Source: Betaproteobacteria bacterium (GTDB lineage: Bacteria; Pseudomonadota; Gammaproteobacteria; Burkholderiales; Burkholderiaceae_C). Taken from it: a DNA stretch of 64,000 bases. Positions 1 through 64,000 of this stretch are shown here, piece by piece. The notes beneath the pieces are model-generated. The model was not told the DNA's origin and did no database searches. It worked only from the letters and a program-made list of their open reading frames with translations. The position numbers and the translations under genes are program-made. Position 1 is the first letter of the stretch. Every line of letters starts with the position of its first letter. The stretch lies in assembly GCA_013289985.1 (NCBI GenBank), contig JABCYW010000001.1, positions 79,772 through 143,771 on the forward strand. Reading direction: 5' to 3'.

Positions 1-1136
1 AGGGCGTCGCGCAGCGCATCGAGGCCGGCGCCGGTCTGGGCCGACAACGCCAGCGCGCCCTCGGGCAGCGCATGGTCGGGCGCCAGGTCGCGCTTGTTGA
101 AGACGTGCAGCGGTTCGGCCGCGTGGGCCTGCGCGAGTTCGGCGGCGATCGCGGCGTCGTCGGCCTGCGCCTGCGGGTCGTCGGCGCGGCTCAGGTCGTG
201 CAGGAACAGCACCGCGTCGGCATCGGCGATGGCCTGCCAGCTGCGCGCGATGCCCAGCTTCTCCACCTCGTCGCTGGCGTCGCGCAGGCCGGCGGTGTCG
301 ATCACGTGCACGGGCACGCCGTGGATCTGGATGGTCTCGGTGATGCGGTCGCGCGTGGTGCCGGCGATGGGCGTGACGATGGCCAGCTCGGCGCCGGCCA
401 GCGCGTTGAGCAGCGAGCTCTTGCCGACGTTGGGCGCGCCCGCAAGCACCACGCGCAGGCCTTCGCGCAGCAGCGCGCCCTGGCGCGCGCGGGCCATCAC
501 GGCCTCGAGCTGCGCGCGTATCGCGGCGAGTTGCTGGCGCGCGCCGGCGCGCTCGAGGAAGTCGATCTCTTCCTCCGGGAAATCCAGCGTGGCCTCGACC
601 AGCATGCGCAGGTGCACGATGCGCTGGGCCAGGCCGTCGATCTCCTTCGAGAACGCGCCGGCCAGCGATCGGCCCGCCGAGCGCGCGGCGGCCTCGGTGC
701 TGGCGTCGATCAGGTCGGCCACGGCCTCGGCCTGGGCCAGGTCCAGCTTGTCGTTGAAGAACGCGCGGGCCGTGAACTCGCCGGGGTTGGCCAGGCGCAG
801 GCCGATGCCGCGGCCGGCCTCCAGGCAGCGCGCGAGTATCAGCTGCAGCACGACGGGGCCGCCGTGCGCCTGCAGTTCCAGCACGTCCTCGCCGGTGTAT
901 GAATTCGGGGCGGGGAAGTGGATCGCCAGGCCCTGGTCCAGCGCCTGGCCCTGCGCGTCGAGGACGGGCCCGTAGTGCGCCATGCGCGGCGTCAACGGCT
1001 TTGCGCACACGGCGGCGATCAGTGTGGACAGGTCGCGGCCCGACGCGCGCACGATGCCCACCGCGCCGCGGCCGGGGGCCGTGGCGATCGCGACGATCGG
1101 GTCGTTGAGGTGGGCGAGGGAGACGGCGGCTGGCAT
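1..1136 (-). CDS. mnmE: tRNA modification GTPase MnmE (TrmE), 3' end runs past the window start
   Basis: Minus-strand translation from the ATG at 1134-1136 begins [24 protein letters not shown] and continues through [20 protein letters not shown] and FNKRDL G-domain motifs. The plus-strand ORFs listed here (72..902, 94..975) are antisense shadows. Confidence 0.9.
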
Positions 1137-1223
1137 GCATGGTCCCTTGCGATCGGGGTCAGGCACCGCCATTTGAGAAAGCAGGGTCGCCGGCGATGTC
1201 TCGGCGGAGCCAGACCCCTGGCC

Positions 1224-3005
1224 TCAGCCCTTGACGATCTTCGCGTCGGAGACCTTGGGCGCCTTGTCCTTCGGGCCGTTGATCTGGCGGTTGATCAGCC
1301 ACTGCTGCACGATGGTGAGCGTGTTGTTCGTGACCCAGTACAGCGTCAGGCCGGCCGGGAACGAGAACAGCGCGGCGCTGAACGCCAGCGGCATCAGCCA
1401 CATCATCTTGGCCTGCATCGGGTCGGCCGGCGTGGGCTGCAGCGAGACCTGCAGCAGCGACGTGGCCGTCATCAGGATCGGCAGGATCGCGTACGGATCC
1501 ATGATGGACAAGTCGTGGATCCAGCCGAGCCAGGGCGCGCCGCGCATCTCGGCCGACGACGTGAGCACCGTGAACAGCGCGATGAAGATCGGCATCTGGA
1601 TCAGGATCGGGAGGCAGCCGCCCAGCGGGTTGACCTTCTCCTCGCGGTAGATCTTCATGATCTCCTGCTGCTTCTGCTGCGGGTTGTCCTTGTAGCGGAC
1701 GTTCAGCTCCTGGATGCGCGGGTTGACGGCCTTCATCTTGGCCATCGAGCGGTACGCGTTGGCGTTGAGTCCGTAGAACGCGATCTTCAGCAGGAACACG
1801 AGCGCCACGATGGACCAGCCCCAGTTGCCGATGACCAGGTGGATCTTGCTCAGGAGCCAGAACAGCGGCTGCGCGATGATCTTGAGCAGGCCGTAGTCCT
1901 TGACCTGTTCGAGGTTGGGCGCGAGCGGGGCGAGCAGCTGTTCTTCCTGCGGGCCGGCGAACAGCGTGGCCTTGAGCGTCTGGCTGGCGCCCGGGGCGAT
2001 GGTGCCCACCGGCGTGTACAGCGCGGTGAAGTACGTGGTCTGGCCGTGGATGCCGGCGTCGTAGCGGCCCACGCTGTAGCTGCGCGCGGTGTCCGGCGGC
2101 AGGATCCAGGCCGACGAGAAGTAGTGCTGGATCATGGCGATCCAGCCGTTCTGCGACGTGGCCTTGGGATCGATGACGCCCTTTTCCTTGCCCTTGTCGA
2201 TGTCGGAGAACGAGATCTTGTGGAACGAGCCTTCGGTGTAGACCGACGGGCCGGTGTACGAGCTCGGGCCGCTGAAGTAGCCGCCCGGGGGCACGCGGCC
2301 ATCGCGCACCAGTTGCAGGTACAGGTCGGGCGCGATCGGGGCGCCGGAGTGGTTGACGACCTGGTGCGTGACGTCGATGGCGTAGCTGCCGCGATGGAAC
2401 GTGTAGGTCTTGACCAGCTGCACGCCGTCGATCTCGGGCGACTCGAAGCGCACGGCCAGCTCGTTCTTGCCGTCGGCCAGCGTGCGCTCGGTGCTCGCCA
2501 GGCGCATCACGCCGTGCTTGAGCGCGTCGCGGCCGACCAGGCCGGTGAGCCCGGTCTGCGCGGCATAGAACTGCGAATCGCTGGTGTCGAACACCTTCAC
2601 GTCGGCCTTGGGCGGCACGACGTCGTGGATGCCCACCAGGCCCTTGATCTGGCGCCAGATCTCCGAGTGGTTGTCCACGTCCTGGTACTTGAGCAGGTCG
2701 AGGTCGATCAGGTCGGCGCCCAGCGTGGTGAGCTTGGCCTTGACGACGTCGGTCTGGATGGTGACGTCCTCGATGGGCAGCGCCACGACGGCGGAGGCGG
2801 CGTCCGAAGCCGCGGTGGCGGCCGCGGCCACCGGCGGCGCGTTGTTGACGACCGCGGAGGCGGCCTGCGGCGCGACGACGGCCCTGGCGGCCGGGTGCGG
2901 CGCCAGCAGCGAGCTCTCGCCGTGATAGACGCGCCACTTGTCGAACAGCATCAGCAGCGACATCATCAAGACGACCAGCAGCAGGGTGCGGCGGAATTCG
3001 TTCAT
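1224..3005 (-). CDS. yidC: membrane protein insertase YidC
   Basis: The 593-aa product has an N-terminal TM, a large periplasmic domain and a C-terminal 5-TM Oxa1-like core (LPILIQMPIFIALF). It sits in the conserved position between yidD and mnmE. Confidence 0.9.
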   Translation of the reverse strand: MNEFRRTLLLVVLMMSLLMLFDKWRVYHGESSLLAPHPAARAVVAPQAASAVVNNAPPVAAAATAASDAASAVVALPIEDVTIQTDVVKAKLTTLGADLIDLDLLKYQDVDNHSEIWRQIKGLVGIHDVVPPKADVKVFDTSDSQFYAAQTGLTGLVGRDALKHGVMRLASTERTLADGKNELAVRFESPEIDGVQLVKTYTFHRGSYAIDVTHQVVNHSGAPIAPDLYLQLVRDGRVPPGGYFSGPSSYTGPSVYTEGSFHKISFSDIDKGKEKGVIDPKATSQNGWIAMIQHYFSSAWILPPDTARSYSVGRYDAGIHGQTTYFTALYTPVGTIAPGASQTLKATLFAGPQEEQLLAPLAPNLEQVKDYGLLKIIAQPLFWLLSKIHLVIGNWGWSIVALVFLLKIAFYGLNANAYRSMAKMKAVNPRIQELNVRYKDNPQQKQQEIMKIYREEKVNPLGGCLPILIQMPIFIALFTVLTSSAEMRGAPWLGWIHDLSIMDPYAILPILMTATSLLQVSLQPTPADPMQAKMMWLMPLAFSAALFSFPAGLTLYWVTNNTLTIVQQWLINRQINGPKDKAPKVSDAKIVKG

Positions 3006-3388
3006 GTGGGGGTGTTCGAGAAGTTTGTTTTGTCGGTCGCTGCCGGGGTCGGCGTCGCGGCGGCCGGCGCACGGCCGGAGTCAGCTTGCAGCAGGCCCGT
3101 GAACAGGCCCGCGGCGGAGGGTTCAGATGGGGACGCTTTCGCGTGATCCCAGGGCATATTGTCGGGGACCTCGTCGCACCCGCCGTGACACCACGGATTG
3201 CAACGCAGGATGCGCCAGCCGGCCAGGCCGGCGCCGACGAGGGCGCCGTGCTTTTCAAGCGCCTGTATCGCGTAGGCGGAGCAGGTGGGCGTGAAGCGGC
3301 AGCTCTGGCCCACCCACGGGCTCAGCAGCAGGCGATAGGCACGCACCACGCCCACGAGCAGCGTGCGGGGCAGGTGCAGCAGCAGCAT
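3002..3388 (-). CDS. yidD: membrane protein insertion efficiency factor YidD, with a C-terminal extension
   Basis: The conserved core SPWVGQSCRFTPTCSAYA...RCNPWCHGGCDEVP is present. The Met at 3388 overlaps the rnpA stop as TGATG, suggesting translational coupling. The stop overlaps the yidC start. Confidence 0.8.
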   Translation of the reverse strand: MLLLHLPRTLLVGVVRAYRLLLSPWVGQSCRFTPTCSAYAIQALEKHGALVGAGLAGWRILRCNPWCHGGCDEVPDNMPWDHAKASPSEPSAAGLFTGLLQADSGRAPAAATPTPAATDKTNFSNTPT

Positions 3389-4092
3389 CAGGCCGCGCAT
3401 GGCGGTCCTTCCGGCGGCCTGGCCGTGGCGGGGCGAACCTTGCCGCCCTTGCCTTTGGCGGGCAGTTCGCCCGATGGCCGCGGCTTCAGGCGATCGCGTT
3501 CACCGCGAACGGCCCGGTCGAACAGCGCGCGCAGCTCTTCGCGCGCCGCTTCCTTCAAGGCATCGGACGCGGCGCTCGGGAACTCTTTCGGATCGAACGG
3601 CGAGCGCTGGCGCACCACCCACAGGCCGGGTTCCAGCTGCGGCGCGCAGGCGGACGCCACGTTGCGGATCTGGCGCTTGACCAGTGTTCGCGTGACCGCT
3701 CGCTTGGCGTGGCGCTTGGGCACGACGAGTCCCAGCCAACGAGCGATGCCGCCCGGAGCCGTCGGGGTTTCCACCATCCCGGACGGGCCCGGAACCTGCG
3801 GGTCGTCCACATCCGTCACCGAGGAATCGGAGCGGCCTGTGGATAACTCTGTAGACAAGCTGGCGGTAACCGGTGCATGACCGGTCGCGTCGACCTCGAG
3901 GCTCGCCGTCGCCAAAACGGGTGCCATCACGGAACGCACTCCCGGCCGCTTCAAAGGCAGCGGCCTGCCGACCAGGTGATGGACGGCAAAATGGGGGCTG
4001 CGCAGACGCATCGGCGTCGCGAGCACGCGCACGTAGTCCGCCGGCCGGACGATGCGGCCGAGCAGCTGGGAATCGAGGTCGCCTGCGGTCAT
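3388..4092 (-). CDS. rnpA: ribonuclease P protein component RnpA, carrying an about 75-aa internal low-complexity insertion
   Basis: An RnpA-like N-terminus is followed by the conserved RWLGLVVPKRHAKRAVTRTLVKRQIRNV motif. The two are split by a Ser/Thr/Pro/Ala/Val-rich in-frame insert. The gene sits in the rpmH-rnpA-yidD-yidC order. Confidence 0.8.
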   Translation of the reverse strand: MTAGDLDSQLLGRIVRPADYVRVLATPMRLRSPHFAVHHLVGRPLPLKRPGVRSVMAPVLATASLEVDATGHAPVTASLSTELSTGRSDSSVTDVDDPQVPGPSGMVETPTAPGGIARWLGLVVPKRHAKRAVTRTLVKRQIRNVASACAPQLEPGLWVVRQRSPFDPKEFPSAASDALKEAAREELRALFDRAVRGERDRLKPRPSGELPAKGKGGKVRPATARPPEGPPCAA

Positions 4093-4237
4093 GGCCGCCG
4101 GCCCGGTGTGCCGTGAAGCAGGAATTCAATGCGCTGCGGCGACGTCCTCGACGAGGAGGGCGACGCGGAGACGACGAAGGCGGCAGAAGCCGCCCTGGAA
4201 TTCCTTACCGGCGAAGCGTTCAGTCCGACGTCTGGAA

Positions 4238-4372
4238 TCAGACGGCGAGACGCTTGCGACCCTTGGCGCGACGAGCAGCGATGACGCTGCGGCCGCCACG
4301 GGTCTTCATGCGGACGAGGAAGCCGTGCGTACGGGCGCGACGGACTTTGGAGGGCTGGTAGGTACGCTTCAT
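4238..4372 (-). CDS. rpmH: 50S ribosomal protein L34
   Basis: Minus-strand translation gives [44 protein letters not shown], 44 aa. It is below the ORF-track size cutoff and was found by hand. Confidence 0.95.
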
Positions 4373-4482
4373 GGATGAAAATCTCCGGGGAACCCTCGAT
4401 TAGAGCAGAGAAACGCATTACGAGTCAACGACTTGGCACGAGCGGCCGTACGATGCGGGGGGATTGACCGCGCGCCGATTTC

Positions 4483-4491
4483 TGTGGATAA
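4483..4491 (-). promoter_or_regulatory. perfect DnaA box (TTATCCACA) in the rpmH-dnaA intergenic region
   Basis: tgtggataa at 4483-4491 is the reverse complement of the consensus DnaA box TTATCCACA. It lies about 60 bp upstream of dnaA. Confidence 0.6.
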
Positions 4492-4542
4492 CCGTCATTT
4501 CGCCGTTCAGGCGCGGGTAGAATCTGCCGGCTTGAGAAGAAC

Positions 4543-4551
4543 TTGTCCACA
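4543..4551 (+). promoter_or_regulatory. DnaA box variant (TTGTCCACA) abutting the dnaA start codon
   Basis: ttgtccaca sits immediately before the ATG at 4552. This is the classic position for dnaA autoregulation. Confidence 0.5.
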
Positions 4552-6006
4552 ATGTCCCTAGACCTTTGGCACCGGAGTTGCGAGCGCCTCGCCACCGAGT
4601 TGCCCGAACAGCAATTCAGCACCTGGATCCGGCCCTTGCCGCCCGCCGATTTCACCGACGTGGGCGACGGCACGGTGGCGCTCGTGCGCGTGCCCAACCG
4701 CTTCAAGCTCGACTGGATCCGCTCGCAATACGGCTCGCGCATCGAGTCGGTGCTCACCGAACTCGCCGGCAAGCCGGTGCGCCTCGAGCTGGCGCTCGCG
4801 CCGCGCGAGGCGCCGGCCCCCGGCCACGCCCACGTGCCCACCGGCAGCGGCTTCATCACCAGCAATCCGCCGCAGCGCATCGGCGCCGTGTTCGAGCAGG
4901 CGCTGGCCAACGCGCCGACGAACGGCCATGCCGCGGCGAGCGCGCCCGCGCAGCCGCGGCCCATGCACATCGCGCCGGCCATGAACTCGCACCGGCTCAA
5001 CCCGGCGCTCACCTTCGACACGCTGGTGGCCGGCCGCGCCAACCAGATGGCCCGCACCGCGGCGCTGCACGTGGCCGGCGCGCCTGGCGCCATGTACAAC
5101 CCGCTGTTCGTCTACGGCGGCGTGGGCCTGGGCAAGACCCACCTGGTGCACGCCGTGGGCAACCAGCTGCTCAAGGACAAGCCCGACGCCCGCGTGCTGT
5201 ACCTGCACGCCGAGCAGTTCATCTCCGACGTCGTCAAGAACTACCAGCGCAAGACCTTCGACGAACTGAAGGCCAAGTACCACTCGCTGGACCTGCTGCT
5301 GATCGACGACGTGCAGTTCTTCGCCGGCAAGGAACGCACGCAGGAAGAATTCTTCAATGCGTTCGAGGCGCTGCTGTCGCGCCGCGCGCACATCATCATG
5401 ACGAGCGACACCTATCCCAAGGGTCTGGCCGACATCGATGAACGCCTCACCAGCCGCTTCGACTCCGGCCTGACGGTGGCCATCGAGCCGCCCGAGCTGG
5501 AGATGCGCGTGGCCATCCTGATCCGCAAGGCCGAAGGCGAGCAGGCGCAGATGCCCGAGGAAGTGGCGTTCTTCATCGCCAAGAACGTGCGCGCCAACGT
5601 GCGCGAGCTCGAGGGCGCGCTGCGCAAGGTGCTGGCCTACTCGCGCTTCTCGCAGAAGGACATCAACATCGCCCTGGCGCGCGAGGCGCTCAAGGACCTG
5701 CTGTCCATCCAGAACCGCCAGATCTCCGTCGAGAACATCCAGAAGACGGTGGCCGATTTCTACAAGATCAAGGTGGCCGACATGTACAGCAAGAAGCGCC
5801 CGGCGAGCATCGCCCGCCCGCGCCAGATCGCCATGTACCTGGCCAAGGAGCTCACCCAGAAGAGCCTGCCCGAGATCGGCGAGCTCTTTGGCGGCCGCGA
5901 CCACACCACCGTGCTGCACGCCGTGCGCAAGATCGGCGGCGAGCGGCAGAAGAACACCGAACTGAACCAGCAACTCCACGTCCTGGAACAGACCCTGAAG
6001 GGATGA
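4552..6006 (+). CDS. dnaA: chromosomal replication initiator DnaA
   Basis: Walker [10 protein letters not shown], an AAA+ core, and a C-terminal DNA-binding domain (RDHTTVLHA). The ORF track begins at the TTG at 4543; the ATG at 4552 (MSLDLW) is preferred. Confidence 0.95.
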
Positions 6007-6271
6007 TGACGGGCGCGATTCAAGCCTCCTTCACCGGAGGCAGGCACAGTGTCAACTCACAACCCTGGGGACCGTTCCGGGACAACCAGGCAGTGGTCCA
6101 CAGGACGATGCGACGCGCGAAACTTGTTATCGATGAGTCCGACGGCAACCGGGGGTTCGACCCCCAGACTTGTGCGACCTCCAAGCCCTTGATATTTCAG
6201 GCGAAAATAGAGTTCTCCACAGTGCACGACGAGCACTACCAGCTACCACCAGGTTTAAAAAAGAGGAAGAC

Positions 6272-7378
6272 ATGATTGTTCTCAAAGCGCCTCAGGAAAA
6301 GCTGCTTGGCGCGTTGCAGGCGGTGTCGGGGATCGTGGAACGCCGGCATACCCTGCCCATCCTGGCCAACGTGCTGATGCGCAAGAACGGCGACTCGATC
6401 GAGTTCACCACCAGCGACCTGGAGATCCAGGTGCGGACGTCCGCATCGCTGGGTGGCGACGAGGGCAGCCTCTCGACCACCGTCGGCTCGCGCAAGATGA
6501 TCGACATCCTGAAGTCGCTGCCCGGCGACCAGATCGTCTCGCTCACCTCCAGCGGCACCAAGCTGACGCTGCAGGCCGGCAAGAGCCGCTTCACGATGCA
6601 GACGCTGCCGGCCGACGACTTCCCGCTGGTCAACGAGGCCGTCGACTTCGGCCCCAGCTTCGGCGTGCCGCAGAAGGTGCTCAAGAGCCTGATCGACCAG
6701 GTGCACTTCGCCATGGCGGTGCACGACATCCGCTACTACCTCAACGGCATCCTGTTCGTGGCCGAGGGCAAGACGCTCACGCTGGTGGCCACCGACGGCC
6801 ACCGCCTGGGCCTGGCGCAGGCCACGCTGGAGACCGAGATCCCGAAGCAGGAGGTGATCCTCCCGCGCAAGACCGTGCTGGAGCTGGCGCGCCTGCTGGG
6901 CAACGTCGACGAGCCCATCGAGATGCGCTTCGCCGGCAACCAGGCCAAGTTCTCGTTCTCGGGCCTGGAGTTCGTCACGAAGCTGGTGGAAGGCAAGTTC
7001 CCCGACTACAACCGCGTGATCCCGAAGAACCACAAGAACTCGGTGATCCTCGGCCGCCAGCCGTTCCTCTCGAGCCTGCAGCGCGCGGCCATCCTCACCA
7101 GCGACAAGTTCAAGGGCGTGCGCGTGAACCTCGAGCCGGGCGCGCTGCGCATCGCGTCGAGCAACGCCGAGCAGGAAGAGGCCAAGGAAGAGCTCGAGAT
7201 CGACTACGGCGGCGACGCCATCGAGATCGGCTTCAACGTCACCTACCTGATGGACGCGCTCAACAACATCGACCACGACATGGTCAAGCTCGAGCTGCAG
7301 GACGGCAACTCGAGCGCGCTCATCACCGTGCCGGAGCAGCCTGGCTTCAAGTACGTCGTGATGCCGATGCGCATCTGA
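6272..7378 (+). CDS. dnaN: DNA polymerase III beta sliding clamp
   Basis: The product begins MIVLKAPQEKLLGALQAVSGIVERRHTLPILANVL and has a three-domain clamp architecture. It follows dnaA directly. The ORF-track start at 6170 is an N-terminal over-extension. Confidence 0.95.
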   Translation: MIVLKAPQEKLLGALQAVSGIVERRHTLPILANVLMRKNGDSIEFTTSDLEIQVRTSASLGGDEGSLSTTVGSRKMIDILKSLPGDQIVSLTSSGTKLTLQAGKSRFTMQTLPADDFPLVNEAVDFGPSFGVPQKVLKSLIDQVHFAMAVHDIRYYLNGILFVAEGKTLTLVATDGHRLGLAQATLETEIPKQEVILPRKTVLELARLLGNVDEPIEMRFAGNQAKFSFSGLEFVTKLVEGKFPDYNRVIPKNHKNSVILGRQPFLSSLQRAAILTSDKFKGVRVNLEPGALRIASSNAEQEEAKEELEIDYGGDAIEIGFNVTYLMDALNNIDHDMVKLELQDGNSSALITVPEQPGFKYVVMPMRI

Positions 7379-7490
7379 AGCCTGCCCGCGCAGGCCGCGC
7401 CGCCTTCGAACGAGGGACGGCGCGGAGTTTTTCTGTCCGCACCAAGACAAGAGCCTGCCGCCATGAGGCGCGCCGGCATCCAGGAAGTGA

Positions 7491-10103
<2,613 letters not shown>

Positions 10104-10116
10104 TGTGTCGGGTGAC

Positions 10117-10190
10117 GTAGGGCGCCGAAGTAATTGCGATTGGCGCCAAAGCTGTGCGACTGGGCGCCACAGTTCTTGCGATCGCCCTAC
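10117..10190. repeat. Left copy of an about 73-bp imperfect direct repeat made of about 21-bp TGCGAYT-containing units and bracketed by the inverted ends GTAGGGCG/CGCCCTAC
   Basis: gtagggcgccgaagtaattgcgattggcgccaaagctgtgcgactgggcgccacagttcttgcgatcgccctac. By eye it is about 75% identical to the block at 13295-13367. Confidence 0.5.
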
Positions 10191-10457
10191 GAAGCCTCTG
10201 TCAACTGAACAATCGTTGACGGCTGCGGGCGGTTGGACAGCAGCAGCGAGCCCGGCGACTGCGCGCACCGAGGCCACACGCGACCTATGCAATATCAGTA
10301 GCTTGCAGCACTCGCGGCAACGGCAGCTGCAGCCGAAGCAGCGATCGCTTCCCATCCGCCCTGCGCTTTCTTCAACACCTCAACGTCCGTTGGTGCAACC
10401 AGCCAGTGCATGTGGCATTCCAACGCACAACGCTCCTCCGACAATCTAGACTGAAAA

Positions 10458-11162
10458 CTACAGGCCAGAACTGCTCGTGCGTTCGCCCTCAACCTGCTCC
10501 TTCGGCAACCCCACAGTGAGGTAAGGAGCAATGAGTCTCGCGACCTCTTTGCAGCTCCGCACAAAGTCCACAAGCTGTTCCTTCGACGGTTGCCAGCCCA
10601 TGATGGACGTGATGGTCTCATTGCGCACAGCCAGCAACCCGAACACCGCATCAAGCAGCTTGGGCTCAAGCAGCTTCCATTCCGCAGCTTTCCGAAACAG
10701 CTTGTCTGCTGTCATCACATGAGATCCGACAGGTGCACGCATGGAGACGACTTGGCGAAGTAGTTCCTCCACCTCTATCCAAGCACGCTCAATGATCGAC
10801 AGCGGAGGAACGCCGGCCTGAACTTGTTCCGCCGCAGACAGCGAGTATTCGTCTGCGTAGTGCAGGCGATCAAAGTCTTCGGGAATGGAGACAGGACGAG
10901 GAATGTCATCGGAAGCAGCATCCCTTGTCTTCGCCCTCACCATGCGCTTCTTACGCAGCGCGTCGAGATCGAGCCGCACCCGATCCATCGTCTTTTCAAA
11001 CGTGAGCTTCAGTTTGCCTTTGTCATACTCGGCACTCTTGATGCGGTCAACAAGGCGCACGAGGGCACCGCGCACGATCACGATCACAACGCCACCCAGC
11101 AGGATGACGACGGCCGGCCAGCGCACCGCTTCAATGATCTTCGCCAACCCCGCAGCATCCAT
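10458..11162 (-). CDS. Hypothetical membrane-anchored protein, paralog 1 (N-terminal TM, charged linker, C-terminal helical domain with an AW.EVE...GWQP signature)
   Basis: The 234-aa product has a TM segment WPAVVILLGGVVIVIV. It is paralogous along its whole length to the upstream ORF 11247-12125 (shared LIDRVK after the TM, AW(I/Q)EV(E/R), (S/T)I(M/S)GWQP). It lies in the lower-GC block. Confidence 0.6.
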   Translation of the reverse strand: MDAAGLAKIIEAVRWPAVVILLGGVVIVIVRGALVRLVDRIKSAEYDKGKLKLTFEKTMDRVRLDLDALRKKRMVRAKTRDAASDDIPRPVSIPEDFDRLHYADEYSLSAAEQVQAGVPPLSIIERAWIEVEELLRQVVSMRAPVGSHVMTADKLFRKAAEWKLLEPKLLDAVFGLLAVRNETITSIMGWQPSKEQLVDFVRSCKEVARLIAPYLTVGLPKEQVEGERTSSSGL

Positions 11163-11246
11163 CCTAGCTCTCCCGATCCCTTTGCCTCGAAGTCTCGCAC
11201 GCCGTCGAGGCCAAACTACAGCCCAGCGCTTGTAGTGCGTTCACCT

Positions 11247-12044
11247 TCAATCGGCTACCTTCGGTAGACCCAGCGCAAGGTGCATGCTCAATAGTGTCAC
11301 GACCTCCCCCGCGTTCTGCACGTATTCCAAGACTTGAACCTGGTTCGGCTGCCAACCAATCGTGCTCATCGCATCGTTGTGGATCATCATGAGTTCAACG
11401 ACAGCTTTGTAGAGCGAACCCGTGAGCTTGCCTGCTCGATGTGCACGCCCAACAAGCTGCTCATCCGGAATGCCATCGAGCGACCACCAGTCCGTCGCAG
11501 TCTTCTCCAATCCGAGCACTTTGTAGAGCATCCCACGCACCTCTTGCCAAGCGTGGTGAATCACAACGGGTGGAGCATTCTTGTAGACCTCCATCATGCG
11601 GAGCCAGTTGCGCTGGTCATCCTCGTAGTCCTTCATGCTGAACATGGGAGTGCCAGGCAGAGGCATCGCGGCATCTCTGAAGCGATAGGGCTTTGGCTGG
11701 CCTTGCGCAGCAGCTTCAGTATCAACCTCTTCGATCATGCGCCGGACGCCCTTGTCCGTTGCCTCCGGCTTGACATCCTCGACAGTTGGTTTCTGCTTCT
11801 CAACCTCTTCCTTGGCAACCGCGACGTTCTCCTTGACTTCGCCCAGTTGGTCGGCGATGTCAACGGTGACGCCTTCTTTGCTTGCACTGACCTTCTTGAC
11901 GCGATCGATGAGCGCACCGATCTTGGCCTTCTGCTGGACGAGGAAGACGACCACCACGAGCGGCCAAGCAAACGCAGCAATGAGCGTGACAAGGTGCCCA
12001 GTCTGCTTCTCGATGAAGCTCAGTATCAGCTCAGCCCATTCCAT
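11247..12044 (-). CDS. Hypothetical membrane-anchored protein, paralog 2
   Basis: TM segment LVTLIAAFAWPLVVVVFLV, a coiled/charged linker, and a C-terminal domain homologous to paralog 1. The ORF track starts at 12125; the start chosen here is the Met (MEWAEL) at 12044 just before the TM. The true start is uncertain. Confidence 0.55.
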   Translation of the reverse strand: MEWAELILSFIEKQTGHLVTLIAAFAWPLVVVVFLVQQKAKIGALIDRVKKVSASKEGVTVDIADQLGEVKENVAVAKEEVEKQKPTVEDVKPEATDKGVRRMIEEVDTEAAAQGQPKPYRFRDAAMPLPGTPMFSMKDYEDDQRNWLRMMEVYKNAPPVVIHHAWQEVRGMLYKVLGLEKTATDWWSLDGIPDEQLVGRAHRAGKLTGSLYKAVVELMMIHNDAMSTIGWQPNQVQVLEYVQNAGEVVTLLSMHLALGLPKVAD

Positions 12045-12322
12045 GCCCTGCTCCTCTTCTTCTTTGCCGCGAAGTCTCCCACACCAGCGACTGCAGCGCA
12101 CGAAGCTCATTGCCTGCGCCGCCATCGTCCTGCTCTCTGCTCACGTCCAGGCATACGTTTTCATTTTGCTGCGAGCGGCAGACCTCATTCCGCGCTCATT
12201 GATACAGCCACCCCTATTTCGGGTGGTTGCGCGAAGCGCCCGGCATCGGCCCAATGATCGGTCGCGCGCCACTTCAGCATTGAATTGCGTAGCCCGTCCA
12301 CCTACACGGTACTGACCGCCAC

Positions 12323-12817
12323 ATGTCGAACGTTCTCAAGGACATCTACAAGTCCAAGGGTAAGCTGGAAAACTACTTTGACGACAAAACGCCAGTTGCT
12401 CTCTGGCGTGGTCAAAAGCGAGATCTGATCAAGAAAAAGCGGGGGGGCCTCTACCCTGAGCTTACCGGCTTCGTGCGTGGCGACGGAACGTTTCGCATTC
12501 CCGACGTCGATGTCTTCGAGCGCGAGAGCGACGGCGTCACGATGGTCCGCGGTTGTCGGTGTGTTGCAGGCGAAGGCGACTACCGCGGTGTGTCGACGTT
12601 CGACGTCATGCCTGATCTTGGCAAATCATTCATGTACTTCCGTATCCCGGGTGGCACGGCAATCCCGGAAGCGCTTGCGGTGACCAAGGACACGTTCAAC
12701 CGACGCTTCGGTGGTTACCATTACACCGTTGCGCCGAAAGACGACATGCCGTTGAGCCTCTTCCTTGTCTGGCTGGGTGCGATCGAGGCGAGCCTGAAGG
12801 CTGAAGGAGGCAAGTGA
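12323..12817 (+). CDS. Hypothetical 164-aa protein, candidate toxin/effector of a two-gene module
   Basis: An ORF in the lower-GC block with no confidently recognised domain. It contains FERES and GGYHYTVAPKDD motifs. Its stop overlaps the start of the following 87-aa ORF as ATGA. Confidence 0.5.
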   Translation: MSNVLKDIYKSKGKLENYFDDKTPVALWRGQKRDLIKKKRGGLYPELTGFVRGDGTFRIPDVDVFERESDGVTMVRGCRCVAGEGDYRGVSTFDVMPDLGKSFMYFRIPGGTAIPEALAVTKDTFNRRFGGYHYTVAPKDDMPLSLFLVWLGAIEASLKAEGGK

Positions 12818-13077
12818 TGACCGAACCGATCCGATTGACCGACCAGGCAGTGATCACCGCTGCCCGGGCCTTGATCATGGAAAACAAGCGCTGTGCGGCG
12901 AAGCTCAAGGACGACTCGCTTTCAGACGAACAGGCCGAGTATTTCGGTGACTACGTCCAGTTGTTGGACGCAGCGATGGGCGAGATCGAGGCGCTCTACG
13001 TCGAGCGTCAGGCGACGAATCGGCACATGGGGTCGTTCGACGCGCTCTACGAGTCGGTCTTGCTCGACAAGGACTGA
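12814..13077 (+). CDS. Hypothetical 87-aa acidic helical protein, candidate immunity/antitoxin partner
   Basis: It has a 4-nt overlap with the upstream ORF. It is small, acidic and predicted all-helical (DEQAEYFGDYVQLLDAAMGEIEALYVERQ), which is typical of cognate immunity proteins. Confidence 0.45.
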   Translation: MMTEPIRLTDQAVITAARALIMENKRCAAKLKDDSLSDEQAEYFGDYVQLLDAAMGEIEALYVERQATNRHMGSFDALYESVLLDKD

Positions 13078-13113
13078 TGCGGGTCAGCCTGTTTTTCCGC
13101 AAGCCCGATCCGA

Positions 13114-13150
13114 GCGCCCTGGGCTCGACGGAGGGCGCGGCGGGATATTT
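13114..13150 (+). terminator. Candidate intrinsic terminator after the two-gene module
   Basis: Inverted repeat GCGCCCT-(11 nt)-AGGGCGC at 13114-13138 is followed by the AT-rich stretch gggatatttcattta. Confidence 0.3.
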
Positions 13151-13280
13151 CATTTATCGTGTCACACCCGTCGGAACCTGTCAGTAATCGTGTCACTTCT
13201 CTTGGACAGGCGTGACACGGAAAGTGAAAAAGGCGAGCAAAATCAATGGTGTTCATTTCACTTTTCGTGTCACCCGACAT
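13147..13280. repeat. Array of four CGTGTCAC-core repeats (three direct, one inverted) with interleaved inverted repeats, in an AT-richer non-coding stretch
   Basis: tcgtgtcac at 13157-65, 13188-96 and 13265-73; gtgacacg at 13212-19. Repeats 1 and 3 share an extended TTCATTT..TCGTGTCACMCCCG context. Interleaved inverted pairs cctgtc/gacagg and cgtgtcac/gtgacacg follow an A-B-A'-B' arrangement. Confidence 0.5.
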
Positions 13281-13294
13281 GAGTTGTACGCCGC

Positions 13295-13367
13295 GTAGGG
13301 CGCCAGAGTAAATGCGACTCGCGCCACAGTTCTGCGACTGAACGGCGCTAGTTGGTGCGACTACCGG
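13295..13367. repeat. Right copy of the about 73-bp imperfect direct repeat (TGCGACT units)
   Basis: gtagggcgccagagtaaatgcgactcgcgccacagttctgcgactgaacggcgctagttggtgcgactaccgg. It aligns with 10117-10190 and ends 1 nt before the ATG at 13368. Confidence 0.45.
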
Positions 13368-13577
13368 ATGTCGCGAATCCTTCCCAGACACTGGCTCGCG
13401 CTGGCTCAAAAGTCTGGCGTCCCCGACTTGGCGCAGTCGATGGTTCTGCTCGCAAAGGGCGTCGAGACTGCGCTGGAAGTTGCGAAGGAGATGTTGCCCG
13501 AAGGCTTTCCGGATCTTCTCTGGCACTCCATCGCGACCGGCACAAGTCGCCAGGCAAAGACTTTCTTGGCCGCGTAG
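13368..13577 (+). CDS. Possible small helical protein of 69 aa, low confidence
   Basis: The ORF starts immediately after the right repeat block and has a helical composition. There is no domain support, and the competing ORF 13352-14263 in another frame looks spurious. Confidence 0.25.
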   Translation: MSRILPRHWLALAQKSGVPDLAQSMVLLAKGVETALEVAKEMLPEGFPDLLWHSIATGTSRQAKTFLAA

Positions 13578-13607
13578 CTGACGGCGGAGGAAGTCACCAA
13601 GCAGGAT

Positions 13608-14231
13608 TTGATATCCATGCCGTCCATTCTGACAATCATTCGCGCAAGCCTCTCGGCGTTGGCCCTCGCTGCCATCGGTGCGCAACTGGTGCTGCACGTT
13701 GGCGCGTCGCACAGCGTTCTGAACTTCTTCAGCTATTTCACGAATCTCTCCAACCTGGTCGCCGCGTCGGTCTTGCTCCTTTGCGCGTTCGACGTGGGGT
13801 CAAGCAGCAAGGGATCGATGACGCTGGCGCGATACGTGTCGGCTGTGAACATGGCCGTGGTTGGTCTCGTGTTTGCCGTGCTGCTCCGAAACACGGATTT
13901 CGGGACGCTTCTTCCATGGGTCAACTTCGTCCTCCACTACGTCATGCCCGTCGCTGTCGTCCTGGACTGGCTGGCCGATCCACCGGGGCTGAAGCTGCAC
14001 TCGAACAGCCACTTTCTTCCGCTCCTGTTCCCCGCGTTCTATCTCGTGTATGTCTTGCTGCGCGGCGCTTCGACAGGTTGGTATCCCTATCCGTTTCTGA
14101 ACCCGGCGAACGTTGGTGGCTACGGCGGGGTCGCCGCGTACTCTCTGGGCATCGCCGTCGCAGTCCTTCTGGCGAGTTGGTTGTTGCTCGCAGCTGGCAA
14201 CCGCCGCGCAAGCGCGAAATCGCGCGCCTGA
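13608..14231 (+). CDS. Pr6Pr-family (FAR-17a/AIG1-like) integral membrane protein
   Basis: A 207-aa product with multiple TM helices and conserved Trp/Pro residues (LHYVMPVAVVLDWLADPP, FLPLLFPAFYLVYVLLRG). Its GC content is still somewhat lower than the core genome. Confidence 0.6.
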   Translation: MISMPSILTIIRASLSALALAAIGAQLVLHVGASHSVLNFFSYFTNLSNLVAASVLLLCAFDVGSSSKGSMTLARYVSAVNMAVVGLVFAVLLRNTDFGTLLPWVNFVLHYVMPVAVVLDWLADPPGLKLHSNSHFLPLLFPAFYLVYVLLRGASTGWYPYPFLNPANVGGYGGVAAYSLGIAVAVLLASWLLLAAGNRRASAKSRA

Positions 14232-14334
14232 CCCAGCGGCGCATGAACGTACCTTCTTTCTGAACCCGTCGTTCATCAGCCTTCTGAAGCAGGATTGAAC
14301 GGCGCCCGGCATGTGTCGGGAATGTCCGCGGCAC

Positions 14335-15060
14335 TCAGGCCGGCTGGCCTTCGATGAAGGACTGCATGTAGCGCGCGACGTCCAGCCCGGCGTGCGGCAG
14401 CGCCAGGTCGGCGCGCACGCGCTCGCGGCGGTCGTCGCTCACCGACTCGGGGCGTTTCTGCAGGATCCACGCGCTGTAGTCCGGCACGAACTCCGGGTGC
14501 GGCTGGATGCAGAACACGCGGTCGTCGACGCTGTAGGCGGCGATGGGGCAGAACGCGCTGCGGGCCTGCAGCGTGGCGCCCACGGGCAGGCTCTGGACCT
14601 GGTCCTGGTGCGAGGCCAGCAACGACAGCGTCGCGTCCGCCGCGTCCTGCTTCAAGGGCCTGGCGCCGACCCATTCGTAGTCCATGCGGCCCATGCCCCA
14701 GCCGTTGGGCGCGCGGCCCACCTGCGCGCCGAGGCAGTACGCGATGAGCTGGTGGCCGAAGCAGATGCCCAGCAGCTTCTTGCGCTGCTTCAGCAGCTCG
14801 GTGACGTGCTCGCGCAGCGTCTTCACCCAGGGTTCGTCGGAGAACGAATCGGCCTTGCTGCCGGTGAGCAGCACGGCGTCGTACGGGTCGAACGAGGCGG
14901 GGTACTCGCCGCGCGTGGTGTTGAAGCGTTCGAACCGCCAGGGCACGCCGGCGGCCGCGAACATCGTCTCGGTCATGGCGCCGTAGCTGACGTAGGTGTC
15001 GACCACGGCCGGGTCGAGGTTGTCGTTGTCGAGGATGCAGATCTTCAGGGGCGAATTCAT
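14335..15060 (-). CDS. class I glutamine amidotransferase-like protein
   Basis: Starts at the Met of MNSPLKICILDNDNLDP. GATase1 catalytic region LLGICFGHQLIA (Cys in the GICFGHQ motif). The ORF-track N-terminal extension was rejected. Confidence 0.8.
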   Translation of the reverse strand: MNSPLKICILDNDNLDPAVVDTYVSYGAMTETMFAAAGVPWRFERFNTTRGEYPASFDPYDAVLLTGSKADSFSDEPWVKTLREHVTELLKQRKKLLGICFGHQLIAYCLGAQVGRAPNGWGMGRMDYEWVGARPLKQDAADATLSLLASHQDQVQSLPVGATLQARSAFCPIAAYSVDDRVFCIQPHPEFVPDYSAWILQKRPESVSDDRRERVRADLALPHAGLDVARYMQSFIEGQPA

Positions 15061-15080
15061 GCCGGAATGGTAAGCCGGCT

Positions 15081-16211
15081 TCAATGGCCCGATGCGGCGC
15101 TCTTGATCGGCGCCGCGGCATTGCGCTCGAGCCACGCGCGTTGCACCGGGTCGATCAGCATCCAGCCGCGGCCGTCGGTCCTGCGCTCCAGCATCCCCTT
15201 GGCCGCAAGCGCTTCGAGCGCGCGGCTGATGCTGGAGGGCGCGACCCTGGCGCCCAGCTGAGCGGCGGCCCAGACGACGCTGTCGGCGGCGGTCGGCGGC
15301 CTGTCCTCGAACACCAGGCGCAGCGCGACCTGCTGCAGGCCGGTGAGGCCGCGCCAGGTGGCCGACCACTTGTTGGGCGAGTGCTGGCTGAGCATCTCGT
15401 CGAGCGCGCGATCCAGCGTCCAGGCCGGGTTGGCCATCACCAGGCTCACGGCATGCAGGAACGGCTCGGGCTGGGTGCCCAGCTGCTGGAAGGTCTCGTG
15501 GGCCAGCACCTGGTTCAGGTCGCGCCGCGTCGCCTCGTGGAACTTGCGCGCCACGAAGCCGATGAAATCCAGGCCTAGCGGCTCGTAGCCCTCGGTCTTC
15601 GCGAAGCCGTACAGCGGCGTGTTGGTGCGCGAGAACATGTCCAGCAGCTGCACGTCGGACGAGCCGGAGAAGATCGCGCCGATGCGCTTGTCGGCCTGCG
15701 TGAGCGCGGCGCGCAGCGACGCCGAGATCTGCGGGCCGTTCTTCGCCGACGCGATCGACTGGAATTCGTCGAAGACCAGCACCACGTCATGCGTCGTCTC
15801 CTCCAGGATCTGGGTGAGCAGGCTGTCGAGCATCAGCGCGGGCCGGTCCGGCGTCTGGCGCTTCGGCGGATCGCCGAGGTCGATGCTCGCGCCCATCACG
15901 CCCAGCCGCTTCACCGGCGTGCTGCCCGTGCGCTTCATGCCCCGGGGCTGCACGCTGAGGCCTTCCAGCGCCTTCTGCAGCGCGTAGTTGATGCCTTGCA
16001 GCGGGTCGTCCATGTCCATCCAGCAGTCGATGTAGACGGCGATGGCGCCGCGCGACTGCACGTACGGGATGACCTCGTCGCGCAGCAGCGTGGTCTTGCC
16101 GGTCTGGCGCGGGCCGAACATCGCGATGCGCTCGTGCGCGAGCAGGCGCTTGCCCAGCGCGGTGGCCAGCGGCGCGCGGGCGTGGTGCCACGCCTGGGTC
16201 AGGTCGGACAT
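15081..16211 (-). CDS. AAA+ superfamily ATP-binding protein (COG1373-like) with a C-terminal winged helix
   Basis: Walker A GPRQTGKTT, Walker B VLVFDEF, and a C-terminal wHTH-like region. Confidence 0.8.
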   Translation of the reverse strand: MSDLTQAWHHARAPLATALGKRLLAHERIAMFGPRQTGKTTLLRDEVIPYVQSRGAIAVYIDCWMDMDDPLQGINYALQKALEGLSVQPRGMKRTGSTPVKRLGVMGASIDLGDPPKRQTPDRPALMLDSLLTQILEETTHDVVLVFDEFQSIASAKNGPQISASLRAALTQADKRIGAIFSGSSDVQLLDMFSRTNTPLYGFAKTEGYEPLGLDFIGFVARKFHEATRRDLNQVLAHETFQQLGTQPEPFLHAVSLVMANPAWTLDRALDEMLSQHSPNKWSATWRGLTGLQQVALRLVFEDRPPTAADSVVWAAAQLGARVAPSSISRALEALAAKGMLERRTDGRGWMLIDPVQRAWLERNAAAPIKSAASGH

Positions 16212-16458
16212 GGTGGCTTGCGCAAAGTGAATCGATGGCGAATTTTACGCATCGGTGCGTAATTGCGCAAACACGTGGCGATGCCGGGGCATGGCGCGCT
16301 GCGAGGCGCGCCACCGGCACCTTGACCCCTCCCGATTTACCCGCAGTCCGCCGGGCCGGCGCTCCGGTGTAACCACCCGTTCCATTCGTCAATTCGAGTG
16401 AACTGGCCGGTCCTGACGAGCTCTACTTTGGACTGCAGGCCTCGGGTGCCTGCATACT

Positions 16459-18213
16459 GTGAGGATGAGCGAAGATTTCAAGCCCGGGACGAGGCCGCTG
16501 CTGCGGCTGGCCGGGCTCGATGCCGTGCGAGCATTCGTGTCGCGTGCAGAAGAGACGCACGTGATCTGGACCGCCGTCGTCGCATTGATGTTGCGGCTGT
16601 ACCAGGAACCCGATGCCAAGGCCCGACGCGAGTCCGGGCCGACGGACTCGCAGGTGGTCACGGCCCTGCGCGTCGTGCTGGGCGAGAACTTCGGCAGCGA
16701 GGCGGCCGACTACACCTCCTGGGCGCTGGTGCGCTACGGCTGCCGCCAGAAGCCCACCATGAGCGCCCTGCATCCGTGGGAAGGCCTGATGTTCGAGTGG
16801 CAGCAGCGCCGCGCCAGCGCGCCGCGCATCGCCCTGATGCTGCGCGACGGGGGCATGGAAAAGCCGCTCAAGGCCGCGTCGCTCGAGTCCATCGACGGCT
16901 GGGTCACCGACCCGGTGAAGGCGCTTGGCGAGGCCACCGAGATCGTGGAGGCCCTGTTCGGCGAGCGCCTCGTCTCGTACAACCTGCACGACGACGGCAC
17001 CACGCCCGCGCACGACACGCTGTTCGGCGGCCTGGTGGCCTCGCTGCTGCCGCAGGGCCGCCTGCAACAGCTGCGTCAGGCGCTGGTGCGCACCGAGGAC
17101 CGCGCGGTCTGGCGCGTCGAGTATGTGTTCGAGGACGAGACCGCCGTCTTCGAGGCCCCGGCCCGCGGCTCCACGATGGACGTGGACGCCGTGATGGCGG
17201 CCGTCGACGCCCTGATGGAGCGCCTCGGCCGGCCCGAGCGCGTCTACCGCCTGGCCCCGGGCCGCTACAACAACGGCGAGATCGGCGTGTTCGTGCTCGC
17301 CGACTCCGGCAGGTTTCCCGAGATCGCCTGGCGCCTGCGCCTGCCGCTGCTGCGCAGCCCCAGCCTGGCCGACCTGCCGCCGGGCATCGCCACGGCCGCG
17401 CCCGAGCCGCTGCGTGTCGGCGCGCGCCCGATGGCGCCGCGCCCGCCCTCGGTGGTGGCCGCGGCCGCCCGCGAGGCGGCGCAGGACGACGTGGCCGTGG
17501 CCACGGGACCGGGCGCCACGGCGCCGATGTCGCTGCTCGAATCGCAGTTCGTCACCCCGATGCCGGCGCCGTCCGGGCCGGTGGAGCGCGCCGCCGACGC
17601 GACGATGAAGCAGCTGATCAACGCGCTGCGCCGCTCGTTCGGCGCCGGCCGGCTGCTGCAGGGCGGCCGCTGGATGAAGCAGGTGCGCACCGAGCCGCCG
17701 GCGTGGATGACGGCCGGCGGCGACCCCGTGCGCATCTTCTACGAGAAGCAGGAGACGCTGTTCCGCAAGGGCCGCATCGGCTGGGGCGCGCTGGTGCAGG
17801 CCGACGACGGCGTGTTCGCGCGGGGCGAGGACGACCTGCCGGGCGTGCTCGTCTACAGCGAGGACGAATACTTCGACGCCCGCCCGATGGAGCTCGCCGC
17901 CATCGGCGCGCGGCTGCTGGAGTTGAAGTCCGCCGGCGGCGCGTCCGACCTGGCCCGCTTCGCCCAGGGCGTGCGCAACGACACCGGCCGTCCATTGGGC
18001 CTGACGGTGCCCGCGGCGCTCAGCGCCAAGGAGCCGTTCCTGAGCAGCTTCGTGGCGATCCGCGCGCACCTGCCCGACGGCATCCTGGCCGGGGCCTGGT
18101 TCCCGGTGCTGATCCACTCGTCCAGCGTCGTGCCGATGATCGTGCCGTCCACGTTCTGGCCGCCCGCGCTGCTGCAGGCCTGGAACGAGCGGCGCATGGT
18201 GCTCGAGGCCTGA
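16459..18213 (+). CDS. hypothetical protein of 584 aa with no recognisable domain and a central Pro/Ala-rich linker
   Basis: A long ORF with native high GC, divergent from the ATPase gene. No motif was recognised. Confidence 0.55.
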   Translation: MRMSEDFKPGTRPLLRLAGLDAVRAFVSRAEETHVIWTAVVALMLRLYQEPDAKARRESGPTDSQVVTALRVVLGENFGSEAADYTSWALVRYGCRQKPTMSALHPWEGLMFEWQQRRASAPRIALMLRDGGMEKPLKAASLESIDGWVTDPVKALGEATEIVEALFGERLVSYNLHDDGTTPAHDTLFGGLVASLLPQGRLQQLRQALVRTEDRAVWRVEYVFEDETAVFEAPARGSTMDVDAVMAAVDALMERLGRPERVYRLAPGRYNNGEIGVFVLADSGRFPEIAWRLRLPLLRSPSLADLPPGIATAAPEPLRVGARPMAPRPPSVVAAAAREAAQDDVAVATGPGATAPMSLLESQFVTPMPAPSGPVERAADATMKQLINALRRSFGAGRLLQGGRWMKQVRTEPPAWMTAGGDPVRIFYEKQETLFRKGRIGWGALVQADDGVFARGEDDLPGVLVYSEDEYFDARPMELAAIGARLLELKSAGGASDLARFAQGVRNDTGRPLGLTVPAALSAKEPFLSSFVAIRAHLPDGILAGAWFPVLIHSSSVVPMIVPSTFWPPALLQAWNERRMVLEA

Positions 18214-18249
18214 CGCGACGGTTGGGATGCGCGGACGGCATGCGAGAAT

Positions 18250-18816
18250 TTGCCGATGCCCTCCCTCTCCGACGTGGTCCTGCAGACGCCGCGACTGACC
18301 CTGCGCAGCCCGGGGCCCGCCGACGCCGATGCCGTGTTCGCGCTGCGTTCGGATCCCGTCGTGCAACGCTATGGCAGCCATCCGCCCTGGACCGATCGTT
18401 CGGAGGCGATCGCCTGGATCGCGCGCAGCGAGCGCGGCATGGCGGCGGGCGAGCATGCGCAATTCGCCATCGAGCGGCGCGAGGACGGCGCCGTCGTCGG
18501 CACCTGCGTGCTGTACGCCCTCGATACCGCATGCCGGCGCGCGGAGGTCGGCTACGCGCTGCTGGCGCCGGAGTGGGGAAAGGGCTATGCCAACGAGGCC
18601 GTGACGAGCCTGCTGGACTGGGGCTTCGACCACCTCGACCTGAACCGTGTCGAGGCCGACATCGACCCGCGCAACGTGCCGTCGGCGCGCGCGCTGGAGC
18701 GCCTGGGCTTCGTCCGCGAGGGCCACCTGCGCGAGCGCTGGATCGTCGCGGGCGAGGTCAGCGACTCCTGGCTCTACGGGTTGTTGCGCGCGGAATGGAA
18801 GGCGCGCCGCGCCTAG
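18250..18816 (+). CDS. GNAT family N-acetyltransferase (RimJ/RimL-like)
   Basis: LTLRSPGPADADAVFALRSDP...VGTCVLYALDTACRRAEVGYALLAPEWGKGYANEAV is a typical GNAT core. Confidence 0.8.
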   Translation: MPMPSLSDVVLQTPRLTLRSPGPADADAVFALRSDPVVQRYGSHPPWTDRSEAIAWIARSERGMAAGEHAQFAIERREDGAVVGTCVLYALDTACRRAEVGYALLAPEWGKGYANEAVTSLLDWGFDHLDLNRVEADIDPRNVPSARALERLGFVREGHLRERWIVAGEVSDSWLYGLLRAEWKARRA

Positions 18817-19451
18817 TTGGCGCGCGAGATGCTGCCCAGGCCGCCGCCGCGGGTGTTGACCGTCTTCGGGTCGCCGTAGTACGTCAGCGAGCCCACGCCG
18901 CCCACGCTCGCGTCCAGCCGCGTGCCGGCCCACACCTGCACGGAGCCGACGCCGCCCACGTTGACGTCGACGGTGTCGGCGTGCAGGTCGCGCGTGTCGA
19001 TCGATCCGACGCCGCCCACGTTGAGCTTCAGCCTGCGGACGCTGCCGTCGGCCTTGAGGCTGCCGGCGCCGCCGAAGCGCACGTCGAGGCTGTCGCCGCT
19101 CATGTGCGTGATCGTGGTCTCGCCGGCACCGGCCATCGCGAAGGCGGTGAGCTGGGGCACGGTGATCGTCACCCGCACCTCCTCGTGGCGGCCGCCGATG
19201 TTGACGGTGTCGTGGCGCATGTGGACTTTCAGCTCGGTGCCCACCACCTCGGTGAGCAGGTCGCGCACGAGCTCGTCGTCGCCGCTGACCGTGACCGATT
19301 GCGGCTTGCCCACCTCGATGCTCACGCTGACCGCGCCCGAGTTGGAGACCGTGCTGAACGGGCCGACGCTGCGGACCTGTTCGGCGGCGTCCGCATGCAC
19401 CGACGCCAGGGCGGCGGCGATGGCGAGCGAGAGGGTCAGGGCGGTGCGCAT
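18813..19451 (-). CDS. DUF2807 (head GIN domain) secreted protein
   Basis: Signal peptide MRTALTLSLAIAAALASVHA, followed by repeated GG(V/A)GS.. beta-strand units typical of DUF2807. The ORF-track N-terminal extension was rejected. Confidence 0.7.
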   Translation of the reverse strand: MRTALTLSLAIAAALASVHADAAEQVRSVGPFSTVSNSGAVSVSIEVGKPQSVTVSGDDELVRDLLTEVVGTELKVHMRHDTVNIGGRHEEVRVTITVPQLTAFAMAGAGETTITHMSGDSLDVRFGGAGSLKADGSVRRLKLNVGGVGSIDTRDLHADTVDVNVGGVGSVQVWAGTRLDASVGGVGSLTYYGDPKTVNTRGGGLGSISRAN

Positions 19452-19578
19452 CGGTGTCCTCGGTCGTGTCGTTGTCGATGCGATCGATTCTAGGAACGCG
19501 GTTTCGGGCGCTCCAGGGCGCTGCGACGAGCTGCGCCGCGCGTGGCCTGCGATGCGCATGCGCGCGACAAACCGAGGC

Positions 19579-20487
19579 TCAGGCCGTGGGCGACAGCAGC
19601 GGCGACATCAGCTGCGTGAGCCAGGCCATCACCGCCTGCACGCGCGGCGCGAGCTGGCGCCGGTGCGGCAGCATCAGCGACACGGGCATGGACGGGGCGA
19701 CGAAGTCCGGCAGCACCTCCACCAGCTGGCCGGAATCCACCAGCGCCTGGATGCCGAAGGCCGGCGCCTGGATCAGCCCGAGCCCGGCGAGCGCCGCGGC
19801 CTGGTAGGCATCGGTGCCGTTGACGGTGACCTGGGCGCGCATGGGGATGGCGCGGTGCTGGCCGTCGGCGTCGACGTAGTCCCACGCCGCGCCCTGCGCG
19901 TTGAGCGACGGCATGTAGTGCACCACGCGATGGCGCGCGAGGTCGGCCAGCGTGCGCGGCGTGCCGTGCGCGCGCAGGTAGGCCGGGCTGGCCACGTTGC
20001 GCATGCGCAGGAAGCCCAGCGGCCGCGCGACGAGCTCGGAGTCGGCCAGGGCGCCCACCCGCAGCACGCAGTCGAAGCCCTCGTGCACGAGGTCGACGCG
20101 GCGGTCGGTGGTGCTGATGCCGATCTCCAGCAGCGGGTGTGCGGCGAGGAACTCGGGCAGGCACGGCAGCACGATGTCGCGCGCCAGGCGGTTGGGCAGG
20201 TCGATGCGCAGCCGGCCGGTGAGGCCCGTGGACGCCGGCTGGAACATCGCCTGCAGCTGCTCGGCCTCGGTCAGCAGCTCCTTGCAGCGACCGAGGAAGC
20301 GCTCGCCGTCGGGCGTGACGCGCACGCTGCGCGTGGTGCGCTGGAGCAGCCGCGTGCCCACCTGCGCCTCGAGCTGCTGCACCGCCGTGGAGACGCGGCC
20401 CTTGGCCAGTCCCAGCTGCTCCGCCGCGCGGCTGAAGCTGGCGAGCTCGGCGACGGTGGCGAAGATGCGCAGCTCGTGGAGGTCCAT
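19579..20487 (-). CDS. LysR family transcriptional regulator
   Basis: N-terminal HTH MDLHELRIFATVAELASFSRAAEQLGLAKGRVSTAVQQLE plus a LysR substrate-binding domain. It is divergent from the SDR gene. Confidence 0.85.
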   Translation of the reverse strand: MDLHELRIFATVAELASFSRAAEQLGLAKGRVSTAVQQLEAQVGTRLLQRTTRSVRVTPDGERFLGRCKELLTEAEQLQAMFQPASTGLTGRLRIDLPNRLARDIVLPCLPEFLAAHPLLEIGISTTDRRVDLVHEGFDCVLRVGALADSELVARPLGFLRMRNVASPAYLRAHGTPRTLADLARHRVVHYMPSLNAQGAAWDYVDADGQHRAIPMRAQVTVNGTDAYQAAALAGLGLIQAPAFGIQALVDSGQLVEVLPDFVAPSMPVSLMLPHRRQLAPRVQAVMAWLTQLMSPLLSPTA

Positions 20488-20587
20488 TGTTCTGTTTGAG
20501 GAAACAGTGTGGCGTTGGATGCCGACTTTATCGCGCGGGCCAGAATTCTTAAAGTGGCCCCATCGAATCACCCAACCGGAGCCCGAC

Positions 20588-21355
20588 ATGACCACATCCC
20601 CTCCCATCGCCCTCGTCACCGGCGGCAGCCGCGGCCTCGGGCGCAGCGCCGTGCTGAAGCTGGCCGAGCGCGGCGTCGACGCGATCCTCACGTACAAGAG
20701 CAACGAGGCCGAGGCGCACGCGGTCGTCCGCCAGGTGCAGGCGCTGGGCCGCCGGGCCGTCGCGCTGCAGCTGGACGCCGGCGACAGCAAGAGCTTCGCG
20801 GCCTTCGCCGAACGCGTGAAGGCGGCGCTGGCCACCACCTGGCAGCGCACGGACTTCGACTACCTCGTCAACAACGCGGGCATGGGCGTGGACCACGCCA
20901 CCGTCGCCGAAACCACCGAGGAGCAGTTCGACCTGCTGTTCAACGTGCACCTGAAGGGCACGTTCTTCATCACGCAGAAGCTGCTGCCGCTGATCAAGGA
21001 CGGCGGCCGCATCCTCAACACGTCCAGCGGCCTGGCCCGCTTCGCCCTGCCCGGCTACGCGGCCTACGCGGCGATGAAGGGCGGCGTGGAGGTGCTGACG
21101 CGCTACATGGCCAAGGAGCTGGGCGCGCGCGGCATCTCGGTGAACACGGTGGCCCCGGGCGCGATCGCCACCGACTTCGGCGGCGGCCGAGTGCGCGACA
21201 ACGCGCAGCTCAATGCGTTCGTGGCATCGCAGACGGCGCTGGGCCGTACTGGCCTGCCCGACGACATCGGCGGCGCGGTGGCGTCGCTGCTCACCGACGC
21301 GAACCAGTGGATCAACGCGCAGCGCATCGAGGTGTCGGGCGGGATGTTCATCTGA
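20588..21355 (+). CDS. SDR family oxidoreductase
   Basis: TGGSRGLGRS cofactor-binding motif and a YAAMK (YxxxK) catalytic motif. The product is 255 aa. Confidence 0.85.
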   Translation: MTTSPPIALVTGGSRGLGRSAVLKLAERGVDAILTYKSNEAEAHAVVRQVQALGRRAVALQLDAGDSKSFAAFAERVKAALATTWQRTDFDYLVNNAGMGVDHATVAETTEEQFDLLFNVHLKGTFFITQKLLPLIKDGGRILNTSSGLARFALPGYAAYAAMKGGVEVLTRYMAKELGARGISVNTVAPGAIATDFGGGRVRDNAQLNAFVASQTALGRTGLPDDIGGAVASLLTDANQWINAQRIEVSGGMFI

Positions 21356-21411
21356 TCGGCCAACTCCTGTAAGGTGCGCGCTTGCGTTCAACGCGGCGGC
21401 CCGCGGGTCCG

Positions 21412-22020
21412 ATGTCCCACACCTCTTCTCCAGCGATCCGGCGCCCGCGCTGCGCCACTTGCGGCCTGCCCGCGTCCACCTGCGTGTGCGCGCTCGTCAC
21501 GCCCGTGCGCAACGAGGTCGAGGTGCTGGTGCTGCAGCATCCCGACGAGGCCCGCGAGGCCAAGAACAGCGCGCGGCTGCTGCGGCTCGGGCTGGCGCGC
21601 TGCCGCGTCGTGGTGGGCGAGTCGTTCGAGCCCGCGACGCTGGCCGCGTTGCTCGGCGGTGATGTATCGACGGCCGCGCTGCTTTACCCGGCCGATACGG
21701 CTGGCGGTATGCCGGCCGCGGGCGAGGCCGCCCGGCCGCGACGGCTCGTCCTGCTCGACGGCACGTGGCGCAAGAGCCTGAAGATGCTGCACGCGAATCC
21801 TTTGCTGCAGTCCTTGCCGAGATGGCCGCTCGCGCCGGATGCGCCCGCGCGCTACCGGGCCTTGCGCAAGGCCCGCCTGCACGATCAGCTCAGCACGCTG
21901 GAGGCGGCCTGCGCCGCGCTGGCCGACATCGAGTCGGCGCCCGCGCGTTACGAGCCCTTGCTCGCCGCGTTCGATCGCTTCGTGGCGGATCGCGCGGCGC
22001 GCGCGCGCCGCCCGCAATGA
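21412..22020 (+). CDS. DTW domain protein (tRNA aminocarboxypropyltransferase family)
   Basis: An N-terminal CxxCxxxxxC cluster and an LLDGTWRKS DTW motif. Confidence 0.75.
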   Translation: MSHTSSPAIRRPRCATCGLPASTCVCALVTPVRNEVEVLVLQHPDEAREAKNSARLLRLGLARCRVVVGESFEPATLAALLGGDVSTAALLYPADTAGGMPAAGEAARPRRLVLLDGTWRKSLKMLHANPLLQSLPRWPLAPDAPARYRALRKARLHDQLSTLEAACAALADIESAPARYEPLLAAFDRFVADRAARARRPQ

Positions 22021-22122
22021 AGATCGCCGCCAGCCCGCGAGGACGTGGCGGCGATCGCTCCGCGCTCCGGGGGCCCGTCCTCGCGGACGAACAGGGAGCC
22101 CGGGTCACCCGGTGACGGCCGC

Positions 22123-22419
22123 TCAGTTGCGGTCGCTGCGCGGCGCGGGCGTCGCGGGCGCGGCCGACGTCGAGGTGTCGGTGGTCGTCGTGGTGGACGT
22201 GGTCGATGTGTCGGTCGGCGCGGTGTTGTTGAGCGTCGCGCTCGGATTGGTGGTGGTCGTGGCGGGCGCGGCAGGCGCAGCAGGCATGGCGCTGGTGTCG
22301 GTCGCCGTCGAGGTCGATGTCGAGTTCGAGTCGCTGGACTGGGCCACGGCGACTCCGATGCCAGCCAGCAGCGCGGCGGCGGCAGCGACGGCGGACAACT
22401 TCTTTTGATAGCTTTGCAT
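22123..22419 (-). CDS. small secreted Thr/Ser-rich low-complexity protein
   Basis: Signal peptide MQSYQKKLSAVAAAAALLAGIGVAVA followed by a T/S/A/P-rich tail. Confidence 0.45.
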   Translation of the reverse strand: MQSYQKKLSAVAAAAALLAGIGVAVAQSSDSNSTSTSTATDTSAMPAAPAAPATTTTNPSATLNNTAPTDTSTTSTTTTTDTSTSAAPATPAPRSDRN

Positions 22420-22637
22420 GGAAACTCTCCAGGGGTTGATTGCGTTGCGGTTCGGCGCTCGCCGAACCTTCGGGCGAAAAAATGTGGCAAGCCGGATGCC
22501 GTGTCGTGTAAGAAAACGCTGCTGCCGTAACCGCGCCGCGCTGCCGCCGAGCGAGACCCCGCTGTCGCGTTGCGTTCGAAACTCTGCGAGCATGCGGGCT
22601 TGCTCGAAACCCTGGCGCCCGGCGCGGAGACCCATCC

Positions 22638-24008
22638 ATGGACATGACCCACGACCTGATCGTGATCGGCGGCGGCTCGGGCGGCGTCGCGGGCTCGCGG
22701 CGCGCGGCGGTGCACGGCGCCAAGGTCGCGATCATCGAGGCCGACCGCTTCGGCGGCACCTGCGTGATCCGCGGCTGCGTGCCCAAGAAGCTGATGATGT
22801 ACGCCGCGAGCTTCGCGCACCAGTTCAAGGACGCCGAGGGCTTCGGCTGGACCGACGTGCGGGCGCGCTTCGAGATGGCGCGCTGGGCCGACGCGAAGAA
22901 GCGCGAGATCGACCGGCTGGAAGGCGTCTACGACGACATGCTGGTCAACGGCGGCGTCGAGCCCGTGCGAGGCCGTGGGCGGCTCGTGTCGGCGCGTGAG
23001 GTGGACGTCGGCGGCCGGCGCCTGGCCGCGCCGCGTATCCTCGTGGCCACCGGCGGCGCGCCCGCGGCCGACGCGTTCCCCGGCCTCGCGGCGGCGATGA
23101 CCTCCAACGAGGTGCTGGACCTGCGCGAGGTGCCCGAGACCTTGCTGGTGATCGGCGGCGGCTACATCGCGGTGGAGTTCGCGAGCATCCTGTCCGCGCT
23201 CGGCAGCCGCGTCACGCTCGCCTATCGCGACAGCCACCCGCTGCGCGGCTTCGACGCCGAGCTGCGCGGACGCCTGGCGAAGGCGCTGCGCGAACGCGGC
23301 CTCACGCTGGCCTGCGGCGTGGCGCTGGAGCGGCTCGAGCGCGACGATGCGGGCTTCGCGCTGCACCGGGCCGATGGCAGCGTGCTGCGCGCCGCCGCCG
23401 CGCTCAACGCCACCGGCCGCAAGCCCAGCACCGCCGGCCTGGGCCTGGCCGAGGTCGGCGTGAAGCTCGACGCGCGCGGCGCCATCGTCGTCGACGACGA
23501 CAGCCGCAGCAGCGTGCCGTCGATCTGGGCCGTCGGCGACGTCACCGACCGCGTCAACCTCACGCCGGTGGCCATCGCCGAGGCGCGCGCCTTCGCCGAC
23601 ACCGAGTTCGACAAGGATCCGCGCCGCGTCGACCACCGCGTGGTGGCCAGCGCCGTGTTCACCGATCCGCCGATCGGCACCGTGGGCCTGACCGAGCAAC
23701 AGGCGGCGCTGCGCGGCCCGGTGGACATCTACGCCGCGGACTTCCGCCCGATGAAGGAGGCCTTCTTCGGCGGTTCGCAGCGCACGTTCATGAAGCTGGT
23801 GGTGGACGGCCTCGACCAGCGCGTGCTGGGCGTGCAGATGATCGGCCCCGACGCGCCCGAGATCGTGCAGAGCCTGGCCGTGGCCGTGACCTGCGGCGCG
23901 CGCAAGGCCGACTTCGACCGGACGATCGCGGTGCATCCCACCGTGGCCGAGGAGTTCATGCTGATGCGCACGCCGGTGCGGCGCGTGCCGCAGGCGACGC
24001 TCAGTTGA
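22638..24008 (+). CDS. gor: glutathione-disulfide reductase
   Basis: FAD-binding GGGSGG and the redox-active GGTCVIRGCVPKK motif. It has a pyridine nucleotide-disulfide oxidoreductase architecture with a dimerisation domain. Confidence 0.85.
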   Translation: MDMTHDLIVIGGGSGGVAGSRRAAVHGAKVAIIEADRFGGTCVIRGCVPKKLMMYAASFAHQFKDAEGFGWTDVRARFEMARWADAKKREIDRLEGVYDDMLVNGGVEPVRGRGRLVSAREVDVGGRRLAAPRILVATGGAPAADAFPGLAAAMTSNEVLDLREVPETLLVIGGGYIAVEFASILSALGSRVTLAYRDSHPLRGFDAELRGRLAKALRERGLTLACGVALERLERDDAGFALHRADGSVLRAAAALNATGRKPSTAGLGLAEVGVKLDARGAIVVDDDSRSSVPSIWAVGDVTDRVNLTPVAIAEARAFADTEFDKDPRRVDHRVVASAVFTDPPIGTVGLTEQQAALRGPVDIYAADFRPMKEAFFGGSQRTFMKLVVDGLDQRVLGVQMIGPDAPEIVQSLAVAVTCGARKADFDRTIAVHPTVAEEFMLMRTPVRRVPQATLS

Positions 24009-25623
24009 TCCTTGGGGTGACCCAGCGCGCGAAGAGCGCGAACAGGCCCTGCACCACCAGGGCCAGCACCGCGGCCGGCACCGCGCCGGCCAGCAGCATC
24101 GCGTAGTCGTTGAGCGCCAGGCCCGTGACGATGCGCTCGCCCAGGCCGCCGGCGCCGACGAAGGCCGCGATCGTGGCCGTGCCCACCGTGATGACCGCGG
24201 CGGTGCCGATGCCGGCCATGAGCGTGGGCAGGGCCAGGCGCACGTCGACGGCCGTCCAGCGCTGCGCGGGCGTCAGGCCCAGCGCCGTGCCCGCCTCGCG
24301 CAGGCCCATGGGCACGCCCAGCAGCCCGGTGGCGGTGTTGCGCGCGATCGGCAGCAGCGCGTAGAGCGTCAGCGCCACCAGCGCCGGGCCGGTGCCGATG
24401 CGGCCCAGCAGCGGGATCAGCATCGCCAGCAAGGCCAGCGACGGGATGGTCTGCAGCACGCCCACCGTGGCCATCACCGGGCCCTCGGTGCGCGGGTACG
24501 CCGCCGCCGCGGCGCCCAGCGGCACGCCCAGCACGGTGGCGCAGGCCACGGCCACGATCACCAGCAGCAGGTGCTGGCCCAGCAGGCGCGCGAGGTCGGC
24601 GGCGAACAGGCGCTTCAGGAAGCGCGGGCCCAGCGCCTCGCGTTGCCCGGCGTCGTCGACGGCCGTCTGCGCGGTCGCGTCGAAGTGGCCGCCGACGAAT
24701 TCCTTCGCGATGTCGGCGAAGGGCTCGTGGCGCAGTTCGGCGCGGCCGTTCATCGCGATCATCGTGGAGGCCGGGATGCGGCCGGCGAGCGCCTGCAGCG
24801 CCTGCCACTGCGCCGGGTGGCGCGCGGGCGCGTCGAGGCGGTACAGCAGCACGGCGTCGTAGTGCGGGAAGTAGTCCCTGTCGTCGGCCAGCACGCGCAG
24901 GTGGCGCGGGGCGATCTGCGCGTCGGTGGTGTAGATGTCGGTGACGGCGATCTTGCCGCTGGCCAGCGCGTCGTACGACAGGCCGTGGTCGATGCCCACC
25001 GGGTGCGCGGCGAGGCCGTAGCGCCTGGACAAGCCGGGCCAGCCGTCCATGCGGCCCAGGAACTCGTGCGACAGGCCCAGCACGACGTCGGGATGGTCGG
25101 CCAGGTCGCTGATGCGCGTGATGTGCAGGCGCTCGGCCTCGTCGGCCGGCATGGCCAGCGCGTAGCCGTTGGAAAAGCCCAGTGGCACGCCCAGGCCCAG
25201 GCCCTGCGCGGCCAGTTCGCGGGTGACGACGTCGCGCGTGACTGGCGTGCGGTGGCCCAGGATCTCCTCTTCGACGGTGCCCAGGTACTCCGGGTAGACG
25301 TCGATCGCGCCGGCCTTCAGCGCGGCGAGCACGACGGCCGTGTTGCCTAGCCCTTCGCGATGTTCGGCCGGGCCGGCGGTGGCCGCGGTCTGGCGCAGCA
25401 CCTCGCCGAGGATGTACGACTCGGTGAAGCGCTTGGAGCCGACGATCAACGCACCGCTGGCGTTGGCCCACGGCGCCGACGCGGGCGCCAGCGCGAGGGC
25501 GCGCGGGACGGCGTTGATGACGGGATCGGCCGCGCGGGCGGGGCTCGCGGCGGCGAGCAGGCCGGCGGCGAATGCGAGCGTCGCCACGAGGCGGCGGGCG
25601 GCCGACAGGCTGGCCAGTGTCAT
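24001..25623 (-). CDS. ABC transporter fused substrate-binding domain and permease (glycine betaine/osmoprotectant OpuBC-like)
   Basis: A signal peptide and OpuAC-like binding domain sit N-terminally. A C-terminal 5-6-TM permease carries an EAA-like loop (REAGTALGLTPAQRW). Confidence 0.8.
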   Translation of the reverse strand: MTLASLSAARRLVATLAFAAGLLAAASPARAADPVINAVPRALALAPASAPWANASGALIVGSKRFTESYILGEVLRQTAATAGPAEHREGLGNTAVVLAALKAGAIDVYPEYLGTVEEEILGHRTPVTRDVVTRELAAQGLGLGVPLGFSNGYALAMPADEAERLHITRISDLADHPDVVLGLSHEFLGRMDGWPGLSRRYGLAAHPVGIDHGLSYDALASGKIAVTDIYTTDAQIAPRHLRVLADDRDYFPHYDAVLLYRLDAPARHPAQWQALQALAGRIPASTMIAMNGRAELRHEPFADIAKEFVGGHFDATAQTAVDDAGQREALGPRFLKRLFAADLARLLGQHLLLVIVAVACATVLGVPLGAAAAAYPRTEGPVMATVGVLQTIPSLALLAMLIPLLGRIGTGPALVALTLYALLPIARNTATGLLGVPMGLREAGTALGLTPAQRWTAVDVRLALPTLMAGIGTAAVITVGTATIAAFVGAGGLGERIVTGLALNDYAMLLAGAVPAAVLALVVQGLFALFARWVTPRIN

Positions 25624-25725
25624 GCGAGGTCCGCGATGAATTGCAAAGGAGGGCTATCGTCGCACGGCCGTGGCCCGAAAGCGCGCGCTGCGGGAAAATG
25701 CAGCAATCACTTACCAGTCGTCGCC

Positions 25726-27030
25726 GTGTCCACTGTCTCTCCTGAATCCGCCGCACCCCTGAACGCGGGCAGCGGCTCGCTGTCCGATCTCGCGCAGCGC
25801 GATCGCTTCCTGCAGGCCCTGGCCCAGGGCGTGGCCGACGGCAGCGCCGTGCGCGTGCTGCTCAGCAAGCCCGGCGCCAAGGACGACGACCTCGAACGCG
25901 TGACGGCCCGCCCGCTGGTGCTGCGCGGCGAGCGCTGCCTGTCGTTCGTCTTCAAGCACCGCACCAGGGACATCACGAAGAACGAGCCCGTGGCCACGGC
26001 GCTGGAGACGATCGCCGGCCTCGTGGGCACGCGATTCGCGCACGCGCACCTGTTCACGCGCGACGCCGAGCTGCAGCTGATGATGAGCCGCAAGGGGCGC
26101 TACACGCTGCATCGCGCCAGGCTCGGGACCGACGACGCGACGCGGCCCGCCGTGGCCGCGGCGGCCGAGGACGACGGCGCGCGGCACGATCGCCAGAAGC
26201 ACCGCTACCTGAGCCTGGATGCGCCGTTCCTCGTCGAGCTGGGCGTCACCAGCGCGCGCCACGAGCTGGTGCCGGCGATGGCGCGCAAGTGGAAGCAGAT
26301 CAACAAGTTCGTGGAGGTGATGTCGCATGCGCTCGAATCGGCGGGCGTGGGCGCGACGGCGCCGCTCAACATCGTCGACTTCGGCGCGGGCAAGGGCTAC
26401 CTCACGTTCGCGCTGCACGACTGGCTGCGCCGCCAGGCCGCAGGCGCGCCGCGCGTGCTGGACGTGGTGGGCGTGGAGCTGCGGCCCGACCTCGTCGAGC
26501 TGTGCAACGACGCGATCGCGAAATGCGGGCTGCAGGGCCTGCGCTTCGAGGCCGGCGACGTGAGCAGCTTCGTGCCGCGGCGCCTGGATGTGATGATCGC
26601 GCTGCACGCCTGCGACACCGCCACCGACCACGCGCTGCACACCGGCATCCGCGCCGGCGCATCCATCATCATGTGCTCGCCGTGCTGCCACAAGCAGATC
26701 CGTCCGCAGATGCGGATGCCCTCGCTGCTCAAGCCCATGCTCCAGCACGGCATCCACCTGGGCCAGCAGGCCGAGATGGTCACCGACGGCCTGCGCGCCC
26801 TGCTGCTGGAGGCGCACGGCTACGACGCGCAGGTGTTCGAGTTCGTGGCGCTGGAGCACACCAGCAAGAACAAGATGATCCTGGCCGTGCGGCGGCAGGG
26901 CCGCCAGGACACGCCGCAGGCCGAGCGCCGGCGCGCCGACGTGCTGGCGCAGATCGCGGAGCTGAAGCAGTTCTACGGCATCCGCGAGCACTGCCTCGAG
27001 ACGCTGCTGGCCGAACCCGAGACGGCTTGA
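25726..27030 (+). CDS. class I SAM-dependent methyltransferase
   Basis: IVDFGAGKGYLTFAL glycine-rich SAM-binding motif. The start is tentatively the GTG at 25726, because the ORF-track N-terminal extension is low-complexity. Confidence 0.65.
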   Translation: MSTVSPESAAPLNAGSGSLSDLAQRDRFLQALAQGVADGSAVRVLLSKPGAKDDDLERVTARPLVLRGERCLSFVFKHRTRDITKNEPVATALETIAGLVGTRFAHAHLFTRDAELQLMMSRKGRYTLHRARLGTDDATRPAVAAAAEDDGARHDRQKHRYLSLDAPFLVELGVTSARHELVPAMARKWKQINKFVEVMSHALESAGVGATAPLNIVDFGAGKGYLTFALHDWLRRQAAGAPRVLDVVGVELRPDLVELCNDAIAKCGLQGLRFEAGDVSSFVPRRLDVMIALHACDTATDHALHTGIRAGASIIMCSPCCHKQIRPQMRMPSLLKPMLQHGIHLGQQAEMVTDGLRALLLEAHGYDAQVFEFVALEHTSKNKMILAVRRQGRQDTPQAERRRADVLAQIAELKQFYGIREHCLETLLAEPETA

Positions 27031-27033
27031 CGC

Positions 27034-28275
27034 TCAGTCGACCGGGTGTGACCTGAACATGCCCAGCAGCAGCAGGTCGTAGGTGATCTTCAGCACGCCG
27101 CAGGCCACCAGCGGCGCGGCCAGCACGCCGCTGGCCAGCAGCGAGGCGCCGATCGTCGGGCCCAGCGCCGACGCGAGGCTGCGCGGCACCGCGGTGAAGC
27201 TGGCCGCGGCCGCGCGCTCGGGCGGCGTCACCACCGCCATCACGAAGGCGTTGCGCGCGGGCACGTCCATCGACGACAGCATGCTGCGCATCAGCAGGCT
27301 GGCCAGCGCGAGCGGCAGCGTGGGAACGAGCGACGCCGCGATCAGGAACAGGCTCGCGGGGATGTGCGTGAAGGTCATCGTGTTGACGAGGCCGAAGCGG
27401 CGCGCGAGCACCGGCGCGAGCAGCTGCGACGCGGTCATCATCAGGCCCGACCAGAAGAAGAACTGGCCGGCCCCGCCCAGCGACAGGCCGAAGCGCTTGA
27501 ACAGCCACAGCGCCAGCATCGAGTTCACCAGCAGGCCGCCCGCGAACGAGTCGATGCAGAACAGTCCGGCCATGCGGATCACGATGCCGCGCGACGGGCC
27601 CAGCGGTTGCGGCGCGTCCGGGTTGGCGTCGGCCGTGGCGGCCTGGTCGCGGTGCTCGTGCGCGATGAAGCCGCGGTACAGCAGCGCCACCACGGCGCCG
27701 ATGACCGCGTAGAGCACGAACATCGCGCGCATCGCGTCCAGCACGGCGCCTCCCGCGTGCGCGCTCCACCACGCGGGCCACGCGGACGCGAGCGCGCCCA
27801 CGGCCGCGCTGAGCCCGCCCGCGAGCGCGTAGCGCGAGAACAGCGCCGTGCGGGCCGCGCTGGTGGACGCGGCGCGGGCGAGGCGCGCGTGTTCCAGCGG
27901 CAGGAACACGCTGACGTCGCCCGAGCTGGGATTCAGGGTGCCGACGAAGGCCACCAGCGCCAGCGGCCAGAACGCGTGCAGGCCGGCGAAGCCGAGGCCG
28001 GTGGCCACCATCGTCAACGCCGCGCCCAACATCAGGCGGGACGCGCGGAAGCGGTGGCCCAGCGCGCCCACCGCGATCGTGGCCACCGCCGAGCCGGCCA
28101 GCGTCAGCGTGCTCAGCACGCCGATCTCCACGACGCTCATGCCCAGCGCGCCGAGATAGGCCGGCAGCAGCACGGCCACGTAGCCGTCGGCGAAGCCGCG
28201 CAGCATCCGGCTGGCGAGTAGCCACGCGGCCGCGGGTTCGATGCCGGCGGGCAGCCACCAGGAGGGAGTTCGCAT
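27034..28275 (-). CDS. MFS transporter
   Basis: A 413-aa product with 12 predicted TM segments. Confidence 0.8.
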   Translation of the reverse strand: MRTPSWWLPAGIEPAAAWLLASRMLRGFADGYVAVLLPAYLGALGMSVVEIGVLSTLTLAGSAVATIAVGALGHRFRASRLMLGAALTMVATGLGFAGLHAFWPLALVAFVGTLNPSSGDVSVFLPLEHARLARAASTSAARTALFSRYALAGGLSAAVGALASAWPAWWSAHAGGAVLDAMRAMFVLYAVIGAVVALLYRGFIAHEHRDQAATADANPDAPQPLGPSRGIVIRMAGLFCIDSFAGGLLVNSMLALWLFKRFGLSLGGAGQFFFWSGLMMTASQLLAPVLARRFGLVNTMTFTHIPASLFLIAASLVPTLPLALASLLMRSMLSSMDVPARNAFVMAVVTPPERAAAASFTAVPRSLASALGPTIGASLLASGVLAAPLVACGVLKITYDLLLLGMFRSHPVD

Positions 28276-28478
28276 GGCGTCGATTGTGGTGCGGGTGGAG
28301 GTCGTGGTGCGCGGATTGGTCGATTAGCCGACCGATTTACACCGGGGCGGCGTTGTTCCCAGGAAGTGCGGCTTTGGCGGCTTGGTGGCTGCGGATCGGC
28401 ATGGAAGCATGGATCGCTCGGACGTTCCGGCCCTGGATGGCGGCGGTGCGTTTCTTGTACGACTCTGGAGTTCGCCGG

Positions 28479-29552
28479 ATGCTTTCCCTGCCCGAGGCCC
28501 GTTCCCCGTTCCAGGATGCGCTGCGCCGGCGCTCGCTGGCGGTGCTCTTTCGCGCGGCGACGGCCGCGGCGGCGCTGGCGGCCCTGAGCGCCTGCGGCGG
28601 AGGCGGCAGCGGTGGCACCACGCCCGAGCCCCCGTCGCCTCCCGCACCGACCCCGGCGCCGTCGCCCGCCGCGCCGATTGCCGCGCAGATGTCGGTGCCC
28701 ACGCCTGTGGGCTACGACGCCGACCGGCTGGCGGCGTTCAACCGCCTCAACGAGATCCGGCTGTCGGCGGGGCTGGGCATGCTGGCGCAGGACACCTTGC
28801 TGGATCAGGCGGCGCAGGCGCACGCGGAGTGGATCATCGCGAACGACTCGTTCACGCACGAGGAGACCGCGGGGACGATCGGGTTCACGGGTGCGCATTG
28901 GTGGGATCGTGATGAGGCGTCGGGGTACGTGCCGGTGGGCGGCGAGGAAGTCATGGCGGGAATCGTCCATGGCGCGCAGGGCGTCGATGTGTTGATCAAT
29001 GGCGTGTACCACCGGGCGGGGATGCTGGCGTTCGAGCCCGTGGATGTGGGGATCGGGTGGTCCGCGCTCTCGGCCGCGAGCGTTTCAATGCCGCTTGTCA
29101 TTGATATGACCAAGCCGGGAACCGATCCCGTGCGTGGCCTGGGCCAGGCCGCGCAGCCATCGATCGGGGGCGTTGCAATCTGGCCGCTCGATGCGGCGCG
29201 CGACGTGCCGCTTCGCCTTGGGCTGGAGTCTCCCGATCCAGTGCCGGGTCAGGACGTCCTGAGCCTGGGAACGCCCGTATCGGTCACGGTGGGTAGCGAC
29301 ACGACCATCACCGTCGACTCGTTCGCATTGACGGAGGTCGCGAGCGGAGCGGTCGTATCCGCCCGGCTCTTGACCGTCCGGACCGATCCGAATTCCTTGC
29401 TTCCGGGGTCGTTCGCGGCGCTGGTTCCTTTGAACGCGTTGACGCCGAACACGACGTATGCCGTTGTCTTCTCGGGGAGCACGGTGACGTTTCCCTCACG
29501 GACGCCGGTGCTGCTCGCTCGGACCTGGTCGTTCACGACAGTGGCGGGATGA
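28479..29552 (+). CDS. CAP (SCP/PR-1-like) domain lipoprotein
   Basis: Lipoprotein signal with a Cys in AALSACGGGG, a Pro-rich linker, then a CAP-like region AFNRLNEIRLSAGLGMLAQDTLLDQAAQAHAEWI. The ORF-track upstream extension was rejected. Confidence 0.65.
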   Translation: MLSLPEARSPFQDALRRRSLAVLFRAATAAAALAALSACGGGGSGGTTPEPPSPPAPTPAPSPAAPIAAQMSVPTPVGYDADRLAAFNRLNEIRLSAGLGMLAQDTLLDQAAQAHAEWIIANDSFTHEETAGTIGFTGAHWWDRDEASGYVPVGGEEVMAGIVHGAQGVDVLINGVYHRAGMLAFEPVDVGIGWSALSAASVSMPLVIDMTKPGTDPVRGLGQAAQPSIGGVAIWPLDAARDVPLRLGLESPDPVPGQDVLSLGTPVSVTVGSDTTITVDSFALTEVASGAVVSARLLTVRTDPNSLLPGSFAALVPLNALTPNTTYAVVFSGSTVTFPSRTPVLLARTWSFTTVAG

Positions 29553-29570
29553 GCCTGCCTGGCGATCCGG

Positions 29571-30356
29571 TCAGTGGTCGATGAAGCATTGACTGAATGC
29601 GCCGCTGCGTCGATACATGTCGGCATTTTGCGACCAGGGGCCCAGCAGGCCGTTCGTGAAGTGGCTGCCGTCGGAACAGGCGGTCGTCGAGCCATCCATG
29701 CAATTGCAGGTGCCGATCACGCGCGGTATCTCGATGGCAGCGGACGGAAGGTCAGGAAGCCCGACGCTCCTGAGAGTTGCCGCAGAGTTCTTCGGCACCG
29801 TGACCGTCAATCTTGTATTGCTGGACTCCCAAAGCCCGATCACCCACCCGTAGCCCTGCCCCGGCTGGAACGTCGACGTCAGCGAGACAGTGTTCGCCTT
29901 GACGACGTAAGGCGGATCGACCTTGTTCCAACCGGGGCCGACCTGGAACTGCATGCCTGGAAGGCAGTCGTTCCCGCAGAAGTGATCCGTCGGGATATTG
30001 AAGCTCAACGTGATGGTGACCGGCACGCCGCTTCGATTGATGAACTCGTCCGGGCGAACCGGGCTCGGCATGCCGGATTGGTCGGCGACGAAATCGAAGC
30101 CCCAATACGCGTAGCCCGATGAGGGAACGCCTCCCAGGGGGCCGTCGTAGAGCGTCCCATCCGGCGTGAACGGCGGCACCGCCACTGTCGCCCCCGCCAC
30201 CGCCGTCGCACACGTGCTGTCCGCATTCCGCGGCTTGCAATCGCTCGGCCCCAGCTTCGCGGAGCCGGGCTCGGTGGCGAACGATGCCGGCGCGACGAGC
30301 GCGGCGAGTAGCGGGCAGAGCAGTCGAACCAGGGGCGCGAGGAACGAGAACGACAT
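29571..30356 (-). CDS. hypothetical secreted protein
   Basis: Signal peptide MSFSFLAPLVRLLCPLLAALVAPASFA. The mature part contains several Cys residues. Confidence 0.55.
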   Translation of the reverse strand: MSFSFLAPLVRLLCPLLAALVAPASFATEPGSAKLGPSDCKPRNADSTCATAVAGATVAVPPFTPDGTLYDGPLGGVPSSGYAYWGFDFVADQSGMPSPVRPDEFINRSGVPVTITLSFNIPTDHFCGNDCLPGMQFQVGPGWNKVDPPYVVKANTVSLTSTFQPGQGYGWVIGLWESSNTRLTVTVPKNSAATLRSVGLPDLPSAAIEIPRVIGTCNCMDGSTTACSDGSHFTNGLLGPWSQNADMYRRSGAFSQCFIDH

Positions 30357-31006
30357 GGCGTGGCGAGGCGTTGCGATGAACGGGATCCGGGCCCTCGCGA
30401 CAGCGCGCGAAACCCCGGCACTCGCGATCGATTCTGAGGCGTGCGCCGGATGTCGCCCCGCGCCGATCCGTCGATTTGGGCGACCTTCGCGCGCCATCGC
30501 GAATGCGCCCGGAAGCTGTTCTCGGCGTCCTAGATGCCGGACTCTAGATCGCGGTCGGCGCCCCCATTGACGCACCGCAGCACGCGGCGCAAGATTCGCG
30601 CTGTCGGGCCCTGGTGGCCGCTGACAGTGAGTCCAACTTGCGTACTTTTCGCTCCAGCGGCGCCTCGCGCGCCGCGCCCGCCGGCCTCAGCGACCTGAGC
30701 CCGGCCCCGATCGGCAACGTCGTCGTTGCCGCGTCCGACGCAGCGGCATGTTCGCCGCGCGATGGCAGCGATTGCGCCGCCCCTCCAGGCTTGCGACACC
30801 GGCGCGGCGCGCCGGAGCTGGCCTGACGGCACCTCCGCCACTCCCTTGCTGAACGTTCCGGCAGACGGCCTCGCGGCCGCGTGCCGCGCGCTCCCGTTCC
30901 GGGCTTCTTCGTGCAGGACTCCAGCGACCTGGCGCACACGCGCCGGCGCGGCCCGCGCACGCCCGGACACAACACCAACGAGTGACAACACTCGAGGAAG
31001 GTCATC

Positions 31007-32995
31007 ATGTTCTCGGATTTCTTTCACAGTGGCTGGACCACCGGCTCGGCCACCGCGGCCGCGCTGGGCCTGACGCTCGCGGCGCTGCTGGTCCTGTGGC
31101 TGCTCGCGTCCTTGTCGGGCGCGGTGCGCTACATCCCCAACGACCGCGTCGGGGTCGTCGAGAAGCTGTGGAGCGGCAGCGGCTCGGTCAAGCTGGGCCT
31201 GCTCGCGCTGAACGGCGAGGCCGGCTTCCAGCCCGAACTGCGCCGCGGCGGCTTCCACTTCTTCACGCCGCTGCAGTACCGCGTGCACATCTGCCCGATG
31301 GTGTCGGTGACGCAGGGCAAGATCGGCTACGTGTTCGCGCGTGACGGCGTCGACCTGCCCGCGGGCCAGACGCTGGCCGACAACGCCACGGTCAGCAACT
31401 TCCTCGACGTGCGCACCTTCCTCGCCGGCGGCGGCCAGAAGGGCCCGCAGCGCAAGATCCTGCGCGAAGGCACGCACATCATCAACCCGGCGCTGTTCGT
31501 GGTGATGACGGAGGAGGCCACGTACTCGATGACGATGGACGCCACCGAGCGCGAGTACTACCAGAAGATGCGCGAGCTGCTGGACCAGCGCCGCGGCTTC
31601 TCGCCGCTGGTGATCAAGGGCACGGAAGACTCTCACGCGTCCGACCTGCTGGCCGTGGTGACGGTGCAGGACGGCCCCGCCCTGCCCCGCGACGAGCTGC
31701 TCGCGCCCGACGTGGGCGACCTCCACAACTCGTTCCAGGAACCCGAGCGCTTCCTCAAGGCCGGTGGCAAGCGCGGCCGCCAGGAGCGCGTGCTGGTGGA
31801 AGGCACCTACTACATCAACCGCCTGTTCGCGACGGTGGAGCTGATCAACAAGACGGTGATCCCGGTCGGATTCGTGGGCGTGGTGGTGTCGTACACGGGC
31901 CGCAAGGGCAACGACGTGTCGGGCGCCGAGTATTCGCACGGCGAGCTGGTGGAGACCGGCTGCCGCGGCGTGTGGCGCGACCCGCTGATGCCCGGCAAGT
32001 ACGCGTTCAACACCTACGCCGGCAAGATCGAGCTGGTGCCCACCACCAACTTCGTGCTGATGTGGCAGTCGGGCGCCAGCGGTTCGAACTTCGATTCGAA
32101 CCTGCGCGAGATCACGCTGATCACCAAGGACGCGTTCGAGCCGCTGCTGCCGCTGTCGGTGGTGGTGCACATCGACTACCGCAAGGCGCCGATGGTGGTG
32201 CAGCGCTTCGGCAACGTGAAGCAGCTGGTGGAGCAGACGCTCGACCCGATGGTGTCGTCGTACTTCAAGAACGTGTCGCAGACGCGCACGTTCATCGAGC
32301 TGATCCAGTCGCGCAGCGAGCTGCAGGCCGGCGCGTCCGTCGACATGCGTGGCCGCTTCCAGGCCTATTCGCTGGAGTTCCAGGAGGTGCTGATCGGCAC
32401 GCCGAAGCCGCAGCCGGGCGACAACCGCATCGAGAACATCATGTCGCAGCTGCGTGATCGCCAGATCGCGCGCGAGCAGGTGGAGACGTTCGCGCAGAAG
32501 CAGATCGCGGCCGACAAGCAGCGCGAGCTGAACGAGGCCGAGAAGCGCGCCGAGAAGCAGGCCGAGCTCACGTCGTCGCTGGTGGACATCTCCATCAAGG
32601 ACAACAACGGCGCCGCGCTGGTGAAGGCCGCCGAGCGCCGCCGCCAGGAGATGGAGTCGCTGGCCCAGGGCGAGAAGTTCCGCCAGGAGAACGAGGGCGC
32701 GGGCCGCGCGTCGGCGATCAAGGCGGTGGGCGAGGCCGAGGCCGCGGCCATCAAGGCCAAGTCCGACGCGCTGGAAGGCGAAGGCGCGGACAAGCAGCTG
32801 ATGCAGACCGTGATGCTGCGCCTGGCCGAGGCCTTCGAGACGGCGCGCGTGCCGCTGGTGCCGCAGATCCAGGTGGGCGGCTCTTCCGGCGACGGCGGCG
32901 GCAACGCGTTCGGCACGCTGCTGTCGCTGATGAACTCGCTCAAGGCCGCGGAGCTGGCGCGCCTGGGTACCTCGGGCACGCGCCCGTCCGCGTGA
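31007..32995 (+). CDS. SPFH/band-7 flotillin-like protein (YqiK/FloT-type)
   Basis: N-terminal TM, an SPFH domain, and a long Ala/Glu/Lys/Gln-rich coiled-coil tail (AEKRAEKQAEL..., EAEAAAIKAKSDALEGE). Confidence 0.7.
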   Translation: MFSDFFHSGWTTGSATAAALGLTLAALLVLWLLASLSGAVRYIPNDRVGVVEKLWSGSGSVKLGLLALNGEAGFQPELRRGGFHFFTPLQYRVHICPMVSVTQGKIGYVFARDGVDLPAGQTLADNATVSNFLDVRTFLAGGGQKGPQRKILREGTHIINPALFVVMTEEATYSMTMDATEREYYQKMRELLDQRRGFSPLVIKGTEDSHASDLLAVVTVQDGPALPRDELLAPDVGDLHNSFQEPERFLKAGGKRGRQERVLVEGTYYINRLFATVELINKTVIPVGFVGVVVSYTGRKGNDVSGAEYSHGELVETGCRGVWRDPLMPGKYAFNTYAGKIELVPTTNFVLMWQSGASGSNFDSNLREITLITKDAFEPLLPLSVVVHIDYRKAPMVVQRFGNVKQLVEQTLDPMVSSYFKNVSQTRTFIELIQSRSELQAGASVDMRGRFQAYSLEFQEVLIGTPKPQPGDNRIENIMSQLRDRQIAREQVETFAQKQIAADKQRELNEAEKRAEKQAELTSSLVDISIKDNNGAALVKAAERRRQEMESLAQGEKFRQENEGAGRASAIKAVGEAEAAAIKAKSDALEGEGADKQLMQTVMLRLAEAFETARVPLVPQIQVGGSSGDGGGNAFGTLLSLMNSLKAAELARLGTSGTRPSA

Positions 32996-33016
32996 ACGAC
33001 GCGTGCGGCGCCTGGC

Positions 33017-36742
<3,726 letters not shown>

Positions 36743-36821
36743 GCAGGCCAGGCCCAGGGCGAGCGCCGCCGACGCGGCTCGGGTGGGTCGCCCGACGGGA
36801 GCGGGATGGCGTGCCAGAACG

Positions 36822-37760
36822 CTAGTCCGACAGCCGGGTCACGCCTTCCAGCGTGCACGCGTAGACGGCGTTGCGAAGCGCGGCGATGGCCTCGTAGCGC
36901 GGGAAGCTGCGCCGCCAGGCGAGCACGATCCGGCGCGTGGGCACCGGCGCCTCGAACGGGATGTAGGTGACGAGCGCGTGCGACTGCGGGTCGTCCATGC
37001 CGTGCGTGATGGACAGCCGCGGCACCACGGTGACGCCCATGCCCGAAGCCACCATGTGCTTGATGGTCTCCAGCGACGAGCCCTCGAAGCTCTTGCGGAT
37101 GCCCTCGGCGTCGTTGGAGAAGCGGGCGAACTCGGGACACACCTCCAGCACGTGGTCGCGGAAGCAGTGGCCGGTGCCCAGCAGCAGCATGGTCTCCTGC
37201 TTCAGTCGTTCCGACGAGATCGACTTCTCGCTCGCCAGCGCGTGCGCGCGGGGAACGGCCACGACGAAGGGCTCGTCGTACAGCGGCGCGATGGCCAGGC
37301 CGCTGTCGGGAAAGGGCTCGGCCATGATCGCGCAATCGAGCTCGCCGGTGCGCAGCATGTCCAGCAGCTTGACGGTGAAGTTCTCCTGCAGCATTAGCGG
37401 CATCTGCGGCGTCAGCTCGATGGCGTGGCGCACCAGTTGCGGCAGCAGGTACGGCCCGATCGTGTAGATGATGCCCAGCTTCAGCGGGCCGGACAACGGA
37501 TCCTGGCCGCGCTTGGCGATCTCCTTGATCGCCGCCGCCTGCTCGATGACGCTCTGCGCCTGGCGCACGATGGCCGTGCCCAGCGTCGTCAGGCTCACCT
37601 CGTTGCTGCCACGCTCGAAGATCTTGACGTCGAGCTCTTCCTCGAGCTTCTTGATCGCCACGGACAGCGTGGGCTGCGACACGAAGCACGCCTCGGCCGC
37701 GCGGCCGAAGTGGCGTTCGCGGGCGACCGCGACGATGTAGCGCAGCTCGGTGAGGGTCAT
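36822..37760 (-). CDS. oxyR: LysR-family regulator, OxyR-like (hydrogen peroxide-responsive activator)
   Basis: MTLTELRYIVAVARERHFGRAAEACFVSQPTLSVAIKKLEEEL plus conserved Cys residues (LGTGHCFRD). Confidence 0.8.
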   Translation of the reverse strand: MTLTELRYIVAVARERHFGRAAEACFVSQPTLSVAIKKLEEELDVKIFERGSNEVSLTTLGTAIVRQAQSVIEQAAAIKEIAKRGQDPLSGPLKLGIIYTIGPYLLPQLVRHAIELTPQMPLMLQENFTVKLLDMLRTGELDCAIMAEPFPDSGLAIAPLYDEPFVVAVPRAHALASEKSISSERLKQETMLLLGTGHCFRDHVLEVCPEFARFSNDAEGIRKSFEGSSLETIKHMVASGMGVTVVPRLSITHGMDDPQSHALVTYIPFEAPVPTRRIVLAWRRSFPRYEAIAALRNAVYACTLEGVTRLSD

Positions 37761-37829
37761 GCCGTATTGTGATGACTCCGGGCCTCCAGGGGGGACCCGT
37801 ATTGACCCGCGCAACACTTTAGGGCGTCG

Positions 37830-39944
37830 TCAGGCTTTCATCCACTCCAGCTTGCCGCCGAGCCAGCGTTCGACGTGGGCCGACGCGGCGCCGGGCGCCC
37901 GGGCCAGCAGCTCCGGCGCCACCTGGCGCACGTGCGCAAGCAGCGGCGCGTCCTCTTCCAGGTCGGCGAAGCGCAGCAGCTGGTCGCCCGACTGGCGGGC
38001 GCCCATGAACTCGCCCGGGCCGCGGATCTGGAGGTCGCGCCTGGCGATCTCGAAGCCGTCGGTGGTCTCGGCCATCGCCTTCAGCCGCTCCTTGCCCACC
38101 AGCGACAGCGGCGGCGCGTACAGCAGCACGCAGACGCTGGCGGCGCTGCCTCGTCCCACCCGGCCGCGCAGCTGGTGCAGCTGGGCCAGGCCGAAGCGCT
38201 CTGCGTGCTCGATCACCATCAGGCTGGCGTTGGGCACGTCCACGCCCACCTCGATGACCGTGGTGGCCACGAGTACCGGCAGCGCGCCGGACTTGAACTG
38301 CGCCATCGTCGCGGCCTTGTCGGCCGGCTTCATTCGACCGTGCAGCAGCCCCACGCCCACGCCGGGCAGCGCGGCGGCGAGCGCGGCGTGGGTGTCGGTG
38401 ACGTTCTGCAGCGTCAGCGGCTCGGCGCGGCCGGCGAATTCGGCGGCGGCGTTCTCGGCGTCCTCCGACTCCTCGATCAGCGGGCACACCCAGTAGACCT
38501 GCCGTCCGGCGGCGATGTCGTCGCGGATTCGTTCCACCACGTCGGGCCGGCGGGTGTCGGCGAACACGCGCGTGACGATGGGCGTGCGGCCGGGCGGCAG
38601 CTCGTCGATGGTGCTCACGTCCAGGTCGGCGAAGTAGGTCATCGCCAGCGTGCGGGGAATGGGCGTGGCCGTCATCATCAGCAGGTGCGGCTCCAGTCCC
38701 TCGATGGCGAGCTTGCGCCGCAGCGCCAGGCGCTGCTGCACGCCGAAGCGGTGCTGCTCGTCGACGATGGCGAGCCCCAGCCGGGCGAACTCCACGCCTT
38801 CCTGGATGACCGCGTGCGTGCCCACGATGAGCCTGGCCGCGCCGCTGGCCACCTGCTCGAGCGCCTTCGCCCGGGCCTTGCCCTTGCGGCTGCCGCTGAG
38901 CCAGGCCACCTCGATGCCCAACGGCTGCACCCACTGGACGAGCTTGGCGAAGTGCTGCTCGGCCAGGATCTCGGTGGGCGCCATCAGCGCGCACTGCCAG
39001 CCGGCGTCCATCGCCACTGCGGCCGCGAGCGCGGCCACCACCGTCTTGCCGGCGCCCACGTCGCCTTGCAGCAGGCGGTGCATCGGGCGCGGGCCGGCGA
39101 GGTCGGCGACGATCTCGTCGACCACGCGCCGCTGCGCGCCGGTGAGGCCGAAGGGCAGCACGCCCAGCAGCTTCTCGTGCAGGCCGCCGCTGCGAGGCAC
39201 GATCCCGGGCGCGCGCAACAGCGCGCGTTCCGCGCGTGAGGCCAGCTGCGACAGCTGCTGCGCGAGCAGCTCCTCGAATTTCAGGCGCTGCGCGGCCGGG
39301 TGGCTGCCCGCCTCGAGCTCGTGCAGCGACACGTCGGGCGGCGGGTGGTGCAGCGTCTCCACGGCCACCCGCAGCGACGGCAGCCCCTCGGGAATCACCT
39401 GCGGCGGCAACACCTCCTGCAGCGGAGCCCGCGCCAGGCTGCTGGCGATCACCTTGCGCAGGTAGGGCTGGGGCAGCTGCGCCGTGGTCGGGTAGACCGG
39501 CGTCAGCGACGGCGGCAGCGGCGCGCCCGGCACCACCGCCTTGAAGCTGGGGTGCACCATCTCGCGCCCGAGGAAGCCGCCGCGGATCTCGCCGCGCACG
39601 CGCACGCGCTGGCCCGGGGCGAAGGTCTTCTGGTGCGAGGGATAGAAGTTGAGGAAGCGCAGCACCAGCTCGGCGTCCGACTCGTCGACGATCTTGGCGA
39701 TGAACTGGCGCCGGCCGCGCTGCTCCACCCGCGACTCGAGCACGGTGCCCTCGACCTGCACCTTCTCGCCCGGGTAGGCGCGGGCGATGGGCGTGACCTG
39801 CGTCTCGTCCTCGTAGCGCAGCGGCAGGTGCAGCGCGAGGTCGATGGCGCGCACGAGGCCCAGCCGCTGCAGCGCCCTTTGCGGGGCGCTCAGTTCGGCC
39901 TTCTCGGTGGCGCCGTCGGCGGGCTTGCTGGACATGCGGGGCAT
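37830..39944 (-). CDS. recG: ATP-dependent DNA helicase RecG
   Basis: Wedge domain, helicase motif I GDVGAGKTVVA, a DEQH box and a TRG motif. Starts at MPRMSSK; the ORF-track extension was rejected. Confidence 0.9.
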   Translation of the reverse strand: MPRMSSKPADGATEKAELSAPQRALQRLGLVRAIDLALHLPLRYEDETQVTPIARAYPGEKVQVEGTVLESRVEQRGRRQFIAKIVDESDAELVLRFLNFYPSHQKTFAPGQRVRVRGEIRGGFLGREMVHPSFKAVVPGAPLPPSLTPVYPTTAQLPQPYLRKVIASSLARAPLQEVLPPQVIPEGLPSLRVAVETLHHPPPDVSLHELEAGSHPAAQRLKFEELLAQQLSQLASRAERALLRAPGIVPRSGGLHEKLLGVLPFGLTGAQRRVVDEIVADLAGPRPMHRLLQGDVGAGKTVVAALAAAVAMDAGWQCALMAPTEILAEQHFAKLVQWVQPLGIEVAWLSGSRKGKARAKALEQVASGAARLIVGTHAVIQEGVEFARLGLAIVDEQHRFGVQQRLALRRKLAIEGLEPHLLMMTATPIPRTLAMTYFADLDVSTIDELPPGRTPIVTRVFADTRRPDVVERIRDDIAAGRQVYWVCPLIEESEDAENAAAEFAGRAEPLTLQNVTDTHAALAAALPGVGVGLLHGRMKPADKAATMAQFKSGALPVLVATTVIEVGVDVPNASLMVIEHAERFGLAQLHQLRGRVGRGSAASVCVLLYAPPLSLVGKERLKAMAETTDGFEIARRDLQIRGPGEFMGARQSGDQLLRFADLEEDAPLLAHVRQVAPELLARAPGAASAHVERWLGGKLEWMKA

Positions 39945-40078
39945 TCTCGCGCCTGCCGCGTTGTTTCCCGGTGCGCGAATCGGCCAAATCGAACGAATGC
40001 GCACAGCGAAATACAAGCCGATACCAACCTGGCTCGCCAGTTGCCTGACAATATCGGCTGTCGCTTCCGCTGTCCAAC

Positions 40079-40207
40079 ATGCGCCTCATTGCCCGTTTCG
40101 TGTTCCTGATGGTTGCCGTCTTCGGCGTGAGCCTGGCCTTCGCGTGGGCCTGGGACAAGTCCGACAAGCCCCAGGACGCCAGCGTCCACGCCACCACGGC
40201 CACCTGA
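40079..40207 (+). CDS. candidate 42-aa small hydrophobic protein upstream of queA
   Basis: [42 protein letters not shown]: one predicted TM helix, with GC3 near 90% as in bona fide genes of this genome. It is not in the ORF track because it falls below the size cutoff. It ends 7 nt before queA. Confidence 0.35.
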
Positions 40208-40214
40208 GCCCGAC

Positions 40215-41342
40215 GTGGCCGACGAGAACGTCGCGGCGGCCCGCGATGCCGTCCACCTGCCGCCGCCTTCGGGCGAGCATCGCCTCGGCGACTTCGATTT
40301 CGAACTGCCCGACGAGCTGATCGCGCAGCATCCGGCGGCCGAGCGCAGCGCCTCGCGCCTACTCGATGGCACGTCGACGCCGTTCGTCGACCGCATCTTC
40401 CGCGGGTTTCCCGCCCTGCTGGACGCCGGCGACCTGCTGGTGTTCAACGACACCCGCGTGATCAAGGCGCGCCTGTTCGGTACCAAGGCCACGGGCGGCG
40501 GCGTGGAGGTTCTGGTCGAGCGCGTGCTGCCGCCGGACGAGGCCTGGGCCCACATCCGCGCCAGCAAGTCGCCCAGGGCCGGCACCACGCTCACGTTCGG
40601 CGACGCCGCGGCCGGCACGAGCTTCGAGGTGCAGGTGCTGGGCCGCTGCGGCCCGGAAGACTCGATGTTCCACCTGCGCTTCCCGGGCGACGTCTTCGCG
40701 CTGCTGGAGCAGCACGGCCACGTGCCGCTGCCACCCTACATCACGCACGCCGACGAGGCCGACGACGTGCGGCGCTACCAGACCGTGTTCGCCGACCGTC
40801 CCGGCGCCGTGGCCGCGCCCACCGCCGCGCTGCATTTCGACGACGCGCTGCTGGCCGAGATCGCGGCGCGCGGCGTGCAGTCGGCGCGCGTCACGCTGCA
40901 CGTGGGCGCGGGCACCTTCCAGCCGGTGCGCAGCGAGAAGCTGGACGAGCACCAGATGCACACCGAGTGGTTCGACGTGCCGCAGGCCACCGTCGATGCG
41001 GTGTTGCGCACGCGGACCGCGGGCGGGCGCGTCGTGGCCATCGGCACCACCACCGTCCGTGCGCTCGAGTCGGCGGCCGAGGCGGCGCGCCAGGCCGGCG
41101 CGCCGGGCTCGCTGCAGGCTGGGCCGGGCGAGACGCGCATCTTCATCACGCCGGGCTACCGCTTCCAGGTGGTCGACCGGCTGGTGACCAACTTCCACCT
41201 GCCCAGGAGCACGCTGATGATGCTGGTGAGCGCGTTCTCGGGCATGGAGCGCATCCGCGCGCTGTACGCGCATGCGATCGCGCAGCGCTACCGGTTCTTC
41301 AGCTACGGCGACGCCATGCTGTTGGACCGGGTGGATCAGTAG
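40215..41342 (+). CDS. queA: S-adenosylmethionine:tRNA ribosyltransferase-isomerase QueA
   Basis: [27 protein letters not shown] and the rest of the QueA fold. Starts at a GTG. Confidence 0.9.
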
Positions 41343-41345
41343 CCC

Positions 41346-42293
41346 TCAGCAGCTCTCGCACCCCGCCGCCGCCAGCCACGGATCGCGCTGGCTCTGGCCG
41401 AAGGTGGCCACCAGGAAATCGACGAACGCGCGGGTGCGCATGGGCACGTGCTTGCGCGTGGGCATCGCGGCGAACAGCGTCACCGTCTGCATGAGCCATT
41501 GCGGCAGCACGCGTTCCAGTGCCTGCTCCATCAGCGCGTCCTCGGCCATGAACGACGGCAGGCCGGCGATGCCCAGGCCCGCGAGGGCCGCGGCGTAGAG
41601 CGTGTCGCTGTGCGTGGTCATCAGCGGCGGCAGCGCGCGCAGTTCCACCACCTCCGGATCGCCGTCGCCCCAGGCCGGCTTGAAGGTCAGCTCGCGCTGT
41701 TCGCTGGGCGGGGTGGGCATCAGCGTGTCGTGGTGGGCCAGGTCGCGCGGATGCAGGGGGCGGCCGTGCTGGGCGAGGTATTCCGGCGTCGCGCACAGGA
41801 TCACCTCCGACGTGGCGACGCGGCGCGCGATGAACGCGCCCTCGATGGGCCGCGCGCGCTGCACGATGATCGTCACGTCGTGGTTCTCGTCGGGCGTCTC
41901 CACCGAGGCGCTGACGGTCAGCTCCAGCGTCACCTTCGGGTGCAGCGCGCGAAAGCGCGGCAGGTGCTTGGCGAGCTGGTGCACGGCGAAGCCGGGCGGC
42001 ACCAGCACGCTGAGCCTGCCGCGCGCCTCGGCGGTGGCGATGCCGGCCACGGCCTCGGCATCGTCCACCTCGCTGAGGATGTTGCGCACCCGCTCGAGGT
42101 AGTCCTCGCCGACGTCGGTGAGCGCCAGGCGGCGCGTGGTGCGGTTGATCAGGCGGGCGCCGAGGTGCTCCTCGAGCTCGGCCACCAGCCGCGTGGCGAC
42201 CGCCGGCGCGATGTCCATCGCGGTGGCCGCCTTGGCGAAGCCGCCGGCATCGATGACGCGGGCGAATACCCGCATGGCACGCAGCTGATCCAT
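41346..42293 (-). CDS. LysR family transcriptional regulator
   Basis: N-terminal HTH MDQLRAMRVFARVIDAGGFAKAATAMDIAPAVATRLVAELEEHLGARLI plus a LysR substrate-binding domain. Confidence 0.85.
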   Translation of the reverse strand: MDQLRAMRVFARVIDAGGFAKAATAMDIAPAVATRLVAELEEHLGARLINRTTRRLALTDVGEDYLERVRNILSEVDDAEAVAGIATAEARGRLSVLVPPGFAVHQLAKHLPRFRALHPKVTLELTVSASVETPDENHDVTIIVQRARPIEGAFIARRVATSEVILCATPEYLAQHGRPLHPRDLAHHDTLMPTPPSEQRELTFKPAWGDGDPEVVELRALPPLMTTHSDTLYAAALAGLGIAGLPSFMAEDALMEQALERVLPQWLMQTVTLFAAMPTRKHVPMRTRAFVDFLVATFGQSQRDPWLAAAGCESC

Positions 42294-42474
42294 CGGATTC
42301 TTCCTGAAACTTCAATAAACAATTCTATGACTGCCTGTTTATCCCCAAGGACGTCAGGAATACAGTGGATTCATCGATGAAGCGCAGACACACACAACGC
42401 GTCACCGAGGCCCGGTGGAAGCCCTGAAGGCAAGCCCCCGGACATCCTCAAACTGTTGAAGAAAGAAGTTCATC

Positions 42475-44044
<1,570 letters not shown>

Positions 44045-44081
44045 GGCGCCGGCCGACTCCCGTCGGCCTGGCGCGCCGCGC

Positions 44082-44999
44082 TCACTGGATCTGCGTGGCC
44101 GACGTGACGACGGCGTTGGGTACCGGCAGGCAATCGGTGGTGCCGGGGGCGGAGTTGGTCACGCACGACGACGGCGCCGCGACGATCGCGTTCACGACCG
44201 ACGTCCCGGCAGTGATGGCTCCGAACACGGTGTAGTAGCCGTCCAGGTTCGTGTTGTTGGCGAGGTTGAAGAAGAACTGGGACGTGGTGGTGATCGAGTC
44301 GACCGACGGCGGGCTGTTTGCATTGGCCATCGAGATCGACCACATCACGTTGCTCAAACCGGTGGACTCGACGGCGATGGCCGGGAACGTGCCGGTCTTG
44401 AGCGTGGCCGTCGACACGCTCGTGATCTGCGGCGCGTAGCCGCCGCCCTGCGCGATGAAGCCCGAGACGACGCGATGGAAGATCGTGTTGTTGTACCAGC
44501 TCGTGTTCACGTAGTGCAGGAAGTTGTCGACCGTCTTCGGTGCCTTGTCCGGCGCCAGCGTGATGTCGATGTTGCCCACGGCGCTCAGGCCGTTGTTGAC
44601 CGCCATTCGCACGATGGGTGCCGGCACGGTCAGGGTGGCCGAGCCCACCTGCGTGCCGTTGGACTTGGCGATCACCGAGCCGGTGAGGCCGCCGCTGACG
44701 GTGCACGAATACGTGGCGCTGGTCGATGTGCTGCCGGATTGCAGCGTCATGCCCGTGCAGACGGAGGACGTGACGGCGAGCGTGCTGTCGAGGCCCGTAC
44801 CATTGATCGTGATGGTGGCCGGCGACGCGTACTTGGTGGCGCTGACGACCAGGGCAGAGACCGTGGCGGTGGGCGTGCCGCCGCCGCTGCTGCTGCTCTT
44901 GCCGCCGCCGCACGCGGAAAGCAGGGCGAGCGTGGCGATCGTCAGGCTCGCGACGCCGATGGCGCGCACGGTGGCGAATGCATGGGGACGTTGCTGCAT
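44082..44999 (-). CDS. lipoprotein with a C-terminal cyclophilin-type peptidyl-prolyl isomerase domain
   Basis: Lipobox LLSACGGG, a Ser/Thr-rich N-terminal half, then cyclophilin motifs FHRVVSGFIAQGGG and MANANSPPSVDSITTTSQFFFNL. Confidence 0.7.
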   Translation of the reverse strand: MQQRPHAFATVRAIGVASLTIATLALLSACGGGKSSSSGGGTPTATVSALVVSATKYASPATITINGTGLDSTLAVTSSVCTGMTLQSGSTSTSATYSCTVSGGLTGSVIAKSNGTQVGSATLTVPAPIVRMAVNNGLSAVGNIDITLAPDKAPKTVDNFLHYVNTSWYNNTIFHRVVSGFIAQGGGYAPQITSVSTATLKTGTFPAIAVESTGLSNVMWSISMANANSPPSVDSITTTSQFFFNLANNTNLDGYYTVFGAITAGTSVVNAIVAAPSSCVTNSAPGTTDCLPVPNAVVTSATQIQ

Positions 45000-45119
45000 G
45001 ATGGTTGGAATAGACGAAAACGTGGATGGTAGGTCATGTGCCCGCGACGCACTGTTAAGTCGTCGTTAATGATGCGTGGTCGTCGTCCCCATACCACCCC
45101 CGGGTAAGCTGCGATTCTC

Positions 45120-45614
45120 ATGTCCACGCCGTTGCAAACCGTCTGGAGCGCCATCAAGCGGCCGGTTCGCTGGTTGCTCGCGCTGCTGATCCTGTTCGAG
45201 GAATGGGGCTGGACGCCGTTGGCGCGCGCGTTGGCGCGCCTCGCGCGACGGGCCGGCGTGCGGCGGCTGGAGCGACGCATCGAGGGCCTGGGTCCGCGCG
45301 TCGCGTTCGCCGTGCTGTTCGTGCCGGCGCTGGCGTTGCTGCCCATCAAGATCGGCGCGCTGTGGCTGGTGGGCCTGGGCCGTGTCGTGACGGGTATCGC
45401 GATCCTGCTTGCGGCGAAGATCCTGGGCACGGCGGTGGTCGCCCGGCTGTTCACGTTGACGCAGCCGCAGTTGATGCGCATGGGCTGGTTCGCGCGCGCC
45501 TACGTGCGCTGGATCGCGTGGAAGACGCGCGTCGTCGCGAGCCTGCTCGACTCGTCCGGCTGGCGCGCCGGTCGCGCGCTGGCGGCGCGCGCCCGTAGGC
45601 TGTGGACTAGATGA
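45120..45614 (+). CDS. hypothetical membrane protein
   Basis: A 164-aa product with 3-4 predicted TM segments and no recognisable domain. Confidence 0.5.
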   Translation: MSTPLQTVWSAIKRPVRWLLALLILFEEWGWTPLARALARLARRAGVRRLERRIEGLGPRVAFAVLFVPALALLPIKIGALWLVGLGRVVTGIAILLAAKILGTAVVARLFTLTQPQLMRMGWFARAYVRWIAWKTRVVASLLDSSGWRAGRALAARARRLWTR

Positions 45615-47505
45615 CCTTGGCGGCGAGCAACTGCCCCACTTCGTGATGCAAGCCCTCGGGCGTGACCGCGTCGGCCGCGATCTGCGGGCCCACGTTCAGG
45701 CCCACCTTGCTGAACAGCCCGCGGCGGAACGGCTTGCTCATGGCGGCGCCTTCCACGCGCGAGAAGAACGAGCCCCACAGGTTCTGCAGCGCGAGCGGGA
45801 TCACCGGCACCGGGCGCGTCTCGAGGATGCGCATCACGCCGCCCTTGAAGGGCTTCAGCGCGCCGTCGTTGGTGATGCCGCCCTCGGGGAAGATGCCCAG
45901 CAGGTCGCCCTCGGCCAGCACCTGGTCGGCCGCGACGAAGGCGGCCTCGTAGGCGGCCGGATCGTCGTTCCTGGACGCGATGGGAATCGCCTTGGCCAGG
46001 CGGAAGAACAGGCCCAGCCCCGGGGTGCGGAAGATGCGCGCGTCCATGAGGAAGCGGATCGGGCGCGGGCTGGCCGCCATCAGCAGCACCGGGTCGACGA
46101 AGCTCACGTGGTTGCACACGACGATGGCCGGCCCGGTGGCGGGGATATTGGCGTCGCCCTGGATCCGGAAGCGGTAGACGGTGCGCGTGAGGACGAAGGC
46201 GATGAAGCGCAGCAGGTACTCCGGCACCAGGCAGAAGATGTAGCCCGCCACGACGGCGTTGGCGATGCCGGTGATCAGGAACACGCCGCCGATGCTCACG
46301 CCGAAGTGCAGGAGCGCGCCGGCGATCAGCGAGCTGGCGATCATGAACAGCGCGTTCAGGATGTTGTTGGCAGCAATGATGCGGGCCCGGTGGCTAGCGA
46401 GCGCCCGCATCTGGACGAGCGCATACATCGGCACGCTGTAGAGGCCGGCGCTGAGCGAGAGCATGAACAGATCGATCATCGGCCGCACGTGCTGGCCCTG
46501 GTGGACGAAGTCGGACAGGCCCCACAGCGCGCTCGCCGGCGCCGCGAGATGGCTCACCGAGAAGTACAGGTCGATCGCGAAGATGCTCATGCCGATGGCG
46601 CCCAGCGGCACGAGGCCGATTTCCACCTGGCGGCGCGACAACACCTCGCACAGCAGCGAGCCGATGCCCACGCCCACCGAGAACAGCACCAGCAGCAGCG
46701 ACGCCACGTGCACGTCGCCGTGCAGCACGTCCTTGGCGAACGAAGGGAACTGCGACAGGAACGTCGCGCCGAAGAACCACATCCACGAGATGCCCAGCAG
46801 CGACCGGAACACGACGACGTCGGTGCGCGCCAGCTTCAGGTTGCGCAGCGTCTCGGTGACCGGATTCCAGTTGATCTTGAGCTGGTCGTCGTGCGGCGGC
46901 GACGCGGGAATGGCCTGGGCCGTCAGCCGGCCGATGACCGCGATCGCGAGACAGGTGCCGCCGGCGAGCGCCGGGCCCATGCCGGGCACCACGACGAGAA
47001 GGCCGCCGGCGAGCTGGCCCAGCAGGATCGCGACGAAGGTGCCCATCTCGACCATGCCGTTGCCGCCGGTGAGCTCGTGGTCGTCGAGGTGCTGCGGCAG
47101 GTAGGCGTACTTCACCGGGCCGAACAGCGTGGAGTGCACGCCCATCAGGAACAGGCACAGCAGCAGCACCACCACCTGCTGCGCGACGAAGCCCCAGGTG
47201 GCGAGCACCATGATCAGGATCTCGAACGACTTGATGAAGCGCATCACGCGCGCCTTGTCGTATTTGTCGGCCAGCTGCCCGCTGGTGGCCGACAGCAGCA
47301 CGAACGGCAGGATGAACACGGCGCTGATGACGAGGCCGGCCTTCTCGGGCGGCAGCCAGGACACGTTGAGCTGGTAGGTGACCAGCACCGTGAACGCGAA
47401 CTTCAGGACGTTGTCGTTGCCCGCGCCGAAGAACTGCGTCCAGAAGAACGGCGCGAAGCGGCGTTGCGAGAGAAGCGCGAACTGGCTGGGATGGGCTTGG
47501 CTCAT
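45607..47505 (-). CDS. fused lysophospholipid transporter (LplT-like MFS) and acyltransferase (Aas/PlsC-like)
   Basis: An N-terminal MFS domain (12 TM) is followed by a PlsC acyltransferase motif NHVSFVDPVLL. Starts at MSQAHPSQF; the ORF-track N-terminal extension was rejected. Confidence 0.75.
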   Translation of the reverse strand: MSQAHPSQFALLSQRRFAPFFWTQFFGAGNDNVLKFAFTVLVTYQLNVSWLPPEKAGLVISAVFILPFVLLSATSGQLADKYDKARVMRFIKSFEILIMVLATWGFVAQQVVVLLLCLFLMGVHSTLFGPVKYAYLPQHLDDHELTGGNGMVEMGTFVAILLGQLAGGLLVVVPGMGPALAGGTCLAIAVIGRLTAQAIPASPPHDDQLKINWNPVTETLRNLKLARTDVVVFRSLLGISWMWFFGATFLSQFPSFAKDVLHGDVHVASLLLVLFSVGVGIGSLLCEVLSRRQVEIGLVPLGAIGMSIFAIDLYFSVSHLAAPASALWGLSDFVHQGQHVRPMIDLFMLSLSAGLYSVPMYALVQMRALASHRARIIAANNILNALFMIASSLIAGALLHFGVSIGGVFLITGIANAVVAGYIFCLVPEYLLRFIAFVLTRTVYRFRIQGDANIPATGPAIVVCNHVSFVDPVLLMAASPRPIRFLMDARIFRTPGLGLFFRLAKAIPIASRNDDPAAYEAAFVAADQVLAEGDLLGIFPEGGITNDGALKPFKGGVMRILETRPVPVIPLALQNLWGSFFSRVEGAAMSKPFRRGLFSKVGLNVGPQIAADAVTPEGLHHEVGQLLAAKVI

Positions 47506-47600
47506 GGAGGTGGAGGTCTGCGGACGTTGTGCCGACTGTAGCCGCAGCCCCTGCCCAGCGCCTGCGGCGACACCCTCGGTCCCGACGTCGTTCGCGGGAG

Positions 47601-48467
47601 TCATCGCACCACCGTGGGCGTGCCGGCGAGCTGCTCGCGCTGCAGCCAGTCGAACATCGATTCGACCGTCACCGTCTCGATGTGGTCGCTGAATCTCTTC
47701 GAATTGGGATGGTCGTCGAAGGCGACGTTGGCGCGGGTGATGCGGCCGCCGAGCCGGGTGAGCGCGTCGATGTGCAGCACGGTGGGCTGGTAGTCGTGCA
47801 GCTGCAGCCAGGCCTGCGCGCGCTCGCGCGTGCTGGCCGCGGGATCGAGCGAGCCGGCAAGCGTCTCGAGCGCCCACTGGTTGCTCTGCTGGTAACGCGT
47901 CGACCACGGGTACGCGACGACGCTGTAGGCCGGCGTGTGCCATTGCACGAGGCGGCGGTCGTCGGTCAGGACCTGCATCAGCGCGGCCTGCACCTCAGGG
48001 GCCGGGACGACGAAGGCGGCCTCGTAGCGGAATGGTGTGTCGAGGAAGAACTCGGCCAGGCCCTGGCGGAAGACGGCCGCCTCCGCGGTGCCGCACTGGT
48101 TGAGCTTGTGCGCGATGCGCCAGGTGCTGCGCTGCGGACGCGGTGCGGGCGGGCCGTCGAAGAGCGCGGCGCCGGGCGGCGCCTGCCAGGCCGGGACGGT
48201 CGCGGCGTTGCCCTCGCGGTAGGCGAACGCGAGGTGCGACCAGTTCAGGCCGTACTTGCGCAGGTCCTGGCCGGCGCGCGCGATGATCACGACCTGGGCG
48301 TCGGTGGCGTCCAGGCGCTGCTGGACACGTTCGGCCAGGCCCAGGGCCCGGGTCATGCCGAGGGTGTCGGGCGGCGCGGCATCGCAGGCCTGGCCTGCCC
48401 AGGCCGTCGAGGTGGCGATCGCAAACGCGCCCAGCACGGCGTGCAGCCAACGCGCGGCGCGGCTCAT
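47601..48467 (-). CDS. DUF2145 family secreted protein
   Basis: Signal peptide MSRAARWLHAVLGAFAIATSTAWA. A 4-nt overlap with the upstream small gene indicates an operon. Confidence 0.65.
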   Translation of the reverse strand: MSRAARWLHAVLGAFAIATSTAWAGQACDAAPPDTLGMTRALGLAERVQQRLDATDAQVVIIARAGQDLRKYGLNWSHLAFAYREGNAATVPAWQAPPGAALFDGPPAPRPQRSTWRIAHKLNQCGTAEAAVFRQGLAEFFLDTPFRYEAAFVVPAPEVQAALMQVLTDDRRLVQWHTPAYSVVAYPWSTRYQQSNQWALETLAGSLDPAASTRERAQAWLQLHDYQPTVLHIDALTRLGGRITRANVAFDDHPNSKRFSDHIETVTVESMFDWLQREQLAGTPTVVR

Positions 48468-48883
48468 CGCGACACCCGCTGGTTGTACGACAGGGAGCGG
48501 CCGATCTCGTTCGGGACGAACGCGATCACATGGCCGGCGGCGCTGAGCACCATGCCGGTGGCGACCGCGGTGACGGTGATCACCGTACCCACCGCAACCG
48601 ACACGCCACCGACCACATGGCCGGCGAAACAGATGCTGCCCTTCACGCCGTCGGCGAGGTTCTCGACCACCCAGACGGTGCCTTCCGCGCTCGCCTGCAC
48701 GCCGGTCACCACGATGGAGCCGACGCCCGCGACCAGGACGACCGGCAGCGCCACCGAGATCGCCACGGGCACCAACGAGGCCTCGCTGACCTCGCTGGAC
48801 GAGCGTTGGGCCTGGGCGGCACCGGCGACGGCGAGCGCCAGCACCAGGGTCGGGATCGCGCGGCAGGCAGAGAGGGGTTTCAT
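48464..48883 (-). CDS. small secreted/membrane protein with Gly-zipper-like hydrophobic segments
   Basis: Signal MKPLSACRAIPTLVLALAVAGAAQA followed by LVPVAISVALPVVLVAGVGSIVVTGV. It is translationally coupled to the DUF2145 gene. Confidence 0.5.
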   Translation of the reverse strand: MKPLSACRAIPTLVLALAVAGAAQAQRSSSEVSEASLVPVAISVALPVVLVAGVGSIVVTGVQASAEGTVWVVENLADGVKGSICFAGHVVGGVSVAVGTVITVTAVATGMVLSAAGHVIAFVPNEIGRSLSYNQRVSR

Positions 48884-49008
48884 GTGAAACATCCGCAGTG
48901 GAGAAGCCGCGATGGTGGGCGGCGCCTGGTGGCGCGGCAACGCGATTGCAACGAGTGCCGACAGTCGCGTCGTGAGGTATCGTCCGCAGATACTTTCCGC
49001 CACCACCC

Positions 49009-49758
49009 ATGAGCACCACCGCCGAGATCGTCAACGTCCTGAAGAGCGAGCTGAAACTCGCCCGCCTGACCTACGCCGACCTGGGCCGTGAGCTCGGCCT
49101 CGCGGAATCGAGCGTCAAGCGCATGTTCGCCAAGGGCGACATGCCGTTGAAGCGGATCGACGAGATCTGTCGCGTGCTCAAGTGCGACTTCTCCGAGCTG
49201 GCGCGCAAGGTGGCCGACCTGGAGTTGCTGCGTGACGAGCTGACGCTGGAGCAGGAGCGAGCGGTCGTCGGCGACAAGCGCTTGCTGGTGATGGCGCTGT
49301 GCGCGCTGAGCCAGTGGCCCTACGAGCAGATCATGGGCATGTACGCGTTCACCGACGCCGAGGCGGTGCGCCACCTGACCCAGCTCGACCGGCTCGGCAT
49401 CATCGATCTGAAGCCGCTGAACCGCTACCGGCTGAAGGTGGCCAAGACGTTCCGCTGGCGCCCGAACGGGCCGGTGATGCAGTTCTTCCGCGACCATGGG
49501 GTGGTCGACTACTTTTCGGGCGGCTTCAACGGCGAGAACGAGATGGTGAGCCTGGTGCACGGCCACATCAGCCTGCCCATGGCCAAGGTGTTCCAGGAGC
49601 GGCTGCAGCGCCTGGCACAGGATTTTGCACAGCAGCACCTGGCCGACCAGCGCCTGCCGAAGGCACACAAGCGGGGTTTCACCGCCGTGATGGCGCTGCG
49701 TTCGTGGACGTTCGGGCCCTTGCGCGAGTTGCTGCGCGACCCGAACGTCGAGCCCTGA
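49009..49758 (+). CDS. XRE-family HTH transcriptional regulator
   Basis: An N-terminal Cro/C1-type HTH (LTYADLGRELGLAESSVKRMF). It is convergent with parA. Confidence 0.7.
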   Translation: MSTTAEIVNVLKSELKLARLTYADLGRELGLAESSVKRMFAKGDMPLKRIDEICRVLKCDFSELARKVADLELLRDELTLEQERAVVGDKRLLVMALCALSQWPYEQIMGMYAFTDAEAVRHLTQLDRLGIIDLKPLNRYRLKVAKTFRWRPNGPVMQFFRDHGVVDYFSGGFNGENEMVSLVHGHISLPMAKVFQERLQRLAQDFAQQHLADQRLPKAHKRGFTAVMALRSWTFGPLRELLRDPNVEP

Positions 49759-49764
49759 ACTCGA

Positions 49765-50550
49765 TCAGCGAGCGGCCAGCGCCGGGCTCATTTCGCGCTC
49801 GACCATCTCGCGCGCGAACTCGATGAAGGCGATGGCGCCACGTGAAGTCGGATCCCAGACGACGCCCGGCTGGCCGTAGCTGGGGGCCTCGGCGAGGCGA
49901 ACGTTGCGTGGGATCACGGTGTTGAACACCTTGTCGCCGAAGTGCGCCTTGAGCTGGTCGCTGACGTTCACCTGCAGCGTGATGCGCGGATCGAACATCA
50001 CCCGCAGGAGGCCGATCAGCTCCAGGTCGCGGTTGAGGTTGGCGTGAACCTGCTTGATCGTGTTGACTAGGTCGGACACCCCTTCCAGCGCGAAGTACTC
50101 GCACTGCATCGGCACGATGACGCCGTGGGCGCTGCACAGGCCGTTGAGGGTGAGCAGGTTCAGCGAGGGCGGGCAGTCGATCAGGACGAAGTCGTAGTCG
50201 TCGGCCACGGCCTTGAGTGCCTGCCGAAGTCGTTCGTTGCGACGCTCCAGGGCTACCAGCTCGACCTCGGCGCCCGCCAGTTCGCGGTTGGCGCCCAGCA
50301 CGTCGTAGCCACCGCTGGTGGAGCGTTGCGCGGCTTCCTGGATCGTCGCGCTTTCCAGCAGGACGTCGTAGACGGTGAGGGGCAGGTCGCGCTTCTGGAT
50401 GCCGGAACCCATCGTGGCATTGCCTTGCGGGTCGAGATCGACCAGGAGGACGCGCTGACCGACGAGCGCCAGGCCGGCCGCCAGATTCACCGTGGTGGTG
50501 GTCTTGCCGACGCCGCCCTTCTGATTCGCAATGCAGAAAATTCTCGCCAT
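49765..50550 (-). CDS. parA: chromosome partitioning ATPase ParA/Soj
   Basis: MARIFCIANQKGGVGKTTTTVNLAAGLA, a deviant Walker A. It is downstream of rsmG as in the conserved mnmG-rsmG-parA arrangement. Confidence 0.9.
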   Translation of the reverse strand: MARIFCIANQKGGVGKTTTTVNLAAGLALVGQRVLLVDLDPQGNATMGSGIQKRDLPLTVYDVLLESATIQEAAQRSTSGGYDVLGANRELAGAEVELVALERRNERLRQALKAVADDYDFVLIDCPPSLNLLTLNGLCSAHGVIVPMQCEYFALEGVSDLVNTIKQVHANLNRDLELIGLLRVMFDPRITLQVNVSDQLKAHFGDKVFNTVIPRNVRLAEAPSYGQPGVVWDPTSRGAIAFIEFAREMVEREMSPALAAR

Positions 50551-50583
50551 GGATGACCGGTGAAAGCGCTGTGGTGCCTGCGG

Positions 50584-51300
50584 CTATTGTCGGGGCTGTT
50601 GCGCCGAGTCGTCAGTGCATTCCTGGGGCCGGAGCCACACGAGGCAGCGTTTTTCGTTCAATTCCGGCACCTCGAGTTGTTCCACGTGAAACATTTCGAC
50701 GTTGGCGGGGATCTCGGCCTGCTCTTGGACGGACAGGTTTGCCTTCATGGCGGCCCATTGGCCACCGACCGCAAGCAGCGGCCGAGTCAGCGTCGTGAAG
50801 TCCAGGATCGAGGCGAAGGCGCGCGAGGTGACCAGGTCGAACTCGGGTGTCTTGAAGGTGCCGGCGGCTTCGACGCGGCCATGGACGCCGTGCAGGTTCG
50901 TCAGTCCCAGCTCGACGGCGACCTGGCGGATGAAGGCCGCCTTCTTGGCGACCGCGTCGACGCAAGTGACCTGCCATGCCGGGTTGAGCATCGCGAGAAT
51001 GACGCCGGGCAGGCCGGCGCCACTGCCGACATCCAGCACCCGGAGACTCCCCTGCCCTGCGGTGCCGGTTCCGGTTCGCAAGGGCAGGACGACCGCGAGG
51101 CAGTCGAGCAGGTGGTGGGTGAACATCTCGCCGGTATTGCGGACGGCGGTCAGGTTGTAGACCTTGGTCCAGCGCTGGATCAGCGCGATGTAGGCCAGCA
51201 GTCGCTCGCGTTCCGTCGCCGTCAGCGCCAGTCCCAATCGGGGGGCAAGGTCCTCGAGTCGACCGTCCAGGCGGGACGGGTCACCGTATTCAGGCGGCAT
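50584..51300 (-). CDS. rsmG: 16S rRNA (guanine527-N7)-methyltransferase RsmG (GidB)
   Basis: SAM motif [12 protein letters not shown] and a conserved RsmG fold. Its start overlaps the mnmG stop. Confidence 0.9.
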
Positions 51301-53317
51301 GTTCGGCAGGAGAAGAATTGGGATTCGAGAAGCCCTTGAAGCGCTTCTTCTTGAGATGGACGAGCAGGAGCGAGATCGCGGCGGGCGTGACGCCGGAGAT
51401 CCGGGTGGCTTGGCCCAGCGTCTGCGGACGATGCTGGGTCAGCTTCTGGCGCACCTCGAAGGACAGCGCGGTGACCTGGTTGTAGTCCAGCTCGGCGGGC
51501 AGCGCGAGTTCTTCCAGGCCCTGGGCGCGGTTGACTTCCTCGTTCTGCTTGTCGATGTAGCCGGCGTACTTGGTGGCGATCTCGAGTTGCTCGATGACCT
51601 CGCCGGCCAGTTGGGCGCCGAGTTCCTGGCTCAGTGTTTCACGTGAAACATCGACGGCAGGCCGGGCGATGGCGGTTGCCTCGACGACGGTATCGAAGTC
51701 GATGCCGGGCCGGCGCAACAGGTCCGTCAACGAATGCTCGTGTTCAAGCGCCTTGCCGAGCAGGCGCTCCGCGTCGGCCGCGGGCAGGTTGTTGGGATGC
51801 ACCCAGGTCGAACGCAGCCGCTCGGTCTCGCGCGCGAGCACGTCGCGCTTGCGGTTGAAGTGCGTCCAGCGGGCGTCGTCGACCAGCCCCAGCTGGCGGC
51901 CCCGCTCCGTGAGCCGCAGGTCGGCGTTGTCTTCACGCAGCTGGAGGCGGAACTCGGCACGACTCGTGAACATGCGGTAGGGTTCGGTGACGCCCTTGGT
52001 GATCAGGTCGTCCACCAGCACACCCAGGTACGCCTGGTCGCGCCGGAGCACGAGGCCGTCAGCGCGGCCCGCCGCAAGCAGCGATGCGTTGGCGCCGGCG
52101 AACAGGCCCTGCGCCGCCGCTTCTTCATAGCCGGTGGTGCCGTTGATCTGGCCGGCGAAGAACAGGCCGGAGATGGCGCGCGTCTCGAATGTGCTCTTCA
52201 GTTCGCGCGGGTCGAAGTAGTCGTATTCGATCGCGTAACCCGGCCGCAGGATGTGGGCATTGGCCAGGCCGGCCATCGACCGGACGGCGGCCAGCTGGAT
52301 GTCGAAGGGCAGCGAGGTGGAGATGCCGTTCGGGTAGAACTCGTTCGTCGTGAGGCCTTCGGGCTCCAGGAAGATCTGGTGCGAATCCTTGTCGGCGAAG
52401 CGATTGACCTTGTCCTCGATGCTGGGGCAATAGCGCGGCCCCACGCCCTCGATGACGCCGGTGAACATCGGGCTGCGGTCGAAGCCGGAGCGGATGATCT
52501 CGTGCGTGCTGGCATTGGTGTTGGTGATCCAGCACGGCATCTGGCGCGGATGCTGCGCCGCGTTTCCCATGAAGCTGAACACCGGCATCGCCGTCGTGAT
52601 GCGGCCGTCGACGTCGGGCATGCCGTCGCCTGGCTGCTCCACCAGCTGCGAGAAGTCGATGGAGCGGCCGTCGATGCGCGGCGGCGTGCCCGTCTTGAGC
52701 CGGCGTTGCGGCAGCTTCAGTTCCTTCAGCCGCGCGGACAGGCGCTGTGCCGGGGGATCCCCTGCCCGCCCGGCGCTGTAGTTCTGCAGCCCCATGTGGA
52801 TCTTGCCGTCGAGGAACGTGCCGGCCGTCAGTACCACGGTGCGCCCGCGGAACGTGATGCCCGATTGCGTGACCGCGCCGGTCACCCGATCGGCGCCGTC
52901 CACCGACTCCACCACCAGGTCGTCGACCGCCTGCTGGAACAGCCACAGGTTGGGCTGGTTCTCCAGGCGATGGCGGATGGCCGCCTTGTAGAGGATGCGA
53001 TCGGCCTGGGCCCGCGTCGCGCGAACGGCCGGCCCCTTCGAGCCGTTGAGGATGCGGAACTGGATGCCCGACTCGTCCGTCGCGGCCGCCATCGCACCGC
53101 CCAGCGCATCGACCTCCTTGACCAGGTGACCCTTGCCGATGCCGCCGATCGACGGATTGCAGCTCATCTGCCCCAGCGTCTCGATGTTGTGCGTCAACAG
53201 CAGCGTCGCACTGCCCATGCGGGCCGCGGCGAGCGCGGCCTCGGTGCCGGCATGGCCGCCGCCGACCACGATGACGTCGAATTCCTGGGGGTAGATCACC
53301 GGCAACTCACTGCGCAT
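51290..53317 (-). CDS. mnmG: tRNA uridine 5-carboxymethylaminomethyl modification enzyme MnmG (GidA)
   Basis: [23 protein letters not shown]-binding N-terminus. The protein is long and conserved. The ORF-track start at 53389 was trimmed to the Met before YPQEF. Confidence 0.9.
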
Positions 53318-53468
53318 GATCCGAGCCATCACGGCCGGATCGAAGGGGTAGCCCGCGCTGCGACGCGCCGCGCGATCGACCAGGATCACGCCACGCGGAG
53401 ACGGGTGGGGGAAACCGGGATTTTAGGCGGCCTCGCGCGCGCGCGCCACCAGCGAGGACAATCCGCGC

Positions 53469-53765
53469 ATGCCGGCCGTCCTGCCCATCTCCTCGAACAC
53501 CCGTGCCGCCGCCTGTCGCCCGCGCTGCGGCGCCTGCTGCATCGCCCCGTCGATCACCAGTCCGATCCCCGGCATGCCCGACGGCAAGCCGGCCGGCGTT
53601 CCCTGCGTCCAGCTCGATGCCGACATGCGCTGTCGCATCTTCGGCCACCCCAGCCGCCCCGCGTTCTGCGCCGGCCTGCAGCCGTCCCACGAGATGTGCG
53701 GCGAGAACACGGCACATGCGATGCACTGGCTCACCCAGCTCGAACACACGACACGCCCTGCCTGA
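53469..53765 (+). CDS. YkgJ-family Cys-cluster protein (putative zinc/iron-chelating CxxCxxCC domain)
   Basis: CRPRCGACC motif plus additional Cys/His residues. The product is 98 aa. Confidence 0.6.
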
Positions 53766-53831
53766 AACGACAAATGCCGCGGGAGTGCAAGCACTCGCTC
53801 CGCGGCATCGGCAGTATTTTCGAGACCCACC

Positions 53832-53860
53832 GAAAAAGAACGGGGTGCCGACGGAGGCCG
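53832..53860. terminator. perfect 13-bp inverted repeat GGGGTGCCGACGG-agg-CCGTCGGCACCCC, a possible bidirectional terminator
   Basis: Seen directly in the sequence between the Cys-cluster gene and the low-GC block. There is no strong T-tract. Confidence 0.35.
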
Positions 53861-54384
53861 TCGGCACCCCAAGAGTCAATCAGCTTCAGTAAGCGCTTCC
53901 ATCGCGTGAGCGATTTTCCCGGAACTGGATGGGCTGATTGTGGAGGGTCTTGGGTGAACGATGGCTTTGGCCATCGTTTCAAATTAATCTTTCAAAGCGA
54001 GTGAATCTTCAAGCGGTCGAGGTACCTGAAGTTCACCAACCACCGCGCGGAGTTCCGTTCGTTGTCGAAGCATCACCACCGACAACAAATTTAAATTTAT
54101 CGAAGCACAGCTCAACCATTGGCACGAATTCGGAGTGCGTGTCGTCTGCACTCCGCGTCTTAGGGAGCGACAACACCTTCAACGCCGATACGATCTTCAG
54201 AATGGAATTCATGTCTATCTACCTGCTAAATGCTGTTGTTCGCCCCTGTAGAAGCATTGAAACAGCTAGCAGTCCGATCGGACACTGTCAGGTCTTACAG
54301 GGTCGCAGCCACGCATGGGGCCTTGACCGGTAGGCCGAGGCACGGCCTGAAGGCCCGCAGATTGGGCACCAACCCGAAGGATTT

Positions 54385-55119
54385 CTAGTTCAGCAGCCCG
54401 AGACGGATGGCCTTCAGCACCGCTTGGTGCTTGTTCACGCAAGCGAGCTTGTGCATGGAATTTTGCAGGTGCAAGACTGCCGTACGCTCGGAAATGCTCA
54501 TGATGGTGCCGACTTCCCAGGCGGTCTTCCCTTCCATCGTCCAACGCAGGGCTTCGAGTTCGCGTGGAGTGAGCGTTGGCGCGTCCAATCGCTTGGGCGG
54601 GTTCGGCGTGAAGAGCCTAAAGGCGGCGTCCTGTGCATGGACGGCAAACAGCTGCAGGTCAGCCACGATGCGCGTGACGTTGCGCATGTTCTTGGGAAGG
54701 GGCCTGTCCCGATCCACGCCTATGAAGAAGTGGCGTCCACCCGGCAAGTGCATGGCCATCGCTATTCCTGTGCCGTAGCCGTGCTGGGACTGAAATTCCC
54801 ATAGATTTCCCAGACCTCGCGAAACGTAAGTCTCCTGATCCCAAATGATCGGCACTGCCGACTTCTTGCAGTGCTGCATGACCGGATCATGCTGCGCGCC
54901 AAAGTCGAGATCGGAATACCACTCCATGTACTCAGCAGGAGTGTTGTTCACAGTCTGGAACTCAGTGTTCGAGGCCGAATGATCGGTGACTACTGCAGCC
55001 GTTACGAACTTGAAGTCGAGGTGCTCCGCGAAGCTGACTACCTGCGCGGAAAAATCCTCGATGGTCGTGGTCTCCAAGATCGAGAGGTGGCTCCCCTGAA
55101 GCATGCGCGCTGCCATCAC
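54385..55119 (-). CDS. LuxR-family autoinducer-binding transcriptional regulator, solo 1
   Basis: The autoinducer-binding domain has the conserved W..Y..DP..W..G pattern (EWYSDLDFGAQHDPV, PIIWDQ, GYGTGIA). The C-terminal LuxR HTH reads LTPRELEALRWTMEGKTAWEVGTIMSISERTAVLHLQNSMHKL. Confidence 0.8.
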   Translation of the reverse strand: MMAARMLQGSHLSILETTTIEDFSAQVVSFAEHLDFKFVTAAVVTDHSASNTEFQTVNNTPAEYMEWYSDLDFGAQHDPVMQHCKKSAVPIIWDQETYVSRGLGNLWEFQSQHGYGTGIAMAMHLPGGRHFFIGVDRDRPLPKNMRNVTRIVADLQLFAVHAQDAAFRLFTPNPPKRLDAPTLTPRELEALRWTMEGKTAWEVGTIMSISERTAVLHLQNSMHKLACVNKHQAVLKAIRLGLLN

Positions 55120-55244
55120 TGACCTCGGTTCACGTCATGCGTGCAAGTGCTTCGCGTCCGGCAAGTCCATGACCGCGAAGCGCGGGCGCGACAAATTGGG
55201 CCTTCCCAGAAGGACAAGCGGGTGTGGGGGGAGACATGGTGCAC

Positions 55245-55265
55245 CCTGACAAGTTTGACAGCTAG
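55245..55265. promoter_or_regulatory. lux-box-like imperfect palindrome CTG-N10-CAG
   Basis: ccCTGacaagtttgaCAGctag lies about 130 bp upstream of solo 1. Related copies sit at 55578-55597 and 54285-54300 (CTGtcaggtcttaCAG). Confidence 0.3.
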
Positions 55266-55756
55266 TCCAAGCAACGCAATATCTCCAGACTCCGGGGCAT
55301 GCTGACAAGGACATCAACCACAGCCATGCTTGCTGCCCCAATCTTGCCATCGCCGTTGGCGCCCTATTCTTGGCCACCCGTATTTTGGCAGGCAAACCTT
55401 CGACGAACGCCCAAATTTGTACACCTCTCCACTCATGTGACGCGTGCCGGCGGGCAAAAGCAACCATGCTGCGGCAGTACGCTCTGGGGCGGCTTCTCGG
55501 CCGATGGCGATGCCGGCTTGGCTTGGGACTGGGTTGAAATCGAGCAAGGAGTTGTAGCCATGCGCGACCCTATGTCCCTGATGACAAATTTACAGCTAGT
55601 TGCAGAAAACGGTGAGGTGCTCCAGCCGATCGCTGCAGCGTTGCACTTCAATCAGTTCGTACGCCGGCTGCCTTGGCAAGATGAAGTTCGCAGGTTGCTC
55701 CACGCTGCTTAGTACCAAGAGATCAGTTTTTCAATGCGCTAAACCGCGAATCGCGG

Positions 55757-56494
55757 CTAATCGCAGCGGACTAAGCCTAGTCGTATTGCCCGCAAAACTG
55801 CTTCATATTTTGTCCCGCAGGCAAGCTTTCTCATAGCGGATTGCAACCGTTCAGATGCGACTTCTTCCGTTGTCGACATCAGCTCTGCCACGCTTTTCGT
55901 TATCTTGCCGTCCATTGTCCATCGAAGTGCGTCAATTTCTCGGGACGTAAGGGCAGATCCTTCATCCGATGAGGTGACCGGCGGCAGGCATAGATCAAAA
56001 GCTGCTGCCTGGGAGTACGCAGCAAAAGACCGAAAGTCGTCTAGTGCTCGGTGGTTGTAGGTACTTCGCGAGTTATGCGCCTTGCTGCCGCTTAGACCAA
56101 TCATGTAGTGCCGGCCCTTGCGATAATGCATCGCAGTTGCGATGCCTGTTTTGTAGCCATGTGCAGCTTGATAGTCCCAAAGGTCTCTTACTCCAGCGGC
56201 TGAATAGGTATCGACATTCCAAACGATTGGCGACGACCGATTTTTGCAATGCTGACTCACCGGATCTAATTTACCTTTCTCTAAATTGTGAAAATCGTCA
56301 AGAAATTCTTGAGGTGCGTTCGTTATGGTCTGAAATTCTGTGAACGTCTCTGAGTGATCTGTAACTACCAACGCAGCAGCGAACTCATAGCCGAGATGAT
56401 TGGCGAAGCTGACTAGCTGCGCGAGAAATGCCGCCTCGGACTTGCTCTCCAGAACGTCAAGACATCTGTTTTTCATAGCGAGTTCCATATGCAT
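55757..56494 (-). CDS. LuxR-family autoinducer-binding transcriptional regulator, solo 2, paralogous to solo 1
   Basis: The two align along their whole length (LAQLVSFANHLGYEF / AQVVSFAEHLDFKF; ...DPVSQHCKNRSSPIVW...; C-terminal HTH LTSREIDALRWTMDGK). Confidence 0.8.
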   Translation of the reverse strand: MHMELAMKNRCLDVLESKSEAAFLAQLVSFANHLGYEFAAALVVTDHSETFTEFQTITNAPQEFLDDFHNLEKGKLDPVSQHCKNRSSPIVWNVDTYSAAGVRDLWDYQAAHGYKTGIATAMHYRKGRHYMIGLSGSKAHNSRSTYNHRALDDFRSFAAYSQAAAFDLCLPPVTSSDEGSALTSREIDALRWTMDGKITKSVAELMSTTEEVASERLQSAMRKLACGTKYEAVLRAIRLGLVRCD

Positions 56495-56759
56495 CGGCCC
56501 TTCTCAGATGTGAGGGTGCAAGTTAGCGACCTCGAACGGAAGACGGAGGTGAAATTGCACTTCGGCGACTGTTCCCCTGTGCTTCTCCCGCGATTCGCGC
56601 TCAACACGCAGTGGCGGGTACCTGCGAAGCTGCGTTGAATCGGCAGTGCTCGACCAGAGTAGCTCAAGAAGAACACTAACATCCTCCGCGCCGCCACTGC
56701 ATCGCCAGGTTAGGGTATCGAAGCCCCTGGCTCCCTTGGCGAATGCGACGCTCTCGGTC

Positions 56760-57932
56760 CTACTGCGCCGCCCGCCTCGTCAACTGCCGACTCACGAACA
56801 TCAACGCCGCCACCGTCAGCACGGCGCAGATCAGCAGCCCGGGGGCGACATCGAGTGCGCTGATGGGGGCGTTCTTCAGGACGCGGTTCATCAGGGTGGA
56901 CTGTGCCAGCGCGGGCACCCACAGGTTCCAGGCGGACTCGCCTTCCTGGTTGAACAGGCTCACCATGGGCGTCAAGGCGACGGCGAGCACGAGCACGACG
57001 GTGTTGGCCTGCGCTTCCTTGTGGGTCTTGCAGCGGATGGCGATGGCCATCATCAGGGCGGACAGGGCCGCGGCGAGCGGGGCGAGCAGGCCGATGAACC
57101 AGGCGGCCTCGACCCAGCCGAATCGGAACAGCGCGGCGAGCGACTCGCTGCGCAGCAGGCTCTGCGCGGGCAGGAAGCTCATGCACGACAGCACTGCGAT
57201 CAGCAGGCCCAGCGCGAACACCGCGCCCCACTTGCCCACCACCAGGGCCATGCGCGCGGCGGGCGTGGCGAGCAGCGGCTCCAGCGATCCGCGTTCGCGC
57301 TCGCCGGCGGTGGTGTCGAGGGCGGCGTTGAGGGCGCCGTACAGGACGGCCATCATCACGAACATGGGCACCATGCTGGTGAGCTGGGCGGCGCGCGAGG
57401 CGTTGTCGGCGATGTCGTGCTCGTCGACGCTGGACACGTTCATCACACCGGGTGCGACGCCGCGGGCGATCAGGCGCAGCGAGGCCTGTTCCTGCCCGAA
57501 GCCCTGCAGCAGCCGCTCGATCGCGCCGACACCGGCCTGCGCGCGGCCGTTGGCGCTGCTGTAGACCAGCTGGATCCGCGGCGCCTGGCCGTGGGCGAGG
57601 TCGTCCTCGAAATTCGCGGGCACGATCACGACCGGATCGCCCAGCTTGCTGTCCTTGAGCTGGCTCTCCCAGTCGGCGGGGGCCGTCCTGACGATGAAGG
57701 TCTGGCGCTCGAGGTAGTTGCGCAGCGTGGGCGCGGCGTCCAGGCCGATCGCGACGATCTCGCGCGCCTCGGCACGCTTCTCGTACTTGCCCATCAGCGA
57801 CGACAGCAGCACGAGCATCAGCGGCCCGATGGCGATCGAGGTGAAGAACACCACCATCAAGGTGCGACGGTCGCGCAGCGCGTCCTTGAGCTCCTTGACG
57901 AACACCGTCCACATCGCGGCTGGATTGCTCAT
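56760..57932 (-). CDS. ABC-2 type transporter permease
   Basis: A 390-aa product with an N-terminal TM, a large extracytoplasmic loop and 5 C-terminal TM segments. Its start overlaps the ATPase stop as ATGA. Confidence 0.8.
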   Translation of the reverse strand: MSNPAAMWTVFVKELKDALRDRRTLMVVFFTSIAIGPLMLVLLSSLMGKYEKRAEAREIVAIGLDAAPTLRNYLERQTFIVRTAPADWESQLKDSKLGDPVVIVPANFEDDLAHGQAPRIQLVYSSANGRAQAGVGAIERLLQGFGQEQASLRLIARGVAPGVMNVSSVDEHDIADNASRAAQLTSMVPMFVMMAVLYGALNAALDTTAGERERGSLEPLLATPAARMALVVGKWGAVFALGLLIAVLSCMSFLPAQSLLRSESLAALFRFGWVEAAWFIGLLAPLAAALSALMMAIAIRCKTHKEAQANTVVLVLAVALTPMVSLFNQEGESAWNLWVPALAQSTLMNRVLKNAPISALDVAPGLLICAVLTVAALMFVSRQLTRRAAQ

Positions 57933-58687
57933 GAGGCAAGCTCCGTTCCGAACGCGAGGCGCACGAAGGCGTCCTCGAAATCGTCGCAGCCGGCCTGCTC
58001 GCACAGGCTGGCCACGGTGCCGTCGGCGACGTGGCGGCCGTGCGCCACCACCACCACGCGGTCGCACAGCCGCTCCACCTCCTGCATGATGTGCGTGGAG
58101 AAGACGATGCACTTGCCCGTCTCGTCGCGCAGCACGCGCAGGGCCTCGCGCAGCGCGCGCGTGGCCACCACGTCGAGTCCGTTGGTGGGCTCGTCCAGCA
58201 CGATGTTGGCGGGGTCGTGCACGAGCGCGCGCGCGAGCGCCGTCTTCATGCGTTCGCCCTGGCTGAAGCCGTCGGTGCGGCGGTCGAGCAGCGCCTCCAT
58301 CTCCAGCAGCCTGGCCAGGTGTTCGCAGCGCGCCTGCGCCACGTCGTCGGCCACGCCGTGCAGGCGGCCGTGGTAGACGATGTTCTCGCGGGCGGTCAGG
58401 CGCGGATACAGGCCGCGCGCATCGGACAGTACCCCCAGGCGCCCGCGCACGGCGGGCGCGTTCTCTCGCATGTCGATGCCATCGACCGTGATCGTCCCGC
58501 TGTCGGGAGTGACGAGGCCCACGAGCATGCGCAGGCTGGTGGTCTTGCCGGCCCCGTTGGGGCCCAGCAGCCCGGTGATGGCGCCGTCCTGCGCGTGCAA
58601 GGTCATGCCGTCGACGGCGACCACCGTGCGGGCCTTGTGGCCGCGGCCGCTCGTGAACTGCTTGCGCAGGTCGTCCATCGCGATCAT
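57929..58687 (-). CDS. ABC transporter ATP-binding protein
   Basis: Walker A GPNGAGKTT, signature FSQGERMKTAL, and Walker B IVLDEPTNGLD. Confidence 0.85.
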   Translation of the reverse strand: MIAMDDLRKQFTSGRGHKARTVVAVDGMTLHAQDGAITGLLGPNGAGKTTSLRMLVGLVTPDSGTITVDGIDMRENAPAVRGRLGVLSDARGLYPRLTARENIVYHGRLHGVADDVAQARCEHLARLLEMEALLDRRTDGFSQGERMKTALARALVHDPANIVLDEPTNGLDVVATRALREALRVLRDETGKCIVFSTHIMQEVERLCDRVVVVAHGRHVADGTVASLCEQAGCDDFEDAFVRLAFGTELAS

Positions 58688-60255
58688 CGCGGATCCTTGG
58701 TGGCAGCCGGCGCGGCGGCGTCGGGCGCGCGCGGCGACGGGTCGTCGAAACGATTCGGGTCGTTGGTGGCGGGCACGGCACGCGCGGGCAGCGGGGGCTG
58801 GAACGCGAGGGGACGCGGCACCTTGGCGGCGCAGTTCATGTCCACTGCCTGCGCCGCGGCGTCGGTGGCGGCATCCATGAAATGGAACACGGCGTCGCGC
58901 ATGCAGGCGATGGCGGTGACGTTGTGGCCGTTGTTGGCGACGACCACCGAGCGGGCGTTCGCGCCGAGCGCCTTGGCCACGCGCTCGGCGTGGCGCGGCG
59001 GCGTCACCGGGTCGAGGCCGCCGGACATCAGCAGCACCGCCGAGGCGCTGGCCGGGATCGTGTAGAACGCGGCCGGCACGTCGCCGCGCGGCCAGTGCGC
59101 GCACACGGCGCGGTACAGGCCGGGCGCGCCCGGCTCCTCGCCCGCTCCGGCGACCGGTGGCAGGCGCGGCACATCTTCCGCGCAGATGACGGAGAAGTGC
59201 TGGCCTTCCGACAGGTCGGTGGGCAGGCCTCCGGTGGACGTCGACAGCGCCAGCAGCGGGCCGAAGCGCCCCGCCGCTGCCTCGTCGATGGCGTGCGGCA
59301 GCATCGCGCCGAGCGCCGGCGCGTACAGCGGCGAACGAACGAGGCCGCGCGCGGCCTCCGCCGTCATCGTCACGTGCAGCGGCTTGCCGGTGATGGGGCC
59401 GGCCAGGTCGACGGGACGCGGCAACGACGCCAGCAACGCCTGCCAATGCTCGGCCAGCGCCGGGTGGGCGGCCGCGCAGGCCTTCTCGGCGGCGCAGTCG
59501 CGGAACAGCGCCTGCAGGGCCGCCTGCGCGTCGATGTCGTCGCTGACGGGCAGCACCATGTCGGGCGGCGCCACGCCGTCGATCACGCTGCGGCGCACAT
59601 GCCGCGGATACGCCCTCAGGTATTCCAGCGCCGCGCGCGTGCCGTAGCTGATGCCGATGAGGTCGACCTTGTCGGCGCCGAGCGCGACACGCACCGCGTC
59701 GGCGTCTGCCATCGCGATGGTGGTGGTGTAGAAGCGCAGGTCGCCCCAGGGCAGCTGCTGCAGTTTCATGCGGCAGGCGTCGAGCGCGGCGACCGCCCGC
59801 GCGCGATCGAGCGCGCGCGCGAGTGCCTCCTCGGGCTCCGGCACGTCGCATTGCAGCGGCGCGCTGTGGCCGGTGCCGCGCTGGTCGATCAGCACCAGGT
59901 CGCGCCGCGCGCCCAGGCGCGACGTGAGGTGCTCGATGGTGCCGGCCAGGCCGATGGCGCTCTGGCCGGGGCCGCCGGCGAAGAAGAAGATCGGATCGGG
60001 GAGCTTCTGGCGCGCCAGCGCGGGGATCACGACCACGTGCAGGTCGATCTGCGTGCCTTGCGGCTTCGCCGGATCGAGCGGACGCTTGAGGACGCCGCAT
60101 TGCGCGTCGTGCTCCAGGCCCACCAGGCGGCAGCTGTGCAAGGCCAGCGGAGCGGACGCCGTCGCGGCTGGATCGGGCGCGGCCAAGGCCAGGCCGCCTG
60201 CGGCGGACAGCGCGAGAGCGAGGGTGCGCGCCAGCCGCGCCGCGGCCCGCCTCAC
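58684..60255 (-). CDS. secreted alpha/beta hydrolase (proline iminopeptidase/TAP-like S33 family)
   Basis: Signal peptide (GTG start) VRRAAARLARTLALALSAAGGLALAAP. Nucleophile elbow GISYGT. The ORF-track N-terminal extension to 60708 was rejected because it overlaps the Grx-like gene in another frame. Confidence 0.7.
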   Translation of the reverse strand: MRRAAARLARTLALALSAAGGLALAAPDPAATASAPLALHSCRLVGLEHDAQCGVLKRPLDPAKPQGTQIDLHVVVIPALARQKLPDPIFFFAGGPGQSAIGLAGTIEHLTSRLGARRDLVLIDQRGTGHSAPLQCDVPEPEEALARALDRARAVAALDACRMKLQQLPWGDLRFYTTTIAMADADAVRVALGADKVDLIGISYGTRAALEYLRAYPRHVRRSVIDGVAPPDMVLPVSDDIDAQAALQALFRDCAAEKACAAAHPALAEHWQALLASLPRPVDLAGPITGKPLHVTMTAEAARGLVRSPLYAPALGAMLPHAIDEAAAGRFGPLLALSTSTGGLPTDLSEGQHFSVICAEDVPRLPPVAGAGEEPGAPGLYRAVCAHWPRGDVPAAFYTIPASASAVLLMSGGLDPVTPPRHAERVAKALGANARSVVVANNGHNVTAIACMRDAVFHFMDAATDAAAQAVDMNCAAKVPRPLAFQPPLPARAVPATNDPNRFDDPSPRAPDAAAPAATKDPR

Positions 60256-60683
60256 GCGCGCACCGGCCAGGCGGCGGCGCTCTGCTTGAGCGTGGACTGG
60301 TTCATGCGCATCAGGTCGGTGGCGCCGCCGATGAACTCGCCGTTGACGAAGATCATGGGGAACGTGGTCCATCCCGTCCACAGCTTCAGCGGCAGGCGCT
60401 TGCGCCACTCGCTCACGTAGCTGCCGTACTCGATGTACTGGTACGGGATGCCGGCGGAATCCAGCCACTTGCGCGCCTGGCGCGGGAACGGGTTCCAGCG
60501 CATGCCCACGACCACGATCGCGTTGGCGGCGACCGCGGCTTCCACCTCCGCGATGACCGCCTTGCCCTCGTCCGAGATGCGCGCGCGGATGGCGGGATGG
60601 ACGCGGGATTCGTCGAGGATGGTTCTGGTCACGATGGCATTCCGGCGAGCTGCGAAGGCGGCCAGCGTAACAGGTTCGGACAC
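60252..60683 (-). CDS. glutaredoxin-like (thioredoxin-fold) protein lacking any cysteine
   Basis: A Grx-like fold with a C-terminal TFPMIFVNGEFIGGATDL motif, but the CGFS/CPYC active-site position reads WNPFP. The protein contains no Cys at all. Confidence 0.6.
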   Translation of the reverse strand: MSEPVTLAAFAARRNAIVTRTILDESRVHPAIRARISDEGKAVIAEVEAAVAANAIVVVGMRWNPFPRQARKWLDSAGIPYQYIEYGSYVSEWRKRLPLKLWTGWTTFPMIFVNGEFIGGATDLMRMNQSTLKQSAAAWPVRA

Positions 60684-60833
60684 GCCCGCGACGCGCGTTC
60701 ATCGCCATTCCACGACGCTTCGCCGAGTGGCCTTGCGCGCGTCCGGGCCAAGCAGGATGGCGCGGTTTTGGGCATCATGGGCGCCTCGTCGCGCCGCCCG
60801 TCCGGTGCTTCTCAACCCTCCCGAAAGCCCGTC

Positions 60834-61442
60834 ATGAAGCTCTACTACAGCCCCGGCGCCTGCTCGCTGTCTCCCCACATCGCGCTGCGCGAAGCGGGCA
60901 TCAGGTTCGATCTCGTCAAGGCCGCGCTGCAGACGCACACCCTGGCCGACGGCAGCGACTACTACCAGGTCACCGCCAAGGGCCAGGTGCCGCTGCTGGA
61001 GCTCGACGACGGCACGCGCCTGAGCGAAGGGCCGGCGATCCTGCAGTACATCGCCGACCACGCGCCGGGCTGCGGCCTCGCGCCGGAGGCCGGCACGATG
61101 GAACGTTATCGCGTGCAGGAGTGGCTCAACTTCGTCACCAGCGAGCTGCACAAGGGCTTCTCGCCGCTGTTCAACCCGAAGATGCCGCAGGAGGCCAAGG
61201 AGATCTTCGCGGCGCGCCTGAAGGACAAGTTCGCCTGGGTCGACAGCAAGCTCGAAGGCAGCGACTACCTGATGGGCAAGAAGTTCAGCATCGCCGACTG
61301 CTACCTGTTCACGATCTCGAACTGGGCCGCCGGCCTGGGCATCGACCTCGGCGGCTTCAAGAACGTCGAGGCCTACCGCGCGCGCATGGCGGCGCGCCCC
61401 GCGGTGCAGGACGCGATGAAGGCGGAAGGCCTTCTCAAGTAG
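60834..61442 (+). CDS. glutathione S-transferase
   Basis: MKLYYSPGACSLSPHIALREAGI...QVPLLELDDGTRLSEGPAILQYI is a GST N-terminal thioredoxin-like domain, followed by a C-terminal helical domain. Confidence 0.85.
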   Translation: MKLYYSPGACSLSPHIALREAGIRFDLVKAALQTHTLADGSDYYQVTAKGQVPLLELDDGTRLSEGPAILQYIADHAPGCGLAPEAGTMERYRVQEWLNFVTSELHKGFSPLFNPKMPQEAKEIFAARLKDKFAWVDSKLEGSDYLMGKKFSIADCYLFTISNWAAGLGIDLGGFKNVEAYRARMAARPAVQDAMKAEGLLK

Positions 61443-61443
61443 C

Positions 61444-62658
61444 TCAGACGGCCCTGGGCGTGACCTTGCCCGCGGCCTCCTTGGCCAGCTCGCGGGCGCG
61501 CTCCACGTCGGCGTCGTGCGCCAGCGCCACGCCCATGCGGCGCTTGACGAAGCTCTCGGGCTTGCCGAACAGGCGCAGCTCGGTCTGCGGCACGCGCATC
61601 GCGTCGGCCACGCCGTCGAAGCGCAGCGCCCCGGCGTCGACGCCGCCGTAGATCACGGCGCTGGCGCCGGGGCTCTTCAGCGACACGTCCACCGGCAGGC
61701 CCAGGATGGCGCGGGCATGCAGCTCGAACTCGTTCTGCCACTGCGTGATCATCGTCACCATGCCGGTGTCGTGCGGGCGCGGGCTCACCTCGCTGAACCA
61801 CACGTCGGCGCCCTTGACGAACAGCTCGACGCCGAACAGGCCCTGGCCGCCGAGGTCGTCGGTGACGGCCTTGGCGATGCGCTCGGCGCTGGCGAGCGCG
61901 GCCGGATCCATGCGCATCGGCTGCCAGCTCTCCACGTAGTCGCCCTTGACCTGCACGTGGCCGATCGGCGCGCAGAAGCTCGTCTGCACCGCGCCGTCGG
62001 CGCCGAGCGAGCGCACGGTCAGCAGCGTGATCTCGTAGTCGAAATCTATGAAGCCTTCCACGATCACGCGGCCATGGCTCACGCGGCCGCCGGCCATCGC
62101 GACGTCCCAGGCCGCCTTCACGTCGGCCGGGCCGTCGATCTTGCTCTGGCCCTTGCCGGAGCTGCTCATCACCGGCTTGACGATGCACGGGTAGCCGATC
62201 TTGCCGTCGATGGCGGCCTGCAGCTCCTCGAGCGAGTCGCAGAACACGTACGGGCTGGTGGGCAGGCCCAGCGTCTCGGCCGCCAGGCGGCGGATGCCTT
62301 CGCGATCCATGGTGAGGCGCGCGGCGCGCGCGGTGGGAATCACGCGCACCACGCCCTCGGCCTCGAGCTTCTGCAGTTCCGCCGTGGCCAGTGCCTCGAT
62401 CTCGGGCACCACCAGGTCGGGCTTCTCGCGCTCGATCAGCGCGCGCAGCGCCACGGGGTCGCTCATCGTGATCGTGTGCGCGTGGTGCGCCACCTGCTGG
62501 CCGGGCGCGTTCTCGTAGCGGTCGACGGCGATGGTCTCGACGCCCAGGCGTTGCAGCGCGATCAGCACTTCCTTGCCGAGTTCGCCGCTGCCCAGCAGCA
62601 TCACGCGGGTGGCGGCGGGGCTGAGCGGCGTGCCCAGGGGCTTGTTGTAGGTGGTCAT
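61444..62658 (-). CDS. purT: phosphoribosylglycinamide formyltransferase 2
   Basis: ATP-grasp: [27 protein letters not shown] and [10 protein letters not shown]. Starts at MTTYNKPLG. Confidence 0.9.
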
Positions 62659-62686
62659 GTCGGTCGGGACGGGTGAGTCAGGAAAA

Positions 62687-64000
62687 TCAGGCCTTGGCGG
62701 CGGCGGGCTTGAACACGCCGTCGCAGGTGGCGCGCTGCGGGTCACCCGCGGGCAGCCTGGCGCAGATGCCGTTGACCTGCGCGCTCAGGTGGTCGACGAC
62801 GGCCTGGTGCTTGCCGTCGGCGTTCCACTTCTGCAGCTTCTTGCCCACGCGCTGCAGCGAATGGGCGCTGCGCTGGTCGAAGGCGTTGGGCTGGGCGGCG
62901 GCCTCGTTGAACACCGTCTGCGCGGTGGCCTCGATGCGCTTCGAATCGTTGGGCGCCAGGTCGACCAGCGCGCTCAGGTAGGCCGAGCCCCACTGCAGCC
63001 GCGTGGCCGGGCCCTCGCTCTTGTCGAAGGCCTGCTGGTACCAGCTCAGCGCCTCGGCCGTGCGGCCCTGCTTGCGCGCGTTGGAGCCCAGCTCGCTCAT
63101 CAGGTAGTACGGCGCGTGGCTCCTGGCGAGGCTGCCCTTGAGCAGCGTCTCCGATTCCTTCCACAGGCCGGCCTCTTCCAGCAGCTGCGCGGCGGTCGGG
63201 ATCACGGCCTGGCGCTCGAACGCGTTGGTCGACTCGCGGTCGGTGGAGGCCGCGGTCTCGCGCACTTCCTTGACGAGCGCCGGCGGCAGCTTGGGATGCA
63301 TCGCGTCCTTGGGCTGGTCGAGGCGGGCCAGCGAGACGCGCGCGAACAGCGCGTCCAGCCGATCGCCGCGCGACAGCGTGGTGTCGGCCTGCAGGCGCGT
63401 GAGCGCGGCGTCGAACGAGGCGACCAGCTTGTCGCGGTCGGCGCCCGGCTTGGGCGCCAGCGCGGTGACGATGTCGGCGGCGCTGTTCGTGAGGATGTCC
63501 ATGGTGGCGCGGCTCGCCGCCGGGTCGGCCAGCACCTGGGCGACGCGGGCGCGCGTGGCGGCGTCGGGCGCCGGCGCGTTCGCCTCGTCGCCGTCGCCGA
63601 CGGACTTCAGCGCCAGGCGCGTGCAGGCCGCGGATTCGCTCGCCGGGCAGGCCGCCGCGAGCTTGCGCAGCAGCGGGCCGCGCTCGGCCGCCGGCACCGC
63701 CTGCGCGCCATCGTCGGTGTCCCACGAGTAGAACGCCAGCAGACGCCATTCGCCGCCCGCCAGGGGCTTTCCGGCACGGGCGTCGGCCAGCACCTGCGCG
63801 ATCGGGCGGCCGCTTGCCATGCCCAGCTGCAGCAGCTGCATCACCTGCGCCGCGTCCACCTCGCCCGGCAGGCGCGTGAGTTCCTTGCGGTCTGGGCTGA
63901 ACAGGATCAGCGTCGGGTAGCCCGACACCTTGAACTTCGTGCCCAGCTTCTGCGCGCCGGGTGCGTCGCCGTCCAGGTGCACGGCGACGAAGCTCTTCGA
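62687..64000 (-). CDS. thioredoxin-fold domain protein with a C-terminal helical (TPR-like) domain, 5' end runs past the window
   Basis: The visible start of the product ([14 protein letters not shown]) is the C-terminal part of a thioredoxin fold, so the gene continues past 64000. Confidence 0.65.

Follow-up and report, generated by a model that had tools for sequence, protein, structure and literature searches.

The low-GC block that follows gyrB in the window, i.e. the whole 64-kb stretch of DNA analysed here, is read by us, with a probability of about 60%, as a pile-up of small transposase-less mobile cassettes that arrived through repeated site- and orientation-specific insertions after gyrB and have since decayed, and their cargo appears, as judged from predicted functions, to consist of conflict or addiction genes of toxin and defence type. 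A first-pass annotation had described an AT-richer block at this position, which is borne out by the GC profile (0.555–0.61 across 10.2–14.2 kb vs 0.65–0.75 on either flank) and at codon level: the six island ORFs, namely TM_A, TM_B, Tse2L, Imm87, frag69 and Pr6Pr, have GC3 values of 0.67–0.83 and CAI values of 0.26–0.43, compared with 0.93–0.97 and 0.74–0.81 for dnaA, dnaN, gyrB, GATase, AAA376 and p584. The island spans 4.2 kb from the gyrB stop to the stop of the convergent GATase gene (10104–14334), with the 3' flank of gyrB (7497–10103, plus strand, 868-aa ORF) serving as the insertion site. The synteny yidC-rnpA-rpmH-dnaA-dnaN-gyrB is kept among relatives and stops at the gyrB stop codon, and homology to the sister contig L096 picks up again at about 14334/14335. 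As previously noted, the island is accompanied by neither a tRNA gene (none within the 64-kb window) nor a recombinase or transposase domain (none among the proteins scanned from 10.4 to 18.2 kb), and the PADLOC check proposed at that stage returned 0 known defence systems in the island. A 10-bp direct repeat, ATGTGTCGGG, occurs only twice in the 64 kb, at 10103–10112 (plus strand), where it overlaps the final base of the gyrB stop codon, and at 14311–14320 (plus strand), 14 nt short of the GATase gene end, and thus at both true compositional boundaries; the model of stacked cassettes gives no account of it.

Within the island, a repeat of about 74 bp, termed R, is present in two direct copies, R_L (10116–10190, plus strand) and R_R (13294–13368, plus strand). 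Alignment gave about 75% identity over about 73 nt, in line with the original description, and 83% over the 47 nt of 10116–10162 and 13294–13340, with no further copy in the 64 kb. R_L starts 12 nt past the gyrB stop codon and contains the three units of about 21 bp ending in TGCGAYT together with the bracketing GTAGGGCG and CGCCCTAC already reported, its third unit diverging from the family consensus and terminating in CGCCCTAC, while the 3' third of R_R is degenerate and joined to a hipA stump. This stump, frag69 (13368–13577, plus strand, 69-aa ORF, GC3 0.73), adjoins the right repeat, was absent from the earlier discussion and is what remains of the 3' end, about the last 66 codons, of a kinase toxin gene of the hipA family: it matches residues 376–440 of a 448-aa protein of locus L168 (38% identity, E 7e-10), which in turn is a HipA by similarity to the E. 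coli protein (E 5e-99), and it matches E. coli HipA directly, though weakly, at residues 367–421. It is followed by a Pr6Pr-family multi-pass membrane protein (13608–14231, plus strand; NCBIfam NF038065, E 1e-26; GC3 0.76, CAI 0.32), which is missing from L096 and L184 and belongs to the foreign block. As frag69 and Pr6Pr lie to the right of R_R and are equally foreign in composition, the repeats enclose only part of the island; from the initial observation, composition and repeats thus stand, while the bracketing and the lack of any family match (see below) do not.

Searches beyond the window revealed R in 95 metagenome contigs. It adjoins gyrB in 43 cases from 35 lineages, always co-oriented with the gene and starting 10–17 nt past its stop in 40 of them, which looks like an insertion point of the R family about 12–13 bases past the gyrB stop in many Burkholderiales. 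A genome-wide REP-like element, the identity that would have made the repeats unrelated to this locus, was rejected, as contigs of 107–867 kb each carry one exact match, and a structured RNA was likewise rejected (0 compensatory pairs; the named structure scores no better than shuffles). Contigs of 94–100% nucleotide identity have R and hundreds of downstream bases in common and diverge directly upstream of R, 0–9 nt from its 5' edge. Comparison with relatives, as suggested by the first-pass annotation, showed that neither the left repeat nor the TM pair, hipA stump or Pr6Pr is present in L096 (about 91% nucleotide identity at the gyrB 3' end), and that L184, with a 96% identical gyrB C-terminus, carries R with entirely different cargo. 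Elsewhere, genes for defence and mobility abound in R-adjacent cargo (type I R-M, BREX BrxC, HNH, AAA_15, RmrAT, dGTPase, IS66, Mutator). In several lineages (L139, L176, L153) the genes behind a lone R are ordinary metabolic ones, R is very highly conserved across hosts whose gyrB C-termini are just 61–96% identical, and it always follows gyrB in the direction of transcription, on the gene's own strand, all of which would be expected if R belonged natively to the gyrB 3' flank and were maintained there by selection as non-coding DNA, for instance as a protein-binding site or as 3' UTR sequence, with its duplicates resulting from incidental recombination as unrelated islands entered a generic hotspot between convergent genes. 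However, we consider this very unlikely: R occurs in just 1 of 80 sampled Burkholderiales genome loci and is missing from the close relatives L006–L008 and from L096, it lacks structural covariation, its near-identity among distant hosts favours horizontal spread over vertical conservation, and a native element leaves the partner end, terminal inverted repeat, duplications and junctions described next unexplained.

In relatives, R is paired with a distinct inverted end of about 74 bp, R', with which it has an 11–12-nt terminal inverted repeat in common (9–12 of 12 positions agreeing in 7 units). In L104, L181 and L159 a lone R' follows the gyrB-adjacent R at a distance of 1.4–2.9 kb, and at 11 loci R' faces the next R head-to-head, with a spacer of 5 nt between them. 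The R-cargo-R' units measure 1.5–3.6 kb and contain cargo only (Fic/DOC, DUF5677, RT and unknowns), without a transposase. Perfect 5-bp duplications surround three of five units (CGCGG in L181, TAAGA in L159, GTAGA in L011); L152 is without one, and the right flank of L104 duplicates the native gyrB flank starting at nt 9. For most gyrB-adjacent R copies the sequence available, at most about 10 kb (L128, L146), showed no detectable R'. In the window, a targeted search for R' gave only E-values of 0.13 and 3.3 and no clean 5-bp target duplication was found; its own cassettes are decayed. Under the preferred reading of stacked insertions, R would be the gyrB-proximal terminus of one cassette family, opening with the terminal inverted repeat CGTAGGGCGCC and followed by three subterminal repeats that presumably bind the mobilising enzyme, and R' would be the distal terminus, with intact R-cargo-R' units lying about 12–13 nt past the gyrB stop between 5-bp duplications. 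Because the target would be measured from gyrB, each newcomer should insert between the gene and the earlier unit, so that older units are pushed outward and tandem insertions leave direct repeats of R.

The earlier interpretation therefore survives in part: a site-specific accessory insertion after gyrB, the repeats as insertion scars and a toxin/immunity pair are supported, whereas the single cassette between two att scars gives way to at least three decayed, stacked units whose repeats would be same-end termini of successive insertions, and transposon-type ends fit better than att or iteron sites in light of the inverted repeat common to R and R' and the 5-bp target duplications in relatives. 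DDE transposons typically have TG...CA termini. The CG...CG termini of the R type count against a transposon reading, as do the units lacking a perfect duplication, the many R copies without R', some of them ahead of ordinary metabolic genes, the lack of both R' and a clean duplication in the window, and the missing enzyme: neither a transposase or TnsABC/TniQ nor a dedicated recombinase turned up beside any R or M end (M being the second end type described below), and the sole TnsA-like match near these ends is the nuclease domain of a helicase.

Unlikely, in our estimate, is that R represents the attachment site (attB to attL/attR) of a tyrosine-recombinase system driven by an integrase or Xer, comparable to pdif modules or IMEX elements. 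Here, the junction GGCGCCCTACG-N5-CGTAGGGCGCC would serve as a core site, its crossover spacer lying between two inverted arms for recombinase binding, the three TGCGACT repeats would act as arm-type or accessory sites, and cassettes would integrate and excise as circles via an enzyme encoded elsewhere. The 11-5-11 palindromic junction at 11 loci, the three tandem direct repeats adjoining the core (cf. the lambda P' arm sites), the recombinase-less modules and the fixed position and orientation are all compatible with such a system, and the 5-nt flank identity could reflect a common crossover region instead of a target duplication. However, the flanking 5-mers vary by lineage and match the local gyrB flank, as transposition predicts, so that the crossover sequence of a circular cassette would have to match every host; the inverted arm is missing on the gyrB side of most junctions, and no integrase is associated with R, the single P4-type integrase found adjoining a tRNA gene. 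In addition, the 5-nt spacer falls below recombinase overlap regions, which usually comprise 6–8 nt. The Xer-dependent pdif modules of Acinetobacter plasmids resemble the present cassettes in being small, recombinase-less, often equipped with toxin-antitoxin or resistance genes and arranged head-to-tail, with short inverted-repeat sites of 11-nt arm, spacer and 11-nt arm, but the site found here is unrelated to dif and has a spacer of 5 rather than 6 nt, the ends span about 74 nt with internal repeats, the 5-mers behave as target duplications, and the cassettes are chromosomal and gyrB-specific.

At the same post-gyrB site a second end type, M, appears to bound the toxin cassette. The dense CGTGTCAC array reported initially is real, with 3 matches to GTGACACNNAAAGTGAAA vs 0.08 expected, and forms part of an M-motif array (13148–13279, no strand assigned) with the motif GTGACAC-NN-AAAGTGAAA at 13148–13165 (minus strand), 13212–13229 (plus strand) and 13256–13273 (minus strand); the array closes at 13279 with the terminus ...GTGTCACCCGACA. 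The array is conserved in L099, where M-type ends abut over 5 nt (ACA-GATCT-TGT), and M-type 5'-TGT ends with three AGTGAAA repeats lie 2–11 nt past the gyrB stop in L096, L006 and L080; in anatomy, this family on the same flank would resemble Tn7 or Mu ends. To the left, TGTCGGGTGA (10106–10115, plus strand) is probably what R_L left of an M-type terminus, namely its first 10 nt: the post-gyrB end of L096, TGTCGGGTGACACATAAAGTGAAA, opens with the same 10 nt, 13270–13279 is their perfect inverse, and L184 has a similar TGTCGGCTGG ahead of its R. Alternatively, TGTCGGGTGA could be native spacer. The M-type flanks in the window, TGATG and TGAGT, agree at 3/5 positions. Directly upstream of R_R, TGA plus GTTGTACGCCG (13280–13293, plus strand) looks like a displaced gyrB stop codon with its 11-nt spacer, having the same form and length as the stop-plus-spacer that precedes R in 40 of the 43 gyrB-adjacent loci (e.g. 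TGA GTTGTAGGTTCG in L189).

From these junction sequences we infer the following order of events. The oldest arrival would be an R-type unit (R_R) with hipA, and probably Pr6Pr, in which an internal deletion later occurred; next, an M-type unit would have brought in the Tse2-like toxin/immunity pair at the stop codon, and finally an R-type unit (R_L) with two TM-HEPN-like genes would have entered the left M-type end, 12 nt past the stop, accompanied by the loss of about 280 nt.

No description of a cassette family with R ends was found in the literature searched. The closest mobile systems are Tn7-like transposons including their mini and non-autonomous derivatives, with which the cassettes share insertion in a single orientation at a short, fixed distance past the end of an essential, highly conserved gene (glmS for Tn7), 5-bp target duplications, asymmetric ends with several subterminal repeats of about 20 bp that are tightly packed gene-proximally, tandem accumulation at the site, defence-rich cargo and, for the M type, ends starting 5'-TGT. 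In contrast, searches in and around the units found no tnsA, tnsB, tnsC or tniQ, R-type termini begin with CG instead of TG, and the units reach just 1.5–3.6 kb; gyrB as a Tn7 attachment site had 0 occurrences in the main texts of the Tn7 literature searched. Mobile insertion cassettes (MICs) and passenger-carrying MITEs likewise combine terminal inverted repeats around passenger genes, target duplications and mobilisation in trans without a transposase, but MICs hit many sites with ends common to known IS, whereas the present cassettes show strict site and orientation specificity without a known parent IS.

Among the cargo, TM_A (10458–11162, minus strand, 234 aa, GC3 0.67) and TM_B (11247–12044, minus strand, 265 aa) are indeed paralogs (24% identity over 207 aa, E 7e-13). 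In TM_B, a low-confidence linker connects an N-terminal TM helix with a helical, HEPN-like domain at the C-terminus (about residues 155–257), to which the C-terminal domain of TM_A, placed behind an N-terminal hydrophobic helix and a linker, is homologous. No Pfam, PADLOC or PHROG match was obtained for TM_A. At the HEPN motif position the pair has R/H-N-D/E-x-x-S/T-T and no canonical Rx4-6H, and RNase activity is therefore doubtful. Their earlier designation as membrane effectors is not supported. The family is very rare, with homologs elsewhere in defence islands, and the two genes are a candidate membrane-associated defence or exclusion module, which differs from known HEPN proteins (HepT/MNT, AbiA, HepS, Csx1/Csm6 and HEPN-TM predictions) in the missing Rx4-6H, the lack of a Pfam, PADLOC or PHROG family match for the pair and the arrangement as two membrane-anchored proteins.

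The remaining pair lies on a transferable block (12200–13279, plus strand) of promoter region, both genes and 3' M-motif array, whose left edge at 12200/12201 is constant in the window, in L096 (81% nucleotide identity, adjoining gyrB) and in L099 (88%, adjoining a patatin/CD-NTase CBASS-like locus); the cassette was also found in a plasmid/ICE-like locus. The view that the island proteins match no family fails for the 164-aa protein Tse2L (12323–12817, plus strand), a Tse2-family toxin by PF18648 ADPRTs_Tse2 (43.5 bits, gathering score 26.6, E 6.5e-11) and by comparison with Tse2 of PDB 5AKO (E 1e-5 as single sequence, 2e-10 as family profile); the family alignment shows no variation at R29, S91 and H133. 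As first described, the gene overlaps by 4 nt, start over stop, with that of Imm87 (12814–13077, plus strand, 87 aa, or 86 aa from the ATG at 12817), its presumed cognate immunity protein or antitoxin. Imm87 homologs form a small family of 3 representatives, lie without exception directly 3' of Tse2L homologs and gave no sequence match to solved structures, Tsi2 included; because Imm87 matches the partner of a 57%-identical toxin in L098 (45% identity, E 5e-26), the immunity gene appears to be inherited together with the toxin.

Most likely, to judge from sequence and context, Tse2L/Imm87 is a toxin-antitoxin-like stabilising or abortive-infection pair. A working type VI effector-immunity pair, with the TM proteins as accessory or effector components of an interbacterial-competition locus, seems to us decidedly unlikely, even though Tse2L belongs to the Tse2 family with conserved pocket residues, VgrG and PAAR genes occur among R-adjacent cargo at other loci, and the T6SS of P. 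aeruginosa carries Tse2 as cargo in an Hcp1-dependent manner (preprint 10.64898/2026.06.15.732508). None of four Tse2L contexts examined has a neighbouring Hcp, VgrG, PAAR or T6SS gene, the window covering 64 kb of the genome; the neighbours are gyrB, the CBASS-like locus and plasmid/ICE genes, and TM-pair homologs never occur together with Tse2L homologs. Compared with Tse2-Tsi2 of P. aeruginosa, Tse2L/Imm87 differs in this lack of T6SS context, in Val replacing T79, in the absence of detectable similarity between Imm87 and Tsi2 and in forming an independent, toxin-antitoxin-like cassette in mobile elements and defence islands. Both toxins belong to one Pfam family, the predicted Tse2 pocket residues S80 and H122 align with S91 and H133 and are kept, as probably is R14, and each is directly followed by a small acidic protein, at sizes of 164/87 aa here and 158/77 aa in P. 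aeruginosa.

The region downstream of gyrB differs clearly in composition from its surroundings, with sliding-window GC values of 0.555-0.61 at ~10.2-14.2 kb compared with 0.65-0.75 in the flanking sequence, in agreement with the AT-richer accessory island described in the first-pass annotation. Its foreign character extended to codon usage: TM_A (10458-11162, minus strand), TM_B (11247-12044, minus strand), Tse2L (12323-12817, plus strand), Imm87 (12814-13077, plus strand), frag69 (13368-13577, plus strand) and Pr6Pr (13608-14231, plus strand) showed GC3 values of 0.67-0.83 and codon adaptation indices of 0.26-0.43, while dnaA, dnaN, gyrB, the GATase gene, AAA376 and p584 reached 0.93-0.97 and 0.74-0.81, with core and flanking genes serving as the reference set. 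The reported 74-bp direct repeat, hereafter R, was also recovered, with the left copy (R_L, 10116-10190) and the right copy (R_R, 13294-13368) being 83% identical over 47 nt (10116-10162 versus 13294-13340) and representing the sole copies in 64 kb. The idea that the two repeats bracket the island did not hold, as frag69 and Pr6Pr, equally foreign in composition, are located beyond the right copy. Instead, the island ends at 14334, where homology to the sister contig L096 starts again, and a 10-bp direct repeat (ATGTGTCGGG) occurs in the window only at 10103 and 14311, exactly at both compositional edges. None of the six island proteins gave a PADLOC-DB 2.0 match at E <= 0.1; a search of the island proteins against PHROGs likewise returned zero matches.

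Synteny from yidC to gyrB is kept in relatives and ends at the gyrB stop codon. The empty-site comparison with reference genomes yielded 0 of 80 relatives with any common gene downstream of gyrB, which left the metagenome contigs L096 and L184 as the sole informative relatives. In L096 (~91% nucleotide identity at the gyrB 3' end), gyrB is followed by 279 nt, a Tse2L-Imm block (81% identical), unrelated genes and the GATase gene, with R, the TM pair, the hipA stump and Pr6Pr all missing, while in L184 (gyrB C-terminus 96% identical) R is followed by unrelated cargo. The left edge of the Tse2L-Imm block (window 12200-13279) is identical in L096 and in a further locus, L099, where the block stands beside a patatin/CD-NTase locus, and a 57%-identical pair was found in a plasmid/ICE-like locus. 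A block with a common edge in differing contexts led to the conclusion that the island is a mosaic of independent modules. In place of R_R and the hipA stump, L096 carries a 91-aa gene and a gene for a 441-aa multi-pass membrane protein (2123-3724) that gave no Pfam or PHROG match; an assignment of this pair as hipBA drew on resemblance in size and was dropped.

A search with the pattern of invariant columns located R in 95 metagenome contigs and in no viral contig. The 43 gyrB-adjacent cases, from 35 lineages, are all co-oriented with gyrB, and in 40 of them R starts 10-17 nt after the gyrB stop codon, most often 12-13 nt. In Pelomonas cellulosilytica (L011), for example, R lies 12 nt past the stop codon and a second R follows 3.6 kb further on. 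Among contigs with 94-100% nucleotide identity, R and hundreds of downstream bases are shared, and the upstream sequence diverges, starting within 0-9 nt of the R 5' edge. The first-pass annotation had also considered copies of a genome-wide REP-like element unrelated to this locus, which does not agree with two copies in the 64-kb window and one exact match per long contig (107, 151, 200, 292 and 867 kb); a dispersed REP/BIME repeat was discarded on account of the few copies per contig. An interpretation of R as a structured RNA was rejected as well, with no credible Rfam match, no consistent folding stability and no covariation (RNAalifold covariation term -0.07, 0 compensatory pairs, named structure no better than shuffles), as was a tRNA-like element. 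Literature searches returned no description of a repeat, attachment site or element in the gyrB flank. Close tandem R pairs, 60-230 nt apart, without cargo between them and in some cases truncated, were observed in eight loci (L105, L116, L156, L159, L166, L172, L185 and L194) and may represent empty or collapsed units.

Many R copies outside the gyrB flank are preceded by a different inverted element of ~74 nt, named R', and in 11 loci the two meet in a junction of the form GGCGCCCTACG-N5-CGTAGGGCGCC. R and R' share their outermost 11-12 nt in inverted orientation (9-12 of 12 matches), and R-type ends read CGTAGGG...CCCTACG. A search for inverted TGCGAYT clusters as the partner end found none and was uninformative because R' does not contain that motif. 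A solitary R' lies 1.4-2.9 kb past the gyrB-adjacent R in L104, L181 and L159. Pelomonas cellulosilytica P8 contains a single R' besides two almost identical copies of R. Perfect 5-bp duplications flank three of five R...R' units, namely CGCGG (L181), TAAGA (L159) and GTAGA (L011), and in L104 a repeat of the native gyrB flank, starting at its nt 9, follows R'. Each unit contains between one and three cargo genes (Fic/DOC, DUF5677, reverse transcriptase, unknowns), and none carries a transposase. Elsewhere, restriction, BREX, Abi-type and IS genes are abundant in the cargo near R, alongside ordinary genes. An integrase in L107 was set aside as att-site evidence, as it adjoins a tRNA gene and is unrelated to R. 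Taken together, the position of R, the R' partner, the common termini, the 5-bp duplications and the transposase-less cargo point to R and R' as the two ends of a non-autonomous cassette family, whose members, judged from these sequence comparisons, appear to insert site- and orientation-specifically after gyrB. The 11-5-11 layout of the junction can alternatively be read as a possible tyrosine-recombinase or Xer-type site.

A second type of end, termed M-type, consists of 5'-TGT followed by AGTGAAA repeats. The CGTGTCAC array of the island corresponds to the motif GTGACAC-NN-AAAGTGAAA, with 3 matches versus 0.08 expected, and the long form of this end reads TGTCGGGTGACAC..AAAGTGAAA followed by two further AGTGAAA repeats. 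This long form starts 2-11 nt after the gyrB stop codon in L096, in L006 and in the gammaproteobacterial L080, and in L099 two M-type ends abut across 5 nt. In the window, TGTCGGGTGA at 10106-10115 and its perfect inverse at 13270-13279 enclose R_L together with the TM pair and the Tse2L cassette, and the 14 nt after 13279 (TGA GTTGTACGCCG) resemble a gyrB stop codon plus spacer before R_R. A patatin, CD-NTase and DACNG-domain trio (L099 2686-5042), CBASS-like in composition, immediately follows the M-type end that abuts the Tse2L cassette, and may be the cargo of a second M-type unit.

The direct repeats of R would then result from stacked insertions. An R-type unit with hipA and Pr6Pr would have inserted first, followed by an M-type unit with Tse2L-Imm at the gyrB stop codon, and finally by an R-type unit with the TM-HEPN-like pair 12 nt past the stop codon, into the M-type end, with deletions afterwards; we infer this three-step order from the arrangement of the ends as the most economical history. 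Several observations weaken this model: no mobilising enzyme was found, the R termini differ from TG...CA, a perfect duplication is missing from two of the five units, for most R copies no R' lies within reach, and the window itself has neither R' nor a clean 5-bp duplication. An R' at the right window boundary (GGCGCCCGGC), proposed from likeness by eye, found no support in a targeted profile search, and the 10-bp boundary repeat ATGTGTCGGG falls outside the stacking model.

Regarding the putative cargo of the first insertion, frag69 abuts R_R and corresponds to the final ~66 codons of a gene for a HipA kinase toxin, as identified via a tblastn match in L168, where the 69-aa product aligns to residues 376-440 of a 448-aa HipA. 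A full-length HipA kinase with catalytic motifs was dismissed in favour of a gene remnant, and a homolog search with frag69 in a 5.8-billion-sequence database recovered only frag69 itself. In L168, from another lineage, a gyrB-adjacent R is followed ~9.5 kb downstream by an intact hipA (177-1520; E 5e-99 to E. coli HipA), so hipA may be a recurrent cargo at the gyrB site. The neighbouring membrane protein Pr6Pr belongs to NF038065.

Tse2L (164 aa) matched Pfam PF18648 over residues 8-144 with 43.5 bits (gathering cutoff 26.6, E 6.5e-11), and comparison with Tse2 (PDB 5AKO) gave an E of 1e-5 (family profile 2e-10). S91 and H133, invariant in 12 homologs, correspond in the alignment to the predicted Tse2 pocket residues S80 and H122, Tse2 T79 aligns to a near-invariant Val (V90), and R29 is invariant, its equivalence to Tse2 R14 lying outside the printed alignment. 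A single-sequence AlphaFold model, computed with no alignment supplied, reached a pLDDT of 30.9, too low for a comparison of folds. On the profile evidence, Tse2L belongs to the Tse2 family and is a predicted toxin. The co-oriented Imm87 gene (87 aa) overlaps Tse2L by 4 nt, always stands 3' of Tse2L homologs, and its product keeps 45% identity where toxin identity drops to 57%. Being adjacent, overlapping, co-inherited and located on mobile elements, the two genes have the genomic features of a putative type II-like toxin-antitoxin module, and such pairs occur in a plasmid/ICE-like locus and in defence islands. No T6SS link (Hcp, VgrG, PAAR, secretion genes) was found beside Tse2L in the window, L096, L098 or L099. 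Within its family the Tse2-like pair is unremarkable; what is unusual is its cassette setting, which is free of T6SS genes and shows the Tse2 toxin family travelling as stand-alone toxin/immunity cassettes outside a visible T6SS context. Directly after the immunity gene, a putative 36-42-aa ORF was called in every Tse2L cassette copy (window, L099), in the window at 13077-13187 (L001 4429-4539), where it overlaps the first M motif.

The TM pair displays the four-helix up-down arrangement of the HEPN fold, and the Rx4-6H catalytic motif is absent, with the aligned position reading IHNDAMST, IRNDAITT or VRNETITS and no His 4-6 residues past the R/H. Its homologs always form an adjacent two-gene membrane module, in which the homolog is accompanied by a paralog or by an unrelated TM protein, next to SIR2+DUF87, Mrr, GmrSD, HEPN, TIR, IS66 or integrase genes, and were never found together with Tse2L. 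We regard the TM-HEPN-like pair as a candidate for a new defence-island module. Two such modules adjoin a SIR2_2 and DUF87 (HerA-like) pair (L086 6366-9340) and a GmrSD_N plus double-HEPN protein (L090 7853-9748), and in both the second gene encodes a TM protein of 251-263 aa that is unrelated and Cys-rich at its C-terminus.

Comparison with known systems revealed partial agreement. R units share with Tn7-like transposons the 5-bp duplication and the fixed, oriented insertion downstream of a conserved gene, and M-type ends match the Tn7-like 5'-TGT...ACA-3' termini with multiple TnsB-type repeats, whereas R-type ends do not. Tn7-like elements further carry tnsA/tnsB/tnsC and tniQ/tnsD, none of which turned up in the cargo censuses or within the units. 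The view that R forms the right end of a complete Tn7-like transposon was therefore rejected, and TnsA-like Pfam matches were traced to a domain of a helicase-nuclease. In behaviour, the gyrB-flank cassettes recall Tn7-like attachment-site targeting together with the modular, enzyme-less build of pdif modules or mobile insertion cassettes, and for each of these three families at least one of the defining features tested is lacking. We put the probability at roughly 40% that R/R' and M-type ends delimit two trans-mobilised cassette families using the gyrB 3' flank as a dedicated attachment site across Burkholderiales (M-type also in Gammaproteobacteria), working in an integron-like or mini-Tn7-like manner to shuttle single defence or toxin genes, with the TM-HEPN-like pair as a new anti-phage or exclusion system. 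A description of either family was not found in the papers searched. If the ends are real, small enzyme-less cassettes would pile up at a dedicated landing pad in the gyrB flank, a system ranking between integron cassettes, pdif modules and mini-Tn7 elements and offering a new attachment site as well as a new route for single toxin or defence genes between genera. Candidate new defence genes such as the TM-HEPN-like pair could then be mined with the 75-nt R motif or with CGTAGGGCGCC at 12-13 nt from gyrB, a handle that would also aid the search for the mobilising enzyme, which must recognise the gyrB end.

Adjoining the island, the window carries a gene for a 376-aa AAA ATPase (AAA_14/AAA_22/ATPase_2; weak PADLOC mad8 match, E 9e-7) and a divergently transcribed gene for a 584-aa protein without family match (15081-18213), both with a native GC3 of 0.95. 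As neither gene was found downstream of gyrB in any relative, the variable region may exceed the low-GC block. In the closest MAG (L007), the first recognisable window homolog past gyrB is the gene at window 25351-27027 (55% identity), ~1.9 kb after gyrB (L007 12610-13755), which suggests that ~15 kb of the window (10-25 kb) are variable at the genus level. At ~4200-4500, in the rpmH-dnaA intergenic region, GC reaches a local minimum of 0.61 and the cumulative GC skew turns, which fits a replication origin ~6 kb from the island.

Follow-up and report, generated by a model that had tools for sequence, protein, structure and literature searches.

What are the two adjacent minus-strand genes that this locus encodes, and what could such a pair do? 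The first-pass annotation of the window (the whole 64,000-nucleotide stretch analysed here) had described them as tandem paralogues for single-transmembrane (TM) proteins, sharing a conserved helical C-terminal domain of no known family. The two reading frames are present, together with the displaced end of one of them:

10458 to 11162, minus strand: gene A, 234 amino acids; paralogue of B with the same architecture (homologues P0001-P0004)
11247 to 12044, minus strand: gene B, 265 amino acids; WP-type single-TM helix, charged linker and degenerate HEPN domain
11213 to 11246, minus strand: what was once the C-terminus of B, EGERTTSAGL*, displaced from the reading frame by a 1-nt shift (direct repeat D4, three-frame translation)

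A and B match each other by BLASTP at E = 1e-13, with 24% identity across about 200 residues, each has one hydrophobic 19-mer, and all of the conserved blocks that had been listed are found (LVDRIK/LIDRVK, AW.EV, RNETITSIMGWQP/HNDAMSTIGWQP, V.FV/YV and GLPK), which bears out the description as tandem single-TM paralogues with a conserved helical C-terminal domain. Both genes are under purifying selection, with dN/dS of 0.19-0.24 for A-type and B-type genes against homologues of 41-97% identity (0.19 for A against locus L045, about 0.2 for B against L005 and L009), and they are therefore real genes and not chance open reading frames. Of the two lengths suggested for B, 265 and 292 amino acids, the shorter is the most likely: its ATG at 12044 has GAGGAG upstream, and repeat D5 shows homology between the roughly 30 nt 5' of this ATG and the non-coding leader of A. 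The 292-residue start at 12125 was rejected, as P0005-P0008 all begin at the methionine equivalent to the ATG at 12044. The tail that B has lost is homologous to that of A, EGERTSSSGL*.

The membrane segments of the two proteins are these:

11073 to 11120, minus strand: core of the TM helix of A, residues 15-30, starting at the invariant W15-P16 (best hydropathy 19-mer, residues 17-35)
11937 to 11993, minus strand: TM helix of B, residues 18-36, including AWP

The Kyte-Doolittle mean of the best 19-mer is 2.75 in A and 2.77 in B, against less than 1.2 for the next-best segment, and of the 156 family sequences, comprising A and B with their close homologues and best matches, 149 have the WP. 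The charge is +2 and +4 after the TM helix of A and B, compared with 0 and -2 before it, and from this positive-inside bias alone the N-terminus is predicted to lie outside and the C-terminal domain in the cytoplasm. With a single hydrophobic segment in each protein, where SLATT proteins have two TM helices that make up a pore domain, and no Pfam SLATT match, we rejected SLATT membership, in agreement with the earlier annotation.

The C-terminal domains, which had not been placed, are these:

10509 to 10808, minus strand: HEPN-fold domain of A, residues about 119-218; four helices
11268 to 11576, minus strand: HEPN-fold domain of B, residues about 157-259; aligns with the domain of A and is included in the close-clade profile

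Neither protein has a direct Pfam match, and scans against Pfam, NCBIfam, PADLOC and PHROGs gave nothing above threshold; PADLOC, PHROG and NCBIfam matches are likewise absent from the close homologues. The profile link to HEPN is transitive, leading from a clade profile to canonical relatives and from these to DUF4145 and other HEPN families. A profile built from the clade only retrieved 444 clusters at E <= 1e-3 from 1.84 billion proteins, mostly of 180-250 amino acids and matched over their full length, and it reaches the canonical relatives with E-values down to 1e-9 at full length, 8.7e-9 with the domain only, and 99.0% in hhalign. Three canonical members in turn, with 29.8, 28.2 and 27.0 bits, lie above the 23.1-bit gathering score that Pfam sets for DUF4145; DUF4145 is matched by 12 of the 33 aligned members, with the clade's own members below detection, and the canonical relatives also touch HEPN_RiboL-PSP, HepT-like and HEPN_Swt1. 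The domain fits the compact four-helix, up-and-down alpha-helical HEPN fold (Pfam clan CL0291), AF2 confidence being low beyond it (mean pLDDT 59), and a sequence-profile search of the PDB gave marginal matches only, to HepN toxins at E 0.5-0.8. On the evidence of these profiles and of the fold, the domain is a divergent HEPN-fold domain homologous to DUF4145-like HEPN domains.

The idea of a domain outside all known families is thus overturned by the profile searches, and the combination of a WP-bearing TM helix with a HEPN domain was itself already on record: single-TM proteins with a WP signature and a DUF4145-like HEPN domain were described by Anantharaman, Makarova, Burroughs, Koonin and Aravind (2013, Biol Direct 8:15, PMC3710099), an example being the V. 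cholerae protein gi 153825856 (PMC3710099). Like the members of that group, A and B are proteins of 180-270 amino acids in which a linker joins the N-terminal, WP-bearing TM helix to a DUF4145-like HEPN domain of about 100 amino acids at the C-terminal end; in that group the HEPN domain is predicted to lie in the cytoplasm. What sets them apart is the catalytic motif:

10608 to 10625, minus strand: RNETIT of A, at the HEPN R-N-x3-H position, His replaced by Thr (column alignment with canonical LRN..[AV]H relatives)
11364 to 11381, minus strand: HNDAMS of B, at the same motif position, Arg replaced by His and His by Ser
10587 to 10598, minus strand: GWQP of A, a clade-specific motif just past the degenerate HEPN motif; the equivalent in B is at 11346-11357

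A complete R-N-x3-H stands at this column in 106 of the 156 sequences, but in the subclade of A and B it is degenerate, the canonical His being missing from every close-clade member and the Arg position being R, H or Y. A motif of the form [GD]W[QSTNE]P is found instead; all 14 sequences of the close clade keep its W190 and P192, and it is absent from the canonical relatives. HEPN had been dismissed at the outset for want of Rx4-6H. That motif is indeed missing, yet fold and profile homology place the domain in HEPN; non-catalytic HEPN families without the motif are recognised (PMC3710099), so that its loss speaks against nuclease activity and not against homology. What is new is a rare subclade without the catalytic His and often without the Arg, carrying [GD]WxP and coupled to an undescribed partner. 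The subclade comprises about 20 clusters, and close relatives of A and B are very rare (4+4 clusters at 90% identity among 5.8 billion), with no match for B in 185,579 species genomes and no tblastn match for A in plasmids or phages.

From the motif loss only, we infer that A and B are non-catalytic. It would be a quite improbable alternative that both are still active membrane-bound RNases which use a non-canonical catalytic set to degrade RNA at the membrane upon a signal, possibly as an A:B heterodimer joining Arg180 of A with the His that B has at the Arg position. The motif Asn is largely kept in the clade, A retains its Arg, the domain is under strong purifying selection, and HEPN active sites are composite dimer sites (PMC3710099; Csx28 preprint, bioRxiv 10.1101/2021.11.02.466367). 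An A-type and a B-type gene occur in tandem at two independent loci, the window and, in the opposite order, L015, and the Thr or Ser together with GWQP could conceivably make another active site. Set against this, the canonical His is missing throughout the clade, and the Arg position varies between R, H and Y even among A-type proteins (P0004, P0021, P0022 and P0024), which argues against catalytic constraint there. Most loci, moreover, have one HEPN gene and the partner, so an A:B heterodimer cannot be a general solution.

The same observation tells against the tandem pair as the conserved unit: the majority of homologues stand alone, and the gene to which they are coupled is another one, lying downstream. 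This partner has a highly conserved basic N-terminal MRWNPRR, one TM helix (KSPWNSLE...TP) and a Cys-containing four-helix bundle; its N-terminal peptide is predicted to be cytoplasmic and its bundle periplasmic, from an N-in/C-out charge bias and the conserved Cys only. On independent contigs it directly follows P0002, P0007 and P0008, its start codon overlapping the stop codon of the gene before it, and it is also found downstream of A in L045, which is 97.8% identical to the window. The usual arrangement in the subclade is one HEPN gene, or a tandem of two, with translational coupling to the partner downstream. No such partner was seen beside three canonical WP-TM HEPN members, whose contexts are a Dam-like methylase, another DUF4145 gene, or a contig too short to tell. 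The partner has no Pfam or PADLOC match, and its fold matches, which are generic four-helix bundles (talin, PsbQ, designed bundles and periplasmic sensor domains), were not used for assignment.

In the window, this gene survives as a remnant:

10295 to 10438, minus strand: partner pseudogene, with Shine-Dalgarno sequence GGAGGAG (10432-10438), GTG start (10426-10428) and codons V-R-W-N

The junction of a deletion lies at about 10417/10418, and the last ~41 codons (10298-10420, ...ECHMHWLVAPTDVEVLKKAQGGWEAIAASAAAAVAASAASY*) follow in another frame. The remnant escaped a tblastn search of the window with partner proteins, but a partner HMM run with filters off ranked it best of 1131 six-frame fragments (E = 8.5e-5, HMM positions 216-251 of 252). 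In locus L045 the frame opened by the corresponding GTG continues as (M)RWNPRRRQVTSVVYVQGTKKEADPKSPWNSL, and the similarity between L045 and the window stops at 10418. The partner gene of the window was lost through an internal deletion of roughly 0.6 kb that left its two ends in different frames.

Since the partner has been destroyed by deletion, the local copy is probably partly decayed, with its two HEPN genes still intact. A stronger form of this argument, which we consider unlikely, is that the cassette is functionless here and that A and B have escaped decay for no other reason than that the deletion is recent. All that is left of the partner is its start codon and the out-of-frame end, where the 97.8%-identical relative keeps the 5' end of the gene; the tail of B has been lost through the 1-nt frameshift, and dN/dS for B against a 97%-identical relative is 0.64, a figure with very few changes behind it. 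Similar decay is seen in L018, where the partner is truncated at codon 38, and in L015, where an IS cuts the B-type gene. On the other side, several independent samples (L013, L014 and L046) share this deletion allele and keep both reading frames intact, and dN/dS for A is low in the comparison with L045. A dead remnant is in any case compatible with the reading that we prefer, set out below, since it speaks to no more than the current condition of this copy. Without the partner, A and B may do nothing here, or may do something different.

The surroundings of the genes are those of an island, as had been proposed. The segment that contains them (about 10.1-14 kb) has 58% GC against a background of about 65-75% and follows directly after dnaA-dnaN-gyrB, and a 3.2-kb part of it is flanked by repeats:

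10116 to 10181, plus strand: left copy of a direct repeat of approximately 66 nt flanking the 3.2-kb low-GC segment; right copy at 13294-13360

Within this repeat, D2 spans 47 nt at 83% identity, and beyond the two copies the window has no further occurrence of the 32-nt core, with up to 3 mismatches allowed. The neighbours in the window are gyrB, a Tse2-like toxin, a Pr6Pr membrane protein, a GATase and an AAA ATPase; those of the homologues include SIR2_2 (a faint Pfam match) with DUF87, Mrr_cat, GmrSD_N, HEPN_RiboL-PSP, ApeA_NTD1 and lambda Ea47, as well as IS66 and an IS256-type transposase (Pfam Transposase_mut). The cassette is, as these contexts suggest, one that moves among variable, defence-rich or IS-rich loci.

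In this setting it is extremely improbable that A and B are plain housekeeping proteins of the envelope, such as DUF948-like proteins or factors for stress or division. Such an account could appeal to the adjoining dnaA-dnaN-gyrB and to a sub-threshold DUF948 match, which we judged generic, on the TM helix and linker of B (E = 0.0025; 18 bits, where the cutoff is 37); the extreme rarity of the clade, the low-GC repeat-flanked insertion, the variable contexts elsewhere and the HEPN fold all speak against it. It is also very improbable that A and B have an accessory, immunity or delivery role for the neighbouring Tse2-like ADP-ribosyltransferase toxin pair (12323-13077), which the first-pass annotation had taken as a pointer to defence. 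The two gene pairs are divergent neighbours within the same repeat-flanked island, and one unrelated JGI contig carries two partner-family genes with a weak ADPRTs_Tse2 gene and a small downstream reading frame. This adjacency is not conserved, however: the B-A-partner cassette of L045 abuts an IS transposase instead, its similarity to the window ending about 108 nt upstream of B, and near the other homologues (L001-L044) there is no Tse2-like gene at E <= 1e-3. The toxin, furthermore, already has its own overlapping small reading frame, which is the usual immunity arrangement for a toxin. What stands of the defence proposal is the company that the homologues keep, and a role in biological conflict is plausible through guilt by association on a handful of metagenomic contigs.

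We therefore favour, with a probability of roughly 0.6, the reading that A and B are tandem-duplicated WP-TM pseudo-HEPN proteins of the inner membrane that belong to a partner-coupled conflict cassette whose partner has been lost here; the locus is most likely a decaying copy of such a non-catalytic membrane cassette. On this reading, each protein would consist of a very short periplasmic N-terminus, the WP TM helix, a charged helical linker and the cytoplasmic HEPN-fold domain. The HEPN domains would no longer cut RNA and would act as an oligomerising or ligand- or RNA-binding module at the inner face of the membrane, coupled to the periplasmic domain of the partner through the TM helices or through the partner's N-terminal peptide. 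The output might be growth arrest or a perturbation of the membrane upon attack by phages or another assault on the envelope, analogous to the pore formed by Csx28.

Csx28, the accessory protein of type VI-B2 CRISPR-Cas13b, forms an octameric, face-to-back pore that depolarises the membrane during infection and has no nuclease activity (bioRxiv 10.1101/2021.11.02.466367). Like A and B, it is small and combines an N-terminal TM helix with a four-helix domain whose HEPN motif is divergent; in Csx28 this domain is cytoplasmic, as is predicted for A and B. It offers the best functional analogy for a TM-anchored, non-catalytic HEPN protein. A and B were not found to resemble it in sequence or structure, and no cas genes, of Cas13b or type VI-B systems or otherwise, are present at the window locus or the listed homologue loci. 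By this analogy, the pseudo-HEPNs and their MRWNPRR/Cys-rich partner might form an unrecognised, CRISPR-independent abortive-infection system of two or three genes that senses the envelope and acts through a Csx28-like pore, a proposal that is speculative and that we think rather unlikely as it stands. The periplasmic four-helix bundle of the partner would then detect phage attack, and its cytoplasmic N-terminal peptide would gate the pseudo-HEPNs, which would assemble into the pore.

Other known systems are less close. HepT (of the HEPN-MNT system, HepT/MntA) and the prophage protein HepS are soluble and have an intact Rx4-6H, HepT being paired with a nucleotidyltransferase antitoxin; membership of HEPN-MNT was rejected, with no nucleotidyltransferase gene at the window or homologue loci and with the motif degenerate. 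No model in PADLOC v2.0.0 matches A, B, their relatives or the partner, the coverage by PADLOC of the HEPN-TM system of phage-inducible chromosomal islands being unconfirmed. That system is said to stem from Fillol-Salom et al. 2022, and its HEPN protein is reportedly soluble and its TM protein separate. As a two-gene defence system (mentioned in PMC12948488), it shares with the present cassette the pairing of a HEPN protein with a separate TM protein in a small mobile module, a likeness for which homology is not established; here, unlike there, the HEPN protein is itself membrane-anchored and its motif degenerate.

In place of an unplaceable domain, the locus thus presents a lineage of membrane-anchored HEPN proteins whose catalytic residues are lost but which has remained under purifying selection and gained a dedicated membrane partner. 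Should the intact cassette prove to confer phage defence, Csx28 would be joined by a second non-nucleolytic TM-HEPN effector, and one independent of CRISPR. The cassette would then also provide a tractable two-gene model for the "stimulus-dependent" membrane HEPN proteins predicted in 2013. For the window itself, the result is that two hypothetical proteins belong to a known superfamily and lie in a small mobile island that has locally lost one component.

The partner family extends somewhat further. A scan of the contigs of the species genomes with the partner alignment found one Nitrospira MAG, and the distant metagenomic partner-like proteins, recognised by the KSPWNSLE motif only, have no WP-TM HEPN gene upstream. 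Two distant partner-like genes (L026 and L030) are followed by genes for probably soluble proteins with candidate HEPN-type motifs, R..GN..AHE and RNGLLH.

The genes A and B are, with a probability of about 0.9, tandem paralogues of the WP-TM/DUF4145-like HEPN group, membrane HEPN proteins with a Trp-Pro TM signature, in which the catalytic motif has become degenerate. In a 33-member alignment, the position of RNETIT in A and HNDAMS in B is exactly that of L-R-N-x-[AV]-x-H in distant relatives, and among 156 sequences (A, B, close homologues of both and the best search hits) the complete R-N-x3-H motif is present in 106 and the TM 'WP' in 149. Pfam DUF4145 is matched by 12 of the 33 aligned members, its gathering score is exceeded by the homologue clusters P0062, P0065 and P0046, and aligned members also match HEPN_RiboL-PSP, HepT-like, HepT-like_2 and HEPN_Swt1, all of them HEPN families. 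An AF2 model of A is confident solely across four C-terminal helices. Three groups of membrane-associated bacterial HEPN proteins have been described, with the prediction that their HEPN domains lie in the cytoplasm and process RNA at the membrane's inner face upon surface stimuli (Anantharaman et al., 2013; PMC3710099). A and B fit one of these groups, and their architecture is thus already known; in fold and ancestry the domain is HEPN, contrary to the view of the first-pass annotation, which holds for the catalytic motif only.

In all of the approximately 20 closest clusters (P0001-P0008 and P0020-P0030) the His is absent, being replaced mostly by Thr or Ser, and the Arg position is occupied by R, H or Y. 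The motif [GD]W[QSTNE]P follows three to four residues downstream in every one of them except the fragment P0029, and canonical members are without it. Both gene types show dN/dS values of 0.19-0.24 when compared with homologues of 41-97% identity. Loss of both catalytic residues under continuing purifying selection indicates that the A/B subclade is probably non-catalytic; motif-less HEPN families are regarded as RNA binders or structural modules (Anantharaman et al., 2013).

The tandem paralogy noted at first pass is real, A and B aligning over approximately 200 residues at 24% identity (E = 1e-13), and each protein does have a single TM: only one segment is strongly hydrophobic (KD mean ~2.75), and no other exceeds 1.2. 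Charge bias predicts an N-out, C-in orientation for both. The flanks were duplicated too, with homologous leaders of ~30 nt before both ATGs (repeat D5) and homologous 3' tails (repeat D4). B has been hit by a 1-nt frameshift, so that its former tail, EGERTTSAGL*, now lies in another reading frame within the B-A spacer (11213-11246, minus); A retains the equivalent EGERTSSSGL*. A predicted B product of 265 aa is favoured by the homologous leader, by a GAGGAG that precedes the ATG at 12044 and by the B homologues, all of which start at the equivalent Met.

Features around A and B in the window
4543-6006, dnaA, start of the window, ~65-68% GC
between dnaA and gyrB, dnaN, ~65-68% GC
7497-10103, gyrB, ~65-68% GC
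10116-10181 and 13294-13360, direct repeat of ~66 nt, ~80% identical (47-nt core, 83%)
10458-11162, minus, ORF A
11247-12125 (mechanical) or 11247-12044 (from Met28), minus, ORF B
within 12323-13077, plus, divergent from B, 164-aa protein matching Pfam ADPRTs_Tse2 (E = 6.5e-11)
within 12323-13077, plus, 87-aa ORF downstream of the Tse2-like gene, overlapping it by 4 nt
beyond the 87-aa ORF, gene for a Pr6Pr membrane protein

Relatives are rare. Word-indexed searches of 5.8 billion protein clusters gave only four clusters each for A and for B, all from metagenomes or the source genome, the named ones reading 'hypothetical protein'. HMMER, run exhaustively over 1.84 billion representatives with a profile of seven clade members, matched 444 proteins at E <= 1e-3 (19 at E <= 1e-10 and 10 at E <= 1e-30), most of them 180-250 aa and aligned across the whole profile. 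Plasmid and phage records encode no relative of A, and no relative of B was found among 185,579 species genomes. One clade member, P0020 (356 aa, on a 30-kb Logan/ENA contig), has an N-terminal extension of 120 residues and joins a B-type N-terminus to an A-type C-terminus, EGER tail included, which suggests a recombinant of both paralogue types or a mis-called start.

On independent contigs, the stops of the A-type gene P0002 and the B-type genes P0007 and P0008 each overlap the start of a downstream gene for a partner protein of 250-263 aa beginning MRWNPRRRQVT. This family is very rare (11 clusters) and has no Pfam or PADLOC matches. A 10-sequence alignment shows M1, R2, W3, N4, R7 and W-N-S-L-E to be invariant; there is one TM helix, and three Cys show complete or near-complete conservation. 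The charge bias (+4 before the TM) is opposite to that of A and B and thus places the Cys-containing domain, by prediction, in the periplasm. In an AF2 model (pLDDT 78) the TM helix continues into a four-helix bundle, with generic fold matches. The metagenomic contig L001 bears two separate HEPN-plus-partner modules (1329-2833 and 4221-6660), the HEPN and partner genes of the second lying ~0.8 kb apart with two small plus-strand ORFs between. Distant partner-like TM proteins with a KSPWNSLE motif (L026 1988-2710 and L030 842-1462) precede soluble HEPN-motif proteins, one with a Zn-ribbon and R..GN..AHE (L026), the other with FRNGLLH (L030), and this hints that a link between the TM partner family and HEPN proteins predates the A/B subclade.

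When all 1131 six-frame fragments of the window were scanned with an HMM of the partner family, filters off, the top match was a minus-strand fragment ending at 10298 (E = 8.5e-5), which covers HMM positions 216-251 of 252 and ends no more than one residue before the stop codon. The locus L045 is 97.8% identical to window 10418-12152, and after A it reads GGAGGAG-N-GTG CGT TGG AAC CCA AGA AGG..., encoding (M)RWNPRRRQVTSVVYVQGTKKEADPKSPWNSL; the similarity ends at 10418. There the window and a further locus, L046, both read GTGCGTTGGAA followed directly by TGCCACATGC..., so that partner codon 4 runs into the last ~41 codons in the wrong frame; the family's terminal ...SAASH is retained in L046. 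These sequences show an internal deletion of roughly 0.6 kb in the partner gene, and the local cassette lacks its third component. Elsewhere, the partner is truncated at codon 38 (L018). In L015 an IS256-type transposase (Pfam Transposase_mut) interrupts a B-type gene after its first 21 codons, which lie behind an A-type gene; the tandem order there is the reverse of that in the window.

Among the genes next to homologues are SIR2_2 (weakly matched in Pfam) with DUF87, Mrr_cat, RecD2-like with DUF3701, GmrSD_N, HEPN_RiboL-PSP/MAE_28990, ApeA_NTD1, lambda Ea47, PaaA2, IS66 and an IS256-type transposase, as is typical of a defence island or a mobile region. The adjacency of A and B to a toxin pair, which had been taken as a pointer to function, is only circumstantial, since upstream of B in L045 lies an IS transposase and not a Tse2-like toxin. 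A weak ADPRTs_Tse2 gene, with a 72-aa ORF, occurs on one unrelated JGI contig that bears two partner-family genes. None of the three canonical WP-TM HEPN relatives looked up has the partner: one is preceded by a Dam-like methylase, another has a further DUF4145 gene nearby, and the third, on a 1.2-kb contig, has no informative neighbour. The canonical P0062 (L047 2-685; DUF4145, intact RNxxxH) is separated by 4 nt from an upstream Dam-like N6-adenine methyltransferase with a DPPY motif, in keeping with the reported link of DUF4145 to R-M systems.

A handful of independent contigs support the picture of a mobile cassette whose dedicated partner, probably facing the periplasm, is deleted in the window. 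Tentatively, and with rather less than even odds, the cassette would be a conflict module that acts at the membrane without catalysis. Among TM-anchored HEPN proteins that work without cutting RNA, Csx28 is the best functional precedent: it forms an octameric pore via a face-to-back HEPN interface of a non-canonical kind and, once activated, depolarises the membrane (bioRxiv 10.1101/2021.11.02.466367); as no sequence or structural link to Csx28 was found, this is an analogy and not membership. Intact cassettes elsewhere are better experimental targets than the decayed copy in the window.

Directly past dnaA-dnaN-gyrB, GC falls to 58% across ~10.1-14 kb. The ~66-nt direct repeats enclose exactly A, B and the toxin pair, in a 3.2-kb, 58%-GC block just past the gyrB stop, which suggests that this block was inserted as one unit; the repeat, whose 32-nt core has no further copy in the window, could be an insertion-site duplication. 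The Tse2-like protein and the 87-aa ORF look like a toxin/immunity pair. In the non-coding stretch between the 87-aa ORF and the Pr6Pr gene are three 28-nt direct repeats (13138-13165, 13169-13196 and 13246-13273), each ending TCGTGTCAC, which may serve as iteron-like or operator-like sites. A short way beyond the low-GC block, an AAA-type ATPase whose C-terminal region resembles a wHTH (15081-16211, minus) weakly matches mad8 in PADLOC (E = 9.4e-7), and also PDC-S01, and may be an additional defence-related gene. Another low-GC block (54001-57000; 56% versus ~70%) is probably a further horizontally acquired segment.

Follow-up and report, generated by a model that had tools for sequence, protein, structure and literature searches.

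The stretch of DNA analysed here (the window) covers 64 kb of a soil Burkholderiales genome and corresponds to the replication-origin region, with dnaA, dnaN and gyrB. Two small overlapping genes lie on its forward strand. ORF1, the predicted toxin gene at 12323–12817, encodes a basic protein of 164 aa (18.3 kDa, pI 9.02). ORF2, the predicted immunity gene, ends at 13077 and begins at either an ATG at 12817 (86 aa) or a GTG at 12814 (87 aa). Its product is an acidic protein of 9.7 kDa (pI 4.46) for which AlphaFold2 (AF2) predicts three helices, at residues 7–30, 37–67 and 72–81. The public sources that name the two proteins call each of them a "hypothetical protein", and the same label is used in RefSeq for a homologous pair from Pseudoalteromonas.

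The junction between the genes reads aaGTGATGa, with the ORF1 stop codon TGA at 12815–12817. Starting ORF2 at the GTG gives a 4-nt GTGA overlap with ORF1, and starting it at the ATG gives a 1-nt overlap with the ORF1 stop (TGATG). A strong Shine-Dalgarno sequence, GAAGGAGG, was read directly on the forward strand at 12804–12811, inside the 3′ end of ORF1; its spacing is 5 nt to the ATG and just 2 nt to the GTG. The 86-aa product is the likelier one because public gene calls use the ATG. The two genes appear to be arranged for coupled translation. Direct reading of the sequence found no AGGAGG-like site before the ATG of ORF1, a start codon that is confirmed by the conserved N termini of homologues.

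The original prediction, made from the letters of the sequence, had described a 164-aa ORF without an obvious Shine-Dalgarno site, followed by an overlapping ORF of 87 aa with a small, acidic and helical product. The coordinates, the missing site and the character of the second protein are all borne out, and the two motifs singled out in the first protein, FERES (aa 65–69) and GGYHYTVAPKDD (aa 130–141), are both present. The overlap had been given as ATGA; these letters must be replaced by GTGA or TGATG, a change that does not weaken the argument for translational coupling.

Both ORFs are real genes under strong purifying selection, because dN/dS against a relative with 87% identity is 0.083 for ORF1 and 0.053 for ORF2. 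Their GC3 values (0.70 and 0.84, respectively) are typical of a coding frame. A 36-aa ORF that public pipelines call at 13077–13187 was rejected as a gene; it is not conserved as coding because in a relative the ATG is replaced by ACG and 1 nt is deleted.

Genomic setting of the cassette

The pair sits in a 3.2-kb island directly downstream of gyrB. The GC content of the island is 56–60% versus 64–72% in the flanks, and the GC3 of its genes is 0.67–0.84 compared with 0.91–0.97 for most flanking genes. This foreign composition suggests that the island was acquired horizontally. The pair is an orphan cassette located away from type VI secretion system (T6SS) genes. An imperfect direct repeat of 67 nt brackets the low-GC island. 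The left copy (10116–10181) begins directly after the gyrB stop codon, and the right copy (13294–13360, 67 nt) is 78% identical to it. In a Vitreoscilla metagenome-assembled genome (MAG) with a related locus (L002), the right-repeat sequence is contiguous with a cluster of 18-mers, described below, in a second copy of the unit. The GyrB protein of the window clusters at 90% identity with Scleromatobacter humisilvae.

The conserved core of the cassette is about 1.1 kb long (12188–13287) and is 87% identical in a relative that has different neighbour genes. Homology begins at 12188 with the loci L024–L026 (87% identity) and at 12209 with L002. The part of the core upstream of ORF1, on the forward strand at 12188–12322, is presumed to hold the promoter and leader. 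A promoter scan of the intergenic region found no sigma-70 consensus, the predicted fold of the leader RNA is not unusual (z = −0.83), and an Rfam search over 9800–14300 returned chance-level miRNA matches only. The intergenic region toward the divergent gene measures 197 bp (12126–12322), as had been stated. The hairpin CCACCC-N7-GGGTGG, predicted to lie in this shared promoter region, is also there with the sequence given. It is found at 12208–12226, 12 nt away from the original placement at 12196–12214. The motif has a single match in the window, where none would be expected by chance, and it is partly kept in L002.

The divergent paralogues at 10458–11162 and 11247–12125 were considered as functional partners of the pair and rejected, since relatives have a different neighbour in that position. 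L024 has an unrelated gene of 144 aa there, and L002 a DUF4259/DUF4253 gene of 724 aa. At the 3′ end of the conserved cassette, the 18-mer TTTCAYTTNTCGTGTCAC occurs four times, with three copies in the forward orientation and one inverted. All four matches fall within 13148–13273, versus 0.10 expected. The 18-mers are conserved in L002 and L024 and are putative protein-binding sites.

Relationship to Tse2 and Tsi2

Tse2 and Tsi2 were discovered in Pseudomonas aeruginosa, as a weapon of type VI secretion. Tse2 is a small bacteriostatic toxin with an ADP-ribosyltransferase-like fold and a cytoplasmic site of action. The structure of the Tse2–Tsi2 complex was reportedly described by Robb and colleagues in 2016.

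ORF1 matches a single family in Pfam, PF18648 (ADPRTs_Tse2, "Tse2 ADP-ribosyltransferase toxin"), over residues 8–144 with 43.5 bits (E = 6.5e-11), where the curated cut-off is 26.6 bits. The same family is found in 13 of 13 database homologues of ORF1. With the Tse2 chain 5AKO_C, ORF1 itself gives E = 1.1e-5 by phmmer, and the ORF1 family profile gives E = 2.7e-10. The AF2 model of ORF1, built from an alignment of 13 sequences, has a pLDDT of 91.2 and a pTM of 0.86. Foldseek aligned this model to 5AKO_C across 155 columns (E = 8.9e-8, probability 1.00, TM 0.61/0.65, 23% identity). This chain is the sole significant match of the model in the PDB, with the next match at E = 0.13. The sequence signature and the modelled fold together place ORF1 in the Tse2 toxin family. 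ADP-ribosyltransferase models had been among those suggested for checking the protein, a lead that proved correct.

The Tse2 sequence was verified against the PDB chain and then aligned with the family (alignment A4). The family-invariant columns, in ORF1 numbering, are L27, R29, R58, D61, G89, S91, P115, H133, P138, M142 and L151. The catalytic pocket predicted for Tse2 consists of R14, T79, S80 and H122, and the T79A/S80A variant is inactive (bioRxiv 10.64898/2026.06.15.732508). These four positions correspond in ORF1 to R29, V90, S91 and H133, so that three of the four residues (R29, S91 and H133) are kept; the column of T79 and V90 varies across the family. The HYTVAP motif is the signature of the family. 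In the alignment its His, H133, takes the place of H122 in the predicted Tse2 active site, and GGYHYTVAPKDD therefore holds the predicted catalytic His. The invariance of the Arg, Ser and His residues across distant members of the family supports the active site proposed for Tse2.

ORF2 is recognisable as kin of Tsi2 via intermediate sequences only. On its own, it gave no useful match in Pfam, NCBIfam, PADLOC, PHROGs or the PDB sequences. It does not match the Pfam family PF21643 (T6SS_Tsi2-like) at E ≤ 0.01, a family that 3 of 18 members of its own family match weakly. A phmmer search of ORF2 against the PDB found no Tsi2, and comparison of its narrow-clade profile A5 with Tsi2 in hhalign was not significant (E = 0.12). 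Among the first 20 loci collected around ORF1 homologues, 18 have an ORF of 76–102 aa located −25 to +32 nt from the toxin stop. The small ORFs downstream of ORF1 homologues align with ORF2 (profile A2), and searching the PDB with this profile returned four Tsi2 entries (5AKO_A, 3RQ9, 3STQ and 4C18) over their full length, with E-values from 1.8e-9 to 3.9e-9. When ORF2 and its closest relative were left out of the profile, it still matched both ORF2 (63.5 bits) and Tsi2 (39.3 bits). ORF2 is accepted as a Tsi2-family member through these intermediate sequences and the conserved gene order.

In a Foldseek search with the ORF2 model, Tsi2 chains rank 3, 7, 9, 12 and 13 with TM scores of 0.56–0.74, several of them at 0.62–0.74, and the E-values of 1.3–2.5 are not significant. 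Values of this kind are as expected for short helical proteins. In Tsi2, the acidic-patch residues E38 and D45 bind Tse2, and D45 is needed for binding (Li et al. 2012). Profile alignments place Tsi2 D45 on ORF2 D51, which is invariant in the ORF2 clade. Tsi2 E38 falls on G44 of ORF2, with the acidic residues E41 and D45 of ORF2 nearby. The Tse2-binding interface of an immunity protein is expected to co-vary with the toxin.

The pair in the window shares several attributes with Tse2–Tsi2 of P. aeruginosa (PA2702/PA2703; PDB 5AKO, 3RQ9, 3STQ and 4C18). Both are toxin-first bicistrons that encode a basic toxin and an acidic helical immunity protein, and both occupy an orphan chromosomal position away from T6SS genes. 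In a review's table, the Tse2 gene PA2702 is listed at a locus separate from vgrG and the other effector genes. The two toxins have the same fold in the model comparison (TM 0.61–0.65), the same R/S/H pocket residues and the same HYT-x-x-P signature. The proteins here measure 164 and 86 aa, compared with 157 residues for the Tse2 sequence and 77 for the Tsi2 chain in 5AKO. There are also clear differences. ORF1 is only 23–26% identical to P. aeruginosa Tse2 and lacks some 17 residues that follow the LYR motif in Tse2. Its C-terminal helix is about 10 residues shorter than that of Tse2, where R133–R156 form the main interface with Hcp1. T79 of Tse2 is replaced by Val, and the host is a soil Burkholderiales known here from the 64-kb window.

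Distribution and neighbourhoods of the family

The original prediction had tied its toxin-immunity reading to the adjacency of the two genes in homologues. An HMM scan of the fetched loci found a Tsi2-like ORF directly downstream in 29 of the 29 loci with a toxin match. The toxin-immunity reading of the pair is supported in this way, and the family can now be named as Tse2/Tsi2. The two hypothetical proteins of the window thus become a named toxin-immunity pair. In one homologous locus (L001), the toxin is 57% and its partner 45% identical to the window's pair.

Among 1.84 billion proteins clustered at 50%, the toxin family counts 264 representatives at E ≤ 1e-3, of which 101 reach E ≤ 1e-10. 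Its members come from Burkholderiales, Xanthomonadales-like, Caulobacter, Alteromonadales and Polyangia genomes. While Tse2/Tsi2 is usually treated as a P. aeruginosa pair, it is a small but taxonomically wide family. Most of the full-length members listed are stand-alone proteins of roughly 140–190 aa, and many entries are shorter fragments. Stand-alone proteins of this kind suit the role of lumen cargo better than that of a domain fused to a VgrG, PAAR or Rhs carrier. Family matches were found in 1 of 72,556 plasmids (an 826-kb chromid) and in 0 of 50,697 phage records; the pair is not a typical plasmid or phage module. The pair adds one member to an already described family and is useful for annotation and for comparative Tse2 biology; it is otherwise ordinary. 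The diverse homologues could help to find the target of Tse2.

No T6SS genes were found in the 64-kb window by a Pfam scan of ten large ORFs or by tblastn with six T6SS proteins, and most of the homologous loci likewise lack one within roughly 7 kb. The pair does have T6SS core genes beside it at four homologous loci. These come from Frateuria flava (L003), another Frateuria sp. (L004), a Gammaproteobacteria MAG (L005) and an Entotheonellaceae MAG (L009). Their T6SS neighbours encode TagJ, TssE, TssF, TssG and ClpV, as well as VgrG in Frateuria. The toxins at these loci are 46–51% identical to ORF1 and have a Tsi2-like gene directly downstream; they differ from the window's pair in adjoining clpV, tssE, tssF, tssG or vgrG rather than gyrB. 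In F. flava, two Tse2-like toxin genes flank clpV, and each is followed by a Tsi2-like ORF. Elsewhere the pair is often an orphan cassette, and at L001 its surroundings hold genes for defence and mobile elements (ArdC, ParB, a resolvase, an MmeI-type enzyme and TIR).

Toxin genes are lost in several relatives that keep the immunity gene. In the Vitreoscilla MAG, which has the same cassette, a clean 237-bp deletion takes away the toxin start and the first 57 codons but does not touch the immunity gene. Three other loci (L017, L019 and L020) have truncated, frameshifted or relic toxins beside intact immunity genes. One contig family (L021–L023) carries the immunity gene alone, at 85% identity and with a dN/dS of 0.069. 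At one locus (L011), an additional immunity gene stands as an orphan. Immunity clusters outnumber toxin clusters among the close relatives. Dead toxins next to intact immunity genes, together with immunity-only variants, make up a pattern typical of interbacterial weapons. Loss of the toxin with the immunity gene kept would be expected if immunity protects against toxin delivered by neighbours.

Likely function and competing explanations

The best explanation, and one that is probably correct, is that the pair is a Tse2/Tsi2-family toxin-immunity module; by analogy with P. aeruginosa, it would comprise an effector fired by a T6SS and an immunity protein that protects against it. ORF2 would bind ORF1 one-to-one in the cytoplasm of the producing cell and block its active site. 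Free ORF1 would enter the lumen of an Hcp hexamer, and the T6SS would fire it into neighbouring bacteria. P. aeruginosa Tse2 is cargo of Hcp1 (reviews; bioRxiv 10.64898/2026.06.15.732508; PMC12133291), and ORF1, at 18 kDa, is within the size range of known Hcp cargo. In the target cell, ORF1 would halt growth through an ADP-ribosyltransferase-like modification of a conserved cytoplasmic target. Protection would extend to kin cells and to cells with the immunity gene alone. The last step of this mechanism, the modification in the target cell, is unproven even for Tse2, because its enzymatic activity and target are still to be established according to a 2025 review (PMC12133291). Reviews disagree on whether ADP-ribosyltransferase activity of Tse2 was shown.

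Two competing explanations concern the nature and state of the toxin itself. The likeness of ORF1 to RNase Sa had been mentioned in the original prediction and deliberately not called. The likeness is not supported, and it is hardly credible that the pair encodes a secreted guanyl-specific ribonuclease of the barnase/RNase Sa type with a barstar-like inhibitor. The motif likeness is superficial (FERES and YHYTV in ORF1 versus FQNRES and YHEYTV), and both ORF1 motifs fall on conserved positions of the Tse2 family. A nuclease-like activity of Tse2 was a speculation made before its structure was solved (Li et al. 2012). No ribonuclease family in Pfam or NCBIfam matches ORF1, and the PDB structural matches listed for the model, of which Tse2 is the only significant one, include no microbial RNase. 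The frequent toxin decay in relatives (L002, L017, L019 and L020) and the replacement of Tse2 T79 by Val would also be compatible with a decaying relic in which ORF1 is catalytically dead and only the immunity gene is functional. This is very unlikely given that ORF1 is full length, keeps R29, S91 and H133 along with all other family-invariant residues, and has a dN/dS of 0.083; the T79 position, moreover, varies across the whole family.

A more serious competitor, though still a tentative one that seems unlikely, accepts the Tse2 fold and dispenses with secretion, so that the pair would act like a toxin-antitoxin (TA) module for addiction, stabilisation or abortive infection. ORF1 would stay inside the cell, and ORF2 would be a labile or titratable antitoxin that keeps the island stable or reacts to stress or phage. 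The compact, apparently translationally coupled bicistron in a horizontally acquired island has this look, as do the absence of nearby T6SS genes at most homologous loci, the mobile-element and defence genes surrounding L001 and the occurrence of the 1.1-kb cassette in different neighbourhoods. Type II TA modules are likewise two-gene operons with coupled translation, in which an acidic neutraliser is expected to make direct contact with the toxin. Li et al. (2012) also saw parallels between Tse2–Tsi2 and TA systems, opposite charge among them, and nevertheless concluded that features of the pair distinguish it from such systems. In contrast to type II TA modules, the toxin gene comes first here, and the neutraliser has no DNA-binding domain of the sort that type II antitoxins use for autoregulation, with no HTH, RHH or AbrB family recognised in ORF2 by Pfam or NCBIfam. 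The ORF1 family is not a known family of TA toxins, it hardly occurs on plasmids and does not occur in the phage records, and no PADLOC defence system was matched. Four loci are embedded in T6SS clusters, and immunity-only genes under purifying selection are more easily explained by protection against an incoming toxin. Between a TA module and a secreted effector-immunity pair, the evidence leans to effector-immunity.

A further idea links function to the mobility of the cassette. It is doubtful, and would make the cassette a T6SS-independent mobile toxin-immunity unit that is moved or exchanged at a gyrB hotspot by a new junction element of about 200–250 bp. Neither an integrase nor a transposase can be seen in the island. 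The candidate junction element is made up of the four TTTCAYTTNTCGTGTCAC 18-mers and, after them, a GGCGCC...TGCGA repeat block, and it brackets variable cassettes in the source genome and in a related MAG.

Repeats around the cassette

Four copies of the 18-mer TTTCAYTTNTCGTGTCAC (three forward and one inverted) lie 3' of the immunity gene tsi2 at 13148–13273, and all matches found across the window, where 0.10 would be expected, fall within this interval. The inverted arrangement makes an 18-bp palindrome with a 26-nt spacer. The cluster is kept 3' of tsi2 in both L002, a Vitreoscilla MAG locus with a partly deleted toxin gene, and L024, a related contig with an intact pair. The copies are candidate protein-binding sites. 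Public pipelines also call a 36-aa ORF here on the forward strand (13077–13187), with an ATG that overlaps the stop codon of tsi2 (TGATG). It was rejected as a gene because coding is not conserved: in L024 the start codon is replaced by ACG and 1 nt is deleted. It is probably a spurious call across the repeat region.

The 3.2-kb low-GC island that follows gyrB and holds the tse2–tsi2 toxin–immunity pair is flanked on both sides by an imperfect direct repeat (10116–10292 and 13294–13360), which has an internal periodicity of GGCGCC-N-TGCGA and the ends CGTAGGGCG/CGCCCTACG. In L002 (2779–3101), this repeat is joined to the 18-mer cluster without a gap as a single unit, which suggests that the cluster and repeat form a junction element of about 200–250 bp separating variable cassettes. 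The island itself shows no gene for a recombinase.

Variable genes after gyrB

The same foreign island contains two paralogous genes (10458–11162 and 11247–12125, both on the reverse strand), the products of which share 24% identity across 207 aa (E = 1e-13). The N-terminal part of the 292-aa paralogue matches DUF948 weakly. For the C-terminal domain common to both, searches of Pfam, NCBIfam, PADLOC, and PHROGs returned nothing significant. Different genes occupy this position in relatives.

Just outside the island are genes for a Far-17a/AIG1-like membrane protein (13608–14231, forward) and an AAA/STAND-like ATPase with AAA_14, AAA_22, and ATPase_2 matches (15081–16211, reverse). Both are missing from the corresponding position in L024, and the site 3' of gyrB therefore appears to be a variable hotspot.

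Additional Tse2-family genes and relics

A second, divergent Tse2-family gene is found in the Vitreoscilla MAG (L002 267–746, reverse strand), matching PF18648, the Pfam Tse2 toxin model, at 26.6 bits, exactly the cut-off. A small acidic, helical-looking ORF lies 3' of it, and a gene for a 724-aa DUF4259/DUF4253 protein (L002 3377–5551, reverse) separates this pair from the deleted tse2 cassette. Several toxin–immunity cassettes thus seem to make up an island in this region. In L024, 14 codons of a second tse2 copy, YHCTVAPKDDMPLS, persist at 11054–11092, about 800 bp 3' of the intact pair, a relic that is evidence of earlier duplication and decay of a cassette.

Follow-up and report, generated by a model that had tools for sequence, protein, structure and literature searches.

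What is the function of a cluster of short, ordered repeats that lies in the 64-kb stretch of DNA analysed here (the window), at the right edge of a 58%-GC stretch that starts just past gyrB in a window of about 70% GC? A preliminary description had listed three direct copies and one inverted copy of CGTGTCAC, followed by three TGCGACT units, and had read their order as function rather than drift. Both sets of repeats are real. The CGTGTCAC core occurs four times in the window, at 13158, 13189, and 13266 on the forward strand and at 13212-13219 on the reverse strand; this total is ordinary (3.8 expected), but all four copies fall within 116 bp. The true repeat unit is longer than the core, an 18-mer (TTTCAYTTWYCGTGTCAC) present in three direct copies and one inverted copy that span 13148-13273. 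With up to three mismatches allowed, the 18-mer matches the 64-kb window four times against 0.02 expected, and none of 100 shuffles reached four. The TGCGACT units lie at 13313, 13333, and 13356, as described. Consistent with the argument for function, the ordered 18-mers are predicted to be protein-recognition DNA.

We propose that the CGTGTCAC cluster, from 13141 to 13279, is very probably the left end of a Tn7-like cut-and-paste transposon, of which the window carries a non-autonomous fossil (Table 1). When one genome per species was scanned with the 18-mer, the matches were chance singletons spread over many phyla and ~25 loci in Burkholderiales. These ~25 loci have a 24-nt terminus, TTTCACTTTYCGTGTCACCCGACA, in common, and divergence begins directly outside it. 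About a dozen Burkholderiales loci share a ~140-nt architecture of four sites (start-to-start spacing 31/64/108) ending in ...GTGTCACCCGACA, and the four sites with the second one, LE2, inverted are kept in L079, L115/L133, L019, L138, L137, L136, L134, L100, L021, and L062. A profile of this left end, built without the window sequence and without its near-identical relative L079, matched the window at 13141-13279 with 80.7 bits (E = 3e-24), the match stopping at the last model position. L079 and the window have the whole left end and the toxin and immunity genes in common and split at the terminus base, 13279. Architecture and boundaries were established directly, and the cluster becomes a boundary marker that fixes the right edge of the island to base 13279. 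The window's two termini, TGTCGGGTGAC starting at 10106 and GTCACCCGACA ending at 13279, are of the 5'-TGT...ACA-3' type, which is likewise found in L138, L100, and L062.

Table 1. Coordinates of the predicted transposon end, its cargo, and the flanking features in the 64-kb window
Feature	Position	Strand	Basis or remarks
gyrB	7497-10103	+	ORF translation, Pfam GyrB domains; 3' end/stop is the family's attachment site
TGATG, left target-duplication position	10101-10105	+	gyrB stop codon plus 2 nt; junction read
TGTCGGGTGAC, putative 11-nt right-end remnant	10106-10116	+	Exact inverted copy of 13269-13279; right-end alignment
"Left-type" array, three GGCGCC...TGCGAYT units	10117-10190	+	Same type after gyrB in L143 and L145
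Cargo: two paralogous ORFs	10458-11162 and 11247-12125	-	BLASTP against each other, E = 1e-13
Cargo: Tse2-like ADP-ribosyltransferase toxin	12323-12817	+	PF18648, 43.5 bits (cutoff 26.6)
Cargo: 87-aa putative immunity protein	12814-13077	+	Start overlaps the toxin-gene stop
Left end (LE), Tn7-like element (very probable)	13141-13279	+	Profile match; ends at 13279, ...GTGTCACCCGACA
LE4, innermost predicted TnsB-type site	13148-13165	+	TTTCATTTATCGTGTCAC; copy 1 of the preliminary description
LE3, predicted TnsB-type site	13179-13196	+	TGTCAGTAATCGTGTCAC; copy 2; three mismatches to the 18-mer; identical in L079
LE2, predicted TnsB-type site	13212-13229	-	TTTCACTTTCCGTGTCAC; the inverted copy; inverted in every aligned relative
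AAATCAA between LE2 and LE1, candidate host-factor site	13240-13246	+	Columns invariant or at least 90% conserved in 12 left ends
LE1 plus terminal CCGACA, predicted outermost site and cleavage terminus	13256-13279	+	Copy 3; 18-mer at 13256-13273
TGAGT, right target-duplication position	13280-13284	+	Starts a copy of native post-gyrB sequence from the stop codon
"Right-type" array, three TGCGACT units	13294-13365	+	Native gyrB-downstream DNA outside the transposon
69-aa ORF, HipA-family C-terminal fragment	13368-13577	+	BLASTP E = 2e-6; outside the element

Since the window encodes no transposase, the Tn7-like assignment of its copy rests on the relatives. There we found a second type of end, consisting of three abutting ~22-bp sites, with the reverse complement of the gyrB 3' end as its outside flank. 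In 13 of the 15 related loci, the terminus of this right end (TGTCGGGTGACACGG...) lies 2-6 nt past the gyrB stop codon. The two ends are asymmetric in site number and spacing, with four spaced sites on the left and, in the relatives, three abutting sites on the right. A complete element is present in L138 (GCA_040960375.1, contig JBFOMN010001278.1), where the gyrB stop is followed by TAAGC, the right end (461-531), tnsABC-tniQ, the left end (16500-16647), and again TAAGC. This 16.2-kb insertion is flanked by a perfect 5-bp target duplication that takes in the stop codon, and carries, in order, an HTH_31 gene, tnsA (PF08722), tnsB (rve + Mu-transpos_C), tnsC (TniB), and a TniQ+HTH_17 gene. The same tns operon is found in L132-L137, with the four-site end 5-7 kb downstream of tniQ. 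All-against-all clustering of ORFs near gyrB-proximal ends (8-kb blocks, mostly from the gyrB side) gave no conserved transposase genes, only gyrB, dnaN, and dnaA being shared; Pfam searches of interior ORFs returned defence cargo and then a TniQ match in L115, in an ORF 5 kb inside the four-site end whose homologues form a family of ~600-aa TniQ-HTH_17 proteins.

Gene content, target site, and target duplication in the relatives can be read directly from such loci. The duplication is perfect in L062 (TCTGG) and matches at four of five positions in L100. L062 also shows how small a family member can be: a 1,254-bp mini-element (3713-4966) with both ends and a single HEPN (RiboL-PSP) gene. At L019 3953-4175, an older right end and a newer left end lie 4 nt apart, and because the old right end abuts the new left end we read this locus as stacked insertions at one site. 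Cargo in the relatives consists mostly of conflict systems (ABC-3C, HEPN, methyltransferases, HATPase_c_3, and helicases). We also noted a 140-aa HTH_31/HTH_3 (Xre-type) gene directly before tnsA in L133, L134, L135, L137, and L138, possibly a regulator that the transposon itself encodes.

By homology with Tn7 and the I-F3 CASTs, each 18-nt repeat would bind the family's DDE transposase, TnsB, and we infer that the four 18-mers are the TnsB-binding sites of a Tn7-like left end. LE1 would then stand 6 nt from the cleavage terminus, ...CCCGACA-3', with LE2 inverted and LE3 and LE4 direct. The AAATCAA motif between LE1 and LE2 is a candidate IHF-like site, through which a DNA-bending host factor may be brought in. 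It matches half of the IHF consensus, WATCAANNNNTTR; this half is invariant in the alignment of 12 left ends, in which the TTR half is not evident. In VchCAST, the IHF site lies between LE1 and LE2, which matches the position of AAATCAA (PMC13370975). In intact relatives, insertion has a fixed orientation, with the right end nearest to gyrB, and falls 2-6 nt past the gyrB stop with a 5-bp duplication; the 600-aa TniQ-HTH_17 selector would read the conserved gyrB 3' coding sequence. We presume this mode of recognition because the right end is gyrB-proximal and because insertions occur in genera without a downstream array.

How does this family compare with known systems? First, it resembles Tn7 of E. 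coli (Tn7L/Tn7R, attTn7/glmS) in its asymmetric ends, its 5'-TGT...ACA-3' termini, and its 5-bp duplication, in a tnsA-tnsB-tnsC-selector operon that reads inward from the right end, and in inserting in only one orientation, immediately after an essential conserved gene that stays intact. The left and right ends of Tn7 are themselves asymmetric, with spaced sites on the left and abutting sites on the right (PMC8649781, PMC13370975). The family differs from Tn7 in its target, the gyrB stop (insertion 2-6 nt past it) rather than glmS, in a left end with four sites of which the second is inverted, and in a selector made of TniQ fused to HTH_17 domains, with no tnsE seen. The inverted internal site LE2 departs from the textbook Tn7 arrangement and counts against the assignment. 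Second, the closest solved TnsB homologues of the family are those of the I-F3 CASTs (Tn6677/VchCAST and PseCAST), with E = 1.3e-66 and 8.5e-60, whereas the similarity to Tn7 TnsB is only distant (E = 1e-23). The left end of I-F3 CASTs likewise contains TnsB sites of ~20 bp at uneven distances and a motif between LE1 and LE2; by comparison, LE2 is inverted in the family and the left end has four sites, not three. Neither cas genes nor a CRISPR array was found in any relative examined, and targeting is therefore presumably guided by a protein, TniQ-HTH_17.

Tn7 relatives build genomic islands at attTn7, and the window copy is best compared with the tns-less remnants and islands at Tn7-family attachment sites: it keeps an end and cargo and has lost the transposition genes, and successive insertions are stacked in its relatives (L019). 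It differs from the known Tn7-site islands in that the attachment site is gyrB, a few kb from dnaA/dnaN, and in that a repeat array of the host has taken the place of the right end. Multiple ends that result from nested or adjacent Tn7-like insertions have been described (PMC8649781); we found no second left or right end elsewhere in the window.

The low-GC stretch after gyrB thus appears as a transposon-delivered toxin island. As read from the DNA, the window copy is a fossil that retains an intact left end, 3 kb of cargo, and a right end reduced to its first 11 nt. A right-end profile run over the window found no right end beyond the 11 nt at 10106-10116, and tblastn found no tns genes across the whole 64 kb. 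Because tnsA, tnsB, tnsC, and TniQ are all absent from the window, we regard the copy as a non-autonomous remnant rather than a full member of the family. The TGTCGGGTGAC 11-mer lies 2 nt past the gyrB stop, and a repeat array follows where right-end TnsB sites would be expected. The pentamers at the two target-duplication positions, TGATG and TGAGT, match at three of five positions. The order of the decay events is inferred, and the 11-mer at 10106 might not be a simple right-end truncation. The truncation reading is weakened by L143, a locus without a transposon, where copies of this 11-mer, identical to the transposon terminus, stand to either side of the gyrB-downstream array (192-202 and 278-288).

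Among the cargo genes, the Tse2-like toxin is 98% identical to its L079 counterpart over residues 58-164 (the L079 toxin is N-terminally truncated), and the 87-aa putative immunity protein is also 98% identical in L079. The latter matched no family, and its putative immunity role is suggested by gene position only; look-ups of this protein and of the window gyrB taught us nothing further. The two paralogous ORFs are 24% identical to each other and have a C-terminal GWQP...LPK region in common; no Pfam family scored above cutoff for them, and no homologue was present in any of the loci compared. L079 itself (3095-3880) is a MAG labelled Vitreoscilla that carries the window's left end and Tse2/immunity genes. 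Its likeness to the window reflects either a very recent transfer or a mis-binned contig, and the Vitreoscilla label may be a product of mis-binning.

The TGCGACT units had been described as the right flank of the repeat cluster. They turned out to be a separate feature outside the element, an array that natively follows gyrB in related genomes. The units are parts of ~21-23-bp repeats, GGCGCC-N-TGCGACT, and the window has two such arrays, one after each terminus, which are 83% identical over 47 nt and represent both sequence types. A metagenome scan yielded ~17 Burkholderiaceae contigs (within L139-L158) that carry, 12-17 nt past the gyrB stop, a ~75-nt array, GTAGGGCGCC ... GCGACTGGCCTAC, with GTAGGGCGCC as its head and often GGCCTAC as its tail; none of these ~17 contigs has a Tn7-like end. 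Arrays 79%-89% identical to the right-type array follow gyrB directly in L139, L141, L147-L150, and L152. We take the right-hand array of the window to be native flank because, together with the preceding TGAGTTGTACGCCGC, it resembles an empty site that starts at the stop codon, such as those in L155 (TGAGTTGTGG...) and L145. It would thus be the native post-gyrB array, displaced by 3.2 kb through the insertion. Spacers in such "empty" sites often resemble degenerate TGTAGGG termini, and a similar GTAGGGTGAC stands after the array in L148 (at about 4140-4150).

These arrays bear on a different reading of the island, namely as a complete and still-mobile non-autonomous element whose right end is made up of the 11-mer and the array at 10106-10190, the array being a second type of transposase-binding array. 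An array of three abutting 21-23-bp units about 12 nt after a TGT terminus, placed 5 nt after the gyrB stop, has the geometry of a Tn7-like right end, both window arrays are preceded by a pentamer that starts with TGA, and L150 has two arrays in tandem. Yet one TnsB binds both ends and the site sequence is normally shared between them, whereas the array units differ from the CGTGTCAC sites; there is no inverted copy of the array in the window; arrays follow gyrB in many contigs without any left end; and Burkholderia plasmid pM7012 (L006) has related arrays at 20 places, with no tns genes nearby. We therefore consider a still-mobile element improbable. A loose regular expression for further arrays in the window gave chance matches only, and the consensus RNA fold of the arrays is weak (-8.4 kcal/mol), with no compensatory pairs and no covariation. 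Hallmarks of REP/REPIN sequences are a GTAG head, a conserved hairpin, many dispersed copies, and an associated RAYT gene. For the array itself, a REP-like repeat, a set of protein-binding sites, and the fossil end of a transposon are all candidate identities.

Among the candidates in the preliminary description (operators, iterons, a structured RNA, or a recombination site), the recombination site came nearest to a transposon left end; the other candidates found no support. Reading the 18-mers as operator half-sites or iterons, to which a regulator or replication initiator encoded by the island would bind so as to control the downstream ORF or a replicon, would suit ordered direct and inverted repeats in an intergenic, AT-richer stretch, and intact relatives do have an HTH_31 gene beside tnsA. 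None of the island ORFs, however, is a regulator or rep gene. The 69-aa product of the downstream ORF, which had been proposed for a DNA-binding assay, matches the final ~64 residues of a HipA-family kinase toxin (a HipA_C protein; E = 2e-6), and because this is the extreme C-terminus of the toxin we regard the ORF as part of a broken gene, probably what remains of a truncated hipA, and not as a regulator or DNA-binding protein. A homology search with this ORF against 5.8 billion proteins matched only itself, on contigs that all have the same arrangement. No promoter-like site was present in 13078-13367, and a sigma-70 and terminator scan of 12900-13700 found nothing inside the cluster. Nor did the cluster match plasmids or phages: BLAST of 13078-13400 against both returned nothing for the CGTGTCAC part and real matches only to the TGCGACT array, and six single matches of the 18-mer in viral contigs are consistent with chance. 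In the relatives, the module is bordered by cargo on one side and by flanking DNA on the other, both of them unrelated between loci, and the boundary is sharp and marked by a target duplication. These observations make an operator or iteron array highly improbable.

Could the inverted copies instead fold into a structured small RNA or 3'-UTR element, by way of alternative hairpins or a pseudoknot? The cluster does fold at -47.2 kcal/mol (z = -3.1 against shuffles), with an 18-bp stem between 13212-13229 and 13256-13273, but this stem consists of two copies of one site in opposite orientation. Across 12 homologous ends, the check for fold and covariation that had been suggested gave pairing no better than column composition: the stem is paired at 82.4% against 79.8% in column shuffles, a level that 31 of 500 shuffles also reached, and compensatory pairs do not exceed the shuffled level. 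Relatives carry 4-7 mismatches in the 18 positions. As for the interleaved A-B-A'-B' inverted repeats of the preliminary description, the CCTGTC/GACAGG pair is present in the window sequence, but the arrangement is not kept even in the closest relative, L079, in which this pair is lost. No Rfam family rose above noise: at gathering and at permissive thresholds, the inverted repeat drew only spurious matches to miRNAs of plants and animals. A structured RNA is highly improbable. A generic REP- or MITE-like dispersed repeat without a specific partner protein, although it too would be intergenic and partly palindromic, has a negligible chance of being correct, given that the window has a single copy of the cluster, that elsewhere the cluster occurs only as a terminal module of Tn7-like elements or remnants, and that dispersed-repeat behaviour is seen only in the neighbouring TGCGACT array. 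DnaA boxes, parS half-sites, and Pho boxes were dropped for misfits in sequence or spacing. Integron attC sites were also dropped, and so were tyrosine-integrase arm sites, for which there is no integrase and, instead, 5-bp duplications and TGT/ACA termini.

The window feature is of an ordinary kind, a Tn7-like left end on a decayed island, and no mechanism involved is new. The lineage to which it belongs may be undescribed, since we found no account of gyrB as a Tn7-family attachment site in Benler 2021 or Faure 2023 (including supplements) or in full-text searches. We tentatively suggest, as a possibility somewhat short of an even chance, an undescribed Tn7-like lineage with a TnsB nearest to those of I-F3 CASTs, no CRISPR, and a TniQ-HTH_17 selector. 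Across Burkholderiales, this lineage would home to the gyrB stop, beside the dnaA-dnaN-gyrB origin region, and accumulate defence and toxin cargo there, and the second TnsB site of its left end would be obligatorily inverted; in the same suggestion, the GGCGCC/TGCGACT arrays might be right ends left behind, as fossils, by a sister lineage. Together, the relatives make up a Tn7-like family that targets gyrB, uses a compact protein selector, and has well-conserved ends. This family is useful for annotating defence islands in Burkholderiales, and could provide a natural means of integration at one site and in one orientation, next to a gene that is universally conserved.

Two further features of the window lie away from gyrB. 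The reverse strand at 46723-46844 contains a full-length match to the Burkholderia sRNA Bcj11 (RF02835, 108 bits), which assigns the window to Burkholderia or a close relative. A second low-GC stretch at 54001-57000 (56% against ~70%) suggests another acquired island.

What the first reader, a model, noticed from the sequence alone, without database searches (positions are those of the whole stretch)
53770..56760. AT-richer island with two tandem LuxR-type autoinducer-receptor paralogs (no synthase) and lux-box-like palindromes
Just past the Cys-cluster gene the GC content drops visibly (runs like aaatttaaatttatcgaag). The island holds two co-oriented LuxR-family genes, 244 aa and 245 aa, separated by 636 bp. 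Each carries the autoinducer-binding-domain residues conserved in TraR/LuxR (W, Y, D-P, W, G) and a C-terminal LuxR HTH. No luxI/hdtS-type synthase is present in the window. The imperfect palindrome CTGACAAGTTTGACAG (CTG-N10-CAG, about 55247-55263) lies about 130 bp upstream of receptor 1. Related copies sharing ACAGCTAG lie at 55578-55597 and 54252-54300. The intergenic regions are unusually long (615, 636 and 265 bp) and have no convincing ORFs. This looks like a horizontally acquired pair of LuxR solos, possibly eavesdropping receptors with their own operator sites.
Basis: partly seen in the sequence, partly recalled or inferred. Interest (0 to 1): 0.55.

Follow-up and report, generated by a model that had tools for sequence, protein, structure and literature searches.

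The report
LuxR–RsaM module driving a secreted-type peptide
The two LuxR-type receptor genes are real, but they are not a foreign island with empty spacers: the spacers hide a conserved RsaM-like regulator gene and a small peptide gene that sits behind a lux-type operator where an AHL synthase gene would normally be, which suggests a peptide-linked quorum-sensing-like circuit in a Gram-negative lineage.

Summary
Two co-oriented LuxR-type genes lie on the minus strand: A (54385-55116) and B (55757-56494), 45% identical, in a low-GC stretch. The interpretation needs major revision.

1. A is a single-copy gene in a conserved position (ABC-2 permease | A | CxxCxxCC-gidA) in about 80 Rubrivivax/Ideonella/Roseateles-group genomes. 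B is a fast-evolving paralogue found only in the nearest subclade. This is not a recent island.
2. The AHL pocket is not canonical: TraR Y53 is T in A and A in B, and W57 is Y in A and F in B. These changes hold across the family.
3. The "empty" spacers hold genes. M (55299-55712, +) is an RsaM-family protein present in 90/90 loci. P (54212-54033, -) is a 59-aa double-glycine-leader peptide ending in PRGGW, found in 83/90 loci.
4. The palindrome is real (box 1, 55246-55261; 34.6 bits against a null maximum of 13.4). A second cep-box-like site (box 2, 54285-54300) lies 72 nt upstream of P, as the cep box does at cepI.
5. In about 62/87 relatives P is followed by HlyD and a C39-peptidase ABC exporter.

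No luxI occurs in the window or in any locus. Best reading: a LuxR-solo/RsaM circuit that activates a peptide gene occupying the luxI position. The peptide may be the receptor's own signal.

The parts
55757..56494 (-). Receptor B: LuxR-type paralogue (245 aa), fast-evolving and low in GC (0.50; GC3 0.50). Its HTH recognition helix is divergent and acidic.
   Evidence: Pfam Autoind_bind E=1.3e-17; GerE 24.8 bits, just above the cutoff. 45% identical to A. dN/dS 0.16 against L001. Orthologues occur only in the nearest subclade and form a monophyletic long-branched clade. Conserved HTH motif MSTTEEVAxERL. No box upstream.
55299..55712 (+).
   Evidence: tblastn finds it in 90/90 loci at 41-98% identity. 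dN/dS 0.032. 25/30 family members hit DUF4902, and no other family is hit. The only PDB profile hit is 4o2h. AF2 pLDDT 82.8. Foldseek top hit is the 4o2h RsaM homologue, E=8e-4, prob 1.0, TM 0.61, with the next hits at TM 0.25.
55246..55261 (-). Box 1: lux/cep-type operator CTGTCAAACTTGTCAG in the 182-bp divergent M-A promoter region. It lies 37 nt from M's ATG and 129 nt from A's ATG.
   Evidence: Conserved upstream of A in about 80/90 loci. A PWM trained without the window scores it 34.6 bits against a null maximum of 13.4 in 50 shuffles. 14/16 identical to the phuR cep box (PMC1766932). The 36-37 nt spacing to M's start is the modal value.
54385..55116 (-). Receptor A: conserved LuxR-type regulator (243 aa) with a non-canonical ligand pocket and a near-invariant HTH.
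   Evidence: Pfam Autoind_bind 2.8e-21, GerE 6.5e-14. 3489 homologues. Syntenic and single-copy in about 80 genomes. dN/dS 0.028. Pocket table.
54285..54300 (-). Box 2: cep-box-like operator CTGTAAGACCTGACAG, 72 nt upstream of P's ATG.
   Evidence: 17.6 bits with the box-1 PWM, above the null maximum of 13.4. Present downstream of A in 84/90 loci with a loose pattern. The common form CTGTAAGAGTTGACAG matches the cepI cep box at 14/16; the cepI box is 72 bp from its ORF. The box-to-ATG distance has mode 77. The A-P spacer is 95.9% identical to L001 although dS is about 0.3.
54256..54264 (-). Extended -10-like element TGTTTCAAT of the P promoter. It places the centre of box 2 near -44.
   Evidence: TGnT[TCG][CG]AAT is conserved about 19 nt after box 2 across loci. 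Its function as a promoter element is inferred.
54033..54212 (-). P: 59-aa precursor peptide with a double-glycine leader (L-12, F-7, V-4, GG) and the core DASTTNGTPRGGW.
   Evidence: A homologous small ORF is found downstream of box 2 in 83/90 loci. It has a GG-type leader and 1-3 copies of [LAGS]P-x-x-x-W, usually at the C-terminus. In Roseateles the leader and motif are invariant while the spacer between motifs is hypervariable. Gene callers predicted it in L001-L003 and L089. It matches no curated family.
53841..53871 (-). Intrinsic terminator (14-bp stem with 11 GC pairs, then TTCTTTTT) that closes the A-P transcription direction before the convergent CxxCxxCC gene.
   Evidence: inverted repeat I5.

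Best explanation
The locus is a vertically inherited LuxR-solo/RsaM regulatory module, not an imported island.

Receptor A is a LuxR-type activator whose pocket has lost two of the three AHL hydrogen-bonding residues. I propose that it binds two cep/lux-type boxes. Box 1 lies in the divergent promoter it shares with the RsaM-like gene M, so it would provide autoregulation and control of the modulator. Box 2 is centred near -44 of the promoter of P. P is a small gene encoding a double-glycine-leader peptide whose core ends in P-(K/R)-G-(G/T)-W. P occupies the position that luxI holds in canonical luxR-rsaM-luxI circuits.

In most relatives P is co-transcribed with an HlyD-type adaptor and a C39-peptidase ABC exporter, which would cleave after GG and secrete the short Trp-terminated peptide. 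In the window's subclade the exporter is not at this locus, and a second, rapidly diverging receptor paralogue (B) has been added. By analogy with RsaM, M would damp the circuit.

Shown here: the gene content, its conservation, the box sequences and their geometry, the fold of M, the pocket substitutions, and purifying selection on A, B, M and P. Inferred: that A binds the boxes, that P is activated by A, that the peptide is exported, and the roles of M and B.
For: - Synteny and single-copy status of A in about 80 genomes.
- M is present in 90/90 loci and belongs to the RsaM family by Pfam on family members, by PDB profile search and by fold.
- The divergent rsaM-luxR-solo arrangement is already catalogued as 'type 6a' in Pelomonas, Kinneretia and others (PMC10710839).
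- Box 1 scores 34.6 bits against a null maximum of 13.4 and is conserved.
- Box 2 is in 84/90 loci, followed by a conserved extended -10 and a spacing of about 72-77 nt to P, the same as the 72 bp at cepI.
- P is in 83/90 loci with a canonical GG leader.
- HlyD plus Peptidase_C39-ABC follow P in about 62/87 loci.
- A's HTH is almost invariant, which fits conserved operators.
- dN/dS: A 0.03, M 0.03, B 0.16, P 0.3.
- Only these two boxes score in the whole 64 kb window.
- No luxI in the window or in any of 87 loci.
Against: - There is no experimental evidence for binding, transcription or peptide production.
- In the window itself the exporter is absent from the locus and from the 64 kb, so export of P here is unproven.
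- Box 1 lies only 37 nt from M's annotated ATG. That fits activation only if M's mRNA is nearly leaderless or its true start is downstream; the box could instead be a repressor site.
- The window's own M falls below Pfam's DUF4902 gathering score (14.4 against 25 bits).
- A whole-genome search for luxI was not possible.
Confidence: 0.75

Rival explanations
1. Peptide quorum sensing through a LuxR-type receptor. The exported and processed P peptide (for example LPRGGW or ...TPRGGW) is re-imported and is the cognate ligand of A's remodelled pocket. P then plays the role of luxI in a positive-feedback loop, RsaM-like M acts as the brake, and B is a second receptor tuned to a variant peptide.
For: - P sits behind a cep-type box with the same geometry as cepI.
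- The AHL-contact residues Y53 and W57 are replaced family-wide, while D70, W85 and a family-specific His stay invariant and other pocket-lining positions are highly variable.
- Peptide-motif distance correlates with pocket distance after controlling for the rest of the protein (partial r=0.25, p=0.0005). The value exceeds all 300 random LBD column sets. Pocket columns are enriched among co-varying columns (p=0.016).
- The motif units are invariant while the spacers between them are hypervariable.
- Short peptides without a GG leader and ending in the same kind of motif occur in three loci that lack the exporter (L037, L044, L070), which is compatible with a cytoplasmic target.
Against: - No importer has been identified, and a hydrophilic peptide would need uptake across two membranes.
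- Some HTH and N-terminal columns also co-vary with the motif, so phylogenetic confounding is not excluded.
- The list of LasR contact residues was taken from memory.
- The co-folding test could not be run.
- No LuxR-family receptor is known to bind a ribosomal peptide.
Confidence: 0.4
2. P is only an output: a small secreted bacteriocin- or microcin-like peptide, or an effector peptide. A controls its production in response to some other cue (an unknown small molecule, foreign AHLs, or no ligand at all).
For: - GG-leader peptides with PCAT/HlyD exporters are the classic export route for class II microcins and bacteriocins, and for RaxX (established knowledge).
- LuxR-type regulators often control antimicrobial production.
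- The faint leader-region hits include class IIb bacteriocins.
Against: - The cores are very short (6-30 aa). They carry a conserved pentapeptide motif rather than a toxin-like domain.
- No immunity gene is evident next to P.
- The pocket co-varies with the peptide motif.
- P keeps the luxI-like position and feedback geometry.
Confidence: 0.3
3. One reading: a horizontally acquired pair of AHL-eavesdropping LuxR solos, each with its own operator sites.
For: - Low GC.
- No luxI in the window.
- A real lux-type box upstream of A.
Against: - The position is syntenic across about 80 genomes, and A's relationships agree with GidA similarity.
- No tRNA genes and no notable flanking repeats.
- B-type copies are anciently diverged yet all low in GC.
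- W57 and Y53 are replaced in both proteins.
- B has no box upstream.
- The module also contains the M and P genes.
Confidence: 0.07

Closest known systems
rsaM-luxR solo 'type 6a' topology (Pelomonas, Kinneretia, Thauera, Albitalea, Xenophilus), catalogued in the RsaM review PMC10710839
   Same: An rsaM-family gene lies next to and divergent from a luxR gene with no luxI. The betaproteobacterial lineage is the same (Pelomonas/Roseateles, Kinneretia)..
   Different: The review describes only the two-gene topology. It does not mention the conserved GG-leader peptide gene, box 2 or the PCAT/HlyD exporter found here. Most M proteins fall below Pfam's DUF4902 threshold, so the arrangement is far more widespread than catalogued: all 90 loci examined here.
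CepI/CepR/RsaM (BCAM1869) AHL circuit of Burkholderia cenocepacia, with its cep box
   Same: A LuxR-type activator plus an RsaM-fold modulator (4o2h is the only structural match). The operators are almost the same sequence (14/16). The box is 72 bp from the ORF of the feedback gene.
   Different: The gene behind the box is a ribosomal peptide precursor, not the AHL synthase cepI. The receptor lacks the W57 and Y53 equivalents.
Non-AHL LuxR solos: PluR/PauR of Photorhabdus (pyrones, dialkylresorcinols) and the plant-associated OryR/XccR/PipR group (W57M, Y61W; PMC10134790)
   Same: LuxR-type receptors with no LuxI and with substitutions in the conserved pocket residues. PipR-type solos are genetically linked to peptide transport and peptidase genes.
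   Different: The substitutions differ (W57 to Y/F, Y53 to T/A/C/M). There is no adjacent proline iminopeptidase. RsaM and a GG-leader peptide are present instead. The residue details for PluR and PauR are recalled from memory.
Gram-positive peptide pheromone systems exported by C39 ABC transporters (ComC/ComAB; EntF-type induction factors), and RaxX/RaxAB of Xanthomonas
   Same: A double-glycine leader with the canonical -12/-7/-4/GG pattern. A PCAT is paired with an HlyD-type adaptor in relatives. The mature peptide is short.
   Different: The regulator is a cytoplasmic LuxR-type protein, not a two-component sensor or a plant receptor. No modifying enzyme lies in the locus. The hits to ComC, EntF and class IIb models are below threshold.

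Membership tests
LuxR-type quorum-sensing receptor (Autoind_bind + GerE) | N-terminal autoinducer-binding domain (PF03472) followed by a C-terminal LuxR/GerE HTH (PF00196) | tested here: met
   Both A and B exceed the Pfam gathering scores, although B's GerE is marginal at 24.8 against 23.5 bits. The best PDB matches are QscR, LasR, RhlR, CviR, SdiA and TraR.
LuxR-type quorum-sensing receptor (AHL-binding subgroup) | Six conserved ligand-domain residues: W57, Y61, D70, P71, W85, G113 (TraR numbering; PMC10134790) | tested here: not met
   W57 is Y in A and F in B. Among 83 distinct A orthologues it is Y in 62, F in 16 and W in 3. Y61 is Y in A and F in B. D70, P71 and W85 are invariant across the family, and the G113-equivalent Gly of the GYxTG motif is also kept. 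The AHL-contact residue Y53 is never Y.
LuxR-type quorum-sensing receptor | Conserved HTH residues E178, L182, G188 | tested here: met
   A has E186, L190 and G196, all invariant in the alignment. B has the equivalent ..REIDALRWTMDGK...
LuxR solo | No cognate luxI adjacent to the gene or elsewhere in the genome | tested here: inconclusive
   No LuxI-family gene in the 64 kb window or within 6-10 kb of the gene in 87 related loci. The rest of the genome could not be searched. [quoted passage not shown]
RsaM / DUF4902 (PF16245) | Sequence match to PF16245 at the gathering score | tested here: not met
   The window's M scores 14.4 bits against a cutoff of 25 (E=0.037). However, 25/30 family members hit DUF4902 at E<=0.1 (best 5.4e-5) and no other family is hit.
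RsaM / DUF4902 (PF16245) | The distinctive RsaM fold (anti-parallel beta sheet wrapping two C-terminal helices) with a conserved tryptophan quartet | tested here: met
   The AF2 model (pLDDT 82.8) has beta strands followed by two helices. In Foldseek the only significant hit is 4o2h (E=8e-4, TM 0.61). W63, W76, W78 and W126 are invariant and align to GYTEW / WDW / LDW of 4o2h.
RsaM / DUF4902 (PF16245) | Always encoded next to luxI and/or luxR | tested here: met
   M is divergent from A in 90/90 loci. This corresponds to topology type 6a of PMC10710839.
Double-glycine-leader peptide / PCAT substrate | Leader with hydrophobic residues at -4, -7 and -12 and G-G at -2/-1 | tested here: met
   The window's P has L-12, F-7, V-4 and GG. 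The family consensus is (V)ELDxxxLxxVxGG. Curated HMMs give only sub-threshold leader hits.
Double-glycine-leader peptide / PCAT substrate | Cognate C39-peptidase ABC transporter, plus an HlyD adaptor in Gram-negatives, encoded nearby | tested here: not met
   Absent from the window. Present immediately downstream of P in about 62/87 related loci. In L030, Peptidase_C39 has E=8e-36 and HlyD_3 has E=4e-15.
lux/cep-box operator | A dyad of about 16-20 bp with a CTG-N10-CAG core, centred near -42.5 of an activator-dependent promoter | tested here: met
   The sequences of box 1 and box 2 match at 14/16 to published cep boxes. A conserved extended -10 places box 2 near -44. No consensus sigma-70 promoter is found in the region. 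Protein binding was not testable.
Plant-associated-bacteria (PAB) LuxR solos | W57M and Y61W substitutions, with an adjacent proline iminopeptidase gene | tested here: not met
   The residues are Y/F and Y/F. The neighbours are an ABC-2 transporter, RsaM, the peptide gene and CxxCxxCC.
Horizontally acquired genomic island | Atypical composition, together with absence from related genomes or a break in synteny, together with mobility hallmarks (tRNA, integrase, flanking repeats) | tested here: not met
   Only the composition is atypical. The locus is syntenic in about 80 genomes. There are no tRNA genes and no notable flanking repeats.

The most novel reading that the evidence does not exclude
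A ribosomally made, PCAT-exported, Trp-terminated short peptide has replaced the AHL synthase in a LuxR/RsaM quorum-sensing circuit, and it is sensed by the remodelled autoinducer-binding domain of the LuxR-type receptor. This would be a peptide-based LuxR quorum-sensing system in Gram-negative Burkholderiales. Lineage-specific 'pherotypes' would co-vary with the receptor pocket. In the window's subclade, an extra receptor paralogue (B) would be diversifying towards another specificity or acting as a dominant-negative partner.
Probability: 0.4. Interest if true: 0.92.

Novelty: new variant of a known kind. Interest (0 to 1): 0.74.

Why it matters
LuxR solos are abundant, and for most of them the ligand is unknown. 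RsaM's mechanism is also an open question. Here a whole clade of environmental Burkholderiales (Rubrivivax, Ideonella, Roseateles, Piscinibacter, Leptothrix relatives) carries a LuxR-solo/RsaM pair wired, through a cep-type box with cepI-like geometry, to a double-glycine-leader peptide and its exporter.

This gives a concrete and cheaply testable candidate ligand or output for one family of LuxR solos: synthetic hexa- to tridecapeptides such as LPRGGW or DASTTNGTPRGGW. It also gives a luxI-free setting in which to study RsaM.

If the peptide is the signal, this would be the first LuxR-type receptor known to sense a ribosomal peptide, and a rare case of peptide quorum sensing in Gram-negative bacteria.

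There is a practical lesson too. "Long empty spacers" beside regulators deserve six-frame comparative checks.

Tried and rejected
1. Recent horizontal acquisition. Rejected on synteny, on the agreement of A's relationships with GidA similarity, on the absence of tRNA genes and notable flanking repeats, and on the persistence of low GC in anciently diverged B copies.
2. Canonical AHL receptor. Rejected on the pocket residues.
3. PAB-type solo. Rejected on residues and neighbours.
4. B as a pseudogene. Rejected: the frame is intact in relatives, dN/dS is 0.16, and its distinctive HTH is conserved.
5. Rejected: it lies in M's coding sequence, has CTG-N12-CAG spacing and scores below 8 bits.
6. 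sRNA in the spacers. Rfam at gathering thresholds finds nothing in the module; the only hit in the window is Bcj11 at 46.7 kb.
7. LuxI or HdtS in the window. None found.
8. HlyD or a PCAT elsewhere in the window. None found; there is only generic ATPase-domain similarity to the ABC-2 system's ATPase.
9. Co-folding of A with the peptide core through a linker.
10. An exact lookup of A's 244-aa GTG-start version found nothing, because homologues start one codon later.
11. My CTGT-N10-CAG pattern search was mistyped. It shows only that such generic patterns occur at the chance rate.

Full report
THE OBSERVATION

The window contains two co-oriented LuxR-type genes, both on the minus strand. Receptor A is 54385..55119 as listed (244 aa from GTG). 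Homologues are 241-243 aa, so the true start is probably the ATG at 55116. Receptor B is 55757..56494 (245 aa). Both have an Autoind_bind domain followed by a GerE HTH, though B's GerE score is only just above threshold. They are 45% identical. GC falls from about 0.70 to 0.49-0.60 across about 53.8-56.7 kb. A has GC 0.58 (GC3 0.74) and B has GC 0.50 (GC3 0.50), against GidA at GC3 0.89. The flanking genes are a CxxCxxCC protein, gidA and gidB on one side, and an ABC-2 permease with its ATPase on the other.

NOT A RECENT ISLAND

A has thousands of homologues, almost all from metagenomes of Burkholderiales. Genomic contexts and a scan of reference genomes show that A is a single-copy gene in a conserved position. 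The order is: glutaredoxin, alpha/beta-hydrolase, ABC ATPase, ABC-2 permease, then about 600 nt, then A, then CxxCxxCC, gidA, gidB, parA. This holds in about 80 genomes of the Rubrivivax, Ideonella, Roseateles/Mitsuaria, Piscinibacter, Leptothrix, Caldimonas and Methylibium group. The loci most similar in A are also the most similar in GidA.

There are no tRNA genes nearby and no notable flanking repeats. A's orthologues elsewhere are only mildly below their neighbours in GC (0.64 against 0.70).

B-type copies occur only in the subclade nearest the window (L001-L011). They form one long-branched clade beside the A clade. They are all low in GC (0.50-0.60) even though they are only about 45% identical to one another. 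So the low GC is old and maintained, not a recent import that has yet to ameliorate.

Both genes are under purifying selection against the closest relative. dN/dS is 0.028 for A, 0.159 for B and 0.049 for GidA. B was simply not called by the gene finder in the close relatives, where it is intact.

THE POCKET IS NOT CANONICAL

I aligned the proteins to LasR, QscR and TraR and built a family-wide table from 83 distinct A orthologues.
- TraR-W57 is Y in 62, F in 16 and W in only 3. In the window it is Y in A and F in B.
- Y53, which contacts the AHL, is never Y (T, A, C or M). In the window it is T in A and A in B.
- Y61 is F, Y, M or another residue. In the window it is Y in A and F in B.
- D70, P71 and W85 are invariant, and the G113-equivalent Gly of the GYxTG motif is also kept. 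A family-specific His is invariant at the position of LasR L125.
- The HTH signature residues are present.

HIDDEN GENE 1: AN RsaM-FAMILY PROTEIN IN THE A-B SPACER

While footprinting the region upstream of A, I found a conserved ..CCAGTCCCAG.. element. It is the reverse complement of the codons for W-D-W. The corresponding plus-strand ORF, 55299..55712 (137 aa, called M here), is divergent from A. It is detectable in 90/90 loci at 41-98% identity and has dN/dS of 0.032.

Its best Pfam match is DUF4902, below threshold for the window's own protein. However, 25 of 30 family members hit DUF4902, and no other family is hit. The family profile's only PDB hit is 4o2h. An AlphaFold model (pLDDT 82.8) has 4o2h, the Burkholderia cenocepacia RsaM homologue, as its only significant structural match (E=8e-4, TM 0.61, with the next hits at TM about 0.25). 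The RsaM tryptophan quartet is conserved.

The 2023 RsaM review lists this divergent rsaM-luxR-solo arrangement as 'type 6a' in Pelomonas, Kinneretia and a few other genera. So the M-A pair is a known topology, although it has not been studied functionally.

OPERATORS

Its consensus is AGCTGT(A/C)A-N4-YTGTCAGG. A PWM built without the window's own sequence scores it 34.6 bits, against a maximum of 13.4 in 50 shuffled windows. It lies in the 182-bp divergent M-A region. Its distance to M's ATG is a modal 36-37 nt, while its distance to A's ATG varies.

The same PWM finds only one other site in the 64 kb: box 2, CTGTAAGACCTGACAG at 54300-54285, just downstream of A. Box 2 is present in 84/90 loci. 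In its common form, CTGTAAGAGTTGACAG, it matches the experimentally defined cepI cep box (CTGTAAGAGTTACCAG) at 14/16 positions. Box 1 matches the phuR cep box at 14/16 (PMC1766932).

One copy flanks box 1. One overlaps the -10 region of the P promoter. The third lies inside M's coding sequence and is not a box.

HIDDEN GENE 2: A DOUBLE-GLYCINE-LEADER PEPTIDE BEHIND BOX 2

Downstream of box 2, 83/90 loci encode a small protein of about 45-80 aa. It has a conserved amphipathic N-terminus and a canonical GG leader (L-12, E-8, L-7, V-4, G-G). The short core carries one to three copies of (L/A/G/S)-P-x-x-x-W, usually at the very C-terminus. Examples are LPRGGW, APKGTW...APKGTW and GPNGGW...GPNGGW.

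The window's copy, called P here, is 54212..54033 (minus strand): MNSILKIVSALKVLSLPKTRSADDTHSEFVPMVELCFDKFKFVVGG|DASTTNGTPRGGW.

The distance from box 2 to the ATG is about 72-81 nt (72 in the window), the same as the 72 bp at cepI. A conserved extended -10-like element, TGnT(T/C/G)(C/G)AAT, follows the box and places its centre near -44. The non-coding A-P spacer is 96% identical to the nearest relative even though dS is about 0.3. A strong intrinsic terminator follows P. No curated family recognises the peptides. The only faint, sub-threshold hits are to the GG leaders of ComC, EntF-type induction factors and class IIb bacteriocins.

EXPORTER

In about 62 of 87 related loci, P is followed directly by an HlyD-family adaptor and an ABC transporter with an N-terminal C39 peptidase domain. 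This is the standard machinery that cleaves after GG and secretes such peptides.

The window's subclade and a few other lineages lack these genes at the locus, and none is present in the 64 kb. Three exporter-less loci (L037, L044, L070) instead encode short peptides with no GG leader that end in the same kind of motif (...TLLPRNGW).

No LuxI-like gene was found in the window or in any locus.

MECHANISM

Best supported (confidence about 0.75): A is a LuxR-type activator that has lost canonical AHL recognition. It acts on two cep-type boxes, controlling the RsaM-like modulator M (and probably itself) and activating P. P has taken the genomic and regulatory place of luxI. Where the exporter is present, the peptide is processed and secreted.

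The steps that are shown are the gene content, its conservation, the box geometry, the fold of M and the selection on each gene. Binding, activation and export are inferred.

THE MOST NOVEL READING

The most novel reading (probability about 0.4) is that the peptide is A's own signal. Several results point that way:
- the luxI-like feedback position of P;
- a remodelled but strongly conserved pocket scaffold with variable lining residues;
- a partial Mantel correlation between peptide motif and pocket residues, controlling for the rest of the protein (r=0.25, p=0.0005), which exceeds all 300 random column sets;
- enrichment of pocket columns among the columns that co-vary with the peptide (p=0.016).

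This evidence is suggestive only.

The main alternative is that P is merely an output, such as a small bacteriocin-like or effector peptide.

B'S ROLE

B's role is unresolved. It is functional but fast-evolving. It has no box upstream. Its recognition helix is conserved but clearly different and more acidic. This is compatible with a second specificity or with a heterodimerising modulator.

NOVELTY

The LuxR-solo/RsaM pairing is known as a bioinformatic category. In four full-text searches (and 46 together with the two reviews) I found no description of the coupling to a conserved GG-leader, Trp-terminated peptide behind a cep-type box with a PCAT exporter. I therefore rate the locus as a new variant of a known kind. 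It could be categorically new if the peptide proves to be the ligand.

Noticed in passing
window 10100-14000: A second low-GC island (GC about 0.58 against about 0.68). Its ORFs have mostly no Pfam match. One, at 12323-12817 (+), matches the Tse2 ADP-ribosyltransferase toxin family (E=6.5e-11). This may be a toxin/immunity or T6SS-effector islet next to the origin-region genes.
   Followed up: partly
window 46723-46844 (-): A full-length match to the Rfam family Bcj11 (Burkholderia sRNA 11): 108 bits against a gathering score of 49. It is the only Rfam hit in the window.
   Followed up: no
window 3388-4092 and 49765-53389: The window appears to span the chromosomal origin neighbourhood. It has rnpA (Ribonuclease_P domain) near 3.4-4.1 kb, and parA-gidB-gidA at 49.8-53.4 kb. 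The LuxR/RsaM/peptide module therefore sits next to the highly conserved gidA-gidB-parA block in this whole clade.
   Followed up: partly
L032, L049, L056, L074, L083 (about 60-90 nt upstream of A): Some genomes carry two adjacent copies of box 1 exactly 18 bp apart. This gives four YTGTMA hexamers at 9-bp spacing, so the operator can also be read as a direct-repeat array.
   Followed up: no
L037, L044, L070 (downstream of A): In these loci, which lack the HlyD/C39-ABC exporter, the peptide gene is reduced to a short ORF with no GG leader that ends in the same kind of motif (for example MQTTIQAIAQAQIVTLLPRNGW). Loss of the leader thus goes together with loss of the exporter.
   Followed up: partly
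L079:9117-10661; L072:8293-9382; L006:7955-9397; L011:3859-5354: The number of LuxR-type genes in the module varies between genomes. Two extra copies lie downstream of the exporter in L079. L072 has fragments. L006 and L011 have three tandem copies. L004 retains only a 97-aa HTH-only remnant of the B-type copy.
   Followed up: partly
window 55745-55756: A perfect 12-nt palindrome, CGCGAATCGCGG, lies in the 44-nt gap between the convergent stop codons of B and M. A second copy is at 56588-56599, upstream of B. It could be a bidirectional terminator stem or a binding site.
   Followed up: no
window 56760-58781 (-): The 673-aa ORF listed mechanically here is an artefact of high GC. The real genes are the ABC-2 permease (56760-57935) and, in another frame, the ABC ATPase (57932-58693), as in the related annotated contigs.
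   Followed up: yes
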